A DNA stretch of 55,420 nucleotides from sequence record SRR22947727_316; one strand, given 5' to 3'. The translations under genes were made by a program, and so were the position numbers. The stretch's first letter is position 1, and each line of letters starts with the position of its first letter. Shown here piece after piece: positions 1 through 55,420 of this stretch. The notes below the pieces were generated by a model. That model was not told the DNA's origin, made no database searches, and saw only the letters and a list, made by a program, of their open reading frames with translations.

Positions 1-864
1 TGCTTCAAAAGAACCTTCAGTTGTTCTTGCGAACGCTGAAGTTGTTGCAGATTGAAGTACAGTTAAAGCCTGTGGTGATACCACAGCCCAGTTTCCTGCG
101 CCTCTTCTTGTTCTTTGTGCAATTTTATTTGCTGTTCTGTTGATTAGCACAGCCAATGCCGCATGTTCATCGCCTACAAAAGTTGCAGTTCCTGATACAG
201 CCGCTTGGTTGAATGCTTCTTCATCAGCCGCTAAAGCTCTTAATGAGTTGATGACTTCTTGGTCGATTTCAGCAGTAATTTCTTGTGCTAATGCCGCCAT
301 GATTTCAGCCTCTACATCAATACCTTGTTGAGCTTGTGCGTCTTGAGCAGATTCAAATGTCCATCTTGCTTGTAACTTTCTGCTTTTTGCTTCAACAGTT
401 TGTTTCAAGATTTGGATTGACATTGCTCTACCACCAGTACCTTCTTTAGTGGCTGTTGCGTCTGCATTACCATTTGGATCTGCTACATCGTTACCTGAAT
501 AACCTTGTGCAATTGCAAATGGTGATAATGCTTCAGCCCCTGCCGCTAGTCCGCCGCCTGATGTTGCCGCTTCTGCATATCTTACTCTTAGTGTGTGGAT
601 TTGTCCAACTGGGCCAGTCATTGGTTGTACTCCAACCAATTCGTTAGCAATTACAGTAGGCATAACCCTTCTGATCACGGGTAGGATCACTCTGTTTAGA
701 GTAGCAACGTTACCGGCAGATGTAGCACCTGCAGTAGCCGACTCTGAAAGATACTGTTTAGTATTTTCCAAAGTTGTAGCCATAACTGCTTTTTTATTTC
801 CAGTTAGGCCTTCTAGTAACGCACTCTTTGTATCCTGCCAGCGAGTTTCTGTTAGTTCTGACAT
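1..864 (-). CDS. gp23: Major capsid protein, T4 gp23-like (3' end runs off the window)
   Basis: Not in the ORF track. Translated by hand from ATG at 864 (SD AAAGGAG): MSELTETRWQDTKSALLEGL...LNRVILPVIRRVMPTVIANELVGVQPMTGPVGQIHTLRVRY...RKLQARWTFESAQDAQAQQGIDVEAEIMAALAQEITAEIDQE. These are hallmark gp23 motifs. Confidence 0.95.
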   Translation of the reverse strand, partial: MSELTETRWQDTKSALLEGLTGNKKAVMATTLENTKQYLSESATAGATSAGNVATLNRVILPVIRRVMPTVIANELVGVQPMTGPVGQIHTLRVRYAEAATSGGGLAAGAEALSPFAIAQGYSGNDVADPNGNADATATKEGTGGRAMSIQILKQTVEAKSRKLQARWTFESAQDAQAQQGIDVEAEIMAALAQEITAEIDQEVINSLRALAADEEAFNQAAVSGTATFVGDEHAALAVLINRTANKIAQRTRRGAGNWAVVSPQALTVLQSATTSAFARTTEGSFEA

Positions 865-886
865 TGTGTTTTTCTCCTTTGTTTTT

Positions 887-1975
887 TTATATACCAGCAA
901 GTCTTCTAATATCAACGATGTTGCTATTGAATTGACTGCTGTTTACAATGTTAATTTGTTTATCGCCTGTTACTTCTGTGCCTTCATTTATAGCCTGTTT
1001 TTTCGCTGGAGTCCTACCGTTTAGAACAGATGGTATGTACTTTTCGAATTGCTTTCGTAAAGCACCCGTCTGCACACTCTCCAGTAGATTGTTCATTATT
1101 TCTTTTTGTTCTGTGTTCAATGGGTGTGTTAACTCATTGATTACGTTACTTCTCTCTGCCGCTTCTTTAATTGTAGCAATTTCTAATTCTTTTGCTTCAA
1201 TTACTTTTTGCTTCTCATTGACAGTCTTCATCGCTTCTTCTGCCTGTAGTTTCGAAATGTCCACTACCTTCATAAGTTTTGCTGTTTCACCTTTTTCATT
1301 CAAGAACGATTGTGAATATTCTTGTTGATAAGATTCAAACAGTCTGCGACCAAAGTCGTTTTTGCGAGCCGCTTCAATGTCTTCTTTTAATGAACTGATC
1401 TCTGACTTAAGAGTTTTGCTCACTATTTCTGACACTTTACTAGCACCTTTTTTCACAAAGTTACTTCTAACTTTTTCAAAATGTGCTTTTGCTTCTCTGA
1501 TAAGACGTACTTTTGTTTCAGCAACGTCTTGTTTGTCTTTTTGAAATTCTGCAATTTCTTTAGACAGAGCTTCTACCACAAATTCCTCAAGTTTGACAAA
1601 ATTTTCTGCCATAACTTTTTGGTCTGCGTATAGTTCAGCAACTTCGCCTTTAAGTTTTTCAAAAACAAACGATTTTAACTTTTCTGCGTGTTCACCGATT
1701 TGAGTAGCATACTTAACTCTCTCTTCAGCAAGTGCTTTCTTGTCGTCTGCGAACTCTGCCATTTCTGCTTCGAGTCTTTCAGATACCATTTTATCAACAG
1801 CCTCTGTTAAATTTGCTTTGTCGTGTTCATACTTCTCTGCAAATTCTTTACGAAGATCAGCAGTGGCAGAAAGTTTGTTTTCTTCAACTTTCTGGTTCCA
1901 TGCGGATTCTATTTCTGCTCTGATCTCTTCGGAAATACCGTTATTTTCAAAAAGTGATTTCAGTGCTTCTAACAT
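887..1975 (-). CDS. gp22: Prohead core scaffold protein, gp22-like
   Basis: Long E/K-rich coiled coil between the protease and capsid genes. Start moved from 2008 to ATG 1975 (MLEALKSLFE), which has an AGGAG SD. Confidence 0.8.
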   Translation of the reverse strand: MLEALKSLFENNGISEEIRAEIESAWNQKVEENKLSATADLRKEFAEKYEHDKANLTEAVDKMVSERLEAEMAEFADDKKALAEERVKYATQIGEHAEKLKSFVFEKLKGEVAELYADQKVMAENFVKLEEFVVEALSKEIAEFQKDKQDVAETKVRLIREAKAHFEKVRSNFVKKGASKVSEIVSKTLKSEISSLKEDIEAARKNDFGRRLFESYQQEYSQSFLNEKGETAKLMKVVDISKLQAEEAMKTVNEKQKVIEAKELEIATIKEAAERSNVINELTHPLNTEQKEIMNNLLESVQTGALRKQFEKYIPSVLNGRTPAKKQAINEGTEVTGDKQINIVNSSQFNSNIVDIRRLAGI

Positions 1976-1985
1976 TCTTTTTCTC

Positions 1986-2609
1986 CTATTTAGATTGGAG
2001 TTTTCCAATTATGTTTATTAGTTGTTCTTTTAGATATTTTTGTGCCTTTGTGTCCCTTGCTGAGTTAAATGCTTTTAAACCACCCTTTGTGTTCATTAGA
2101 TGCTCGTATATTGGCTCAGGATATGCTCCCGGTGCCGATGGTTGTGCAACGATATCTACTGTGATGATTTCAAAATCTGATACATGTCCGGATCCGTCTT
2201 CTTTAACGTTACCAGAACCCCTACTAGACACACCAAGTTTAACTCCGCTTTCCAGCATTGTTTTAACTAGTTGTCCCATAGGAGTCGGTAACACTTTTAA
2301 TTTTCCGTATCCGTTTGGTCCGTCCATCCACATTTCATTTACCATGTGGCTGACACGGTCAAGGTTAATATTAAGTCCTTCAGGATGATCCACTTCGCCC
2401 AACACCGAGTATCCACCAGTGACTTGATCGTTAAGTGTGCTGACAGCCCTCTGGATTTCGTTAACAGGATACACTCTCTGGTTGGCGTTTTTAACACCTC
2501 CCTGAATGCAGATTCCCTTCATGTAAAGGGATTTACCGTTGTGTTCGTCCTTAGTCTCAACGACTATTCCCGCCTGGTCAAAAGTCAGCGTCTCACGTAA
2601 TGATAACAT
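1986..2609 (-). CDS. gp21: Prohead protease, gp21-like
   Basis: Motifs KNANQRVYP, LGEVDHP, INLDRVSH, LPTPMGQLV, GVSSRGSG and DIVAQPSAPGAY. Confidence 0.93.
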   Translation of the reverse strand: MLSLRETLTFDQAGIVVETKDEHNGKSLYMKGICIQGGVKNANQRVYPVNEIQRAVSTLNDQVTGGYSVLGEVDHPEGLNINLDRVSHMVNEMWMDGPNGYGKLKVLPTPMGQLVKTMLESGVKLGVSSRGSGNVKEDGSGHVSDFEIITVDIVAQPSAPGAYPEPIYEHLMNTKGGLKAFNSARDTKAQKYLKEQLINIIGKLQSK

Positions 2610-2631
2610 CCGTTTTCCTTATACTACCTTA

Positions 2632-3612
2632 TTAACTGCCAATTGTTGACTTTGCAGAAGAATCATCTTCTGTGCTAGTCTTGGCCTTTGGTGCCGCAAC
2701 AGGTTTCGCTTTAGCGCCTGGTACATTAATGTTACCTGCGTTGTCTTCTTTTGGAGCAGGTGCTTTACCACCTTTTTCCTCACCGCCTTTAGCGATGTTA
2801 GAAGCCGTTCCGCCCATATCATTTTTGCCAGCAACTGGTGATTTAGAGTTATCTGAACCATCTGTATGCGTTACGCCTACTTTGTTCACATATTCTCTAA
2901 TTTCTTCACTTGCTGTTTTTGGCACTGCTGTTTCTACTGCTGGTTGTTCACCAAGTTCAGGAGCAACTGCGATTGCAGTTTCACCTTCTGCTGATTGATC
3001 TACAAAGGCTTCGTCTTCTTTTTCTTCGCCGTTGTCTTCTGCGTCGTCGCCTTCTGCGTCGTCGCTTTTGTCCTCATCGCCCATCATTTTTTCAAATTCG
3101 GCTTTAAGGTCATCAATAGCATCTTCTAGGTCAACTACTCTGTCTTCGATTTCTTCTTCACCTTTTTCAGAGTCGTCGCCGTTATCCATATCACCTGCTG
3201 GTGCTTCGATGTCAGCAACCATATCGTCTGTTGCGTCTCCACCGTGTGCTTCTACTGGTGCAATTTCTGTGTTTTCGATGTCTAATAAAGATTCGTCTGT
3301 TGTTTCGTCATCTTTTGATGCTTCTTCAACTGCTTCGTCTTCTTTAGACTCATCTTTTGATGCTTCATCAACTGCATCATCTTCTTTAGACTCATCTTTT
3401 GATGCTTCGTCAACTGCGTCGTCATCTTTTTTAGATTCGTCTTCTTTTGAAGTTTCTTCTACTTCGATATCTTTGATATCATTTTCTAAAAGACCTTCAT
3501 AGATTGATCTTGATTTTTCCACAACGATATCATGGAAAATTTCTTCTGCCGCTGTTCTATCGTCAGCGACTAATTTTTCAAGCATTTGCTCGAATTTGCT
3601 TTTATCTGACAT
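2632..3612 (-). CDS. Highly acidic prohead core/internal protein (position of T4 gp67/gp68)
   Basis: D/E-rich 326-aa ORF with AGGAG SD directly upstream of gp21; contains an internal tandem repeat. Function inferred from position and composition. Confidence 0.6.
   Translation of the reverse strand: MSDKSKFEQMLEKLVADDRTAAEEIFHDIVVEKSRSIYEGLLENDIKDIEVEETSKEDESKKDDDAVDEASKDESKEDDAVDEASKDESKEDEAVEEASKDDETTDESLLDIENTEIAPVEAHGGDATDDMVADIEAPAGDMDNGDDSEKGEEEIEDRVVDLEDAIDDLKAEFEKMMGDEDKSDDAEGDDAEDNGEEKEDEAFVDQSAEGETAIAVAPELGEQPAVETAVPKTASEEIREYVNKVGVTHTDGSDNSKSPVAGKNDMGGTASNIAKGGEEKGGKAPAPKEDNAGNINVPGAKAKPVAAPKAKTSTEDDSSAKSTIGS
3308..3460. repeat. 42-bp in-frame tandem repeat (~3.5 copies) encoding DEASKDESKEDDAV
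   Basis: TCATCTTTTGATGCTTC recurs at 3308, 3350 and 3392 (period 42), followed by a degenerate fourth copy. Confidence 0.9.
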
Positions 3613-3676
3613 TGTTTTCTCCTATTAACTGTTAATGGTAACCATAAACATTGTCTATGGTAAGACTGTCATGTAT

Positions 3677-3684
3677 TATTTAAC
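3677..3684 (-). promoter_or_regulatory. Putative late promoter (GTTAAATA) for the core/protease/scaffold/capsid operon
   Basis: Variant of the T4 late box TATAAATA in the intergenic region upstream of ATG 3612. Confidence 0.55.
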
Positions 3685-3741
3685 AAATAGGTATAAAAAC
3701 GGGTAGATAATGGTCCGATATGGACTCGTTTGACGCAGATT

Positions 3742-4329
3742 CTACAAATGAAAGCGTCTTTTAAATTCTTGCACTGTGATTTCACTATAATTTGTGAACT
3801 TCTTAAGGTCTTTGGCCTCAAACACACTAGTGCCTTCTGGTACTACTCGTATATATCTCTTTAGTGGATTTTTCTGTAGGATAATGCTGGTTTGTCTGTT
3901 CCAATTGCCGTGGTATGTGGCAGTGTCTGAATTCTTTTTGTAGTTGGGGGTGTCACCAAATATGTTGTTCAACTTGCCTTCACTGGTGCCTGTGAAGTCA
4001 AAACCCAATAAAAATATCAATGGATGCATGTTTTTAGATGCCAACCACAGTGCTGTGGGTCCAGATGACCATCCTAGACTGGGTTCAAAAAAGTTTAACC
4101 CTGGATACTTTTTATATGCTCTGTTTGGATTGGTCCACACAGGAATTTTCAACTGAGCACCTGCTGTGCAGATTTCATTGATCATTTTGGCATCCACTGC
4201 CACTAGATAGTTGGGAGTGTATGTTCTATAAACAGCATTGCAGGCATATACTTTGCCAAATTGTTGTAAGGGGTCTAAAGGAATTGGTTTACGACTGAGA
4301 CCATTGCCTAATACAAAAGCAATAGACAT
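3742..4329 (-). CDS. Maf/MptE(DUF115)/sialyltransferase-like Rossmann-fold transferase
   Basis: Motifs AFVLGNGLS, YACNAVYR, PNYLVAVD, SSGPTALWLA and IFLLGFD match the pattern of this superfamily. Confidence 0.55.
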   Translation of the reverse strand: MSIAFVLGNGLSRKPIPLDPLQQFGKVYACNAVYRTYTPNYLVAVDAKMINEICTAGAQLKIPVWTNPNRAYKKYPGLNFFEPSLGWSSGPTALWLASKNMHPLIFLLGFDFTGTSEGKLNNIFGDTPNYKKNSDTATYHGNWNRQTSIILQKNPLKRYIRVVPEGTSVFEAKDLKKFTNYSEITVQEFKRRFHL

Positions 4330-4332
4330 TTA

Positions 4333-4566
4333 TTACATTTCCGGTTGGTTGGCGTACATCTGCCTCACAAATTCCAACTCTTTTTCTTGTTCTTCTTTGT
4401 GGAATTCTCCGGCTTTTCTTGCTTTGTTGATCTGTTTCAACGAAAGTCTAGTTTTACGTGTGTCACCCAATGACATCACAGACTGGTCTTCTGAAGCATC
4501 ATACTGTTTCTGCTCACCGGGCTCTGTTGTGATTTGATCGTAATAAAAAAGTTCACGTAATATCAT
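4333..4566 (-). CDS. Small hypothetical head-module protein
   Basis: 77-aa ORF tightly packed after the portal gene and preceded by a perfect TATAAATA. Confidence 0.7.
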   Translation of the reverse strand: MILRELFYYDQITTEPGEQKQYDASEDQSVMSLGDTRKTRLSLKQINKARKAGEFHKEEQEKELEFVRQMYANQPEM

Positions 4567-4571
4567 AAAAT

Positions 4572-4579
4572 TATTTATA
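4572..4579 (-). promoter_or_regulatory. T4-type late promoter TATAAATA
   Basis: Exact consensus 5 nt upstream of ATG 4566; a gp55-like sigma factor is encoded in the window. Confidence 0.75.
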
Positions 4580-4580
4580 C

Positions 4581-6299
4581 CTATGTGTTGGAAGTTGGTG
4601 TTCCGCCACCTGGTGTTCCTGCTGGCGATGGTGCTTCTTCTTCTCCTGGAGCAGTTGGATCTTCTGTCGGCTCTGCCGCATCTAAATCTGCTTGTATACC
4701 TGCTGTGCTGACTCCTGCACTTCTTAATTCAGTTGCTGAAGTGGTTGGTTTACCCGACATGGTTTCATCATTTTCTTCTCTCCACATTCTTTCGTTTTCT
4801 GCCATCTCTTCTGGAGATAATCCTAAGAATCTTGACAGAGCATAACGTTTGCTTACAAACGGCACTGTTGCTATTTGTGAGTATGTGGAAATTCTGTTGT
4901 TGTCTACTTCTGCTTGTCTGTAAGAAGCAAAGTTCATTGGCGGCTGAAACTTGATATCAAACATTGCTATATCAATATTCACACCTTTTTCTAATAGATA
5001 CCGTTTAAACTCTTGATTGAATTCGTCTGATACTAAATTTTGTAGTCTTTCACAGTATTTGTTAAATCTTAATTCTTGAATGTATGCTGTTCCCACTCTA
5101 CCATCGTTGAAACTGCTTTGAGAATCATCTGCACCTGTTGGCAAATATGAACTGGGAATTCTTAAACCTCTTAACAATTTGTTTGTGAAGTACTTCAAGT
5201 CATCAATTTCTCCTAGGTTTGTACCACCCGGTAATGTTTCTACTTTAGATCCTCTTCCTTCTGCTGTTTGCGGAAAGAAATAATCTTCATTAATTGATAA
5301 TGGATTGTATGCAGAGTCCACAACATTTGCTCCACCACCTGTGGATGAAGGAATACGTCTTTGATGGATTTCAGTCTTAACTCGTTCCACAAATTGCATT
5401 GCCAAGTGACTTGGCATATTACCTACATCAATGTAAAACACCCTTCTTTCAGGTGCTCTTTGTACTCTGTAGATTATGATTGCGTCTTCTAATAATTCTT
5501 TTTGTTTGTAAACTTTAAAAATACTCTCCAACAGTGAATTACCAAATGGATAGTTGTTGTCCAGTCCTTCTGATAAACTTAAATGCACAACGTGTTCTGC
5601 ATCAACAGAAATTTCTCTTTGTCCTGTGCCAAATCTTGTTCCTGGAGAGTCTTGATTCACACTTCCACCAGTTGCTCCTCTTACTCCGCCAGTCAAATAT
5701 CCTGAGCCGCCACCTGTTACATTGCCTGTTGTCTGATGAGGCGTTGTTGCCACAAGATTTTTAAAATTAAAGTTAATATCTTTTATAACATATTGCTCAG
5801 GAATTTTACCTGTGCTTTCGTTTACAATTATTTTAGTTACTTTTGATGGATCAACGTGAAACATTTTCTTTGTTTCTGGATCTCTAATAAAAAATGCATC
5901 ACCATACTTGAACACATTACGCATGATCTTAAACACACGTTTAGAAAAATCGTTCATTTTGCACCATTGGTGCAGATATTGTTCTATGATTTGTATTTCT
6001 GTGTTGGTTGCTTTCTGATTGTATTCAAATTTAAAAGGTGTGTTGTTTTGTGTGTTGTTTTGTGTGCAAAATTCTGCTAGGATATCCAATGCGGCATTCA
6101 CTTCTGAATCCATATCCATCACATTGTATTGCCCGTAACGTTCAACTCTGTTAGGTGCACCGCTGTAAACATCTGGAAGAAATGATGAGTAATTTGTTTT
6201 GGCTGGTCCAGCCGTTCCGCCTTTTCCACCCAATGGTGAATTCATTCCGCTTGTACCATCACCAAGTGGCACTTCTGTAAAATATTTTTTCCAACTCAT
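4581..6299 (-). CDS. gp20: Portal vertex protein, gp20-like
   Basis: Motifs LLEDAIIIYRVQRAPERRVFYIDVGNMP, EDYFFP, GRGSKVETLPGG, LRIPSSYL and ELRFNKYCERLQ. Confidence 0.96.
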   Translation of the reverse strand: MSWKKYFTEVPLGDGTSGMNSPLGGKGGTAGPAKTNYSSFLPDVYSGAPNRVERYGQYNVMDMDSEVNAALDILAEFCTQNNTQNNTPFKFEYNQKATNTEIQIIEQYLHQWCKMNDFSKRVFKIMRNVFKYGDAFFIRDPETKKMFHVDPSKVTKIIVNESTGKIPEQYVIKDINFNFKNLVATTPHQTTGNVTGGGSGYLTGGVRGATGGSVNQDSPGTRFGTGQREISVDAEHVVHLSLSEGLDNNYPFGNSLLESIFKVYKQKELLEDAIIIYRVQRAPERRVFYIDVGNMPSHLAMQFVERVKTEIHQRRIPSSTGGGANVVDSAYNPLSINEDYFFPQTAEGRGSKVETLPGGTNLGEIDDLKYFTNKLLRGLRIPSSYLPTGADDSQSSFNDGRVGTAYIQELRFNKYCERLQNLVSDEFNQEFKRYLLEKGVNIDIAMFDIKFQPPMNFASYRQAEVDNNRISTYSQIATVPFVSKRYALSRFLGLSPEEMAENERMWREENDETMSGKPTTSATELRSAGVSTAGIQADLDAAEPTEDPTAPGEEEAPSPAGTPGGGTPTSNT

Positions 6300-8476
6300 T
6301 ATACTGTATCCGCTACTTCTGTTGTTGCTTGAGATGTTATTCTGCTGTAACGATTATTATCGCCCATTGCCATCAAAATTTGTTGCATTGTGTTATTTAA
6401 CTGATCCAATTTATCTCCTGTTGTAGATGCGGATGCTGTTGTTGTTCCCATCATTCCACTTCTTAAACTTGTCATTGCCGTTCCTAAATTTTCTATACTA
6501 GTAGCATACATGTCTATTTTGCTTTTGTCAAGCTCATTCAGTGTGTTATTCAAGTTTTTGGCGAAATTTTCTGTACCGCCACCAAATATTTTACCAACGA
6601 ATCCCGACACACCACCTTTGAGTGCTCCTGCACCCATTTGTGCCATTGCCAACGACAGTTTGCCTGTAGCAGAAGCAATGTCTTTTAATTTTTCACCGTC
6701 AACATTTTGAAAACTGTTTAATCCTTCCGCAAGCGATGATAAACCTTTACCAGCCGCCAATGCTCCAATACCAACTCCTGCTCCCAAGATGGCAACTACA
6801 CCTGCTATGACTCCTGCACCCATCAATATTTTTGGACCCATCGCCGCAAAAGCACTGATACCTTTTGCCGCACCTGACAACATAGAGCCTCCACCTGCAC
6901 CTGCACTTTTCAACATATCCGCTCCTGGCAATTTGCCACCACCAGGTAGATAACTCAATGCTTTTTTACCTACACCGACAGCACCTTTTGCCGCCATACC
7001 ACCTACACCTATACCTCCTATTAATACGGCTAATCCTGCAACAGCACCTGCTAGATCTCCGAATTTTTTTCTAATAAAATCAATACCACCTGCCAATGCT
7101 TCTATACCGGTCGACAACATGCCAATACCGCGACTCAATAAATCTGTTATTGGTGCCAACAATGCTTGAAAGGCAGTTCTTAATCTCTGTGTGGATCTGT
7201 CAAATTGTAGAGCACTTTTTGTTCCAACTTCTTGTGCCTTGGTTTGTTCTGCTGAAGCCTGCTTCATATCTCCAAGAGCATTTTTAAATCCCAGTGTTTC
7301 AAATTGAATGTCATAGAAGTCTACGCCAAATTGTTTTAATAGTGCTTGATTACGTCGTTCTGCATCAGACATGTTTTCAGTTTCTCTTGCCGCTGTTTGG
7401 AAAGCAGACATCAATTGTTGAGCTGATCCTGTTTCACCTCTTGCTAAACCGTGAATGGCTTCTCTCATGCCGTTGATTTCCAAAATTCCTGCCTCTCTGG
7501 CATTCGTTGCTATACCGTCTGTTGCAATTAAATTTCTAATACTGTCTTCCATTTGTTTGGAAACGTTTCCAGTCATAGACAACGCAGAATTTATTTCCGT
7601 TTGTTGTTTTAACGACATACCGGACATTTGTAAACTTAATCTGCTATCTTTGGCACGGTCTTGCATTTCTTGTTGCAGTGCTTGTCTATTTTTTCCTGTC
7701 AGTCTTGATAATAAATCTAAATTGTTTAGGTACTCTGCTGTTTCTGTCGACAGTTGTGTAGAATCCATTCGTTGCGTTCTACCCAGTTGTGTTTGAAGTT
7801 CCAAATATTCTGCTGTGCTCTGTGCTATTTCATTCATGGTGAAACCCAAAGCAGAAAACTTTTCAAATGTTTCGCCTTGTGATAAATCTTTCAATGCGGC
7901 TGTGAAACGTGTTACCCCTTGTCCGGTTGTGCCTCCTAGCAATGCTAGGTTACCGCCTGCTTGTACCACAGCGTCTGTCAACTGACTCATTGACAATCCT
8001 GTTTCACCTGCTATCTTTCTTAAATTACTAATAGACTGACCTGCTGTTCCGCCTATCTGTGAAATCTGTCTATAGAAGTCAACGTTCTCACTCAATCTCT
8101 CAACAAGATATCCCAGTGTTTCTCCTAGTACACCTCCTATCATGCCAAACTGTTCGCCAACCATTTTGACTGAGGATCCTAGTGAAGAAAGATTGCCGGT
8201 CACAATGCCTGTACCAATACTGAGAGTGTTGTTCACTTTCTGCATTTTGGTTAAACCTTTTGATGTATCTTCCAAATCCTCACCAAGGTCTTCTAGGTAG
8301 GTGCCCACAGATTTCATTTCTTTGGCAGTTTTGCCTGTGGCTTTTGCCACTGCCGCCATGCCAGTGTCTCCGCCCAGTGCTTTTACCAATGCTTTAAGTG
8401 TGGTTTCTGTGGCAACGCCACTCTTGCCGATGCCTTCTCCTAGTGCTTTCAGTTGTTCTAGTGTAAAATCTGCCAT
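6299..8476 (-). CDS. Probable tail tape-measure protein
   Basis: 725-aa A/G/L/Q-rich helical protein with glycine-rich hydrophobic segments; adjacent to the gp26-like gene; stop overlaps the portal ATG. Confidence 0.65.
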   Translation of the reverse strand: MADFTLEQLKALGEGIGKSGVATETTLKALVKALGGDTGMAAVAKATGKTAKEMKSVGTYLEDLGEDLEDTSKGLTKMQKVNNTLSIGTGIVTGNLSSLGSSVKMVGEQFGMIGGVLGETLGYLVERLSENVDFYRQISQIGGTAGQSISNLRKIAGETGLSMSQLTDAVVQAGGNLALLGGTTGQGVTRFTAALKDLSQGETFEKFSALGFTMNEIAQSTAEYLELQTQLGRTQRMDSTQLSTETAEYLNNLDLLSRLTGKNRQALQQEMQDRAKDSRLSLQMSGMSLKQQTEINSALSMTGNVSKQMEDSIRNLIATDGIATNAREAGILEINGMREAIHGLARGETGSAQQLMSAFQTAARETENMSDAERRNQALLKQFGVDFYDIQFETLGFKNALGDMKQASAEQTKAQEVGTKSALQFDRSTQRLRTAFQALLAPITDLLSRGIGMLSTGIEALAGGIDFIRKKFGDLAGAVAGLAVLIGGIGVGGMAAKGAVGVGKKALSYLPGGGKLPGADMLKSAGAGGGSMLSGAAKGISAFAAMGPKILMGAGVIAGVVAILGAGVGIGALAAGKGLSSLAEGLNSFQNVDGEKLKDIASATGKLSLAMAQMGAGALKGGVSGFVGKIFGGGTENFAKNLNNTLNELDKSKIDMYATSIENLGTAMTSLRSGMMGTTTASASTTGDKLDQLNNTMQQILMAMGDNNRYSRITSQATTEVADTV

Positions 8477-8488
8477 GTTACCAAATTG

Positions 8489-8578
8489 TATTTAGATCCA
8501 ATCATTATGTACGCACTTAACTCTCAATACTAAATATGTGTATATTAAGAAAGTACAAATTAGTTTTTAGTATTTATG
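8489..8578. promoter_or_regulatory. Divergent late-promoter region: TCTAAATA (-,8489-8496), ACTAAATA (+,8529-8536), CATAAATA (-,8571-8578)
   Basis: Three TAAATA boxes in the short spacer where the gene strand switches. Confidence 0.5.
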
Positions 8579-8587
8579 GAGAATAAA

Positions 8588-9454
8588 ATGACAGAATCAC
8601 AACCAGGACAAAATGTTAATCCTTTAAAGAAGTATTACAGACAGCCCAAGCAGTTCATTAGATTGCCTAGCGGTTACAAATACTATCCAGAAGGAGCCAT
8701 TGAAGTTTCTGAATCAGGAGAAATTGCTGTGTATCCAATGACAGCAAAAGATGAATTGATATTCAAAACTCCAGATGCATTGTTGAATGGTGAAGCCACT
8801 GTTACTGTTATTCAAAGTTGTGTGCCTGCAATTAAAAATGCATGGCAGATGCCCAGCATAGATGTTGATGCCACACTGATTGCAATCAGAATGGCCACCT
8901 ACGGCACAAAAATGACTGTGCCAATCACAGTGCCTGGTACAAAAATTCAAAAAGATTTCCAGTTGGATCTTCAAACCACATTGGACAAACTGTTGAATGC
9001 ACAGTATCAACCCACGTCACTAGTGGGCAACATGGAGATCACAACACAGCCTTTGAGCTATGATCAATTTTCTAAAATGGCAATCAAATCATTTGAAGAA
9101 GCACGTGTGCAAGAAATAATCAAAGATCAAGACATGGATGAAGAAGAAAAATTAAGAAGATTCCAAAAGAGTTTGACCAAATTAACTGATCTAAACATCA
9201 GCATGGTGGGGGACACTGTGGCATCAGTCAAAGTGGACGGACAAACAGTTACTGACAGAGACATGATCACAGAATTTATTGAGAATGCTGAAAAAGGATT
9301 TTTCCAAGCAGTGCTGGATCATTTGGAATTACAAAGACAAGCATTCGCATTGCCTACCATCACAGTGGATTCCACTGAAGAAGAGCAAAAAGCAGGAGCA
9401 CCTGAACAGTACACGATACCAGTTCAGTTTGACACAGCAAATTTTTTCGCTTAA
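8588..9454 (+). CDS. gp26: Baseplate hub assembly protein / tail chaperone, gp26-like
   Basis: Motifs NPLKKYYRQP, LPSG, VYPMTAKDE, IDVDATLIAIRMATYG and C-terminal NFFA. Start at ATG 8588 (GGAG SD) is preferred over 8576. Confidence 0.75.
   Translation: MTESQPGQNVNPLKKYYRQPKQFIRLPSGYKYYPEGAIEVSESGEIAVYPMTAKDELIFKTPDALLNGEATVTVIQSCVPAIKNAWQMPSIDVDATLIAIRMATYGTKMTVPITVPGTKIQKDFQLDLQTTLDKLLNAQYQPTSLVGNMEITTQPLSYDQFSKMAIKSFEEARVQEIIKDQDMDEEEKLRRFQKSLTKLTDLNISMVGDTVASVKVDGQTVTDRDMITEFIENAEKGFFQAVLDHLELQRQAFALPTITVDSTEEEQKAGAPEQYTIPVQFDTANFFA
9439..9445 (+). promoter_or_regulatory. Candidate -1 programmed ribosomal frameshift heptamer A AAT TTT
   Basis: X XXY YYZ pattern in the correct phase, three codons before the gp26 stop; the -1 frame is open to 9678. 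Confidence 0.65.
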
Positions 9455-9501
9455 AGATATCAACACTGCCGATTTCTGACATTATCAAGCTCACAACAGA
9501 T

Positions 9502-9678
9502 ATGGAGAATGAAATCAAAAATTTCAAAATGGAATTGAGTAAAATTGCTTGGTTCATGCGTGGAGGAGTCACCATGGACGAGTTGTACGGTAGCAGTCCA
9601 GAAGATAGAGAAGTGTTTGCCAAGGTAATCAAGGACAACCTAGACACTGCCAAAAAAACAGGACAACCGTTCTTTTAA
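9502..9678 (+). CDS. gp51-like baseplate hub assembly protein (58 aa; possibly the C-terminus of a frameshift fusion)
   Basis: Below the ORF-track cutoff. Hand translation: MENEIKNFKMELSKIAWFMRGGVTMDELYGSSPEDREVFAKVIKDNLDTAKKTGQPFF. No clear SD before 9502. Confidence 0.7.
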   Translation: MENEIKNFKMELSKIAWFMRGGVTMDELYGSSPEDREVFAKVIKDNLDTAKKTGQPFF

Positions 9679-9765
9679 CACATCACACACTATATAAAGT
9701 ATAAAAAAATGCACACACACGGTGTCTAAAACCAAATAGCACCATTTAATCAATGACACAGTCGT

Positions 9766-9773
9766 TCTAAATA
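9766..9773 (+). promoter_or_regulatory. Putative late promoter TCTAAATA for the HemD-like gene
   Basis: TAAATA box 8 nt upstream of ATG 9782; no SD. Confidence 0.5.
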
Positions 9774-9781
9774 ATTCACAT

Positions 9782-10351
9782 ATGCAAATTTACACACAAA
9801 TTGTGCGACCCCAAGAGCTGGATGAAGACGACCTCTGGATTCCCTGTCTTAAAACTGCCACTGTTGAACACTCTCCTGCAGATGCACAAGCACTGATCAT
9901 CACTCACATCGAAGCCATCAATCATTATGCACACAGTCTGTCAGAACTGTTGGAACAAAAAGTGTATGCGGTGGGATCCAAGACTTATGACCGCCTTGTG
10001 GCGGCGGGCTTTGCAGAAAATAATATTCATTGGCGACACACAGCCAACGATTTAAAACTGCGTTCCAAAAACACAGGCCCACTCACTTGGCTCCACGGAG
10101 ACAAGTACGCCAGAGATTTTCGTGCCATACCAGAAGTTACTGCCATACAGACTTACGAATCGAAACCAGATCCTTCAGCCATCAAACAGATATTGAAATT
10201 GGAGCCAGATGTTGTTCATGTGTATTCAGAATCAGTATTAAAAGAATTAGAGATTAGAAACTGGAGTCACACCAAGTTGAAACACGTTGCGTCAGCGGAA
10301 CCAGATGTCAGTGTGTGGTTGGATTGTGAATCATTTGATCCTAATGTTTAA
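9782..10351 (+). CDS. hemD: Uroporphyrinogen-III synthase (HemD)-like protein, shortened and divergent
   Basis: Ordered HemD-like motifs: IPCLKT, ALIITH..AI, KVYAVGSKTYDRLVAAGF, LTWLHG...RD, IQTYES, PDVVHVYSES. Confidence 0.65.
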   Translation: MQIYTQIVRPQELDEDDLWIPCLKTATVEHSPADAQALIITHIEAINHYAHSLSELLEQKVYAVGSKTYDRLVAAGFAENNIHWRHTANDLKLRSKNTGPLTWLHGDKYARDFRAIPEVTAIQTYESKPDPSAIKQILKLEPDVVHVYSESVLKELEIRNWSHTKLKHVASAEPDVSVWLDCESFDPNV

Positions 10352-10730
10352 GAACGACTCACGTCGTTCTGCTTTTCGCTTGTGCTCAAGCATTTAAGCA
10401 ATTACATAACGAAGTTATGTTGTCATCATGCAGACAGTTGATCCATACTTCACCCAGTAACGGGAAAAGTATGTAGACATCATGCGAGACTAGCCTGCCA
10501 TTTTGTGAGAGGAACTTTTGTGCGGAAGCGGTAACCCGTCAACTCCCTATTCCAGACTTCATCAGTCACGGTCAACTGCGGCACCCTTCACAAACAAAGT
10601 GAGCAGTTGTGATGTTGTATCTTTTTCACAGAGCATCTTCTTTTATGCCTTTAGTAAGCACTTTCCTTGCAACTCAGGATTCACCATTATGTTTCAAATG
10701 CATTTCCTGGATCTACGATCAGTTGTGTTG
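10351..10730 (-). ncRNA. Large structured non-coding RNA candidate (~380 nt), family not recognised
   Basis: Largest intergenic gap in the window and visibly GC-richer than its flanks. About 10 complementary helices including a likely pseudoknot. G-U wobbles and a GUGA (GNRA) tetraloop work on the minus strand. Confidence 0.7.
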
Positions 10731-11165
10731 CTATATTGCCTTGTTGTAATTTTTAAGTTCTTCTTTTAGGATTCTTGAACCACCAACTCTTACATTGATG
10801 ATACCGTTGTAATATTCGTCGGATTCTAATACTCGTCTTTCGAATTGTTCCCGAGCTTCGAGATAACTCATTACGCCTCTAGTTTTGCAAATGTACAATA
10901 TTTCTCTTGTAAACTTGTCTTCGCCTAATTCTGTCACGTCAGCATTTAGATGATCTGAGGAACCCCAATATTCTTTCCAGTCAGATTCAACTTTGCTTCT
11001 ACGTTTGTTTATCCTGCCTTTAAGTGGCGGACGTGTCTTCTTGAATTTTGCTAATTTTTTACCCACATACCGTTTACCATTGGTTGTGTTTGTGATCAAA
11101 TACACAAATCCTTCACAGTCTTCCGGCAATGTTTGAATGGGTTTACCCTGATAAGTCCATGGCAT
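10731..11165 (-). CDS. Minimal GIY-YIG family endonuclease (Seg-like catalytic domain only)
   Basis: GFVYLITNTTNGKRYVGKK, YWGSS, FTREIL, conserved Glu (YLEAREQ) and YYNG; basic insert KFKKTRPPLKGRINKRRSK. Confidence 0.85.
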   Translation of the reverse strand: MPWTYQGKPIQTLPEDCEGFVYLITNTTNGKRYVGKKLAKFKKTRPPLKGRINKRRSKVESDWKEYWGSSDHLNADVTELGEDKFTREILYICKTRGVMSYLEAREQFERRVLESDEYYNGIINVRVGGSRILKEELKNYNKAI

Positions 11166-11182
11166 ATGGACATACTTACTGA

Positions 11183-11401
11183 TTATTTTTTTCGCTGTTG
11201 CTGTTTGTGGATCTTGGACACTTTATATTGTTCTTCTAGCTCTTTACGTCTAAGACGTGCCAAAATTCTAATTTCCGCCAGTGCCAATCTAGCGGCAACT
11301 TTTGTGGCAAGGCTTTGCCTCTTGGCAAACAACTCGTTTGCTTTAAAATACGCCATGTATGCTTGGGTCAGTTTGTCGTGAGTATCATCTTGAATGGTCA
11401 T
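11183..11401 (-). CDS. Small basic helical hypothetical protein (72 aa)
   Basis: MTIQDDTHDKLTQAYMAY...ARLALAEIRILARLRRKE; start overlaps the end of gp46. Confidence 0.65.
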   Translation of the reverse strand: MTIQDDTHDKLTQAYMAYFKANELFAKRQSLATKVAARLALAEIRILARLRRKELEEQYKVSKIHKQQQRKK

Positions 11402-13169
11402 TTGTTTCCACATCGTTGGCATATGCTGTGAAGCCGTTTTCTTTAACAACTCTAAGCACGTTGTTCACTCTGCCCATTAATTCATCTTTATGAGATATTA
11501 AAAATATGTTTTTGCCTGATTCTCTGCTCATTTTTTTCAGAATAGCCAAACTGCTTTCAACTCCTGCTGAATCCATACCAGAATCTATCAATTCATCTAA
11601 AAACAACAAGTTAATTTTTTGATACAAATTTTCCCATACATCTCTAAACGCAAAACTTAAACCTAAAATTAATCTATTTCTTTCACCTCTACTCAGATTG
11701 TCAAAGTCTAGTTCTTGTCCCAGTTGAGTGATCTCCACACTTAAATCATTTTTAAATGTGACCAAGTGTGGAAGACCCAATTGATCCAAGTAGTGAGTTA
11801 ACCTGTTGTTCAAAAAGGTTAAGTTTTGATCAATTATTTTTTTCCTTATGAAGGAATCTTTGTTTGTTAACAGTTTGTGTAAAAATTCTTGATGTTCTTT
11901 TAATTTTTGCAGTGTATTTGCTGTGTCCCAATCTATTTTTTGTACTGCTTGATTTTTTAATTCATCTATTTGATCTAGATATGGATTAGCATCTTCTTTT
12001 TTGTTAACAAGTGCTGTGTTGATTGATTCTACATATTGTCTGTGATCATATGCTTCTTTTATGGTGTCATAGTATGTGTTAGGTCTTTGATCCAAATCAC
12101 CCACTGCTTCGATGTCTTTTACAGTTTGTTCCAATTGTTGTGCTAATTCCATCACATAACTGTTGGATTCTCCATATTCTTCTTCCAATGTTTTCTGCAT
12201 TTGTTCTATTTTATCTTGAGGCAGATCCTGACCACAAGCATAACAAGTGGCTTTGTGATTAAGTTTTTCTAAATCATCATGCAATTTTTTTGCTGTCTTA
12301 TCTGCTTGTTCGATGGTTGATTCCAAACCAGCTCTGTCTTTTTGCAATTGTTTTAACGCATCGTTCAGTTTTGTCCAATCTTCAAGTTTTTGATGTGTTT
12401 CTAATTCTTTATCAATGTCTACACTTTCTAACTCTTTTAAGTTTTTTTCTAATTTTTCTATGTCTGTGGTGTTCTGATTTTGCCAAGCACTGCTTTTGTT
12501 GTTTAAACTGTGAATTGTTTCTTCTACTTTTTCATTGCTAATTTTTAAACCTTCTAAACGTGCTGTTTCCAGTGCTATGTCTTCTTTTGAACGTTTGATG
12601 TGTGTTTTTAAGATGTCTGCTTTTTCAGACAACAACTGAATTCCTAACAGTTGTTCAATTATTTCTTGTTGTTCATTGTTGTGTAAACTTAAAAAAGGTT
12701 GAGTGTATGTGTTCAAAGCCACAATGTGTTTGAACATTTTTGGATTCATTCCAATCATTCTGTTTAGGTCTTCTTGTGTTTTACGTGAATCGCCTTGACT
12801 GACATCTGATAGTTCTTGCTCTTGATCGTCTATGTAATATTTCATTACATTGGGTTTTCTCCCCCGCTCCACTCTGTAAGTTATACCATCTTTTTCAAAT
12901 GCTATTGTGACCAACATAGCCTTGCCGTTGGTTTTGTTCACTAGATTGTCTTTACGTATCTTGGTAAGTGCTTCACCATACAATGCGTAACTCAGTGCAT
13001 TAACAATAGTGGTTTTACCTGTACCATTACGTGATCCTGCATCATCACCACCCATGTCTAAGTTTTCACCCAACACCAATGTTAACAATTTTTGTTGAAA
13101 GTCTATTGCTTGGGTTTGATTACCCACACTCATAAAGTTTTTTACAGTGAGTGTTTTAATCAGTATCAT
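11385..13169 (-). CDS. gp46: Recombination endonuclease ATPase subunit, gp46 (SbcC/Rad50-like)
   Basis: KNFMSVGN, Walker A NGTGKTT, zinc hook CYACGQ, signature LSRGE, Walker B LLFLDE and ISH. Confidence 0.95.
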   Translation of the reverse strand: MILIKTLTVKNFMSVGNQTQAIDFQQKLLTLVLGENLDMGGDDAGSRNGTGKTTIVNALSYALYGEALTKIRKDNLVNKTNGKAMLVTIAFEKDGITYRVERGRKPNVMKYYIDDQEQELSDVSQGDSRKTQEDLNRMIGMNPKMFKHIVALNTYTQPFLSLHNNEQQEIIEQLLGIQLLSEKADILKTHIKRSKEDIALETARLEGLKISNEKVEETIHSLNNKSSAWQNQNTTDIEKLEKNLKELESVDIDKELETHQKLEDWTKLNDALKQLQKDRAGLESTIEQADKTAKKLHDDLEKLNHKATCYACGQDLPQDKIEQMQKTLEEEYGESNSYVMELAQQLEQTVKDIEAVGDLDQRPNTYYDTIKEAYDHRQYVESINTALVNKKEDANPYLDQIDELKNQAVQKIDWDTANTLQKLKEHQEFLHKLLTNKDSFIRKKIIDQNLTFLNNRLTHYLDQLGLPHLVTFKNDLSVEITQLGQELDFDNLSRGERNRLILGLSFAFRDVWENLYQKINLLFLDELIDSGMDSAGVESSLAILKKMSRESGKNIFLISHKDELMGRVNNVLRVVKENGFTAYANDVETNDHSR

Positions 13170-14175
13170 TGTTTAAATCTCTATATATTTTAAGCAAAAC
13201 AGATTTATCAAATGCATCAGACTCAATTGTTTCAATTTCTTTAGAGACAATTTGATCCACACTTTCAAATTTTGTGATATCAAGTTCTGTGTTTATTTCT
13301 TCTTCTTGTTTGCTTGGGATTAATGTCATTTCTCTACAATTATATTCCTTCATAAAAGTCTCTTTGATATAACTGGCTTCTTCAAAACTGATGTCTATGT
13401 CTAATGTAACTCGTAGATGCATCTTCTTTTTCATAATTTCTTTGGTTTTGTCCAACAGTGTGCTTAATTTTACATTTCTGTACTTGGGACAATTATCCCA
13501 GTTGAAATAAACAGGCTCTGTGCCATGTTCTAATATCATCATGCCTCGATCATCGTCATCAACATCTGCATAATTGTGTGGAAAAGGATTGCCCAAATAA
13601 TGAATATTGTTTTTGACCTGTCTTTTATGAAAGTGTCCAGAGAACACATACTCTTGTTTTTTGAAATCACTCGCTCGTAACTCTCCTGTGTCAGGCATTT
13701 CCACCATTGCGTTCATAAAGAAGTTGGGTAATTCAAAGTGACCAAACATATATTTGCATTCCATGTTGCCAACTTTTTTCCATTCATTGTCTATTAACCA
13801 CGGCACTAATATGGTGTCACCTATTTTTGTAATTTTGTTAACCATGGTAATTCCTGGAATAAATCTGCCAAATTCTACAGATTGTATATCTCTGCTGTCT
13901 TTGTAATACAAATCATGATTGCCTGGAAAAAAATAAAAGTTATCAAATGCTTTTCCTAATTTTTCTAAACATCTTATGGAAGCATCCATAGTGGTTATGT
14001 TCACACTGTTTCTGTTGTGATGCCAGTCACCACAAAATAATCCTGTTTCACATCCGTGTTTTTTTGCTAACTCGATATACCAATCAACGAATTCCTCACA
14101 GTCATCGTTGTGTAATTTAGAATTGGATTTCAATCCGAAATGAATATCGGTGAAAACTGCTAATTTTTTGAACAA
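13156..14175 (-). CDS. gp47: Recombination endonuclease nuclease subunit, gp47 (SbcD/Mre11-like)
   Basis: Phosphoesterase motifs TDIHFG, GDWHH, GNHD, GHFE and SGHFH; TTG start with AGGAG SD. Confidence 0.95.
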   Translation of the reverse strand: MFKKLAVFTDIHFGLKSNSKLHNDDCEEFVDWYIELAKKHGCETGLFCGDWHHNRNSVNITTMDASIRCLEKLGKAFDNFYFFPGNHDLYYKDSRDIQSVEFGRFIPGITMVNKITKIGDTILVPWLIDNEWKKVGNMECKYMFGHFELPNFFMNAMVEMPDTGELRASDFKKQEYVFSGHFHKRQVKNNIHYLGNPFPHNYADVDDDDRGMMILEHGTEPVYFNWDNCPKYRNVKLSTLLDKTKEIMKKKMHLRVTLDIDISFEEASYIKETFMKEYNCREMTLIPSKQEEEINTELDITKFESVDQIVSKEIETIESDAFDKSVLLKIYRDLNNDTD

Positions 14176-14196
14176 AATAATCTCCTACTTTTCTTA

Positions 14197-14225
14197 AGAA
14201 TACACGAAAGTGTTGTATTTGTCAA
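14197..14225 (-). promoter_or_regulatory. Sigma70-type promoter TTGACA-17-TATTCT for gp47/gp46
   Basis: -35 at 14220-14225, -10 at 14197-14202, 17-bp spacer. Confidence 0.75.
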
Positions 14226-15065
14226 CTACTTTTTTGTTTTTTTGCTAACTTTGGTTTTTGCCGCTGATTTTGGTGCACCCGTATCGTTTGAAGTCTGTCT
14301 ACTCATACTGGGCATCATGTTGTTAATTTCCAAAATATCATCTCTTATGTTTTGATTACGTTTTTCGATATTGATAATTCTAACAAATGAGTTTGTAACT
14401 GCCGCTGTGTAGTAAGCAAACGGATTGTCTGATTTTGATTCATCAAACTGTAAACCAATCTGAGCCAATTGCAGTATGGCTTGTCCTTGCATTTCGTCAT
14501 TATAAGTGTAACCTCTCACATTACCTCTGGTGCCATAACGTTCACACAGTTTCATCCACATTCTTGCCAGTTCATTTGTGGCTCTGCCAGTGTCTTTATC
14601 GAATTTGCCGTTTTCCATTCCACCCTGCCAATGACTTTTGCCCACACATATTAGGTTGCCTTTTTTGTCATACTTCCAATGTTGGAATGGTGGAAAGTTC
14701 ACTTTGATTTTGTGATCTGCCACGGTCTTTGGGTTCTTTTTTCTACCAGGTTCGTCTGGCACATGCTCAAATGACATCACTCTAAACACAACATCATCTT
14801 TATCGATTTTTCTATAATCTATTTGACAATCGCCCAATTTAGTCTTTGGATCCAGTTTTTTACGTCTTTCGTAGTCTTGTTGTGTTAATTTTTTGGCTTT
14901 ATTTCTTTTTGCCTCAGCAATAGTTCTAATGTTTATTGCATCCACGCTTTTCACAATCATGTTGTATTCGCTGTATGCATCGTCTACAAAACTGCAAAAC
15001 GATGCCTTAGATTTGTGAATCTCCGACAAAATGTCTTTGTTATTTAGGTAATTGACTTTTTTCAT
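14226..15065 (-). CDS. gp55: Late transcription sigma factor, gp55-like
   Basis: NYLNNKDILSEI, RGYTYNDEM, FDESKSDNPFAYYT and NSFVRIINIEKRNQ; next to gp47 as in T4-like phages. Confidence 0.85.
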   Translation of the reverse strand: MKKVNYLNNKDILSEIHKSKASFCSFVDDAYSEYNMIVKSVDAINIRTIAEAKRNKAKKLTQQDYERRKKLDPKTKLGDCQIDYRKIDKDDVVFRVMSFEHVPDEPGRKKNPKTVADHKIKVNFPPFQHWKYDKKGNLICVGKSHWQGGMENGKFDKDTGRATNELARMWMKLCERYGTRGNVRGYTYNDEMQGQAILQLAQIGLQFDESKSDNPFAYYTAAVTNSFVRIINIEKRNQNIRDDILEINNMMPSMSRQTSNDTGAPKSAAKTKVSKKTKK

Positions 15066-15091
15066 TAATATTCCTTGTTATATATCTCTTC

Positions 15092-15120
15092 ATTATAAAC
15101 TACTCAGTTAATTTTGTCAA
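15092..15120 (-). promoter_or_regulatory. Perfect sigma70 consensus promoter TTGACA-17-TATAAT for gp55
   Basis: -35 at 15115-15120, -10 at 15092-15097. Confidence 0.85.
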
Positions 15121-15126
15121 TAAATA
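15119..15126 (+). promoter_or_regulatory. Late promoter AATAAATA for the baseplate operon
   Basis: 5 nt upstream of ATG 15132; overlaps the gp55 -35 box. Confidence 0.6.
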
Positions 15127-15131
15127 AATGT

Positions 15132-16046
15132 ATGCCAGATAATTACAACAAGAACATATTAAAGAGCATAGACAGTCTGAAAGACATGGGTCAAGACATA
15201 CAGAAAAATGTGTCTGGATTTTTAGATACAACAATCAATACAGCAGGAAAAACCTTGGGAGATTTATCTTCATTTGCTTTTGGTAAGGCCAAACGACTAA
15301 AAGGTGAGCTAAAAAAATTCACCGACGGCAAATTGAATATCGATTCTTCTGTATCACAGGTCCAATTCAGCTCAAACGGTGACACAGGAAATGGTGATCA
15401 AGATTGGCGTGTGAGTTTGTCATTGCCGCAGAGTATCAGAACTATGATGGATGGAGAAAAAACACTGTTGGATCCTTTAATAGCCACAGGCAACAAATTA
15501 GTTTTTCCTTATACTCCAACAATATTAGCATCACACACAGCCAACTGGAATCCGATGCAACCGGTACACACCAACTATCCATTTTATGCTTACGAAAATT
15601 CACGTGTGGATCAACTAACAATCACAGCACACTTCTATGTGCAGACTGAACAGGACGCTCAGTATTGGGTAGCGGCTGTGCATTATCTGAGATCAATGAC
15701 AAAAATGCATTATGGACGATCACCAAACAAAGGTGCTCCACCTCCAGTGGTAAAATTAAACGGATACGGAGATTTCACTTTCAAAGATGTTCCTGTGATT
15801 ATTACAAACTTTCAATTTGATTTAAAAGAAGATGTTGACTACATCAGCACAAAATTAACAAAAGGTGAACAGGCAGTGGACACGGGCGATGCAGTTGCCT
15901 CAACTGGCGGAACTTATGCTTGGGCACCAACAGAAAGTCAGATCAGTGTGTCTGTTGTACCACAATACAGCAGAACAAAACAAGCACAATTTGATCTTAA
16001 AGATTTTATTAAAAATGGCGGAACAACAGGAAGTGGATTTATTTAA
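15132..16046 (+). CDS. Baseplate tail-tube cap/initiator protein (gp48/gp54-like)
   Basis: Motifs LVFPYTP, YLRSMTKM, GAPPPVVKLNGYG and VPVIITNF, typical of tube-fold baseplate proteins. Start at ATG 15132 (MPDNYNK) is preferred. Confidence 0.6.
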   Translation: MPDNYNKNILKSIDSLKDMGQDIQKNVSGFLDTTINTAGKTLGDLSSFAFGKAKRLKGELKKFTDGKLNIDSSVSQVQFSSNGDTGNGDQDWRVSLSLPQSIRTMMDGEKTLLDPLIATGNKLVFPYTPTILASHTANWNPMQPVHTNYPFYAYENSRVDQLTITAHFYVQTEQDAQYWVAAVHYLRSMTKMHYGRSPNKGAPPPVVKLNGYGDFTFKDVPVIITNFQFDLKEDVDYISTKLTKGEQAVDTGDAVASTGGTYAWAPTESQISVSVVPQYSRTKQAQFDLKDFIKNGGTTGSGFI

Positions 16047-16348
16047 TGGCATTTTACACAGGTTCAAGTCCCTATGCATCGACACAAATTGTTGACGATC
16101 AATATCTCGACATAATGACAATACGTCCAGTGCCGGCAAAACCGGACGATGTGTTGTACACAGTGGAACCACAATACAATCATAGACCAGACTTATTGGC
16201 TTATGACCTTTACGGTAACCAAAAACTTTGGTGGGTGTTTGCTCAACGCAACATGGACAAAATTTCTGATCCAGTTTACGATCTTATTCCTGGCTTAGAA
16301 ATTTATATTCCACAAGGACCTGCTCTTAGAGATACACTAGGAGTCTAG
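16046..16348 (+). CDS. gp53: Baseplate wedge protein, gp53-like (LysM-like)
   Basis: RPDLLAYDLYGNQKLWWVFAQRN...IYIP. Confidence 0.8.
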   Translation: MAFYTGSSPYASTQIVDDQYLDIMTIRPVPAKPDDVLYTVEPQYNHRPDLLAYDLYGNQKLWWVFAQRNMDKISDPVYDLIPGLEIYIPQGPALRDTLGV

Positions 16349-18850
16349 ATGTCATACAGAAATAAAGCCTACAATGTTATTAAAAAAAATAACGATGTTA
16401 AAGTAGTAACAGACAACGTAAAAAAATCTAGTTCTACAACTGGTTCACTGGCAGATGGTATTAACGAAGGTAATGCACACGGTATTGATGATTATTCTGC
16501 CAACACAGGCGTTACAGAAGTAAGTAATACACAAACAAGTGAAAAAGGTAAAACTAAAAAGTACACCACTATAAAAGAATTCACAAGAGATTATATTCCT
16601 AATCCATTACACGATTTTCAAACCTACAACACAGTCTTTACCATTGCGGCATTAACCAAAGAAGAAGTTAATTTTCCTAATATACTGTTCAACAAAATGC
16701 CTAAATTTCCTGTTGCACATTCCAGTGGTAAAGGCGATATCAAAGAAGTTACTTTTTACAAAGACATAGGAGTAAACCTTGAATATTTTGTAGATGAAGT
16801 GGACATCAATGCTGTTGTGTCTCCAACACAAAAAAACAAACACACACAATTCACCACAATGAATTTCATGATAAAAGAACCGTTCAGTATAGGTTTATTT
16901 TTACAAACACTAAACATACAGGCGGCAAAAGCCGCAGATGACGGAGAAGTAAACTACACCAAAGCACCTTATGGATTAATCATAGATTTTATAGGGCTAG
17001 ATGCTGATGGTAAAATTTTTAGAAATGAAAAACTACGCAAAGTGTTACCGTTTTATTTCACCAAGGCGGCTGTGAGAGCAGGCACTTCAGGTGCAGTGTA
17101 CGAATGTTCAGCAGTGCCCATCACAGAATATGGCACCATGACCATCAACAACAAAATCAAAACAGATATCACACTGTCTGGAAAAACCGTTTACGAAATG
17201 ATGCAGGTAGGTGACTCCAGTCTAATGGCACAACTTAATTTTAAAGGCGACGATGATAAAAAAGCCAAGAAAAAAGAAACTGTATCATATGTACCATCAG
17301 ATGATGTCGTTATATATTTTCCTAATAATCAACAAACAACTCTAACAGAATCACAAAGAAAAGTTGTTTTAACAGATAGAGCAGTAGCACAATATGCCGA
17401 TACAGGAGATGATGTGTCCTATACATCTGCATTTAAAACAAAATCCAGAGACAAAGCAGTTGAAACTTTGTTGGGCAACAACGTTGTCGTTACCAATGAA
17501 TACACAGGAACAGGCGGACAAGGTATTAGGGTGTTTCAATTTAACGAAGGAGAAGACAATGAGTCGGGTCCATCATTTCTAGGCAACGATATTGGAGCGG
17601 CTAAAATGGCAATTTCTGAGAACAACATGTCAATTGTGGGAAAAACATTTCCTGATTTTGAAGAAAACTATGACAAACGTAAAAAAACATTCACAAGAGA
17701 CAACATAACTCTTAACTTGAAAGAAATGACATTGAGCTTTGCTAAAGGGTCTTATATCACAGACATTATTGAAACTGTGATATTGTTGAGTGAATATTCA
17801 TTGAACTTGGTCAAAGCACCTGATGAAATAAAAAACAAACAAAAAGGCACACATCCTTGGTTCAGAATAGTGCCCAAGTGTTTTGAACTTAAAGATTCGT
17901 TCCATGAAAATTTAGTGCACCAGAGCCCAAAAGTTGTGGTGTTCAGTGTTATTCCGTACCAAGTGCCGGATGATTTGTTTATAGATCCCACAACATATCC
18001 AGAAGGCACAACCACTATCAGAAACAACATTGTGAAAGGGTTCAACTATTTGTACACAGGAGACAACAAAGACATATTAGATTTTCAATTGGATTACAAT
18101 TTTGGTTTTTACAATTCTGTACCAGCCAATTTGGGCAAGAGTGCAAATTCTTCTTCTGCTGACAAAAACAAAACAGACGCAAACAGTTCAATGGTTACAG
18201 AAACAGTGAAACACACTATGGTACAAGCAAGACATGATCTTAAAGGCACATCAACAGCCGCAGGAGTGAAAGGTGAAGGCTCGCAAAGCGGTGAAGGAAC
18301 AGAAAATGAATCAATGGAATTAAAAATAGCCAGATCAATGAATGATAGAATCATAAACAGTAGTGTGGATTTGATCAAACTGGAGTTAACCATCATAGGT
18401 GATCCTTATTTCTTACCAACCAGCGGCATGATGAATTCAGATGAACAAACAAAATATTTTGTTGATCCAAGAAGTTACTACACCGACAAAGGTGATCTTA
18501 CTGCCACAGGAAGAAAACACATGGGCAACGGCAGAGCAGAACTTAACTATGTTGACAGAATGTGTTATGTGGAAGTTAATTTTCAAACACCAATTGATTA
18601 TGAAAAAAATGGCGACAACCTTATATTTCCCAATACCGGCGGATATGTGAATGGCATGGGAGAACATGTGAGACTGGGAGAGTTCAGCGGACTGTACAGA
18701 GTGATCACATTGGCAAACAGTTTTAGACAAGGAAAATTTGAACAAACACTGACCATCATTAGAAGTGGTAACACAACCATTGATGCCAAAGAAGGTTCAA
18801 CAGAAAACACAAAACAAATACAAGTAGATAAAGGACAACCAGTAGCATAA
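16349..18850 (+). CDS. Probable baseplate hub protein (gp27/VgrG N-terminal-like)
   Basis: Lies between gp53 and gp5; C-terminal LELTIIGDPYF and SGLYRVITLANSFRQGKFEQTL. Confidence 0.6.
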   Translation: MSYRNKAYNVIKKNNDVKVVTDNVKKSSSTTGSLADGINEGNAHGIDDYSANTGVTEVSNTQTSEKGKTKKYTTIKEFTRDYIPNPLHDFQTYNTVFTIAALTKEEVNFPNILFNKMPKFPVAHSSGKGDIKEVTFYKDIGVNLEYFVDEVDINAVVSPTQKNKHTQFTTMNFMIKEPFSIGLFLQTLNIQAAKAADDGEVNYTKAPYGLIIDFIGLDADGKIFRNEKLRKVLPFYFTKAAVRAGTSGAVYECSAVPITEYGTMTINNKIKTDITLSGKTVYEMMQVGDSSLMAQLNFKGDDDKKAKKKETVSYVPSDDVVIYFPNNQQTTLTESQRKVVLTDRAVAQYADTGDDVSYTSAFKTKSRDKAVETLLGNNVVVTNEYTGTGGQGIRVFQFNEGEDNESGPSFLGNDIGAAKMAISENNMSIVGKTFPDFEENYDKRKKTFTRDNITLNLKEMTLSFAKGSYITDIIETVILLSEYSLNLVKAPDEIKNKQKGTHPWFRIVPKCFELKDSFHENLVHQSPKVVVFSVIPYQVPDDLFIDPTTYPEGTTTIRNNIVKGFNYLYTGDNKDILDFQLDYNFGFYNSVPANLGKSANSSSADKNKTDANSSMVTETVKHTMVQARHDLKGTSTAAGVKGEGSQSGEGTENESMELKIARSMNDRIINSSVDLIKLELTIIGDPYFLPTSGMMNSDEQTKYFVDPRSYYTDKGDLTATGRKHMGNGRAELNYVDRMCYVEVNFQTPIDYEKNGDNLIFPNTGGYVNGMGEHVRLGEFSGLYRVITLANSFRQGKFEQTLTIIRSGNTTIDAKEGSTENTKQIQVDKGQPVA

Positions 18851-20331
18851 TGGCAAACAACAACAAACGAAAATCATTTGCAGTAGATCCTAAAAAAGAT
18901 CAAGGACCTTTCGAAGCCATTGTGAGAAATGTGTTGGATCCTAAATTCAGTGGAGCCATTGAAGTTGAATTGGTTAAAACATTGGATTCAGGCAACAGAA
19001 CAAACACAGGACAATTCATCACAGCAAAATATCTCAGTCCGTTCTACGGAACCACTGATGTGGCAGGACTTGCCAAGAACAAGGATCACAGAGACAGCCA
19101 ACAGAGTTATGGTATGTGGTTTGTGCCACCTGATGTGGGCAACAGAGTTATGATTCAATTCATAGAAGGCAACATCAACAGAGCATTTTGGACAGGATGC
19201 ATTCCACAAGAATTAATGAATGTGATGATCCCAGGATCAACACCTGCCATGAGCAACACAGACACCACAGATTCTGAACTGAATGAAGATCCTGCAGATG
19301 CAGACATCAGAGGCAAAAAAATGCCTGTGGGCGAACACAACAAATTAAAATTTGCAGATAAACCTGCAGACAAACCTTTACAGATCAAAAAACCCATCAA
19401 CAGATTATTCAAAGCAGTGTTGGACAATCAAGGATTGATTGCAGATGAAATCAGAGGACTAACCACATCAAGTGCAAGACGTGAAGTGCCTTCAAGTGTG
19501 TTTGGTATAAACACTCCAGGACCTATAGACAAAGTGTTCACACAAAATAAACCAGTGGTCACAGCAAGAACAGGTGGAACATCATTTGTGATGGATGATG
19601 GAGATGACAAATTTATAAGAAAAACCAAAGCCAAAGACGGACCAATGCAGTACACCAACATTGAAATTGGTGATGATGTGATTGAGGGTGATAAAAATAC
19701 TCCACACAATGAACTGTTTAGAATAAGAACAAGAACAGGACATCAACTGTTGTTGCACAATTCAGAAGATTTAATCTACATTGCCAATGCCAATGGCACA
19801 GCATGGATTGAAATGACTGCCAACGGCAAGATTGATTTTTATGCACAAGACAGTGTGAGTGTTCACAGCAAAGGCGATTTCAACTTTAAAACAGATAGAG
19901 ATTTCAATCTAGAAGCAGGTAGAGATATCAATTTAAAAAGTGCCACAGTTAATCAAGAGTCCACAACACACAACTTGTTGACCACTGGTGCACAAACTGT
20001 GGAAGTAGGCGGCGCACAAACAATCACAGTTGGAGGCACGACCAATCATTATGCTGGCGGCAACATAAATCTTGATGTAGGTGGATTATTAAATCTAGCC
20101 AGTGGCATTGCTGTCGCAACACCGGTACCGCCGTTAGCGGCTTTCAGCCTTCCAGGCGAAGCAAATGAAAGCATCATGAAACGTGTGCCACAACACGAGC
20201 CATGGAGCCATCATGAAAATTTTGATCCAATGGCAGTTGCGTTGGCTAAAACAGACAGAAACGAACCGTCAGATATTGTGGTTGCAAAACCAATCAATAT
20301 CCCAGACACATTTAAAAATGCGAGGACATAA
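18850..20331 (+). CDS. gp5: Baseplate central spike, gp5/VgrG-like (OB fold plus beta-helix)
   Basis: DPKFSG, SYGMWFVPPDVGNRVMI.F, RTRTGHQLLL and 8-residue beta-helix repeats (GAQTVEVG GAQTITVG); followed by a PAAR gene. Confidence 0.8.
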   Translation: MANNNKRKSFAVDPKKDQGPFEAIVRNVLDPKFSGAIEVELVKTLDSGNRTNTGQFITAKYLSPFYGTTDVAGLAKNKDHRDSQQSYGMWFVPPDVGNRVMIQFIEGNINRAFWTGCIPQELMNVMIPGSTPAMSNTDTTDSELNEDPADADIRGKKMPVGEHNKLKFADKPADKPLQIKKPINRLFKAVLDNQGLIADEIRGLTTSSARREVPSSVFGINTPGPIDKVFTQNKPVVTARTGGTSFVMDDGDDKFIRKTKAKDGPMQYTNIEIGDDVIEGDKNTPHNELFRIRTRTGHQLLLHNSEDLIYIANANGTAWIEMTANGKIDFYAQDSVSVHSKGDFNFKTDRDFNLEAGRDINLKSATVNQESTTHNLLTTGAQTVEVGGAQTITVGGTTNHYAGGNINLDVGGLLNLASGIAVATPVPPLAAFSLPGEANESIMKRVPQHEPWSHHENFDPMAVALAKTDRNEPSDIVVAKPINIPDTFKNART

Positions 20332-20603
20332 TGCCAGGTATTAGTAGAGTAGGCGTAGACACAGCAGTAGGCACAATAGTTGGTAATTTAGCACCAAAAG
20401 TTATTGTGGAAGGAGTACCAATTGTTGTTGTTGGAGCGGCAGTGGAAGCTCATGCACCTTGTCCAGTACCTCCGCATTGTGATGCCACTATGAGCGGTAG
20501 CAGTGCAAAAGTAAAAGCAAATTCAATATTCATATGCAGGGAAGGAGATGCGGCAACTTGTGGACACACCGCTACTGGTAGTAGTAAAGTAATTGCTGGT
20601 TAA
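20331..20603 (+). CDS. PAAR spike-tip protein (gp5.4-like)
   Basis: ISRVG, H..C...PH, GSSAKV, ICREGD...CGH...GSSKV. Confidence 0.88.
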   Translation: MPGISRVGVDTAVGTIVGNLAPKVIVEGVPIVVVGAAVEAHAPCPVPPHCDATMSGSSAKVKANSIFICREGDAATCGHTATGSSKVIAG

Positions 20604-20606
20604 ATA
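20599..20606 (+). promoter_or_regulatory. Late promoter GTTAAATA
   Basis: 5 nt upstream of the gp25 ATG; no SD. Confidence 0.55.
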
Positions 20607-20611
20607 TCATT

Positions 20612-21052
20612 ATGGCACACAAAAAATTATACAAAGAAGTCACAGTTACATCTGCTCAAACAGCCAAGACACCTGCTACACAAAGAATGTACAGAGGGTT
20701 AAGCACTGTGAATCCAGACAACACAACATTCAGTTTAAATGATATAGGATTAATCAAACAGGATTTATTGAATCATTTCCATATATCACAAGGTGAGAAA
20801 CTTGAAAATCCAGAGTTTGGCACAATCATATGGGACATAATACACGATCCTTTAACACCAGATCTAGAAGAAGCAATTAAAGAGGATATCATCAAAATAA
20901 TCGACACTGATCCCAGAATAACAGCGAACACAGTGATTGTAACACCATTTGAATCGGGGTTACAGATAGAAGTTGAACTGACATACGTCAAATATAATGT
21001 GTCAGAAAAATTAAGATTGACATTTGACGAAAATAATGGGTTACTGAATTAA
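20612..21052 (+). CDS. gp25: Baseplate wedge subunit, gp25-like
   Basis: IKQDLLNHF...GEKLENPEFGTII...DPRI. Confidence 0.88.
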   Translation: MAHKKLYKEVTVTSAQTAKTPATQRMYRGLSTVNPDNTTFSLNDIGLIKQDLLNHFHISQGEKLENPEFGTIIWDIIHDPLTPDLEEAIKEDIIKIIDTDPRITANTVIVTPFESGLQIEVELTYVKYNVSEKLRLTFDENNGLLN

Positions 21053-21072
21053 GTGCTCTGTTTATGCAAACA

Positions 21073-21080
21073 AATAAATA
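21073..21080 (+). promoter_or_regulatory. Late promoter AATAAATA
   Basis: Intergenic, upstream of SD AAGGA and ATG 21102. Confidence 0.55.
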
Positions 21081-21101
21081 ATATTATAACAAAGGAAACC
21101 A

Positions 21102-24100
21102 ATGTCATCCACAGATAGACAAAACAGATTATTGCTGGCAGAAGACTGGAAAAGAGTATATCAGTCTTACAAAAATGCGGAATTCAAAAGTTACGACTTT
21201 GATACTATTCGCAGAACAATGATCCAGTACATCAGACAGAATTATCCAGAAGATTTCAACGATTATATTGAATCATCTGAGTACTTGGCACTGATAGATT
21301 TGATTTCATATCTAGGACAAAATTTGGCTTTCAGAACAGACTTGAATGCTAGAGAGAATTTTTTAGAAACAGCAGACAGACGAGATTCGATATTAAGATT
21401 AGCAAGATTAATCAGTTACAATCCAACAAGAAATCAATGTGCAAATGGTTTGATGAAAGTTGTAAGTGTCAGCACAACTGAAAATGTTGTGGACAGTAAT
21501 AATTTAAATTTAAGCGGACAAACAGTCAGTTGGAATGATGCCGGCAACACAAACTGGAATGAACAATTTACAAAAGTGTTAAATGCTTCATTGGCAGAAA
21601 ATGAAAAATTTGGCAATCCAGTAAAATTAGAAAACATAGATTCAATCCCAACCAGCCAATACAGAATCAATGCCAACAGCACCGAAGTGCCTGTGTATGC
21701 TTTTTCAAAATCCGTCAACGGACAAAACTTACCATTTGAAGTTGTTTCAACTTCTTTTGACAATGGTACTATTATAGAAGAAGCACCACTAACAGGAAGA
21801 AAATTCAGTGTGCTTCACAGAGATGATGGCAAAGGCAACAGCAGTAATAACACAGGATTTTTTGCACACTTTAGACAAGGTGTACTTGATAACGGTGACT
21901 TCACAATTGATGTACCATCAAACAATCAATCAGTTGCAATTGAATCCAGCAATGTAAACAACACCGATGTTTGGTTATATCAATTGGACACTGACACAGG
22001 GTTAGAAGATGCTGAATGGACAAAAGTTGATGCTGTAACAGGTAACAATGTTATATACAATTCAACAACAAAAAATTTAAGAAATATTTACACAGTGTTG
22101 AGTGACACAGATGATTCAATCAGTCTTAAATTTGCAGATGGAATATTTGGAAATTTACCGCAAGGTAATTTTAAAGTATACTACAGAAGAAGTAAAAATC
22201 AAAATGTTAGAATTACTCCTGCTGATATGCAAAACGTTCAAGTGGATGTACAGTATGTTTCATCAAACAATCAAATAGAAGTTTTAACATTAACATTTGG
22301 ATTGCAATACACAGTTGATAATGCAACAACATCTGAAACCAACAACAACATCAGATTAAATGCTCCAGCAACATACTACACACAAAACAGAATGATCACC
22401 GGTGAAGATTATCAAATTGCACCATTGGGAACTAATCAAGAAATTATTAAAGTAAAAGCAACAAATAGAACTTCAAGCGGAATATCAAGATATTATGATT
22501 TAATAGATGCCACAGGAAAATACAGCAACACAAATGTGTTTGGTGCTGATGGCATAATATACAAAGAAGAAACTGAAAATGTTGACTCGTTTAGTTTTTC
22601 AACACAAACAGACATTGAAGGCGTAATTATAAATCAATTAGAACCGTTGTTATCTAAAAATCAAACTAGAAACTACTACATAGAAAAATTTTCTAAAATA
22701 TTACTAACTGATTTAATTCCAGTTTGGCAACAAGTTACAACTGCTACAAATGAATCCACAGGTAAATTAATAGATGCTGTGAACGTCTTAGATTATCAAG
22801 TTGGCACATACACAGCAAGTCAGTTGAAATATATCGAACCAGGTGCTATGATTAAATTTATTGCACCAACAGGCAAGCATTTTATGGAAGACAATTCATT
22901 AATGAGTGGAGCCGCAGATCATCCAGGATCAAAAGAATACATTTGGACATCAGTTGTTAGTGTGTACAATGATGGCACAACCAATACCACAGCAGGAGCA
23001 GGAGCAATTAAATTCAACGATGTTATTCCTACAGGTGCTATTGTTAGTGAAATATTACCTAAATTTGCAAAACAATTTTCTGATGATGTTAAAACAGTTA
23101 TTATTGACCAGGCTTTTGCTTATAACAATTTTGGAATACGTTATGATGTACAAACAAGAAAATGGATGGTTGTTGACGAAAACAATTTAAATGTGTATGG
23201 AGATTTCAGCATTGGTAAAACAGGTGATGAATCAAATCAGCAACTAGATTCAAGTTGGTTAATCAAATGTATCAACAACGGTGCTACTTACACAATCACA
23301 TACAGAGGTTTAAGATATGTGTTTGAAAGCAAAAAAGAAGTAAGATTCTTTTATGACAGTGCTGATAGAAATTTCAATGCCAAAACAGGAACAACACTTC
23401 AAGACAAAGTGAGTGTGATGTCAGTGAACACAAAACCAGACAGTAACAATGCATTCAACAACGATATCAATTTTGCTGTGTCCACTGAGTACAGATCTTT
23501 AAGCGGATATGTAGACAGTGCTAAAATAGAACTTACTCAATTTGATTCTGATCAAGATGGCATAGTGGACAATCCAAATGCTTTTGATCTTGTGGTTGAT
23601 CCTGCTACTAATCCAACTACAAAATATGTTTTCCAAAAATTAATAAATGATAGCGATGGAACACAACAGTATCAATACGTTAGTGCAGGCACAGAAAACA
23701 TTTATGTTAGACAAACATCGGTGGGTACTATTGGAGATTATCCAAACAATTCAATTGTGTACTTGATAGACAGCAACAGTTTTAAACAGGTTAACACAAC
23801 AACCAACACCACTGCAACTGTAACAAATTATGTTGCACACATTGGAAGAGACGGTGTTAAGTTTCAATACGTTCACACAGTGGACGGTAACACAAGATTA
23901 GATCCTAGTTCATCTAACATAATGGATATGTATATTTTAACAAGAACATATGATATCAATTTTAGATTATGGTTAGCAGGAGCAACAGCAACTAAACCAC
24001 TATTACCCAGCAGTGATTCGTTGTACACAAACTTTAATACACCGTTAGCAAAAATTAAATCAATCAGTGACACGATTGTGTATCATCCGGTAAAATACAA

Positions 24101-24557
24101 AATATTATTTGGATCACAATCCGACACAGGTTTACAAGCAACATTTAAAATTGTTAAAAATTCCAGTCAAGTTACTAATGATAGTGATATTAAAAGTCGA
24201 GTTATCACAGCAATAAATCAATTCTTTGCTTTAGAAAATTGGGAATTTGGTGATACATTTTATTTCTCAGAATTAAGCACGTATGTGATGAACGAATTAG
24301 CACCAGACATAGCAACATTTGTTATTGTGCCTAAAGAAGGTTCAAAAGCATTTGGAAGTCTGTTTGAAATTAAATCAGAAAATGATGAAATTTTTATTAG
24401 TGGCGCAAAAGTTTCTGATGTTGAAATAATAGATGCTGTAACAGCCTCTAAACTTAAAGCAGACGGAAACATCGCAACAAGTTCATCAACAGTTAGCACA
24501 TTAAGTGGAACATTACCTACCAGCTCAGGAGGCTCTAGTGGGGGAAGTGGATATTAA
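21102..24557 (+). CDS. gp6: Baseplate wedge subunit, gp6-like (1151 aa)
   Basis: YDFDTIR, FNDYIESSE..ALID, ENFLETA.RRDS, FADGIFG..P and APATYYTQNRMITGEDY. Confidence 0.88.
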   Translation: MSSTDRQNRLLLAEDWKRVYQSYKNAEFKSYDFDTIRRTMIQYIRQNYPEDFNDYIESSEYLALIDLISYLGQNLAFRTDLNARENFLETADRRDSILRLARLISYNPTRNQCANGLMKVVSVSTTENVVDSNNLNLSGQTVSWNDAGNTNWNEQFTKVLNASLAENEKFGNPVKLENIDSIPTSQYRINANSTEVPVYAFSKSVNGQNLPFEVVSTSFDNGTIIEEAPLTGRKFSVLHRDDGKGNSSNNTGFFAHFRQGVLDNGDFTIDVPSNNQSVAIESSNVNNTDVWLYQLDTDTGLEDAEWTKVDAVTGNNVIYNSTTKNLRNIYTVLSDTDDSISLKFADGIFGNLPQGNFKVYYRRSKNQNVRITPADMQNVQVDVQYVSSNNQIEVLTLTFGLQYTVDNATTSETNNNIRLNAPATYYTQNRMITGEDYQIAPLGTNQEIIKVKATNRTSSGISRYYDLIDATGKYSNTNVFGADGIIYKEETENVDSFSFSTQTDIEGVIINQLEPLLSKNQTRNYYIEKFSKILLTDLIPVWQQVTTATNESTGKLIDAVNVLDYQVGTYTASQLKYIEPGAMIKFIAPTGKHFMEDNSLMSGAADHPGSKEYIWTSVVSVYNDGTTNTTAGAGAIKFNDVIPTGAIVSEILPKFAKQFSDDVKTVIIDQAFAYNNFGIRYDVQTRKWMVVDENNLNVYGDFSIGKTGDESNQQLDSSWLIKCINNGATYTITYRGLRYVFESKKEVRFFYDSADRNFNAKTGTTLQDKVSVMSVNTKPDSNNAFNNDINFAVSTEYRSLSGYVDSAKIELTQFDSDQDGIVDNPNAFDLVVDPATNPTTKYVFQKLINDSDGTQQYQYVSAGTENIYVRQTSVGTIGDYPNNSIVYLIDSNSFKQVNTTTNTTATVTNYVAHIGRDGVKFQYVHTVDGNTRLDPSSSNIMDMYILTRTYDINFRLWLAGATATKPLLPSSDSLYTNFNTPLAKIKSISDTIVYHPVKYKILFGSQSDTGLQATFKIVKNSSQVTNDSDIKSRVITAINQFFALENWEFGDTFYFSELSTYVMNELAPDIATFVIVPKEGSKAFGSLFEIKSENDEIFISGAKVSDVEIIDAVTASKLKADGNIATSSSTVSTLSGTLPTSSGGSSGGSGY

Positions 24558-27500
24558 TGGCATACGACAACAATCAAAAAGACTTCAGTTTGCCTGCAGG
24601 CAAGGATGACGGTAAAAGAGAATCTTCAGAATTTTTACCTAAGTATTTTAGAACTCCAGTCAACAACAAATTTTTACACAGCACAGTTGACCAACTAATA
24701 TCTCAAGGAACATTAGAAAAATTAAATGCTTACTATGGACGTAAGATTACAGATGCCTACAAAGCATCTGATTTGTATGTGCCTGAAGTAACTGCTGATA
24801 GAGAAAATTACAAATTTGAACCCAGTATAGTGCAACAAGACGATTTAGGTAATGTAAACTTTTATTCAGACTACATAGACTTTGTTAATCAAATACAAAA
24901 TTTAAATGGTGATGTTTCTGATCACAGTGTTCTTAATGCTCAAGAATATTATGCTTGGTCACCAAGAATCGATTGGGACAAATTTGTAAATTACAGAGAA
25001 TATTTTTGGATGCCTTATGGTGCATCTACAGTCACAATATCAGGACAACAGCGAAATGTTATTAGCACATACTCAGTAACAAAGTCTGATCAATCAAACA
25101 ACTATGCTTACATCTTTACGCCCAACGGGCTTACAGCAAACCCAACATTAAAATTATACAAAGGTCAAACATACAAGTTTGATATTGATGCAGAAGGATT
25201 GCCTTTTGTTATAAGAACACAAAGAATACTAGATGCTTCGTACAATGTTACTGATGGTATCGATGTGCAAAGTATTGAAAAAGGAATTATAACTTTTGAA
25301 GTGAAAGAATCTGCACCAGAAAAACTATATTACGGAAGTGATAACGATATTAATGCTTGGGGATTGATTCAAATATACGACATTGAAGAAAATTCAACAA
25401 TAGATATTACTAATGAAGTATTAGGCAAAAAGAATTACACCACTGCTAATGGAGTAGCATTATCAAATGGTATGAAAATAAATTTTGCTGGCACAGTTAC
25501 ACCTGTAGAATATGCTGAAAAAGATTATTTTGTTGAAGGTGTGGGTGACGCAATTCAATTGATAGATGCACAAGAACTAGAAGTAAAGAGTGCTTTCACT
25601 GATGTAACACCAATTCCATTTGATTCAAAAAACTTTGACACTGTGGGATTTGGAACAGCCACATCGTATGCTGTTGATAAAGATTACATTGTTATAAACA
25701 GAGCATCTCCAGACAGAAATCCTTGGAGTAGATCCAATAGATGGATTCATAAATCTGTTATAGAAGAAAGTGCTAAAGCAAACGGACAAATTGCAAACAT
25801 TGATCAAGCCACAAGAGCACGAAGACCTATCATTGAATTTGAAGCAGGTATCAAACTATATGATTTTGGTTTTAAAAAGAAAGAAAATATTGATCTTATA
25901 GACACAGTTACAACAGATGTAATGAGTGATGTTGAAGGATCTCAAGGTTTTTTCATTGACGGCATCGCATTAACAAATGGAATGAAAGTGTTGTTTACTG
26001 CTGACAACGATCCTCTTGTTAAAGACAAAATATTTGAAGTTAAATTTATTAAGTTTACTGAAGGAACAACAGTTACAACTCAAATCAGTTTGGTTGAAAG
26101 TGCAAATGCTTCTCCATCACAAGGAGAAACTATTTTGGCTACTGACGGAAATGTGAATCAAGGAAAATGGTTCTATTACAATGGAACAACATGGAAATCA
26201 GCACAAGTAAAAAATAAAGTTAATCAAACTCCTTTGTTTGATTTGTTTGATAGCAATGGCGTAAGTTTCACTGACAGTATTGTATATCCTAACAGTTCGT
26301 TTATGGGTAACAAAATATTCACTTATGTTGAAGGCACAGGCACAGTAGATACTGAATTAGGATTTGCATTAACTTATTCAAATGTAGAAAACATTGGAGA
26401 TATTGTTTTTGATTTTGATTTATTAAACAAAAATTACACATATCAATCACAAAATATCAATGGAACTTTAACTTCTGAAACAGCATTTTTGAAAAAATAC
26501 AATGCTAGTGGCAACTTTACAACAGTAAATGGTTGGACTAAAGCACCCACTGACAGTTTTCAAAAAGTTAATAGACAGTATGTTGCATCTAACAATCAGA
26601 AAAATGATTTTGCTATTGACGTTTACAAAAAGAGTGGCGATTTAAATGATCTAAACGTGAATGTATTTGTTAATAATGTTAAAAAAATTGAAAATACCGA
26701 CTGGTCAATTTTAAGAATCAACAATGAAGCATATGTTAATTTCACTACTAATTTAACAGTTAATGATATAGTTGTAATTAAAACAAGCAGTGCAACACCT
26801 AAAAACAGTAATGGTCATTATGAATTTCCAACAAACTTACAATCCAATCCACTTAATGCAAAAACAACAAAATTCACAGTTGGGCAAGTAACTGATCATG
26901 TTAAATCAATTACTAATGAATTAAAAGACATTCAAGGTGTAACTCCAGGATTTAGCAATTTAAGAGACTTCCCAAATGCAACACAATACGGTAGAAAATT
27001 TTTACAACACAGTGGACCAATGGTGTTGGCTTCGTACTTGTTAAACAACAAAGATGTAAACCTAATTTCAGCAGTCACTAGAAGTCAGAACGATTACTTT
27101 AAATTCAAAAGATCATTTATCAGTGCTATGGACGATTTAGGATTTGACGGAACTCCTAGTCAAGTGGTTGATAAAATTTTAATTAAACTCAACAAAGACA
27201 ATAATAATTCATTACCGTATTTCCAAACAGACATGCTGGGTAGTGGTGCATTCAAAACCACTAGACACACAGTTTTAGATATAGATAATAAATTTTTTGC
27301 ACTGTCTAATAACTTTAATTTAACAGCATTATCAACTAAAGCAGTGTACGTGTATCACAACGATACACAGTTAGTGCATGGTGTTGATTATGTATTTGTT
27401 AACGGATTTGTTCAAGTTACGAAAAAAGTTGCACTAGATGATATCGTTGTGGTTAACGAGTTTGAAACAACTAACGGATCACATATTCCAGCAACACCAA

Positions 27501-30500
27501 CTAAATTAGGACTATATCCAAAATACACTCCTAAAATTTATTTAGACACAACAGCAATTACTCCAGTGAACGTTATTCAAGGGCATGACGGAAGTATCAT
27601 AGTTGCATTCAATGACTTTAGAGATGATGCTATATTGGAAATGGAGAGAAGAATTTTTAACAATATTAAAACAACATACGATGATGAATTGTTTGGTATT
27701 AAATCTTTTGTGCCAAGAGCATACAGCACAAATAAATTTACATTTGAATCAATTAATAAAACATTATTAGGCGATTTCAATGACTGGTTAACATTTACAG
27801 GCAACGAAGATTACACAGCAAACACTTATCACACACAAGACAACAGTTTGACTTGGAATTACAGTAATATGGTTTCTCCTCAAAATGAAAACTTGTTAGG
27901 ATTCTGGAGAGGTGTGTACACTCATGCTTACGACACCGACAGACCAAATATTGCTCCATGGGAAATGCTTGGATATTCGCAAGAACCTACATGGTGGGGA
28001 ACTGTGTATGGTCCAGCACCGTACACAAAAGACAATTTAATTTTGTGGCAAGATTTAGAGAAAGGCATTGTAAGAGAACCTAATAAAAAAATTGTAATCA
28101 AAAACAAATACAAAAGACCCGGTTTAACAAACAATATCCCAGTGGACAGCGAAGGCAATATCAGAAGTCCGTATGATAGTGCATATGCAAGAGGTCAAGT
28201 ATTACAACTTACCAAAGATAAATTTAAGTTTGGTGATTATTCTCCTATAGAAAATACATGGAGAAGAAGTGTGCATTATCCGTTTGCACTTTTAAAAAGT
28301 TATATTTTACATCAACCAAACAAAGCAATAGGTATAGGATTAGACACAAATAAAATTACCAGAAATGCTAGTGGACAGATTGTGTACAATTCGTCAACTG
28401 CTATAAGACCTTCAGATATTATCTGGCCGAGCAGTGTTGATGACAGCACAGTAACATTAACTGCTGGATTATTAAACTATGTTTATGAAATAGTTGAAAA
28501 TTCTCAAACAACAAACTATACAGATTACAAAAAACAGTTTGCTGGATTACAAACACAAATAGGCTTTAAAGTAAGAGGATACAGCAACAAAGACAAATTT
28601 AAACTGTTGTTAGACAGTAAAACTCCGTTAAATTCAACAACACTATTTGTACCAGAAGAAAACTATCAACTGATTTACAATGTGTCTACACCAGTAGAAA
28701 TTTTGACCTACAGTGGATTAATTATTGAAAAGTTAGCAAGCGGTTTCAGTTTAAAAGGATATGATAAAAATGATCCTTACATTAGATACCATTCTCCATT
28801 TGAACAAACTAGTGATCCAGTAATAACAGTGGGCGGAATTAGTTCTTCATTTGTTAATTGGAGTGAAAACAAAAGATATGACAGTGGGTCTTATGTAAAA
28901 TTTGCAAACAATTTTTATGCTACTGATGAAACACATATTTCAACTGCAAACTTTGATGATTCAAAATTTATCAAGTTAGTAGAATTACCATCTGAAGGCG
29001 GTGCATCTGCTGTTTTAAGAAAAACTTTCTTAACAGATACAGTTCAATCTGTAGCATACGGAACAGTGTTTGAAGACATTCAAACAGTTGTTGATGTGAT
29101 ACTGGGTTATGAATCATATCTTAAAGCCAAAGGTTTTGAATTTGATCAATATGATCCAACAACACAATTGGTCGCTAACTGGCAATTAAGTGCTAAAGAA
29201 TTTTTATTTTGGACAACACAAAACTGGGACGAAGGTGCAGTAATCAGTTTAAGTCCTGCCAGCAAAAAAATAGTTGTTACATCACAATATGCTACAACTG
29301 ATAATGTTATAGAAAATTACTACTCTTATGGTGTGTTAAAAGAAGATGGTAATAAACTGGATAGAGTAAATTTACGAATTGTTAGAAAATCAAACACGTT
29401 TGAATTGTTCACAAAGAACACAATAAATGGAATATACTTTGCTAAAGTTCCACTTGTACAAAAAGAACATGTATGTTTAATAGATAACACAACATCATTT
29501 AACGATTTAATTTATGATCCAGCAAGTGGGTACAAGCAGGATAGAATTAAAATGTTAGGATATGTTACAGAATGGGATGGTAGTTTAAATATTCCAGGAT
29601 TTGTATTTGATGAAGCAAAAGTTGTACTTTGGGAACCTTACACCGATTACTCAATGAGTGATGTGGTAAAACACAAACAATTTTATTACACAGCAAACAC
29701 AAAATTAAAAGGAACAACAGAATTTAATGATAACAATTGGCGTAAATTAGACAACAAACCAGAAAGCAGTTTGTTATCAAACCTTGATTATCAAACAAAC
29801 CAATTTGCTGATTTCTATGATTTAGACACAGATAACTTTGACAGACAACAACAAAAACTTGCTCAACATTTAATTGGTTATCAACCTAGAGAATACCTAA
29901 GTAACATTATTAACGATGAAGTCAGCCAATATAAATTTTATCAAGGATATATTAAAGAAAAAGGAACAGCAAATGCTCTTACCAAATTGTTTGATGCACT
30001 AGCAAGTGCTGACAAAGAAAGTTTAGAATTTTTTGAAGAGTGGGCAATCCGTAAAGGACAATACGGAGCAGTGGACACCTTTGACGAAGTAGAATACAGT
30101 CTAGATGAAACTCAAATCAGATTAAATCCTCAACCTATTTTACTAACAAATGATCAACCAGCAACAGCAACTGATTTGGTTTACAGAATACAATCGGGAC
30201 AGACTTATCTAGCACCTAAAGATTATCAACACACACCATTTCCTGTAAAGTATGACAAAAACACATATATCAAAACTGCAGGACCTGTAAATCCAATAGA
30301 TATTTCGTTAACACTGGCACAGTATGATGACTTATTAACTTCAACAAGTGTAGCAACTCTAGATGAAGGACAGTATGTATGGATTGGTAACAACAAAGGT
30401 ACTTGGAGTGTTTTAAGATACAGCAACACAGATCAACAAATTGTGTCGATTATCAAAAACGGCAGTGTTATTTCAGTAAACACATTGAATAATCCAGACA

Positions 30501-33500
30501 TAGCAGTTGGTGAAATATTTGTAGTAAATGCTAATGGTACAGATTATGTTTTCAAATCTACGTTTGTGGGAATAACATCAATTCAATGTGAAGACGTAAC
30601 AGGATTTGCTTCAATAGACTCTGCTGTAGGCTTTATTAAACGATTCACTGAATCAAGATTAAATTCTATAAATGACGTCAACACAAGAATAAATGATCAA
30701 GGTCTTAAAGATAATGAAAAATTTTGGATTAACGAATCAGATGACGGTAAATGGAAAATTGTTAACAATAAATTTGTGTTTAAAAAACACAATGAATTAA
30801 GTTCTACAAGCACATCAGGAGATCAAAGTTTTGGCACGGTGATAGCCGCAAACAAACAAAACTCAACAGTATTGGTTAGTCAACCATCAGATGGAGATGG
30901 AAAAATTTATGTATTCACAAGAGGTTCTGAGAGCGGATCATTAATATTAGTACAAATTATTGAAGCACCAACAACTGATCCATTGTTAACAAATATCGAT
31001 CTATTTGCTTCAGGCAGTAGTTTTGGTAAAGCAGTTGACATTTCTCCAGATGGAAATTTTGTAGTAATAGGTGCACCTGATGCCAGTAATTTAAAAACTG
31101 AGTACAAAGGAGTGTACAGTACAAGTTCTAATTACAATGTTGGAAACATAGTTCAGTACAAACAACAACTTTGGAGAGCAACCAATCAAGTGGAAGGTGC
31201 AATAGCACAGGATTTATTCTCAACATTTGATTCATCTGCTTTTTACAAAGAGAACGTGGGATTCCAAACAACAAGTTTATTGATAGGCGACAGTGTATTC
31301 CCAAATCAAACAACAGATCATATACTGGTAAGAGCATCCACAGAACAGTACACAGCAACTAAAATAGGTGATAGACTGATATTAGATTATGTTGATTTCA
31401 GTAGTGATTATCCAATAGACAGAAACAATTATGCTAAAGTGGCGAATCAACCTTTTAATGGAGTTGGATCTCCAACAATTAAAGACAATATTTTCAGCGG
31501 TGCTGATATGCCTATTCAAGAAAAGATTGACGAAATTTTAGAAGTATCAAATACATTAACAGATCCTGTTGTAGGAAATTTATTAAACACAGACACAGCA
31601 CAAGGTACTGTGGTGTATGTGAGAAAAGTTGCCGCAAAATCTATAATATATCTTAAAGATGTGAGTGGTGTATTTGCTGAAAGCGGAAGTTTAACTTTGG
31701 ATATATTGCCTATAGGAGTGTATTCAAGAGTGAATTCAGAAGACTACGATTACCTTGGTGGTTGGTGGAAAATAAACATAGGTGCTAATGTAACCACAAA
31801 CGCAGGATCAGATGTTACAACCAACGTTGTAATTCAAGACATAAAAGTATTAAATGAAGTTAGAGACACTAATAGATTTTTCAGTTCAATGGAACAACCT
31901 ATTGCTCCAATAACACCTCAAGCACCATTGGTAAAAGCACAATTTGGAATTGGAACATATTATCAAGATTATTACATTGACGCAGGATCGAACACATGGG
32001 TTACTAATCCAAGTCCTCAAGCAATTTTAAGCAATAAATGGTTTGTAAGAACAGGGTACGACATAGCTCATGACAGCACATTAAATTCTAGCAATTCAAC
32101 CAACTACGTAAGTGTTTGGTTTAATAATGTTGATTCAGGCGCTTTTGATTTTGCCGGATTGAATATTGACAATGACGACACAAATGGACTTAAAGAAGTA
32201 GTAGACATATGGGAAGGTTATGTTGATGTAGATTCACAGCCAGACAACAATGCAAATTATTATTTCCCATCAGTAGGAGTGCATCAAATATATGATCCTA
32301 ACACTCAAGCACAGGCAGATGTTACGTTTGTTCAGTTTATAGGATTAGAAAAAATAAGAATTTACTTTAATAATTCAAACAACAAACAGTTCAGTTTAGG
32401 ATCTAATGCCAGTGCACCATCAACTATCACTAGAATAGGCGGAGGTGTAAACAGAACTATAGGATCTATTGAACAAACAGTTCAATCAGGAAATGCAGAC
32501 GGAGACATTTTAGTTTTCCAACATACATCATCTATTACAGCATCTGGAAATCCTGACTTCTACACAGTTAACGATATGGAGTACTGGATATGGGACGAAT
32601 TTGAAAATGTACCAGGAATTAATCAAAGTGCTAACATACCAGGAAGCCAAAACAGAGATTGGGTCCAAACATACAATATTCCAATTGGGGAAGGTGTTCA
32701 GAGTGTTTACACCAATCAAGGTGCATTTTTAATTTACAAAAAGAATACAAAAGGTCTGTTCGAATACAATTCAGCATACACTGTGCCTGACACTCAAAGT
32801 GGTTTAAGGTTAGGAAGTAAAATTCAATTACGTGATGTTGGAAATGTTACAACAGCATTTATTGGTGCTGAAGGTAATGGAACTTCCAGTTTACCAGGAA
32901 AAATTTATTTTGTAGATTACAGTGCTACAAAAAATTGGCGTCTAGGTGTTGATCAATATTATATGGGCGTGTTTGATGATCAAACTGATTACCTAAAAGA
33001 CGAATTAGTTGTGTTTAGCAATCAGTTATACAAAGCAAAAACAAACATCAGTGCAAATTCTTGGCAATTAAGTTTATGGGATTTACAAGATACGCACACA
33101 GACTTTTTAGGATATGTACCTAATGACAGTGGTATTGAATTACAAGGTGATTCAACTCTAAATCAAAACAACTTGATTAAATTTGCAAACACATTTGATG
33201 TTGATACAAATGGTATTAACATTGTGTTAACCAACAAGTACAGCGATGATGGTCAAAATGTTGTTGTGTACAGACAAAGCGACGGACACTATTCATACAA
33301 ACAAACAATAACCCCTGCAGATGATTCTGCTCCAATAATTGACTTTGGTTCAGACATAAGCATATCAGGAGACGGTGAATTGATCGCTATTGGAAGTCCG
33401 TTGAAAGATGTTGTTGATATAGACATGGGATCAGTGTATGTTTACAAAAAAGTTAACAACGATTCTGGACAGTACACATTAAATCAAACACTAGTAAGTC

Positions 33501-36500
33501 CAAGCAAAGAAACTTCGGAACAATTTGGAAATACTCTATCGTTTAGTGGAGATGTACTAGCAGTAACGTCATTAAAAGGTGATCAACAATTGTCGACACT
33601 TATTGATAATGGACAAACAGTATTTGATGGTACAATGACCAAATTTGTTGAAATACAATCAGATGTGGGTTCAATTCATCTGTATCAAAAATTTGAAAAC
33701 ACATTACTATATGGTGAAAAATTCACTTACATCAACGACACTTTAGAACAATTTGGAACGAACTTGTTGGTCAACGACAATCACGTGTATGTTGGACTGC
33801 CTAAACTACAATTAGCCAACAGTCAAATGGGCACATTGGTAGACTTTAGAAAATCACCTACAGAATTCAATTGGACTAGTATACATCAAAGCAGTGAAGG
33901 GATCGATCAACCAGACTTATCAAAAATACAAGGAGTTTTCCTTTACAGTAAATCGACAAACAAATTATTAACAACATTAGATTACGTTGATCCAATATTT
34001 GGAAAAATTCCTGGACCAGCAGAATCTGAAATTTCATACAAAACAAATTATGACCCGGCTGTGTACAACAGTTCTACAGCAGTAGGAACAATGGATAAAA
34101 CTAATCACTGGGATGATACTCAGGTAGGAAAATTATGGTGGAACATCAGCAAAGCAACATATTATTATCCATATCAAAGCAACATAATTTTTAATAATTC
34201 ATATTGGAATAAATTATTTGTAGGTGCTAGTATTGATGTACACGAATGGATTGAATCACCTTACACTCCTACACAATATAATACTATTAGTCAATCCAAT
34301 GAAGGAAGTGCATTAGGCATTACAGGAACAGTTGAAAATACAACAGACTTTGTAACCAAAAAAGTTTATGATAAAGTTGCTGGAGTGTTATCTAATAGAT
34401 ATTTTTATTGGGTTAAAAGCAAAACAACAACACCAGAAATAGAAACAAGAACATTAAGCGCCAATGCTGTTGAAAACTTAATTAAAGATCCAAGAGCTCA
34501 AGGTTACAAATATGTAACAGTGTTTGGCAAAAACAAATTTGCTCTTGTAAACTGTGATTCATTTATTCAAGGTAATGACACAATTATTAGTTTTAGATTG
34601 AACACGATTGCTAGTAAAAATAATGTTCATAAAGAATATGCTTTACTAACACAAGGTTCTGCTACAAGTACACTGCCTAAAGACATAGAAACAGTGTGGT
34701 TTAACAGTTTAATTGGATATGATTCAAAATCCAATCCTGTACCAGACCCTAATTTAAGTGACAAATTAAAATATGGTACATTACAAACTCCAAGACAGAG
34801 TTGGTTTGCTAATAAACAAGAAGCACTTAAACAAACAATTGAAAGAGTTAACACTTCTTTAAAAACAAAACTGGTTGTTGATGAAATTGACATCAGTAAT
34901 TTAATAAAATCAGATCCAGCACCAACTATCAATACAGGAGTATTTGACACAACTGTTGACACTGAAAATGAATTAAATTTTGTAGGAGTAGGATCAGTTA
35001 AACCTGCATCATTAAACATCACAGTTACAAACGGAAAAATTTCTAATGTTGTAATAACAGATGCTGGTAAAGGTTACAAATCAATACCAACGTACAAAAT
35101 AAAAAGCATTACAGGTGAAGGTGCTGTGATAGGTTTAACAATCGATGTTAATGGATCGATCAACAGTGCTAAAATTTTACAAGCAGGTAGTAATTACAAA
35201 GAAGATGCAACAATAAAAGTAAGAACATTTAGTGCGTTAGTCACTGCTGACAGTACAGTAGATGGAAAATGGGCAATATATGATTACAACAGTGGCGATG
35301 GTTGGCAGAAAACAAAAATACAAGCATTCAATGTAAATCTGTATTGGAGTTATGCTGATTGGTATCAAACAGGTTACAGTCAAATTACTGCTATTGATCA
35401 TTTGATATCACAAAGTTACGAAATAAATGCATTAGATGACAGTATAGGACAAATTATAAAAATTGAAACTATTGGATCCGGCGGTTGGTTACTATTGAAA
35501 AAAATTGATAACCAAGTAGATGTCGATTACACTGTAAACTATCAAACAGTGGGAAGACAAAATGGAACAATTCAATTCTCGGATAACTTGTATACGTACA
35601 GTGGCAACATAGGTTTTGATTCAAACAGTTTCGATGTTCAACTGTATGACAGACAACCAATCGAGGAAACACGTATAATATTAGAGACAATCAGAGACAA
35701 AATATTTGTAGAAGAATTAGCAATAGAGTATAATAAAATGTACTTTGCTGGTATTCAGTATGCTTTATCGGAAAACAAACTGAATGATTTTGTGTTTAAA
35801 ACAAGTTTTGTTAAGGCTCAACACAATGTTGGACAATTAGAACAGAAAATTACATTTAAAAATGATAATCTATCAAACTACGAAGATTATGTGCAAGAAA
35901 TTAAACCATATAAATCTAAGATTAGAGAATATGTCAGTTCGTATGAGAAAACAGAACCAACAAACTCTGTAATAACTGATTTTGATTATGCACCAAAATA
36001 TATCAATGGTGTAATAACTCCATCTAAGGTCACAATCAACAACGATCAGTTAGTGGGTGCAGACAATATCACTACATATCCAGATAAAAATTGGAAAGAC
36101 AACATAGGTTACAAAATCACAGCAATCAATATTGCTAATGGTGGAACTGCTTATACTAATCCCCCTGCTGTTGAAATTACAGGTGGTGGCGGAACTGGTG
36201 CAACTGGTACAGCATATATTAAAAATGGTGTGGTATACAGAATAAATGTTACAAACAGTGGATCAGGGTATATTTCTTCTCCAACAGTAACATTAAGTGG
36301 TTCAACAACAGGTACTCTAGCCAAAGCAAGTGCTGTGTTAGGTGAAAGTTTACCTCGTACAACTCACATTGGAATAAAATTTGACAGAAACACAGGTGAT
36401 ACGTTTGTTACCAGTTTACAAAGAACAGAAACATTCACAGGTAACAACAGTCAATTGAAATTTAAATTAAAATGGCCGATGGATCTACGCACAAACACAA

Positions 36501-39232
36501 TCACTATTCTTGTAGCAGGCAAAAAACAATTGAAAAGCACATTTGTATACAAAAATGAAACAGACACAACAAAAACATATACAAGACAAACAGGATATAT
36601 TCAATTTGTTTTACCGCCAGTAAATTTATCTACAATTTCAATTAGTTACAAAATAAATGAAGATGTGTTAAACACTGCTGACAGATTTGCATTGTATCAA
36701 CCAACGTCAGGAATGCCTGGAAAAGAATTAGCACAAGTGATTGATGGTATAGATTACGGTGGAGTTGAAGTGAGAAGTATTGGATTTGAAAACAACTCAG
36801 GCTGGGGCAATGAACCTTATCTGCAAGGCGAATGGGACACATTTGATGAAAGTTATGAAGATGAAGTATTCTATCTAGATGGTAGTACATTAACATTGAA
36901 TCTAGCAAACACTCTAACATCAGGTATTGAATATCACATTTATCAAAATGGACAAAGAGTAGATGATCCTGCATTTGATCTTGGTGCACCTACAAATATT
37001 TTAGCACAAATGAATTCACTACAAGGTGACGGATCTACAAAAACTGTTGATATCAGTATGTTAGAAACAGATAATGGCGATACAATTATTGTAAGAAAAT
37101 CTACCAGTGATGGAGCATTTTTACCAGATCCAACCATAGTTGATACTTTAATTAAAGGTGGAGATTTGGCATACTCAACAGCACAAGGTATAAATGCAGA
37201 AGACATAAATGTTGATGGTGACGGATTTGTAACAGAAACTTCTGCTAAAGGTCCTGAAGAATTTGTACCTGGTCAAGTTTTAGATACTTTAGATATTCAA
37301 GTGTATGATAGAGGCCAGAGTTCGGGTAGTAAAATTAACAGTTACAATTATATTGGTGACGGTGCAACAACTGAATTTAACTTTGTGGACTCACCACAAA
37401 GTAACACAGCAATATTTTTAAGTGTTAATAATATTTTGTACAACACAAATCAATTCACAATTAATTACCAAGACAAATACATCAACTTGAATCAAACACC
37501 AGCACTGGGTGATAAAATTAACTTTATCACAATGGGTAACAATGGAGAGTCTATACTTGACGTTGATGCATTCACAGGTGATGGAAGTACAGTTGAATAT
37601 GTAACTAGAGCAAAATTCAAAGCAGGAAATATACAAACCTTTGTAAAAGTAAATGGCGAAGATGCTACATATTCTGTAATTGAAACAGATTCTTCTTATG
37701 CTGTTCCTAACAGAGTGGCAATTAGATTTAATTCCGCTCCCACATCAGACAGTTATATCAACATAGTGGTGTATGAAAGTGCTTCACAATCTTTCAGCGA
37801 AGTTACTCAAGACACTTTTACAGGTGACGGAAGTACAGCAACATATCAAATGAATCAAACACCTTTCACACAAACACCTTTTACAAATAACGTGATTGTG
37901 AAAGTTAACAATGATGTTTTAAGAAGTGGATTCCACAGAAAATTTACTGTGAGTACATTAAGAGAATATGAATTTAAAAATTGGCAAGTATTACCAGGCA
38001 CAATCAATGCTTCAGAGGTTAGAGCATACCTAAATAAAGTTGAACTTACGTCCAGTCAATACAGATGGAATCCAGGTAATTCGAGTATTACATTAACTGG
38101 CGGTGTGGGTGTTGCAGATGATACATTGGATGTATATATTGAAAACGGAGAATACAGTGTGAACGACAGTGGACTGATTACATTTACAACTGCTCCAACA
38201 GATTTAAGCACAATCACCGTTTACCAATTTAGTAAACATGATGTGCAAGACATTGACAGAACACAATATGATGTTGTGGCAAAATTAACAGTCACAGTTA
38301 ACACAGATGATTATTATCAATACAATCAATTAACAAATGGTGTTGTAAAATTAAACAGACCGGCTGTTGATGCTCAATATGTTTGGGTGTGTTTAAATGG
38401 CGAATGGTTAGCACCTAGTGTGGACTACACAGTGTCTAACAATCAAATGTATTTAAAAATTAACAGAAAGTTGTCGCAGAATGACGAAATAGATGTGATT
38501 CATTTCACTGCTCCAAGTTTTGTAGGCAAGTTTGCTTACAGACAATTTAAAGATATCATGAACAGAACTCACTTCAAACGTATCGGTGATGACAAACAGT
38601 ACACGTTGGCACAAAATTTATTATGGAATGATCAAAAAATTGTGCTGATAGACGGTGTTGGAATCACAGAACCTAGTGTGGCTTCACAACTGCCGGGTAT
38701 TGTCTTCATAGATGGCGAAAGAATTGAGTACTACAAAAAAGATGGTAACACTCTAGAACAACTAAGACGTGGAACATTTGGTACTGGTATAGCAGAAGTG
38801 CATCATGCCAACACTGATGTGTACGATCAGAGTGCTTTCCAAAATGTACCATACCAAGATTCTTTCATATCTGAAACATATACAGGTGCAGATGTAGTAA
38901 ACAACACTCTTAACATAGGTTTTACACCTAAATCAGCAAATGAATTTGAACTGTTTGTGGGTGGTAAAAGAATGAGAAAAAATAGTATCAGTGTGTATGA
39001 TCCTGCATTAGGGCAAGACAGTCCAGAAGCAGATAGCACAGTGCCTGCAGACTTTAGTGTATCAGGTACAACTGCTGTAATCACTTTCACTAACACACCA
39101 GCCGAAAATGCCCAAATTTTGCTGGTAAGAAAACAAGGTAAAATATGGCAAACAGGAGCAGATCCACTGAGTCAGACGGAAAATGACATCGCAAGATTCA
39201 TACGTCAAAAGGAAGTGGCTGTGCCGCAATAA
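24557..39232 (+). CDS. Giant multidomain virion structural protein (gp7 position; 4891 aa)
   Basis: Uninterrupted 14.7-kb ORF coupled to gp6. N-terminal FLPKYFRT, FG-GAP-like propeller blades, CBM-like W/Y modules and FTGDGST repeats. Confidence 0.8.
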   Translation: MAYDNNQKDFSLPAGKDDGKRESSEFLPKYFRTPVNNKFLHSTVDQLISQGTLEKLNAYYGRKITDAYKASDLYVPEVTADRENYKFEPSIVQQDDLGNVNFYSDYIDFVNQIQNLNGDVSDHSVLNAQEYYAWSPRIDWDKFVNYREYFWMPYGASTVTISGQQRNVISTYSVTKSDQSNNYAYIFTPNGLTANPTLKLYKGQTYKFDIDAEGLPFVIRTQRILDASYNVTDGIDVQSIEKGIITFEVKESAPEKLYYGSDNDINAWGLIQIYDIEENSTIDITNEVLGKKNYTTANGVALSNGMKINFAGTVTPVEYAEKDYFVEGVGDAIQLIDAQELEVKSAFTDVTPIPFDSKNFDTVGFGTATSYAVDKDYIVINRASPDRNPWSRSNRWIHKSVIEESAKANGQIANIDQATRARRPIIEFEAGIKLYDFGFKKKENIDLIDTVTTDVMSDVEGSQGFFIDGIALTNGMKVLFTADNDPLVKDKIFEVKFIKFTEGTTVTTQISLVESANASPSQGETILATDGNVNQGKWFYYNGTTWKSAQVKNKVNQTPLFDLFDSNGVSFTDSIVYPNSSFMGNKIFTYVEGTGTVDTELGFALTYSNVENIGDIVFDFDLLNKNYTYQSQNINGTLTSETAFLKKYNASGNFTTVNGWTKAPTDSFQKVNRQYVASNNQKNDFAIDVYKKSGDLNDLNVNVFVNNVKKIENTDWSILRINNEAYVNFTTNLTVNDIVVIKTSSATPKNSNGHYEFPTNLQSNPLNAKTTKFTVGQVTDHVKSITNELKDIQGVTPGFSNLRDFPNATQYGRKFLQHSGPMVLASYLLNNKDVNLISAVTRSQNDYFKFKRSFISAMDDLGFDGTPSQVVDKILIKLNKDNNNSLPYFQTDMLGSGAFKTTRHTVLDIDNKFFALSNNFNLTALSTKAVYVYHNDTQLVHGVDYVFVNGFVQVTKKVALDDIVVVNEFETTNGSHIPATPTKLGLYPKYTPKIYLDTTAITPVNVIQGHDGSIIVAFNDFRDDAILEMERRIFNNIKTTYDDELFGIKSFVPRAYSTNKFTFESINKTLLGDFNDWLTFTGNEDYTANTYHTQDNSLTWNYSNMVSPQNENLLGFWRGVYTHAYDTDRPNIAPWEMLGYSQEPTWWGTVYGPAPYTKDNLILWQDLEKGIVREPNKKIVIKNKYKRPGLTNNIPVDSEGNIRSPYDSAYARGQVLQLTKDKFKFGDYSPIENTWRRSVHYPFALLKSYILHQPNKAIGIGLDTNKITRNASGQIVYNSSTAIRPSDIIWPSSVDDSTVTLTAGLLNYVYEIVENSQTTNYTDYKKQFAGLQTQIGFKVRGYSNKDKFKLLLDSKTPLNSTTLFVPEENYQLIYNVSTPVEILTYSGLIIEKLASGFSLKGYDKNDPYIRYHSPFEQTSDPVITVGGISSSFVNWSENKRYDSGSYVKFANNFYATDETHISTANFDDSKFIKLVELPSEGGASAVLRKTFLTDTVQSVAYGTVFEDIQTVVDVILGYESYLKAKGFEFDQYDPTTQLVANWQLSAKEFLFWTTQNWDEGAVISLSPASKKIVVTSQYATTDNVIENYYSYGVLKEDGNKLDRVNLRIVRKSNTFELFTKNTINGIYFAKVPLVQKEHVCLIDNTTSFNDLIYDPASGYKQDRIKMLGYVTEWDGSLNIPGFVFDEAKVVLWEPYTDYSMSDVVKHKQFYYTANTKLKGTTEFNDNNWRKLDNKPESSLLSNLDYQTNQFADFYDLDTDNFDRQQQKLAQHLIGYQPREYLSNIINDEVSQYKFYQGYIKEKGTANALTKLFDALASADKESLEFFEEWAIRKGQYGAVDTFDEVEYSLDETQIRLNPQPILLTNDQPATATDLVYRIQSGQTYLAPKDYQHTPFPVKYDKNTYIKTAGPVNPIDISLTLAQYDDLLTSTSVATLDEGQYVWIGNNKGTWSVLRYSNTDQQIVSIIKNGSVISVNTLNNPDIAVGEIFVVNANGTDYVFKSTFVGITSIQCEDVTGFASIDSAVGFIKRFTESRLNSINDVNTRINDQGLKDNEKFWINESDDGKWKIVNNKFVFKKHNELSSTSTSGDQSFGTVIAANKQNSTVLVSQPSDGDGKIYVFTRGSESGSLILVQIIEAPTTDPLLTNIDLFASGSSFGKAVDISPDGNFVVIGAPDASNLKTEYKGVYSTSSNYNVGNIVQYKQQLWRATNQVEGAIAQDLFSTFDSSAFYKENVGFQTTSLLIGDSVFPNQTTDHILVRASTEQYTATKIGDRLILDYVDFSSDYPIDRNNYAKVANQPFNGVGSPTIKDNIFSGADMPIQEKIDEILEVSNTLTDPVVGNLLNTDTAQGTVVYVRKVAAKSIIYLKDVSGVFAESGSLTLDILPIGVYSRVNSEDYDYLGGWWKINIGANVTTNAGSDVTTNVVIQDIKVLNEVRDTNRFFSSMEQPIAPITPQAPLVKAQFGIGTYYQDYYIDAGSNTWVTNPSPQAILSNKWFVRTGYDIAHDSTLNSSNSTNYVSVWFNNVDSGAFDFAGLNIDNDDTNGLKEVVDIWEGYVDVDSQPDNNANYYFPSVGVHQIYDPNTQAQADVTFVQFIGLEKIRIYFNNSNNKQFSLGSNASAPSTITRIGGGVNRTIGSIEQTVQSGNADGDILVFQHTSSITASGNPDFYTVNDMEYWIWDEFENVPGINQSANIPGSQNRDWVQTYNIPIGEGVQSVYTNQGAFLIYKKNTKGLFEYNSAYTVPDTQSGLRLGSKIQLRDVGNVTTAFIGAEGNGTSSLPGKIYFVDYSATKNWRLGVDQYYMGVFDDQTDYLKDELVVFSNQLYKAKTNISANSWQLSLWDLQDTHTDFLGYVPNDSGIELQGDSTLNQNNLIKFANTFDVDTNGINIVLTNKYSDDGQNVVVYRQSDGHYSYKQTITPADDSAPIIDFGSDISISGDGELIAIGSPLKDVVDIDMGSVYVYKKVNNDSGQYTLNQTLVSPSKETSEQFGNTLSFSGDVLAVTSLKGDQQLSTLIDNGQTVFDGTMTKFVEIQSDVGSIHLYQKFENTLLYGEKFTYINDTLEQFGTNLLVNDNHVYVGLPKLQLANSQMGTLVDFRKSPTEFNWTSIHQSSEGIDQPDLSKIQGVFLYSKSTNKLLTTLDYVDPIFGKIPGPAESEISYKTNYDPAVYNSSTAVGTMDKTNHWDDTQVGKLWWNISKATYYYPYQSNIIFNNSYWNKLFVGASIDVHEWIESPYTPTQYNTISQSNEGSALGITGTVENTTDFVTKKVYDKVAGVLSNRYFYWVKSKTTTPEIETRTLSANAVENLIKDPRAQGYKYVTVFGKNKFALVNCDSFIQGNDTIISFRLNTIASKNNVHKEYALLTQGSATSTLPKDIETVWFNSLIGYDSKSNPVPDPNLSDKLKYGTLQTPRQSWFANKQEALKQTIERVNTSLKTKLVVDEIDISNLIKSDPAPTINTGVFDTTVDTENELNFVGVGSVKPASLNITVTNGKISNVVITDAGKGYKSIPTYKIKSITGEGAVIGLTIDVNGSINSAKILQAGSNYKEDATIKVRTFSALVTADSTVDGKWAIYDYNSGDGWQKTKIQAFNVNLYWSYADWYQTGYSQITAIDHLISQSYEINALDDSIGQIIKIETIGSGGWLLLKKIDNQVDVDYTVNYQTVGRQNGTIQFSDNLYTYSGNIGFDSNSFDVQLYDRQPIEETRIILETIRDKIFVEELAIEYNKMYFAGIQYALSENKLNDFVFKTSFVKAQHNVGQLEQKITFKNDNLSNYEDYVQEIKPYKSKIREYVSSYEKTEPTNSVITDFDYAPKYINGVITPSKVTINNDQLVGADNITTYPDKNWKDNIGYKITAINIANGGTAYTNPPAVEITGGGGTGATGTAYIKNGVVYRINVTNSGSGYISSPTVTLSGSTTGTLAKASAVLGESLPRTTHIGIKFDRNTGDTFVTSLQRTETFTGNNSQLKFKLKWPMDLRTNTITILVAGKKQLKSTFVYKNETDTTKTYTRQTGYIQFVLPPVNLSTISISYKINEDVLNTADRFALYQPTSGMPGKELAQVIDGIDYGGVEVRSIGFENNSGWGNEPYLQGEWDTFDESYEDEVFYLDGSTLTLNLANTLTSGIEYHIYQNGQRVDDPAFDLGAPTNILAQMNSLQGDGSTKTVDISMLETDNGDTIIVRKSTSDGAFLPDPTIVDTLIKGGDLAYSTAQGINAEDINVDGDGFVTETSAKGPEEFVPGQVLDTLDIQVYDRGQSSGSKINSYNYIGDGATTEFNFVDSPQSNTAIFLSVNNILYNTNQFTINYQDKYINLNQTPALGDKINFITMGNNGESILDVDAFTGDGSTVEYVTRAKFKAGNIQTFVKVNGEDATYSVIETDSSYAVPNRVAIRFNSAPTSDSYINIVVYESASQSFSEVTQDTFTGDGSTATYQMNQTPFTQTPFTNNVIVKVNNDVLRSGFHRKFTVSTLREYEFKNWQVLPGTINASEVRAYLNKVELTSSQYRWNPGNSSITLTGGVGVADDTLDVYIENGEYSVNDSGLITFTTAPTDLSTITVYQFSKHDVQDIDRTQYDVVAKLTVTVNTDDYYQYNQLTNGVVKLNRPAVDAQYVWVCLNGEWLAPSVDYTVSNNQMYLKINRKLSQNDEIDVIHFTAPSFVGKFAYRQFKDIMNRTHFKRIGDDKQYTLAQNLLWNDQKIVLIDGVGITEPSVASQLPGIVFIDGERIEYYKKDGNTLEQLRRGTFGTGIAEVHHANTDVYDQSAFQNVPYQDSFISETYTGADVVNNTLNIGFTPKSANEFELFVGGKRMRKNSISVYDPALGQDSPEADSTVPADFSVSGTTAVITFTNTPAENAQILLVRKQGKIWQTGADPLSQTENDIARFIRQKEVAVPQ

Positions 39233-39235
39233 ATA
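39228..39235 (+). promoter_or_regulatory. Late promoter AATAAATA
   Basis: Overlaps the stop of the giant ORF, upstream of GGAG SD and ATG 39257. Confidence 0.5.
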
Positions 39236-39256
39236 CAATGGTAGAACGGAGTAAAA

Positions 39257-39868
39257 ATGAGCAAAATTAAAGAGAACAGTGGTGTACTAATACAGGGACA
39301 CATCAAAATACATGATCCTGAATCAGACAAGATTTTCGTTGATAAACGCAATGCAATTCATTATGAGAATATGAGTGTTGCTTTGGCAGAAAGTGTTGCT
39401 AATCAGGGGCAAGGATTCATAAATTCAATGTCGTTTGGAAACGGTGGAACAAGTGTTGACCCAACAGGTATCATCACATATCTTACTCCAAACAGTACAG
39501 GTACAAATGCTACACTGTACAACCAAACATACACAAAAATTGTTGACGACAGATCAGTTTCAAACCTAGATCCACAAAGAAACAAAATAGAAACAAGACA
39601 TATCAATGGAACAAATTACACAGACGTTGTTGTAACTTGTTTGTTAGACTATGGTGAACCAAATGGACAAGATGCTGTTGACACTGCAAGTGTTTCAAAC
39701 AGTTTATATGTGTTTGATGAACTAGGATTAGTAAGTTATTCACCCAGCGGTACAGGCAAATTACTAACACACGTAATTTTTCATCCAGTACAAAAAAGTT
39801 TAAACAGATTGATTCAGATTGATTACACAGTTAGAGTTCAAAGTTTAACAGGGTTTAACGAAGGATAA
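39257..39868 (+). CDS. Virion structural (baseplate) protein
   Basis: Beta-rich 203-aa ORF ending FDELGL...LLTHVIFHPVQKSLNR, within the baseplate operon. Confidence 0.65.
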   Translation: MSKIKENSGVLIQGHIKIHDPESDKIFVDKRNAIHYENMSVALAESVANQGQGFINSMSFGNGGTSVDPTGIITYLTPNSTGTNATLYNQTYTKIVDDRSVSNLDPQRNKIETRHINGTNYTDVVVTCLLDYGEPNGQDAVDTASVSNSLYVFDELGLVSYSPSGTGKLLTHVIFHPVQKSLNRLIQIDYTVRVQSLTGFNEG

Positions 39869-39871
39869 TAA

Positions 39872-41902
39872 ATGGCATACAATATAAGTTTTACCGATGC
39901 TATAAACAAAGGTACTATCACTATAGAAGATAACACTGTAAACAATCAGACCAGTGTTAATTTTCCAGGAAAGAATACTACTTCTTACGGAACAGTTATA
40001 TCGGAAAACTTTTTACAATTACTAGAAAATTTTGCTAACAGCACAGCACCATTAAGACCTATTGAAGGACAACTTTGGTTTGATAACGCCGCAGGTGTAA
40101 ATCAACTTAAAGTGTATGATGGAGCAAATTGGGTAGCATCAGGTGGATTGAAAAAAGCAATCAACCAACCAAGTGCATCTGAAAGTATTTCAGGAGATTT
40201 ATGGGTAGACACAAATGCTCAACAATTATATTTGTTCACTGGTTCGGGTTGGATTTTAATTGGTCCGCAATACAGTCAAGGACTGACAACAGGTGCAACT
40301 CCTGTATCAGTAACAGGCACAGACGATTTATCATACAGCATTGTGAAACTTGAAGTTGAAGCACAGACAGTTGCTATAATTTCTAAAAATTCATTCACTC
40401 CTAAAATTACTATCCCAGGTTTTTCAGCATTGAATCCAGGAGTAAATCTAAGTTCAACAAATTTTGGTTCTGATGTAAACAAACTATATGGAACATCAGA
40501 AAAAGCAGAATCATTAGTAGTTGGTAACACCACAGTTGCCGCAGGAAATTTTTTAAGATCAGACACAACATCGTTAACTGACTTTCCTATTAAAATTAAA
40601 ACTGACCAAGGTTTAGAAGTTGGTTCCGCTGGAACATTTAAAATGTTTGTTGAAAATCAAGCAGGTATAATTCAATTAGGAACACAAGATGAAGAAATAG
40701 ACTTTAGACTAAACAGTGGCGGTTCGGTATCAACAGTGATGAGAATAAGTTCACAACAACAAGTTGGTATTAACAACACAAATCCAAATGAAGCATTAGA
40801 TGTTACAGGAAATATTTTATCATCAGGCACAATAGTGTCAAACAGCACGTCACCATCAATCAATATAGGTTCAGGAGCAATTGTTTCTAAAGGTGGGTTG
40901 GGTGTGGCTCTTAGTGCAAACATAGGTGGATCAGGAACGTTTGCTGGTGATATCACAGCACAATCAGTTTTACCTTCTCAAAATTTAACTTACAACATTG
41001 GATCAACCACAAACAGATACAACACAGTTTACGCCAACCAAATACAAGCAGGCAGTATTGTAACCAGCAGTATCACAGGAAATGCCACAAGTGCCACTTC
41101 TGCTGATAAACTTGCTCAAGCAACAACATTTAGATTGGCAGGTGATGTTACAGCAGTAGATGTTTCGTTTGACGGACAAACTGGTGGAACAACAAAAACT
41201 TTTACAACAAGTATAAACAATTCATTTATAGGTAACCAAACATTAACAACTACCAGCAATGTTGGAGATGAAGTTATCATTAACAGAACATCAGGCACAA
41301 CAGGAATTTATAAAACAACTGTTGGAGCAATCACTAACGCAATACCAACACCACCAGTAGCATCAATGATGCCTTATGCTGGAGCAACTGCTCCTACAGA
41401 TTGGTTGTTTTGTGATGGTGCTGAATTACAAAGATCAGTTTATAATCAATTGTTTCAAACAATAGGAACTCAATATGGAACTCCAAGCAGTTCAGCAACA
41501 TTTAAATTGCCAGACATGCGTGGTAGATTCCCACTAGGTAAAGACAACATGAGCAATCCTGGATTGGGACAAGGATCAGCAGACAGAGTGACATCGCCGG
41601 TAGCAGACGGATTAGGTTTAGGTGCTGGTAATGAAACAAAAACTATTGCAAAAGAAAATCTTCCAAATCATGAACACGATTTAAAAGCAGATAATGGAGA
41701 TCAATTCTTTGCAGGTAGAAACATTGCAGGCGCTTCTACAGATCCAGAAGTAACCACAACAAGCGGACCAGATTTATCAAATGCCAACGGTGCTCAACAA
41801 TTACCAAACTCAGGTGGCATAGACGGAACAATAGGACAAGCAATGGATGTGATGAATCCATACTTAACATTAAACTACATCATTTATACTGGAGGAGCAT
41901 AA
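39872..41902 (+). CDS. Tail fibre with tail-collar domain
   Basis: Shared fibre N-terminus (ENFLQLLENFA..P..GQLWFD), collar motif MMPYAGATAPTDWLFCDG...LFQTIG...FKLPDMRGRFPLG and tip LPNHEH...NPYLTLNYII. Confidence 0.85.
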   Translation: MAYNISFTDAINKGTITIEDNTVNNQTSVNFPGKNTTSYGTVISENFLQLLENFANSTAPLRPIEGQLWFDNAAGVNQLKVYDGANWVASGGLKKAINQPSASESISGDLWVDTNAQQLYLFTGSGWILIGPQYSQGLTTGATPVSVTGTDDLSYSIVKLEVEAQTVAIISKNSFTPKITIPGFSALNPGVNLSSTNFGSDVNKLYGTSEKAESLVVGNTTVAAGNFLRSDTTSLTDFPIKIKTDQGLEVGSAGTFKMFVENQAGIIQLGTQDEEIDFRLNSGGSVSTVMRISSQQQVGINNTNPNEALDVTGNILSSGTIVSNSTSPSINIGSGAIVSKGGLGVALSANIGGSGTFAGDITAQSVLPSQNLTYNIGSTTNRYNTVYANQIQAGSIVTSSITGNATSATSADKLAQATTFRLAGDVTAVDVSFDGQTGGTTKTFTTSINNSFIGNQTLTTTSNVGDEVIINRTSGTTGIYKTTVGAITNAIPTPPVASMMPYAGATAPTDWLFCDGAELQRSVYNQLFQTIGTQYGTPSSSATFKLPDMRGRFPLGKDNMSNPGLGQGSADRVTSPVADGLGLGAGNETKTIAKENLPNHEHDLKADNGDQFFAGRNIAGASTDPEVTTTSGPDLSNANGAQQLPNSGGIDGTIGQAMDVMNPYLTLNYIIYTGGA

Positions 41903-44109
41903 TGAGTTATAGGTTGAATAAAACTGACGGCAGTTTACTTGTAGATTTAGTTGACGGTCAATTAGATACCACTTCCAGTGATCTTACACTGATAGGAAGA
42001 AACTATTCAGGTTTTGGTGAAGTATTAAATGAAAACTTTATACAATTATTAGAAAACTTTTCTAATACATCTGCTCCTATCAATCCTATCAGAGGACAAC
42101 TTTGGTTTGACACAGCAGAGAATAGATTAAAAGTTTATAACGGATCATCATTTACATCATCAGGCGGAACAACAGTTGCAGAGACACAACCTAACATGGT
42201 TGCAGGTGATCTTTGGATTAACAGTGTAACAAGTCAACTGTATTTTTATGATGGTACAAGATTACAACTAGTAGGTCCTGATTATTCAACAGCACAAGGA
42301 ACATCAGGTCACCAAGTAGCAAGTGTGCTTGACACACAAAATATTACACAAACAGTGGTTAAAATGTTTGTGGGTGGTAACATTGTTGGAGTTCATTCAA
42401 ATGCAACCTTTACGCCGACGGTAGCATCTAGAATCGCTGAATTAGTCACAGTTGCCAATCCAACAGGAACAATAGTAAAAGGTTTTAACACAGTAGGTAC
42501 AGATTACAAATACAAAGGCACAGCCACAATTGCTGAGTCATTAGTGGACGGCAATGGTGTTGTTCGTACAGCAGATCAATATTTGGTTTCAGACAGTGAT
42601 GACACAACCACAGGTGCTCTTACAATTCAAAACAATGCAGGTTTAACTGTTGGTCTAAATCAGAACACAAAACTACAATTCACTAACAATGCATTCACAA
42701 TAGCAAACCAACTATCAAATCAAGATGTAGAAATCAAAGTGAGAACACCGGCTGAAGTTTCAGCATTCAAAATAGATACTTCTGCTTCAGCAGTTGGAAT
42801 TTATAAAGCATCACCAACAGCAACTTTGCATGTAGGTGGAAATGCAATCATAGATGGTAACTTAACCATAGGCGGAACACAAACAGCAGTTGACACAGTA
42901 ACTTTAAGAGTTGAAGACAAAAACATAGAATTAAATCTTTCCAGTACAGGTGTAACAACCAACGATGCTGGAGCAGACGGTGGCGGAATTACTTTAAAAT
43001 CTGCAGACGGTGATAAAACATTTGCCTGGGCAGACGGCACAGATGCTTGGACAAGTTCAGAATGGCTTGATTTTGCTGTTGGCAGAGGATTAAAAATAAA
43101 CACAAACACTGTGTTGACAGAAACTGCTTTAGGTGGTTCGGTTACAGGGTCGTCATTAACATCTTTGGGAACATTAGTAAGTTTAGATGTAGATGATGTT
43201 AATATTAATGGATCAACAATTACCAGTCAAAACTCACAGTCATTAAAATTAAGTTCAAACACAGCGGCTATAGAAGTTTTAAGTAACAAAAGAATTACAG
43301 GCGTTGGGACACCAATTAATGCTTCGGATGTAGCAACAAAAGAATACACAGATGGTTCAACCATTATCAGTTTACAATTAGATGTCTCAGGCTTTACACA
43401 AAACGCAGTGGGAAACAACTATCTTAACACAAGAGAAGTATTAGAAACATTATATCCTGTTGCAGGATACGGAAGCGGTTCAGCAGAACCACCATTAGGT
43501 ATATTTGTTAACAGTGTGATACCTGCAAGAAGCGACGGTGCTTTGGCAAGAGTGTTAACAGTTGATTATGGTGTAGGTGGAGGATTCACAATACCAACAA
43601 TTGATTTTTCAGGATTGAAAAATTATGCTCAAGTGGATCAAACCGTCACTGTACAACAAAGAACTATTTCAAGTGTTCAATTTGGTGCACAAAATCCAAG
43701 TTTAGGAACAACAACAAAAATTACAACAACTGCTTCGCACTATTATGAAGGTGCTCAAACAGTTGTAATCACAGGCACAACTGTGGTGAACGGTGTGTCA
43801 GCAAATATTGACGGCAATTACACAATACAGGCGGCAGAATTTCCAGCAGAATCTCCAAACTTTGTGAGTTTCACAATCAATTTGGATACTTCAGCGGCAG
43901 GGTGGGGCAGTGCTACTTGTACAGTTGGTACAGTGGAAAGAACTCCAGTTGTGGGTGCCGCAAACAAACAGGTGTTAGAAGAGCTGTCTAATGCATCAAA
44001 CGTAACAGGATCGATCACTTTTGCTCCTACAAGAAAATTATTACAATTTGGTGTTAATGGTGGTGCGTGGACATTTGATAGAGAAATAACACTAACATTA
44101 ACTTCGTAG
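41902..44109 (+). CDS. Tail fibre protein (paralogue)
   Basis: Same N-terminal domain (LIGRNYSGFGEVLNENFIQLLENFS); T/G/S/N-rich body. Confidence 0.75.
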   Translation: MSYRLNKTDGSLLVDLVDGQLDTTSSDLTLIGRNYSGFGEVLNENFIQLLENFSNTSAPINPIRGQLWFDTAENRLKVYNGSSFTSSGGTTVAETQPNMVAGDLWINSVTSQLYFYDGTRLQLVGPDYSTAQGTSGHQVASVLDTQNITQTVVKMFVGGNIVGVHSNATFTPTVASRIAELVTVANPTGTIVKGFNTVGTDYKYKGTATIAESLVDGNGVVRTADQYLVSDSDDTTTGALTIQNNAGLTVGLNQNTKLQFTNNAFTIANQLSNQDVEIKVRTPAEVSAFKIDTSASAVGIYKASPTATLHVGGNAIIDGNLTIGGTQTAVDTVTLRVEDKNIELNLSSTGVTTNDAGADGGGITLKSADGDKTFAWADGTDAWTSSEWLDFAVGRGLKINTNTVLTETALGGSVTGSSLTSLGTLVSLDVDDVNINGSTITSQNSQSLKLSSNTAAIEVLSNKRITGVGTPINASDVATKEYTDGSTIISLQLDVSGFTQNAVGNNYLNTREVLETLYPVAGYGSGSAEPPLGIFVNSVIPARSDGALARVLTVDYGVGGGFTIPTIDFSGLKNYAQVDQTVTVQQRTISSVQFGAQNPSLGTTTKITTTASHYYEGAQTVVITGTTVVNGVSANIDGNYTIQAAEFPAESPNFVSFTINLDTSAAGWGSATCTVGTVERTPVVGAANKQVLEELSNASNVTGSITFAPTRKLLQFGVNGGAWTFDREITLTLTS

Positions 44110-44113
44110 GAAC

Positions 44114-44121
44114 GATAAATA
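44114..44121 (+). promoter_or_regulatory. Late promoter GATAAATA
   Basis: Intergenic, upstream of ATG 44140. Confidence 0.5.
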
Positions 44122-44139
44122 TAAGAAACAAAGGGTATT

Positions 44140-45618
44140 ATGGCATATATTGTTAACAAATTTAATGGAACACTGATAGCAACTGTAGAAGACGGTACTA
44201 TTGACAACACAACTAATCTACGTTTTATAGGTAAAAATTATGCTGGATACGGCGAAATCCAAAATGAAAACTTTTTACACCTATTAGAAAACTTTGCTAG
44301 TGGTAGTCAACCAAGTCGTCCTATGGGTGGACAAATATGGTTTGATACATCTTTAAGTAAATTAAAGTTTTATGATGGAACAAAATTCAGAACAACAGGC
44401 GGTGCTGAAGTTAGTGCCACTGCACCAGTAGGATTAACCACTGGTGATTTTTGGTGGGACACAGCAAACAGTCAATTGTATGCTTGGGACGGAACAAGTT
44501 TTGTTCTTGTAGGTCCACAAGGTACAGGTAGCACAGTTACTCAATTTGTTTCAAGACAGATTAGAGATAATTTAAATGCCAATCAACTCATTATTGAAGG
44601 TAAAATTAATAATGATACTGTGATGTTATTCAGTTCAGCAGAATTCACAATAGGTACAACAGATCCATCTAACCAAATTACAGGATTCGATGTTGTTAAA
44701 AAAGGTATTACATTAGTAAACACACAGTCAACAACAAATGGTGTTACATCTACAGATCATAGATATTGGGGTACTTCATCCAACTCAGATAGATTGGGTG
44801 GATTTTTAGCCTCAGACTTTATTAGATCAGGAGCAAGTGCTTTTTCTAGTATTGTAAGATTTGGTGATGTAGGATTCACTGTTGGAGATTCAAATGATTT
44901 AAAAGTTTCAATAGTGAATGGTACAGAAGGATCTATTGCCAATGAAATAGGCAGTAAAATTTCTTTAAAAGTTAATGATAGTGGTACTGTTAATGAAATC
45001 GCTTTTGTAAATGCAGACGGTATTCTTCCAGGTACTGGTAATAAAAATTTAGGAATAGTAACAGACAAGTGGTACGAAGTACATGCAAACTATTTTAAAG
45101 GGTTGGCAGACAGTGCTTCAGGTATAGACTTTGGTGCAACAACATATTTAGGTTCTACAAATGCTGTAAACAACACCACAGCATTGAGAGATGCATCAGG
45201 AGAAATCACAGCCAGTGTGTTCAATGGTAGAGCAACACAGGCTTCTTATGCTGACTTGGCTGAGATTTACTCAACAGATAAAGAATACGAAGTTGGAACA
45301 GTAATGGCAATTGGCGGTGACGCAGAAACAACAGCATTCTTTGATGGTGGTCCATTTGGTGGTAATGTGTTTGGAGTTATATCAGGCAATCCTGGTTTCT
45401 TAATGAACAAAGACGCTGAAGGACAAGCAATTGCTTTTGTTGGACGTGTGCCAGTTAAAGTTACAGGTGCAGTTGAAAAAGGTGAAAAAATTTATGCCGC
45501 AGATTTAGGTGTAGGAACAACTACCAAAAAAGGACAATTGGTAGGTTTTGCATTAGAATCAAATTCAGATGAATCCACAAAATTAGTAGAGGTAGCACTA
45601 AGGTTAATAAATAATTAA
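44140..45618 (+). CDS. Tail fibre/spike with C-terminal intramolecular chaperone (peptidase G2/IMC-like)
   Basis: Shared N-terminus; C-terminal YADLAEIY...GVISGNPGFLMN...GRVPVKVTG...GFALE. Confidence 0.75.
   Translation: MAYIVNKFNGTLIATVEDGTIDNTTNLRFIGKNYAGYGEIQNENFLHLLENFASGSQPSRPMGGQIWFDTSLSKLKFYDGTKFRTTGGAEVSATAPVGLTTGDFWWDTANSQLYAWDGTSFVLVGPQGTGSTVTQFVSRQIRDNLNANQLIIEGKINNDTVMLFSSAEFTIGTTDPSNQITGFDVVKKGITLVNTQSTTNGVTSTDHRYWGTSSNSDRLGGFLASDFIRSGASAFSSIVRFGDVGFTVGDSNDLKVSIVNGTEGSIANEIGSKISLKVNDSGTVNEIAFVNADGILPGTGNKNLGIVTDKWYEVHANYFKGLADSASGIDFGATTYLGSTNAVNNTTALRDASGEITASVFNGRATQASYADLAEIYSTDKEYEVGTVMAIGGDAETTAFFDGGPFGGNVFGVISGNPGFLMNKDAEGQAIAFVGRVPVKVTGAVEKGEKIYAADLGVGTTTKKGQLVGFALESNSDESTKLVEVALRLINN
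45606..45613 (+). promoter_or_regulatory. Late promoter AATAAATA
   Basis: Upstream of AAGGA SD and ATG 45635. Confidence 0.45.
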
Positions 45619-45634
45619 GAAGGAATAGAATAAA

Positions 45635-46504
45635 ATGGCTTTAGTAACTGCGAATAGATTCAATACATTAAGACAGCAAATAGACAACGTGTTAGGAAAT
45701 GGTTCAGGTGACACTGGATATGGACAAACACTTACAACTCAGTCTGTACAAGTTGGCGATTTGATCAACGCAACGAACATCAATAACTCATACGAAGATT
45801 TAAGAAAAGCATACAAACACCAAACTGGTGGCAATCCATCAACAAATGTAATTCAAGCAGTCAATCAAGGTGACTTGATCAAAGAAAATGATGGTGTTAG
45901 TTACACAGGTTGGGATCAATACGAAGCATTAGCGACAACAATCAGCACAAATAGATTAACAGTTCATACAACTCAACAAGTTGTTGAAACTGCTTTACCT
46001 AACACAAGAAGTTCGTGGAATGGAACAATTACTCTTATTGTGAACGTAAATTTTACATCTGCAGACGCTAGAAGATATTATTTTAACTCAGGTGGATATA
46101 TTCAAATTTCATCCAGTACATCAGACAGCAGTTCAAAAGGTAGTTCTTGGAATTCAGTAATGGGTGGAAATCTTAAATTTGGTGCTCATGCAACCACTCA
46201 CACAGGAAACGGTACAGTGGATGGAGCGGCAATAGGAAATTTTGAATTAACAGGATCCTCACAAAGACTATTATCAAACTTTGATGCAGGTGGTGGAGCA
46301 TATGCTCAAAACGATTATTATGTAGATGTAATTCAATCAAGTGCTACTCAAATCACATTCACAGTAACTTGGAGAGACGAATCAGGTGGTAATCCAGATG
46401 AAGATATTTCTAATTTAACATCTAACTTCTACACAGCAACAGCAATCACAGATGTAATTGGTACTGCACCAGGAGTTGTGCGTGGTTCTGGCGATAATTT
46501 CTAA
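45635..46504 (+). CDS. Virion structural protein
   Basis: G/S/T/N-rich, with LGNGSGDTGYGQ and ARRYYFNSGG; last gene of the late tail operon. Confidence 0.6.
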   Translation: MALVTANRFNTLRQQIDNVLGNGSGDTGYGQTLTTQSVQVGDLINATNINNSYEDLRKAYKHQTGGNPSTNVIQAVNQGDLIKENDGVSYTGWDQYEALATTISTNRLTVHTTQQVVETALPNTRSSWNGTITLIVNVNFTSADARRYYFNSGGYIQISSSTSDSSSKGSSWNSVMGGNLKFGAHATTHTGNGTVDGAAIGNFELTGSSQRLLSNFDAGGGAYAQNDYYVDVIQSSATQITFTVTWRDESGGNPDEDISNLTSNFYTATAITDVIGTAPGVVRGSGDNF

Positions 46505-46511
46505 TCTATAG

Positions 46512-46540
46512 TTGACTTATATCCAAAAATCAAGTATAAT
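46512..46540 (+). promoter_or_regulatory. Sigma70-type promoter TTGACT-17-TATAAT
   Basis: -35 at 46512-46517, -10 at 46535-46540; heads the enzyme island. Confidence 0.8.
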
Positions 46541-46552
46541 ATTTTTAATATT

Positions 46553-46888
46553 ATGGATGAATCCTTATCAAAATCTTTGGAATACGCAGAGCGTCTAAGC
46601 ACGTTCAACAATCAAATAAAACTGTTAAAAGAACAGTGTCTTGAGAATAATATCTTGTACACTCAAGGACATCAATTTACTGTTGATCTCAATCTAATCA
46701 ACTATTGTTTAACATTGATGAACATCAAAAAAACTAATGAAGCAATTTTTCTTGATGATTACAAACTTCCGGTAAAAATCACAGACATCAACTCCTTTCA
46801 CAACAATATTACTGACTTGTATCAACGTAATCTAAATCAGTACTTTGTGGAATACAATCAATTGGTGAAAGATAAAGGTGAGATCTAA
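46553..46888 (+). CDS. Hypothetical protein
   Basis: 111-aa ORF directly after the sigma70 promoter. Confidence 0.7.
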   Translation: MDESLSKSLEYAERLSTFNNQIKLLKEQCLENNILYTQGHQFTVDLNLINYCLTLMNIKKTNEAIFLDDYKLPVKITDINSFHNNITDLYQRNLNQYFVEYNQLVKDKGEI

Positions 46889-46890
46889 TC

Positions 46891-47703
46891 ATGACCAAAG
46901 GAGTTTTGCTTTTTGCACACAACAACAGCACTGTGGATTATGTCAAACAGGCTAATTTTTGTGCAGGACAAATAAAGAAACATCTTGATTTGCCAGTGTG
47001 TTTGATTACGTCAGACAAATTCAATGAAGATCACAATAATTTTAATCATGTGATTGTGGTAAAAAAGCCAATCACTACTCAAACTAGAACATTCAATAAT
47101 GCTACACAACGTTATGAAGATTTCTGGAACAACACTTCAAGACCCGATGCGTACTCTTTAACACCATATGATGAAACCATTGTGATGGACACAGACTATG
47201 TGGTAGCAAACAACAATCTTAACAAAGTGTTTGACAGCAAGGAAGACTTTTTAATTAATTACAAAGCACAACACATAGACTTTGAATCCAGATACACTGA
47301 GGAAATGAAATACATAAGCGATACTGGTATTGAAATGTGTTGGGCCACAGTGTTTTATTTTAAGAAAACTGAAAGAACTAAAATTTTATTTGAATTAATT
47401 AATCATGTAAAAAATGAATGGGAATTTTATAGGTTCAAATATCAAATTATGAACACAATTTACAGAAACGACTTTGCATTTGCTGTGGCAATTCATATGA
47501 TTAATAATTTTGATAAAACCGATTGGCCCAAACAACTGCCAGGCAAACTATTTTATACCACAGACAAAGATAAGGTAAACTCGTACGTGGATAATAAATG
47601 GAGTTTTACATTTGAACGAGGAACGAAATGTCAAATAAAAGATATGAACATACACATAATGAACAAAATAGGATTGAATAAAATTATAGATCAACATGAA
47701 TAG
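46891..47703 (+). CDS. GT-A fold glycosyltransferase-like protein (GT8-like)
   Basis: KGVLLFA, LPVCLIT, LTPYDETIVMDTD (DxD) and YRNDFAFAVA. Confidence 0.7.
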   Translation: MTKGVLLFAHNNSTVDYVKQANFCAGQIKKHLDLPVCLITSDKFNEDHNNFNHVIVVKKPITTQTRTFNNATQRYEDFWNNTSRPDAYSLTPYDETIVMDTDYVVANNNLNKVFDSKEDFLINYKAQHIDFESRYTEEMKYISDTGIEMCWATVFYFKKTERTKILFELINHVKNEWEFYRFKYQIMNTIYRNDFAFAVAIHMINNFDKTDWPKQLPGKLFYTTDKDKVNSYVDNKWSFTFERGTKCQIKDMNIHIMNKIGLNKIIDQHE

Positions 47704-48517
47704 AGGTTTTATATTATTTGTACAGAAGAACGATGTTTGTGATTATCTTAAACAAGCAGTCGCTTGTAGTTTAAGCATTAAAAAATTTATGCCCAACGAG
47801 CAAGTGTGTTTGATCACTGATATTGTTGTCCCTGAAAACTATCAAAAGCACTTTGATATAATCAAAGACATACCCGGAGATGATCTAGCAGTCGACAGTG
47901 ACTGGAAAGTTAATAATAGATGTAAAATTTATAATACCAGTCCATTTGACCAATCTATTGTGATAGATGTAGATATGCTGTTGTTGGAAAACATAGAACA
48001 TTGGTGGAAACAGTTAAGCAACTATGAATTATATTATACCAATAAAGTAAAAACTTACAGAAATGATTGGGTAACAAGTGATTATTATAGAAAAGTCTTT
48101 GTGGAAAATTCATTACCTAATGTGTATTGTGGATTTCATTATTTTAAAAAATGCAAAAACAACGAAGTATTTTTTAAATTATTAACAGATATAGTGATAA
48201 ACTATGAACAATACAGCAAACGTTTCACAAAAAATAAAACACAGTCTTGGTGTAGTATGGATGTTGCTACTGCAATAGCAATTAAGTTGTTGGGTATACA
48301 ACACAAAGTTTTCAGTAAACATAACAATTTAACATTTACTCACATGAAACCCAAAATACAACACTATCAAAGTCAATTAAAGTTGTGGACTGAACAAATT
48401 GATTACAATCTTAATTCACAAAATGAATTATTTGTAGGCAATATTAAACAACACGGTTTGTTTCACTATGTGGAAGATAATTTTTTAACAGACAAGATGC
48501 TGGAGCAACTACAATGA
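47696..48517 (+). CDS. GT-A fold glycosyltransferase-like protein (paralogue)
   Basis: RGFILF, QVCLITD, SPFDQSIVIDVDML (DxD), FHYFKK and FTHMK. Confidence 0.7.
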   Translation: MNRGFILFVQKNDVCDYLKQAVACSLSIKKFMPNEQVCLITDIVVPENYQKHFDIIKDIPGDDLAVDSDWKVNNRCKIYNTSPFDQSIVIDVDMLLLENIEHWWKQLSNYELYYTNKVKTYRNDWVTSDYYRKVFVENSLPNVYCGFHYFKKCKNNEVFFKLLTDIVINYEQYSKRFTKNKTQSWCSMDVATAIAIKLLGIQHKVFSKHNNLTFTHMKPKIQHYQSQLKLWTEQIDYNLNSQNELFVGNIKQHGLFHYVEDNFLTDKMLEQLQ

Positions 48518-49110
48518 ACATAAGACCGCCGTTAGAATTTGATGTAATACGTCCTGTAGTGAAATATTATTTTCATTTCAATCCAGAATCTAATGAAGTG
48601 CTTGGGTGTAGTGTGCAACAACAAGGACACAGTGTAGAAATTACAGAAGAACTAGCAACACAAGTTCAAAGCGGATCAAAGCAACTATCAGATTATAGAG
48701 TAGTATTCAAAGACACTGAATATGTTGTTGAATCACGGTATGTAGTAAACAACAAACTGCAAACTGATATAAAAACAGACAACCATACTAACAAAGTGGT
48801 TTACGAAATAGTAAAAAATGATAAAGATTCTTGTGTTAGATTTAAACTGGATGTGAAAAATAAAAAATGGAACATCAGTATAGATGATGATTTAAAAAAT
48901 ATAATACAAAACACAGTAAAACAAGACAATAATGTGTTTAAATTTTTTACTACACCACAACACAATACAAGTGTTCCTGATTATTCTTTTGATGTAGACT
49001 TAAAGCAGTTGTGTACTACCGGTGATATTCAATTTGAGCATAAATCTAACCAAACACCCAGATTGTTTTGTAGAAAAATTTACAATTATTCATATGAGGT
49101 AGCACAATGA
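48514..49110 (+). CDS. Hypothetical protein
   Basis: 198-aa ORF overlapping both neighbours by ATGA. Confidence 0.7.
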   Translation: MNIRPPLEFDVIRPVVKYYFHFNPESNEVLGCSVQQQGHSVEITEELATQVQSGSKQLSDYRVVFKDTEYVVESRYVVNNKLQTDIKTDNHTNKVVYEIVKNDKDSCVRFKLDVKNKKWNISIDDDLKNIIQNTVKQDNNVFKFFTTPQHNTSVPDYSFDVDLKQLCTTGDIQFEHKSNQTPRLFCRKIYNYSYEVAQ

Positions 49111-50015
49111 TTTTAAAGGTATCTGATATGGATTTTGTGTTTTTAAGTGTTGATGAACCCAATGCTGAAAAGAATTTTGCTAACTTAAAAAGAAAAATAC
49201 CTTGGGCAAAACGAGTACACGGTGTTAAAGGCTTTGACACAGCACATAAAAAAGCGGCAGAAATATCTGAATCAGATAGATTTATCACAGTTGATGCTGA
49301 CACACAAATACATGACAGTTTTTTGAATGTGATAGTTGACTTAAATTCGTTAGGACTAGACAATACCTATCAATTTAGTTGGTGTGGGAATATCGATCTT
49401 AATGGATTAAGATATGGCAACGGCAGTTTAAAATGTTGGACAAAAGATTTTGTAAAAAATATGAAGACACATGAGAATCATGATGGTGAAGCAGATAGCA
49501 CAAACAAAAATGTAATAGAATTTTGTCATTTTCCAAATTACTATCAGTTTAATGAAAATCATTCAACCAGTTACATAGATGGATCTGCATATCAAGCCTG
49601 GAGAGCAGGATTTAGAGAAGGTGTTAAAATGAGTTTGGATAAAAATGTGCGACAAGCACCAAAAGACTTGTGGTGGCAAAACTATCAAAGATTACTGGTA
49701 TGGATGACAGTGGGTATGGATAATCCTTATGGCATTCATGCTATTCATGGAGCAAGAACAGGTTGTTATCTCACAATGTGTACAGATTGGGATTTCAGTC
49801 AAGCAAATGAATATAGATATTTTGAAAAGTATTGGAAGTTTGAACTTCATGATGATGTTAAAGTTGATTTTTATCAAGACAGTATTGAACTAGGCAAAAA
49901 GATTACTGCTGAGCACGATATTGAATTACCTATTGAACCATTAACTGTGGAACAAAGTAAATTTTTTAAGAAAGTATACCTTAACACTCCAAGAATAATG
50001 AGGAAAACAATTTAA
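49107..50015 (+). CDS. Glycosyltransferase-like protein (DxD)
   Basis: FLSVDEPNA, RVHGVKG..AH, FITVDAD, NGLRYGNG and AWRAGFREGVK. Confidence 0.6.
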   Translation: MILKVSDMDFVFLSVDEPNAEKNFANLKRKIPWAKRVHGVKGFDTAHKKAAEISESDRFITVDADTQIHDSFLNVIVDLNSLGLDNTYQFSWCGNIDLNGLRYGNGSLKCWTKDFVKNMKTHENHDGEADSTNKNVIEFCHFPNYYQFNENHSTSYIDGSAYQAWRAGFREGVKMSLDKNVRQAPKDLWWQNYQRLLVWMTVGMDNPYGIHAIHGARTGCYLTMCTDWDFSQANEYRYFEKYWKFELHDDVKVDFYQDSIELGKKITAEHDIELPIEPLTVEQSKFFKKVYLNTPRIMRKTI

Positions 50016-50704
50016 TGTACGATATTGTGTTTATAAGTTACAACGAAGCATTGGCAGATCACAATTATAAAACATTGTGTGAACGTTTTCCTATTGCTCA
50101 ACGAGTACAAGGAGTTAAAGGCATCCATCAAGCACACATTGAAGCGGCAAAAGTGTCTGTCACAAAGATGTTTTGGGTAGTTGATGCCGATGCTCAAATA
50201 GTAGAAGATTTTAATTTTGATTATCAAGTAAATGAGTACAATTTAGAAACAGTTCATGTTTGGCAAAGTCGTAATCCTATTAATGATTTACAATACGGAT
50301 ACGGTGGAGTAAAATTATTGCCAAAGCAATTAACATTAGAAATGAACACTGACACAACAGACATGACAACCAGTATATCAAATAATTTTAAAGCAATAAA
50401 GCAAGTATCAAACATAACAGGTTTTAATTCAGACCCATTTAGTGCTTGGAAATCTGCTTTTAGAGAATGTGTTAAGTTAAGTTCTAAAGTAATAGATAGA
50501 CAAGAGAACGATGAAACAGAGCACAGGCTAAACATTTGGTGTAGCAAAGGTGCGAATAGACCTTATGGAGACTTTGCTATTGAAGGTGCAAAACAAGGTA
50601 GAAAGTTTGGAATAGAACACAAAGACAAACTGAATCTTATAAATGATTTTGATTGGTTAAAACAACAATTTAAGGAGACTTGCAGTGTCAGTGAATACTA
50701 CTAG
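50015..50704 (+). CDS. Glycosyltransferase-like protein (paralogue of the preceding gene)
   Basis: FISYNE..A, RVQGVKGIHQAH, FWVVDAD, NDLQYGYGG and AWKSAFRECVK. Confidence 0.6.
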   Translation: MYDIVFISYNEALADHNYKTLCERFPIAQRVQGVKGIHQAHIEAAKVSVTKMFWVVDADAQIVEDFNFDYQVNEYNLETVHVWQSRNPINDLQYGYGGVKLLPKQLTLEMNTDTTDMTTSISNNFKAIKQVSNITGFNSDPFSAWKSAFRECVKLSSKVIDRQENDETEHRLNIWCSKGANRPYGDFAIEGAKQGRKFGIEHKDKLNLINDFDWLKQQFKETCSVSEYY

Positions 50705-51773
50705 AATACCTTTTGAAAATATAACACACGTTGGACAAAGTACCATGATGACTAAGAATTTATTCAATGTGAGTTGGATCTTGGGTAGATTTTGTAATTA
50801 TAATTGTTCATATTGTTGGCCTTATGCTCATAGTAAACAACTGGATCACCGACCACTTGAAGTTTACAAAAATACAATAACTGAGATTAAAAGACAAGCC
50901 AAAGCAAACGGGTTTAACAGTTTTCATTTTAGTTTTTCAGGAGGAGAACCAACAGCATACAAAAGATTTTTACCTTTGATTGGACATTATGCTAATAATG
51001 ACAGAGCAAAATACCAAAGTATACACATGACAACAAATTGTTCTCCCGGAATGAAATGGTGGAAAGTTTGGTTAACAGCAACCGAATCTCTTGTGCGTAG
51101 GAGTATTACAGCAAGTTATCATCATGAATTTGCCGATGAGAAGACATTTGGTGATAAGTTATTAATGCTACAAGAGAACGGAGTACATACTACAATTAAT
51201 CAAGTAATGGTTCCTGAATTGTTTAACGAATTGTATGAAAGATGTGAAAGATTTAATCAACGTGGAATAAATGTAACATTGAAACCTCAAAGTAATGAAT
51301 CTGCTAGTGAAATTGTTAGTGGTTATTCAGAAGAACAAATCAAATTAATGCAACAAGGGTTTCCTTTAAAAAAACATGATGGGTCATCGATACAACAAAT
51401 AACTATGATAGATTTTAAGAAAAACGTTTATCACCTGGATCAAGCAGAAAGATTTAATGCATTCGACTTTAATAAATTTAAAGATTGGACTTGCAATGCT
51501 GGATATCAAAGTTGTATCATAAGAGAGCCAGGTGGAGAAGTAAAAAGAGCATACAGTTGTCATGACGAGCCGTTGGGCACTATTGATGAAGGATTTAATC
51601 TGTTTAAACAAGCAAAAAAATGTATTACACCAACCTGTGTAAGTTCTGCTGATAGCAAAATACCTAAACACAGAAAAAAAGACTTTTTAGAACAGGTTCA
51701 AGTGGATGAAGAAATAGCAGAAATTAGTAGAAAACAATCTAAGCAATTTAAAAAAGAAAGAACAAATGTATAA
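50685..51773 (+). CDS. Radical SAM enzyme with C-terminal Cys (SPASM/twitch-like) domain
   Basis: CNYNCSYC, FSGGEP, TTN, CNAG...C...C...C; GTG start with AAGGAG SD. Confidence 0.9.
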   Translation: MSVNTTRIPFENITHVGQSTMMTKNLFNVSWILGRFCNYNCSYCWPYAHSKQLDHRPLEVYKNTITEIKRQAKANGFNSFHFSFSGGEPTAYKRFLPLIGHYANNDRAKYQSIHMTTNCSPGMKWWKVWLTATESLVRRSITASYHHEFADEKTFGDKLLMLQENGVHTTINQVMVPELFNELYERCERFNQRGINVTLKPQSNESASEIVSGYSEEQIKLMQQGFPLKKHDGSSIQQITMIDFKKNVYHLDQAERFNAFDFNKFKDWTCNAGYQSCIIREPGGEVKRAYSCHDEPLGTIDEGFNLFKQAKKCITPTCVSSADSKIPKHRKKDFLEQVQVDEEIAEISRKQSKQFKKERTNV

Positions 51774-52752
51774 ACTAACAGACATAAAAGATGTTCATTT
51801 AGAAATTACTAGTAAGTGTCAAGCCAAATGTCCAATGTGTCCTAGAAGAATACAAGGAGGACCGCTGAATCCTTTTATACATCTTGATGAAATAACACTG
51901 GATACATTTAAAAAATGGTTTCCTGAGGACTTTATCAAACAAATAGACAGTATGTTTATGTGTGGTAATTTAGGAGATCCTATTGTAAGTAAAGACACAT
52001 TAGAAATATACAAACATCTACGTAAAACAAATCCTTCTATAAGACTTGCTATGCACACAAATGGCAGTGCTAGGGACACTGAATGGTGGACAAAATTAGC
52101 ACATGAAAAAGTAAAAGTAACTTTTGGATTAGATGGGTTGGAAGACACCAATCATTTGTATCGTATATCTACAGATTTTAATAAAATTATCGAAAATGCC
52201 AAAGCATTCATTGGTGCAGGCGGATTTGCCAAATGGCATATGTTGGTGTTTAAGCACAACGAACATCAAGTTGAACAAGCAGAACAAATGAGTAAAGAGT
52301 TAGGATTTAAAATGTTTTCATCAAAACATACTTCTAGATTTAAAAATGATTATCTACAAGTTATAGATGAGGAAGGTAAACCTTTACACAAATTAGAACC
52401 CACACAAAAAAGTACCAATATGATTCCGCTAATTGAAAAATCACAAAAAGAAACCACTCCTACCATTGTGTGTAAAGCAGTGAAAAACAGTCAGTTGTAT
52501 GTGAGTGCTTGTGGTAATGTTTCGCCATGTTGTTGGTTAGACATGGAATGGATTCCGCCTATGCAAGAAAGCAGAATAGATTATATGACAAGAATTGGCG
52601 AGTTTCCAAATCTAAATAAAAACAGTTTAAAAGAAATCTTTGAAAATGGACACTTTGACAAGATAGAACAAACGTGGGGTCACACACCATTACAAGAATG
52701 TGGCAAACAGTGTGGATCTTTTGATAAACTAGGAGCTCAATTTGAAAGTTAA
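51766..52752 (+). CDS. Radical SAM enzyme with SPASM/twitch domain
   Basis: CQAKCPMC, GNLGDP, HTNG, FGLDG, GNVSPCC and C..QC. Confidence 0.9.
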   Translation: MYKLTDIKDVHLEITSKCQAKCPMCPRRIQGGPLNPFIHLDEITLDTFKKWFPEDFIKQIDSMFMCGNLGDPIVSKDTLEIYKHLRKTNPSIRLAMHTNGSARDTEWWTKLAHEKVKVTFGLDGLEDTNHLYRISTDFNKIIENAKAFIGAGGFAKWHMLVFKHNEHQVEQAEQMSKELGFKMFSSKHTSRFKNDYLQVIDEEGKPLHKLEPTQKSTNMIPLIEKSQKETTPTIVCKAVKNSQLYVSACGNVSPCCWLDMEWIPPMQESRIDYMTRIGEFPNLNKNSLKEIFENGHFDKIEQTWGHTPLQECGKQCGSFDKLGAQFES

Positions 52753-53347
52753 TATTACAGATGTGATGTTTTGGATGGATGCAATTAGACAGTCTGATGA
52801 TACACATCGTACATTGGAAAGTTTTTGGAAAGGTCAAATCAACAGTAAAGTTTGGTTAATAGATTACTTGGAAAAACATCAACAAACACTTCCTTATAAC
52901 ATTTTATTATGTGGCGGTTGGAACGGTGTGTTAGCAACATTATTATTTAATAGTGAATTAGATATCACTCGAATCGTTAGTATGGATATAGACAGTGAAT
53001 GCGAACAAGTAGCAAACACAATGAATAAAGATTATGAAATACAAGGAAGATTTCAAGCAATTACATCAGACATGTTGACGTATAAAGATTATAACAAGCA
53101 CAATCTAATTATTAATACTGTGTGCGAACATATGACACCAACACAATACACTGAATGGTTGGATAAGTTGCCAAACAATAAAAGAATTGTTTTACAAAGC
53201 AATGATTTCTTCGAATGTGAAGAACATGTGAATTGTAAAAAGACTCTGGAAGAATTTGAAAAAGACTGCGGACTTGTTGTTGATTCAAGTGCTTCTCTGT
53301 CTACAGAAAAATATAACAGGTTTATGATTATAGGACATAAGAAATAA
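52742..53347 (+). CDS. Class I SAM-dependent methyltransferase-like protein
   Basis: ILLCGGWNG, VSMDID, TSDM and IINTVCEH; TTG start with AGGAG SD. Confidence 0.7.
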   Translation: MKVNITDVMFWMDAIRQSDDTHRTLESFWKGQINSKVWLIDYLEKHQQTLPYNILLCGGWNGVLATLLFNSELDITRIVSMDIDSECEQVANTMNKDYEIQGRFQAITSDMLTYKDYNKHNLIINTVCEHMTPTQYTEWLDKLPNNKRIVLQSNDFFECEEHVNCKKTLEEFEKDCGLVVDSSASLSTEKYNRFMIIGHKK

Positions 53348-53348
53348 T

Positions 53349-54008
53349 ATGGATACAGCAACCAAAGTTTTTAACAAATTCAAAGATGGCAGTTTGCCTT
53401 GGTTAGAACTGGATATAAATTTTATGGAGTATCTAGACGCAAAAGAATTTGATAATGTAAATGGTCATTATGTAGAGCACAGAGAAGATGAAACTCATAA
53501 CGGTTGGGAAAGTTGTTGTCTGCATGGGTTAGGTGTGGACAAAACAAGAGTTGCAAAGGAATATGGATATGAAGACGAACTGAATGCTCCATATACGTGG
53601 ACCAGTCTGCAACAAGTTACTCCAACAGCGAAAAAGTTTTGGGAAGACTTTCCAGCAGAAAAGTACAGTAGAATAAGATTTATGAAATTAAATCCAGGAG
53701 GAAAAATAGATTGGCACAATGATGATCCAGGTCATCCGTTACCTGACGACCTTTGTGAATATTTAATACCCATAAATGTTGCTGTACTACATCCATCATT
53801 TTGTTACATGGAAGTTAAAGATCATGGAATAGTGCCTTGGGAACACGGCAAAGTATTTTTAATTAACATACTAAAAGATCATCAAGTGGTGAACAATGCT
53901 AACGTTGAAAGAATACACATGATTGCTCAAGCACACATTGGCAACAAAAGAAAACAATTTAACGAATTATTAGATAGGAGTATTAAAAAATATGGCATTT
54001 CAATATGA
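53349..54008 (+). CDS. 2OG-Fe(II) oxygenase (Asp/Asn beta-hydroxylase-like)
   Basis: RIRFMKLNPGGKIDWHND (HxD) and HQVVN...ERIHMI (distal His and Arg). Confidence 0.8.
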   Translation: MDTATKVFNKFKDGSLPWLELDINFMEYLDAKEFDNVNGHYVEHREDETHNGWESCCLHGLGVDKTRVAKEYGYEDELNAPYTWTSLQQVTPTAKKFWEDFPAEKYSRIRFMKLNPGGKIDWHNDDPGHPLPDDLCEYLIPINVAVLHPSFCYMEVKDHGIVPWEHGKVFLINILKDHQVVNNANVERIHMIAQAHIGNKRKQFNELLDRSIKKYGISI

Positions 54009-55377
54009 TGCACAGCATAAAAAACATAATATAATTTTTATTCTTGAAAGTAATTTTCATGCAATTAAAAATAATTCAGCAAAAGAATTAATTCAAAATA
54101 TTGTTGAATATCAAATTGGAAAATTAAATGTAATGGGATATGATGTAGTAGTGTCTATATCAATAGATGCAACAATAAGCAAAATAATTGATCAATATGA
54201 TTATGCTGTTGTGTTTACTCCTGACACAGAGTTTCAAGGTGGGTCGTTCTTTACACATCTGCACAAAATGATTGAACAAGATTTTTACATAGCCGGACAC
54301 GTTCTAGATAGAAAAGAAGGCTACTACGAACTTCATGAACAATGTTATGTGATTAATTTAAAGAAACACACAGAATTAGAACTACCACAGATAGGTGAGC
54401 TCAAAAGAAACTCAGAACATTTTACCACAGAGCCTATAAGAAGTGATGAAAACTTTCATGACGATTATACACCTTTATGGATTAAACCTGGTAATGAACT
54501 TAAAACATTCAAACACAAATGGCATGGATGGAATGTTATTAGAACAGCATTGGATAACAAAGAAAAAATTATAATATTTGATGAAGATTTAAGAATGAGC
54601 AAGAAGTGTTATTATGCAGTACACGAAACTGATTTTAATGAAAACAGCAAACAAATTTTTAAGAAATACAACCAGAGTGCTAATAGATTGTTTTATCCAA
54701 TTAACACAGAAGAATTACAGTCTGTAAGTACAGGAACTGTTAAACAATTAATTACACCTGCTAGTGGTCTTAACTGGTTAAAGTATTTGGAAAAACACGG
54801 ATATGATGCAGAAACTGAAGTTGTGTTTTATGATTGGAATCCCAATGCATTATACTACATGGAAGAAATAATAAAAAAGTTTGATGGTGGGGATTATCAT
54901 AAGTTTTTAGTATCTGTAAATAGACACAAAACACCAGACTGGATAAATTCTAAATTAGAGATAGCAGAGTATTTTGAAACGGTCAGTCATTTATGGCATA
55001 TTAAAGACAAAGTTAAATTTAAATTTGTCGAATGTGATCTGTTGAATGAATTCACTATAACACCTATAAATCATAAGAATGTTATATTCAACATCAGTAA
55101 CATCTTTGCTTATGAGCCAACAGTGCCGTTTGTGCCAACCAAACAAAGAGTGTTTAAACAGAACCAACTGTTACGGTTATTAAAAGAAAAATACGATAAA
55201 ATACAGTTAATAGTATCACAACACGCATGGTCAGGTTTTGTGGAATATGATATCGACGCAGGCTCAGTTCAAGATTTTTACGAAGTTGATATTGAAACAT
55301 TAAAAGCACCAATGTGGCGTTTTGGAAAAGATTGGGTAAATCCTAAAGATCCGTGGGAGGAAGATGAAGAAAAATAA
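53992..55377 (+). CDS. Hypothetical protein, possible C-terminal methyltransferase-like fold
   Basis: 461-aa ORF; ITPASGLN, VFYDWN, FVECDL and IFNISNIF loosely follow SAM-binding motifs. Confidence 0.5.
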   Translation: MAFQYDAQHKKHNIIFILESNFHAIKNNSAKELIQNIVEYQIGKLNVMGYDVVVSISIDATISKIIDQYDYAVVFTPDTEFQGGSFFTHLHKMIEQDFYIAGHVLDRKEGYYELHEQCYVINLKKHTELELPQIGELKRNSEHFTTEPIRSDENFHDDYTPLWIKPGNELKTFKHKWHGWNVIRTALDNKEKIIIFDEDLRMSKKCYYAVHETDFNENSKQIFKKYNQSANRLFYPINTEELQSVSTGTVKQLITPASGLNWLKYLEKHGYDAETEVVFYDWNPNALYYMEEIIKKFDGGDYHKFLVSVNRHKTPDWINSKLEIAEYFETVSHLWHIKDKVKFKFVECDLLNEFTITPINHKNVIFNISNIFAYEPTVPFVPTKQRVFKQNQLLRLLKEKYDKIQLIVSQHAWSGFVEYDIDAGSVQDFYEVDIETLKAPMWRFGKDWVNPKDPWEEDEEK

Positions 55378-55420
55378 GAACAGTTGTACCTTTTGTATGC
55401 ACCCTTTTACAGGATTGGCT
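55364..55420 (+). CDS. Start of a further gene, probably radical SAM with N-terminal twitch domain (partial)
   Basis: GGGAGG SD, then MKKNKNSCTFCMHPFTGLA running off the window; FCxxP(F/W) is typical of such N-termini. Confidence 0.5.
   Translation, partial: MKKNKNSCTFCMHPFTGLA

What the first reader, a model, noticed from the sequence alone, without database searches (positions are those of the whole stretch)
10351..10730. Unrecognised multi-helix, pseudoknotted ncRNA on the minus strand
Seen helices (plus coordinates): 10351-58/10363-70 (8 bp, GUGA loop), 10378-82/10387-91, 10404-10/10414-20, 10430-38/10489-98 enclosing 10444-50/10467-73, 10536-44/10564-71, 10573-79/10603-09, 10611-14/10634-37, 10645-50/10656-61 and 10670-78/10706-25. 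The segment 10585-94, inside the loop of the 10573-10609 stem, is complementary to 10502-12, which implies a pseudoknot. Several apparent A-C mismatches become G-U pairs on the minus strand. The motif GCAUGAUG occurs twice. I do not recognise it as tRNA, tmRNA, RNase P or an intron. Inference: a large phage ncRNA of unknown function, possibly catalytic or structural.
Basis: partly seen in the sequence, partly recalled or inferred. Interest (0 to 1): 0.78.

Follow-up and report, generated by a model that had tools for sequence, protein, structure and literature searches.

The report
Knotted twin-word RNA of giant phages
The gene-free gap holds a real, intricately folded, doubly knotted non-coding RNA of about 390 bases that belongs to a large uncatalogued family in uncultured T4-like phages and shows the same six-letter word in two exposed loops for a reader that is still unknown.

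Summary
The 380-nt gap (10352-10730) between two convergent genes is a structured non-coding RNA on the minus strand, about 10742 to 10349.

- **Conservation:** the gap is better conserved than its flanking genes in 35 distinct related sequences, and its indels are not multiples of three.
- **Family:** relatives reach more than 120 viral contigs, 87 metagenome contigs and one named bacterial scaffold.
- **Covariation:** on 63 distinct sequences 86.3% of cells pair, against 64.5% in shuffles. The covariation score is 0.504 against 0.164 (0 of 500 shuffles reach it).
- **Twin word:** the repeated GCAUGAUG is the local form of a family rule. Six bases after CUC and after UCU are identical in 177 of 187 distinct RNAs, although 27 different 7-mers occur.
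- **Known families:** Rfam has no match for the window. In another branch the catalogued Polynucleobacter-1 motif forms the 5' domain.
- **Expression:** 13 runs on record as RNA hold part of the stretch.

The function is unknown. My best reading is a trans-acting scaffold that presents two copies of a word to a sequence-specific reader. This scan has already noted the same family on other DNA.

The parts
10349..10742 (-). Whole RNA (about 390 nt). RNA position p = 10739 - window coordinate. The 5' limit is approximate: the conserved AGGC word at about 10742 lies inside the last codons of the upstream gene.
   Evidence: Conservation profile; alignments A1 and A2; one covariance-model match in the window, 10499-10644, 117.7 bits.
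10669..10731 (-). 5' domain, a three-way junction. P1 is GCAAC 10731-27 with GUUGC 10673-69. P1a is the hairpin 10720-17/10713-10. P1b is 10709-05/10679-75, with an AA/AA internal loop and a variable tip.
   Evidence: The P1a stem changes GAUC/GAUC to GAUA/UAUC, and its loop switches among GUGA, GAAA, GCGA, GAGA and UACG. The P1b tip keeps pairing through GUC/GAC to GUU/AAC.
10645..10661 (-). P2 hairpin (GUGCU ... GGCAU).
   Evidence: G-C to G-U change in 5 of 32 sequences. The word GCUAACUNAGGC recurs in distant branches, and P2 is absent in the L144 branch.
10611..10637 (-). P3 hairpin, the hallmark of the family. A variable outer stem encloses the near-invariant word GCUCUGUGAAAMAGAYACAAC.
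   Evidence: Both P3 helices pair in 100% of cells on 63 distinct sequences. The outer pairs show GC, AU, UA and CG. The word finds more than 120 viral contigs and 87 metagenome contigs.
10573..10609 (-). P4 hairpin. Its loop carries the 5' strand of pseudoknot PK1 (10594-10587).
   Evidence: 6 of 6 pairs change on both sides, 87% of cells paired.
10502..10510 (-). 3' strand of PK1. It pairs with 10594-10587 in the P4 loop.
   Evidence: UUUGUGA/UCUCACAAA becomes UUUGCAA/UCUUGCAAA, CUUGAAC/GUUCAAG and CUGGAAC/GUUCCAG in other branches. Duplex test 0 of 10000.
10565..10569 (-). 5' strand of PK2 (GUGAC). It pairs with GUUAC 10535-10531 in the loop of P6.
   Evidence: 96.1% of cells paired and 4 of 5 pairs covary, although PK2 was not part of the covariance model. 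On the MAFFT alignment it is 98.8% paired. Duplex test 0 of 10000.
10511..10553 (-). P7 (GGAA 10553-50 with UUCC 10514-11) enclosing P6 (GGGAG 10547-43 with CUUCC 10528-24). An optional GNRA hairpin sits between P6 and P7 in relatives and is absent in the window.
   Evidence: P7 is 97.5% paired and 4 of 4 pairs covary. P6 is 79.2% paired and 3 of 5 pairs covary. The optional hairpin is UCC-GCAA-GGA or UUC-GAAA-GAA.
10479..10488 (-). Word A: CUC (10488-86) followed by GCAUGAU (10485-79), in the large loop of the short hairpin P8.
   Evidence: Twin-word rule. P8 stem supported, 0 of 10000.
10444..10473 (-). P9 hairpin between the two words, followed by the invariant GAAGUAUGG.
   Evidence: Loop varies in length and sequence over a conserved CCC/GGG stem. 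Duplex test 0 of 10000, and the cognate partner is best in 15 of 42.
10425..10434 (-). Word B: UCU (10434-32) followed by GCAUGAU (10431-25).
   Evidence: The six bases after UCU equal those after CUC in 177 of 187 distinct family members.
10404..10420 (-). P12 hairpin (ACAUAAC UUC GUUAUGU).
   Evidence: The stem changes to CAGUUGC/GCAACUG, AACUUAC/GUAAGUU and GUUAC/GUAAC in other branches, while the CUUCG loop stays (by eye).
10370..10392 (-). P13: stem 10392-88/10374-70 closing a GA-motif loop. The family word is GAGCG-NN(N)-AGCGA; the window has GAGCACAAGCGA.
   Evidence: The flanking stem covaries in the 21 of 42 cluster representatives where the motif was found by pattern. The cognate partner is best in 14 of 21, and 0 of 10000 permutations are as low. 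The hairpin is cleanly deleted in L096, L073, L113 and L102.
10351..10370 (-). Terminal hairpin, which abuts the stop codon of the convergent + gene. On the + strand it scores as a terminator.
   Evidence: terminator-like on +. A 7-9 bp terminal hairpin of differing sequence follows in all 21 representatives examined.

Best explanation
**What it is.** The gap encodes a structured non-coding RNA of about 390 nt, read from the minus strand. It sits at the end of the late-sigma / SbcD-like / SbcC-like / small-ORF / GIY-YIG gene row. It is one member of a large, uncatalogued RNA family of uncultured T4-like phages, many of them giant.

**Shown:**
- It has three parts.
  - A 5' three-way junction, which other branches replace with other domains.
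  - A conserved core: the P3 hairpin followed by two interlocked pseudoknots (the P4 loop with a downstream strand, and an upstream strand with the P6 loop inside P7).
  - A 3' domain with two homologous modules, then a GA-motif hairpin and a terminal hairpin.
- Each module displays the same six-base word in a loop, after CUC in one and after UCU in the other.
- The word differs between phage lineages but stays the same in both loops of one RNA.
- No complement to the word was found inside the RNA.

**Inferred:** the knotted core is a rigid scaffold, perhaps also a protein-binding platform. It holds two copies of a programmable word in exposed loops. A sequence-specific reader acting in trans then reads both copies.

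**How sure.** I put about 0.93 on 'functional structured RNA on this strand'. I put about 0.45 on 'works by presenting the twin word to a trans reader'. The confidence given below is for the whole statement.
For: - **Selection on the gap.** Mean pairwise identity is 0.90-0.95 in the gap, against 0.76-0.88 in the flanking + gene and 0.84-0.93 in the upstream - genes. Where the neighbouring protein is 62% identical, the gap is 84% identical in DNA.
- **Not coding.** Indels are 1, 2, 4 and 12 nt long and fall in loops or remove whole hairpins.
- **Covariation on a MAFFT alignment of 33 sequences, not fitted to the structure.** 87.6% of cells pair against 66.9% in shuffles. 28 of 36 pairs change on both sides. 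The score is 0.469 against 0.161 (0 of 500 shuffles), and slid controls give 0.067-0.154.
- **Covariation on 63 distinct sequences aligned to model R1.** 86.3% against 64.5%, score 0.504 against 0.164, slid controls 0.072-0.174.
- **Alignment-free duplex tests, cognate against non-cognate partners.** PK1, PK2, P7, P8, P9 and P13 each gave 0 of 10000 permutations as low.
- **Strand.** 226 G-U against 74 A-C cells. In the L180 branch a near-consensus sigma-70 promoter (TTGACA-16-AATAAT, 11 of 12) lies just upstream in the same orientation.
- **Twin word.** 136 of 187 distinct RNAs have identical 7-mers, and 41 differ at one position. 44 of the 72 mismatches counted over all 187 fall at the seventh position. 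27 different 7-mers occur.
- **Expression.** 13 runs on record as RNA hold part of the stretch; the 18 holding rows come from 11 studies. RNA-library contigs cover 10380-10984, 10360-10687, 10434-10734 and 10474-10721. In run X3 the contig over the RNA has depth 20.5, against 3.2 and 9.9 for contigs on nearby genes.
- **Copy number and place.** There is one copy per locus in all 67 sources searched, at a conserved place. Of 50 sequence clusters, 39 have the baseplate-hub gene downstream and 35 the SbcC-like gene upstream.
Against: - No experiment shows the ends, the strand or the abundance of the RNA. The runs are assembled contigs, so DNA carry-over cannot be excluded. Contigs also cannot rank expression.
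- One RNA-library contig bridges into the upstream gene (10380-10984). The window's RNA may therefore be a 3' UTR or be processed from the operon transcript rather than being a gene of its own.
- No partner for the word was found in the RNA, in the 55-kb window or in the flanks of 42 representatives.
- The word varies mainly at two of its six positions, so the 'programmable' range is modest.
- PK1 scores only 65% paired by columns on the model alignment, because its loop strand is not aligned by structure there.
- Related sequences can exceed every shuffle without any structure, as the tool itself warns. The slid controls and the duplex tests guard against this only in part.
Confidence: 0.55

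Rival explanations
1. **Cis-acting 3' UTR element.** The fold is the structured end of the operon transcript. It would protect that transcript from 3' exonucleases, or insulate it from the convergent late genes. It would have no trans function.
For: - The RNA sits at the 3' end of a tightly packed gene row and ends in a hairpin shared with the convergent gene.
- One RNA-library contig runs from the GIY-YIG gene into it.
- No promoter-like site stands in front of it in the window.
Against: - A 390-nt fold with two pseudoknots, invariant loop words and a twin word that changes in step is far more than a stabiliser needs.
- The family keeps the RNA where the upstream gene differs or the GIY-YIG gene is missing, and next to unrelated tail-fibre genes.
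- One branch has its own strong promoter.
Confidence: 0.15
2. **Ribozyme.** The knotted core is catalytic. The two identical words would then mark two equivalent cleavage or ligation sites, so that the 53-nt segment between them is cut out or joined.
For: - The compact double-pseudoknot core has near-invariant unpaired words such as GAAGUC and GAAGUAUGG.
- Two identical sites lie 47-67 nt apart in the 42 cluster representatives, most at 51-58 nt, flanking a hairpin.
Against: - No Rfam ribozyme family matches.
- RNA-library contigs run across both words without a joint. One search, table 5, lists no joint inside 10349-10742. Contigs can, however, miss rare forms.
- No chemistry was tested.
Confidence: 0.1
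3. **DNA-level element.** The stretch would be a replication origin, a recombination site or a protein-binding array. The direct repeats and hairpins would act in DNA, not in RNA.
For: - There are direct repeats of 6-8 bp about five helical turns apart.
- The element lies next to recombination nuclease genes.
- In the one bacterial copy a serine recombinase gene lies close by.
Against: - G-U pairs outnumber A-C 226 to 74 in the helices, which only matters in RNA of one strand.
- Loops switch among GNRA and UNCG tetraloop classes.
- The pseudoknots covary.
- The stretch is held in RNA libraries.
Confidence: 0.03
4. **Chance pairing or a decayed gene remnant.**
For: Single-sequence folding is only marginally better than shuffles (z = -1.95). 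An 8-mer repeated once in 380 nt is not rare by itself.
Against: The gap is more conserved than the neighbouring genes. Homologues occur in hundreds of contigs with compensatory changes.
Confidence: 0.01

Closest known systems
Polynucleobacter-1 RNA motif (Rfam RF01718; Weinberg et al. 2010, Genome Biol 11:R31, PMC2864571; I saw the table row and search passages, not the supplements)
   Same: In 2 of 20 divergent family members searched (L356 at 83.2 bits, L286 at 38.7 bits; gathering score 37) this 141-nt motif lies directly 5' of the P3 hairpin, on the same strand. It is therefore the front domain of one branch of the same RNA family. Like the window's RNA, it is an orphan with no known function. 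The paper's table lists it as a possible cis-regulator from Burkholderiales and fresh water or estuary.
   Different: The window's RNA does not match the model at gathering score, nor at E up to 10. Its 5' domain is a different three-way junction. The catalogued motif covers none of the conserved core, the two pseudoknots or the twin words.
GOLLD (RF01998) and ROOL (RF03087) large ornate RNAs of phages and prophages (Kretsch et al. 2025, Nature, PMC12286853; abstract seen in the listing)
   Same: All are large, intricately structured, orphan RNAs carried by phages, with many conserved unpaired words and tetraloops. They are found by comparative analysis, and their function is unknown.
   Different: There is no match to either Rfam model. 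The window's RNA is shorter, at about 390 nt. That GOLLD is about 800 nt and ROOL about 580 nt is recalled, not taken from a call. Nothing here shows self-assembly. No loop complementary to the twin word was found that could mediate it.
T-box leader RNAs (recalled knowledge; Rfam family covered)
   Same: A structured RNA shows a short variable word in a loop, followed by a conserved purine. Here A at word position 6 is found in 51 of 53 sequences. In T-boxes such a word is read by base pairing with a tRNA anticodon.
   Different: - There is no Rfam match.
- No gene lies downstream on the same strand to be regulated.
- There are two identical words rather than one.
- Identity between the two loops extends to the two bases 5' of any codon-like triplet, which anticodon pairing alone would not require.
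Group I introns of T4-like phages with GIY-YIG endonuclease genes (recalled knowledge; Rfam family covered)
   Same: Both are pseudoknotted RNAs of a few hundred nt lying next to a GIY-YIG-type gene in a T4-like phage.
   Different: - There are no flanking exons. The upstream SbcC-like gene is complete, and the downstream DNA encodes a convergent gene.
- The order of strands (P4 / PK1 / P4' / PK2 / P7 / P6 / PK2' / P6' / P7' / PK1') is not the P3-P8, P7 order of group I introns.
- There is no Rfam match.
- The GIY-YIG gene is absent from some family members that keep the RNA, and present in phage Melnitz without the RNA.

Membership tests
Polynucleobacter-1 RNA (Rfam RF01718) | Match to the Rfam covariance model at or above 37 bits. 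| tested here: not met
   0 matches in the window at gathering score. None at E up to 10 in 10000-11700. The model does match relatives L356 and L286 just 5' of their P3 hairpin.
   Window 10634-10614 carries GCUCUGUGAAAAAGAUACAAC. Model R1 scores the window core at 117.7 bits, E = 2.3e-28.
   Window pairs 10594-87/10510-02 and 10569-65/10535-31. Family covariation.
   GCAUGA(UG) at 10485-78 and 10431-24. The rule holds in 177 of 187 distinct RNAs.
   The window has GAGCACAAGCGA, one base off the family word, and near relatives have GAGCGUAAGCGA. Family test. The pattern was found in 21 of 42 representatives.
Group I intron | Interrupts a gene (exons on both sides); P3-P8 and P7 core order; match to Rfam RF00028. 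| tested here: not met
   There are no exons, the strand order differs, and no Rfam match was found.
tRNA, tmRNA, RNase P RNA | ARAGORN or Rfam model match. | tested here: not met
   ARAGORN found 0 genes in the window. Rfam gave no match.
GOLLD / ROOL / other catalogued large RNAs | Rfam model match. | tested here: not met
   Searches (window; 20 divergent relatives, 121 kb): only RF01718 appears.
Self-cleaving ribozyme of any class | Site-specific self-scission of the transcript. | not testable with these tools
   No Rfam ribozyme match. The chemistry needs a bench assay.

The most novel reading that the evidence does not exclude
The twin word is a guide. The RNA would be a phage-encoded, programmable adaptor that base-pairs with two identical sites at once.

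- The two sites could be the two strands of an inverted-repeat DNA site handled by the SbcCD/Mre11-Rad50-type nuclease encoded just upstream.
- Alternatively, they could be two copies of a host RNA such as a tRNA loop.

The word is re-written in both loops whenever the phage lineage changes target. That would make this a new class of RNA-guided system in giant phages.
Probability: 0.15. Interest if true: 0.95.

Novelty: categorically new. Interest (0 to 1): 0.82.

Why it matters
- **A new RNA class.** Large RNAs with several pseudoknots and dozens of covarying pairs are rare, and most known ones are ribozymes, riboswitches or parts of central machines. This is a new one.
- **It is abundant.** It occurs in hundreds of contigs of uncultured marine and freshwater T4-like phages, and it is held in metatranscriptome libraries.
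- **It gives a lead to function.** The rule that two loops always carry the same word, while the word changes between lineages, is an unusual and directly testable clue. It predicts a sequence-specific reader.
- **It re-frames a catalogued orphan.** The Polynucleobacter-1 motif, listed in 2010 as a possible cis-regulator, turns out to be the front third of one branch of this larger RNA.
- **It offers a cultured starting point.** One distant copy lies in a culturable bacterium, Terasakiella pusilla DSM 6293.

Tried and rejected
**Searches for relatives and known families**
- blastn of the gap, and of two divergent relatives, against 50,697 phage records found no true match. The eight weak hits fall in homing-endonuclease genes of coliphages, over 51 nt of flank.
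- A tblastn search of the phage records with the neighbouring 189-aa protein found no match.
- Pattern hits L126, L130, L131, L132, L145, L150 and L177, L178 lie in coding sequence without the rest of the RNA. I dropped them as chance hits.

**Ideas tested and dropped**
- *Link to the GIY-YIG gene.* Phage Melnitz has the closest such gene (74% aa) but only a 148-nt gap and small ORFs behind it. Several family branches keep the RNA without that gene.
- *Group I intron with a 5' half upstream of the endonuclease gene.* The 219 nt between the SbcC-like gene and the GIY-YIG gene hold a 72-codon ORF, so there is no non-coding half there.
- *Micro-ORF from the first AUGAUG to UAA.* One- and two-base indels in relatives break it (read by eye).
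- *A partner for the word.*
  - There is no 7-of-7 complement at a consistent place inside the RNA.
  - No core column covaries with it beyond trivial purine-pyrimidine matches.
  - There is no extended complement in the window, and none at a consistent place in the flanks of 42 representatives.
- *The two words pairing with each other.* Most words are not self-complementary (read by eye).
- *tRNA-anticodon reading.* This fits the invariant A at word position 6. It does not explain why the two bases 5' of the triplet also match between the loops.

**Limits of the sequencing-run data**
- Parts of the stretch without contig cover in the four RNA runs carry no weight.
- Runs with small word shares that I did not lay are not counted as evidence.

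**Not done**
- The 3' domain was not put through a covariance model. Its helices rest on duplex tests and on reading alignments.
- Supplements of the two papers that may list this region could not be seen (Weinberg 2010, Additional files; Fremin 2023, tables).

**Literature**
- Searches found no description of the full RNA. Passages of PMC10690425 were also read.
Full report
**The place.** Window 10352-10730 is a 380-nt stretch without a credible ORF, lying between two convergent genes.
- On the + strand, a 189-aa protein ends at 10351. It has a weak HemD-type Pfam match of 23.6 bits, below the 27.5-bit cutoff.
- On the - strand, a 144-aa protein ends at 10731. It consists only of a SegE-type GIY-YIG domain (PF19835, E = 3.6e-37; phrog_447).
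- Further upstream on the - strand lie a 72-codon basic ORF (11401-11183, read), an SbcC/gp46-like gene, an SbcD/gp47-like gene and a late sigma factor.
- The SbcC-like protein is at most 48% identical to any cultured phage. Its best hits are jumbo phages.
- The nearest held virus record is a fragment estimated at 16% complete at 57.7 kb. The phage is therefore an uncultured giant T4-like phage.

**Is it more than chance?**
- Folding the single sequence says little: z = -1.95 on the minus strand and -1.64 on the plus strand.
- Comparison says a lot. Fifty-nine related viral loci, found through the neighbouring protein, are all collinear.
- In the 35 distinct sequences that span the whole region, the gap has a mean pairwise identity of 0.90-0.95. 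The + gene has 0.76-0.88 and the upstream - genes 0.84-0.93.
- Where the neighbouring protein is only 62% identical, the gap is still 84% identical in DNA.
- Indels are 1, 2, 4 and 12 nt long, so the stretch is not coding.
- Within this close group most pairs never vary. RNAalifold found only 3 of 104 predicted pairs with compensatory changes.
- The changes that do occur are typical of RNA:
  - one hairpin loop switches among GUGA, GAAA, GCGA, GAGA and UACG while its stem changes C-G to A-U;
  - a small GNRA-capped hairpin (UCC-GCAA-GGA or UUC-GAAA-GAA) is present in some relatives and absent in the window;
  - another hairpin is deleted cleanly in four sequences.

**Reaching distant relatives.**
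- Scans with invariant words found progressively more distant homologues. A profile search confirmed them.
- The most conserved word, the inner part of hairpin P3 (GCUCUGUGAAAMAGAYACAAC), hits:
  - 87 metagenome contigs;
  - one scaffold of a named bacterium, Terasakiella pusilla, among 185,579 species genomes.
- Eight pattern hits were chance matches in coding sequence and were dropped.
- The core sequences fall into 50 clusters.
- In 39 of the 50 clusters a baseplate-hub gene lies downstream on the other strand. In 35 the SbcC-like gene lies upstream, and in 26 the GIY-YIG gene.
- A few members lie next to lambda-J-like tail-fibre genes instead.
- The RNA is kept where the GIY-YIG gene is missing. 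The closest GIY-YIG gene in a cultured phage, Melnitz, has no such RNA behind it. The two are therefore not a unit.

**The fold.** RNA position p equals 10739 minus the window coordinate. The helices are placed in the parts list.
- The 5' domain is a three-way junction (P1, P1a, P1b), followed by hairpin P2.
- The core starts with P3 and continues with hairpin P4.
- The P4 loop pairs with a strand 75 nt downstream.
- Between the two PK1 strands lies P7, which encloses P6.
- The loop of P6 pairs with a strand just 5' of P7. This is PK2, which is new here.
- PK1 reads UUUGUGA/UCUCACAAA in the window. Other branches have UUUGCAA/UCUUGCAAA, CUUGAAC/GUUCAAG and CUGGAAC/GUUCCAG.
- PK2 reads GUGAC/GUUAC in the window. 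Elsewhere it is GUGAC/GUCAC, GUAAC/GUUAC, GUAGC/GCUAC, GACAU/GUGUC or GGCAU/GUGCC.

**Covariation, counted.**
- *MAFFT alignment of 33 diverse cores, not fitted to any structure (A3).*
  - 87.6% of cells pair, against 66.9% in shuffles.
  - 28 of 36 pairs change on both sides.
  - The covariation score is 0.469 against 0.161 (0 of 500 shuffles). Slid controls give 0.067-0.154.
- *Covariance model R1.* It was built from the nested helices only. It found exactly one match in each of the 67 sources searched, including the window.
- *The resulting alignment, 63 distinct rows (A4).*
  - The figures are 86.3% against 64.5%, and 0.504 against 0.164.
  - Both P3 helices pair in 100% of cells, P7 in 97.5% and P4 in 87%.
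  - PK2, which the model does not contain, pairs in 96.1%, with 4 of 5 pairs covarying.
  - P6 pairs in 79% and PK1 in 65%. The 5' strand of PK1 lies in a loop that the model does not align by structure.
- *Alignment-free test.* I compared the duplex energy of each sequence's own partner strand with the partner strands of other sequences. PK1, PK2, P7, P8, P9 and P13 each gave 0 of 10000 permutations as low.

**Strand and transcription.**
- In the model's pairs there are 226 G-U cells against 74 A-C cells. Pairing is therefore 86.3% on this strand and 79.1% on the complement.
- In the L180 branch a near-consensus sigma-70 promoter (11 of 12 matches) stands just upstream of the RNA, in the same orientation.
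- In the window no promoter-like site precedes the RNA.
- Thirteen runs on record as RNA hold part of the stretch. The 18 holding rows come from 11 studies.
- In four runs from four studies, contigs cover 10380-10984, 10360-10687, 10434-10734 and 10474-10721. In run X3 the depth over the RNA is 20.5, against 3.2 and 9.9 on nearby genes.
- These are assembled contigs. They show presence in RNA libraries but not ends, strand or level. One contig bridges into the upstream gene, so co-transcription is possible.

**The twin word.**
Each module has RUGR, about eight bases, then CUC (module A) or UCU (module B), then the word.
- Across the family the word changes, and 27 different 7-mers occur. It nevertheless stays the same in both modules of one RNA.
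- Of 187 distinct RNAs, 136 have identical 7-mers and 41 differ at one position. Forty-four of the 72 mismatches counted over all 187 RNAs fall at the seventh position. Six bases are therefore identical in 177.
- At least two of the ten failures still show a repeated word with other flanks (read).
- The word follows the pattern R-N-A-U-R-A. Most variation is at positions 2 and 5, and A at position 6 is found in 51 of 53 sequences.
- Word A lies in the loop of the short hairpin P8.
- Direct repeats cannot pair with each other, and most words are not self-complementary.
- No complement was found in the RNA, in the window or in the flanks.
- The simplest reading is that both loops are read by the same outside partner, and that this partner differs between lineages.

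**What is known.**
- Rfam 15 has no match for the window.
- Among 20 divergent relatives (121 kb) the only hits are to RF01718, Polynucleobacter-1. They lie directly 5' of P3 in two loci.
- That motif was listed in 2010 as a possible cis-regulator without a function (table row read). Here it appears as the alternative 5' domain of one branch.
- Literature searches found no description of the whole RNA.
- A 2023 survey of viral structured RNAs reports candidates of 67 nt on average (passage read). It may hold fragments of this RNA in supplements that I could not see.
- After my own analysis I looked at earlier notes of this scan. Two follow-up notes on other genomes describe the same family in similar terms: a doubly knotted RNA with a twin word, and RF01718 as the front of another branch. 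They are AI notes and not independent evidence.
- A third note reads the neighbouring 189-aa protein as a minimal HemD by its fold.

**Verdict.**
- I put about 0.93 on a functional structured RNA on the minus strand.
- I put about 0.45 on a trans-acting scaffold that presents the twin word to a sequence-specific reader.
- For the rivals I put 0.15 on a purely cis-acting 3' UTR role, 0.1 on a ribozyme, and little on a DNA element or chance.
- By every catalogue and search available here, this RNA is a new class.

Noticed in passing
window 24557-39232 (+): A single open reading frame of 4891 aa, preceded by one of 1151 aa (21102-24557), within a row of + strand genes. I did not examine it.
   Followed up: no
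window 9782-10351 (+): The 189-aa protein has only a sub-threshold HemD (PF02602) match: 23.6 bits against a cutoff of 27.5. It has no tblastn match in 50,697 phage records. It is conserved next to the RNA at 38-99% identity. An earlier scan note reads a relative as a minimal HemD by its fold.
   Followed up: partly
window 10731-11165 (-): The 144-aa protein is a GIY-YIG catalytic domain with no DNA-binding domain. Its family (phrog_447) is labelled 'NAD synthetase' in many cyanophage records, which looks like a propagated mis-annotation. It matches 773 phage records.
   Followed up: partly
window 11183-11401 (-): A 72-codon, very basic, probably helical ORF overlaps the end of the SbcC-like gene by 17 nt. 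It has no Pfam or PHROG match. It is kept upstream of the RNA in all but 4 of the 45 loci listed. It could be a partner of the RNA, but I did not test this.
   Followed up: no
L266 (Terasakiella pusilla DSM 6293 scaffold) 1507-2070 (-) and about 2700-3300 (+): This is the only copy of the family found in a named, culturable bacterium. It lies on a 7-kb scaffold next to a serine recombinase (Resolvase, E = 1e-39) and a peptidoglycan-binding transglycosylase, which suggests a prophage or mobile element.
   Followed up: partly
L180 3148-3175 (+): In this branch of the family a near-consensus sigma-70 promoter (TTGACA-16-AATAAT) stands directly upstream of the RNA. This suggests a stand-alone gene there.
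   Followed up: partly
L239, L179, L211: Some family members lie next to lambda-J-like central tail-fibre genes rather than in the SbcC-hub synteny. The RNA has therefore moved between unrelated phage types.
   Followed up: partly
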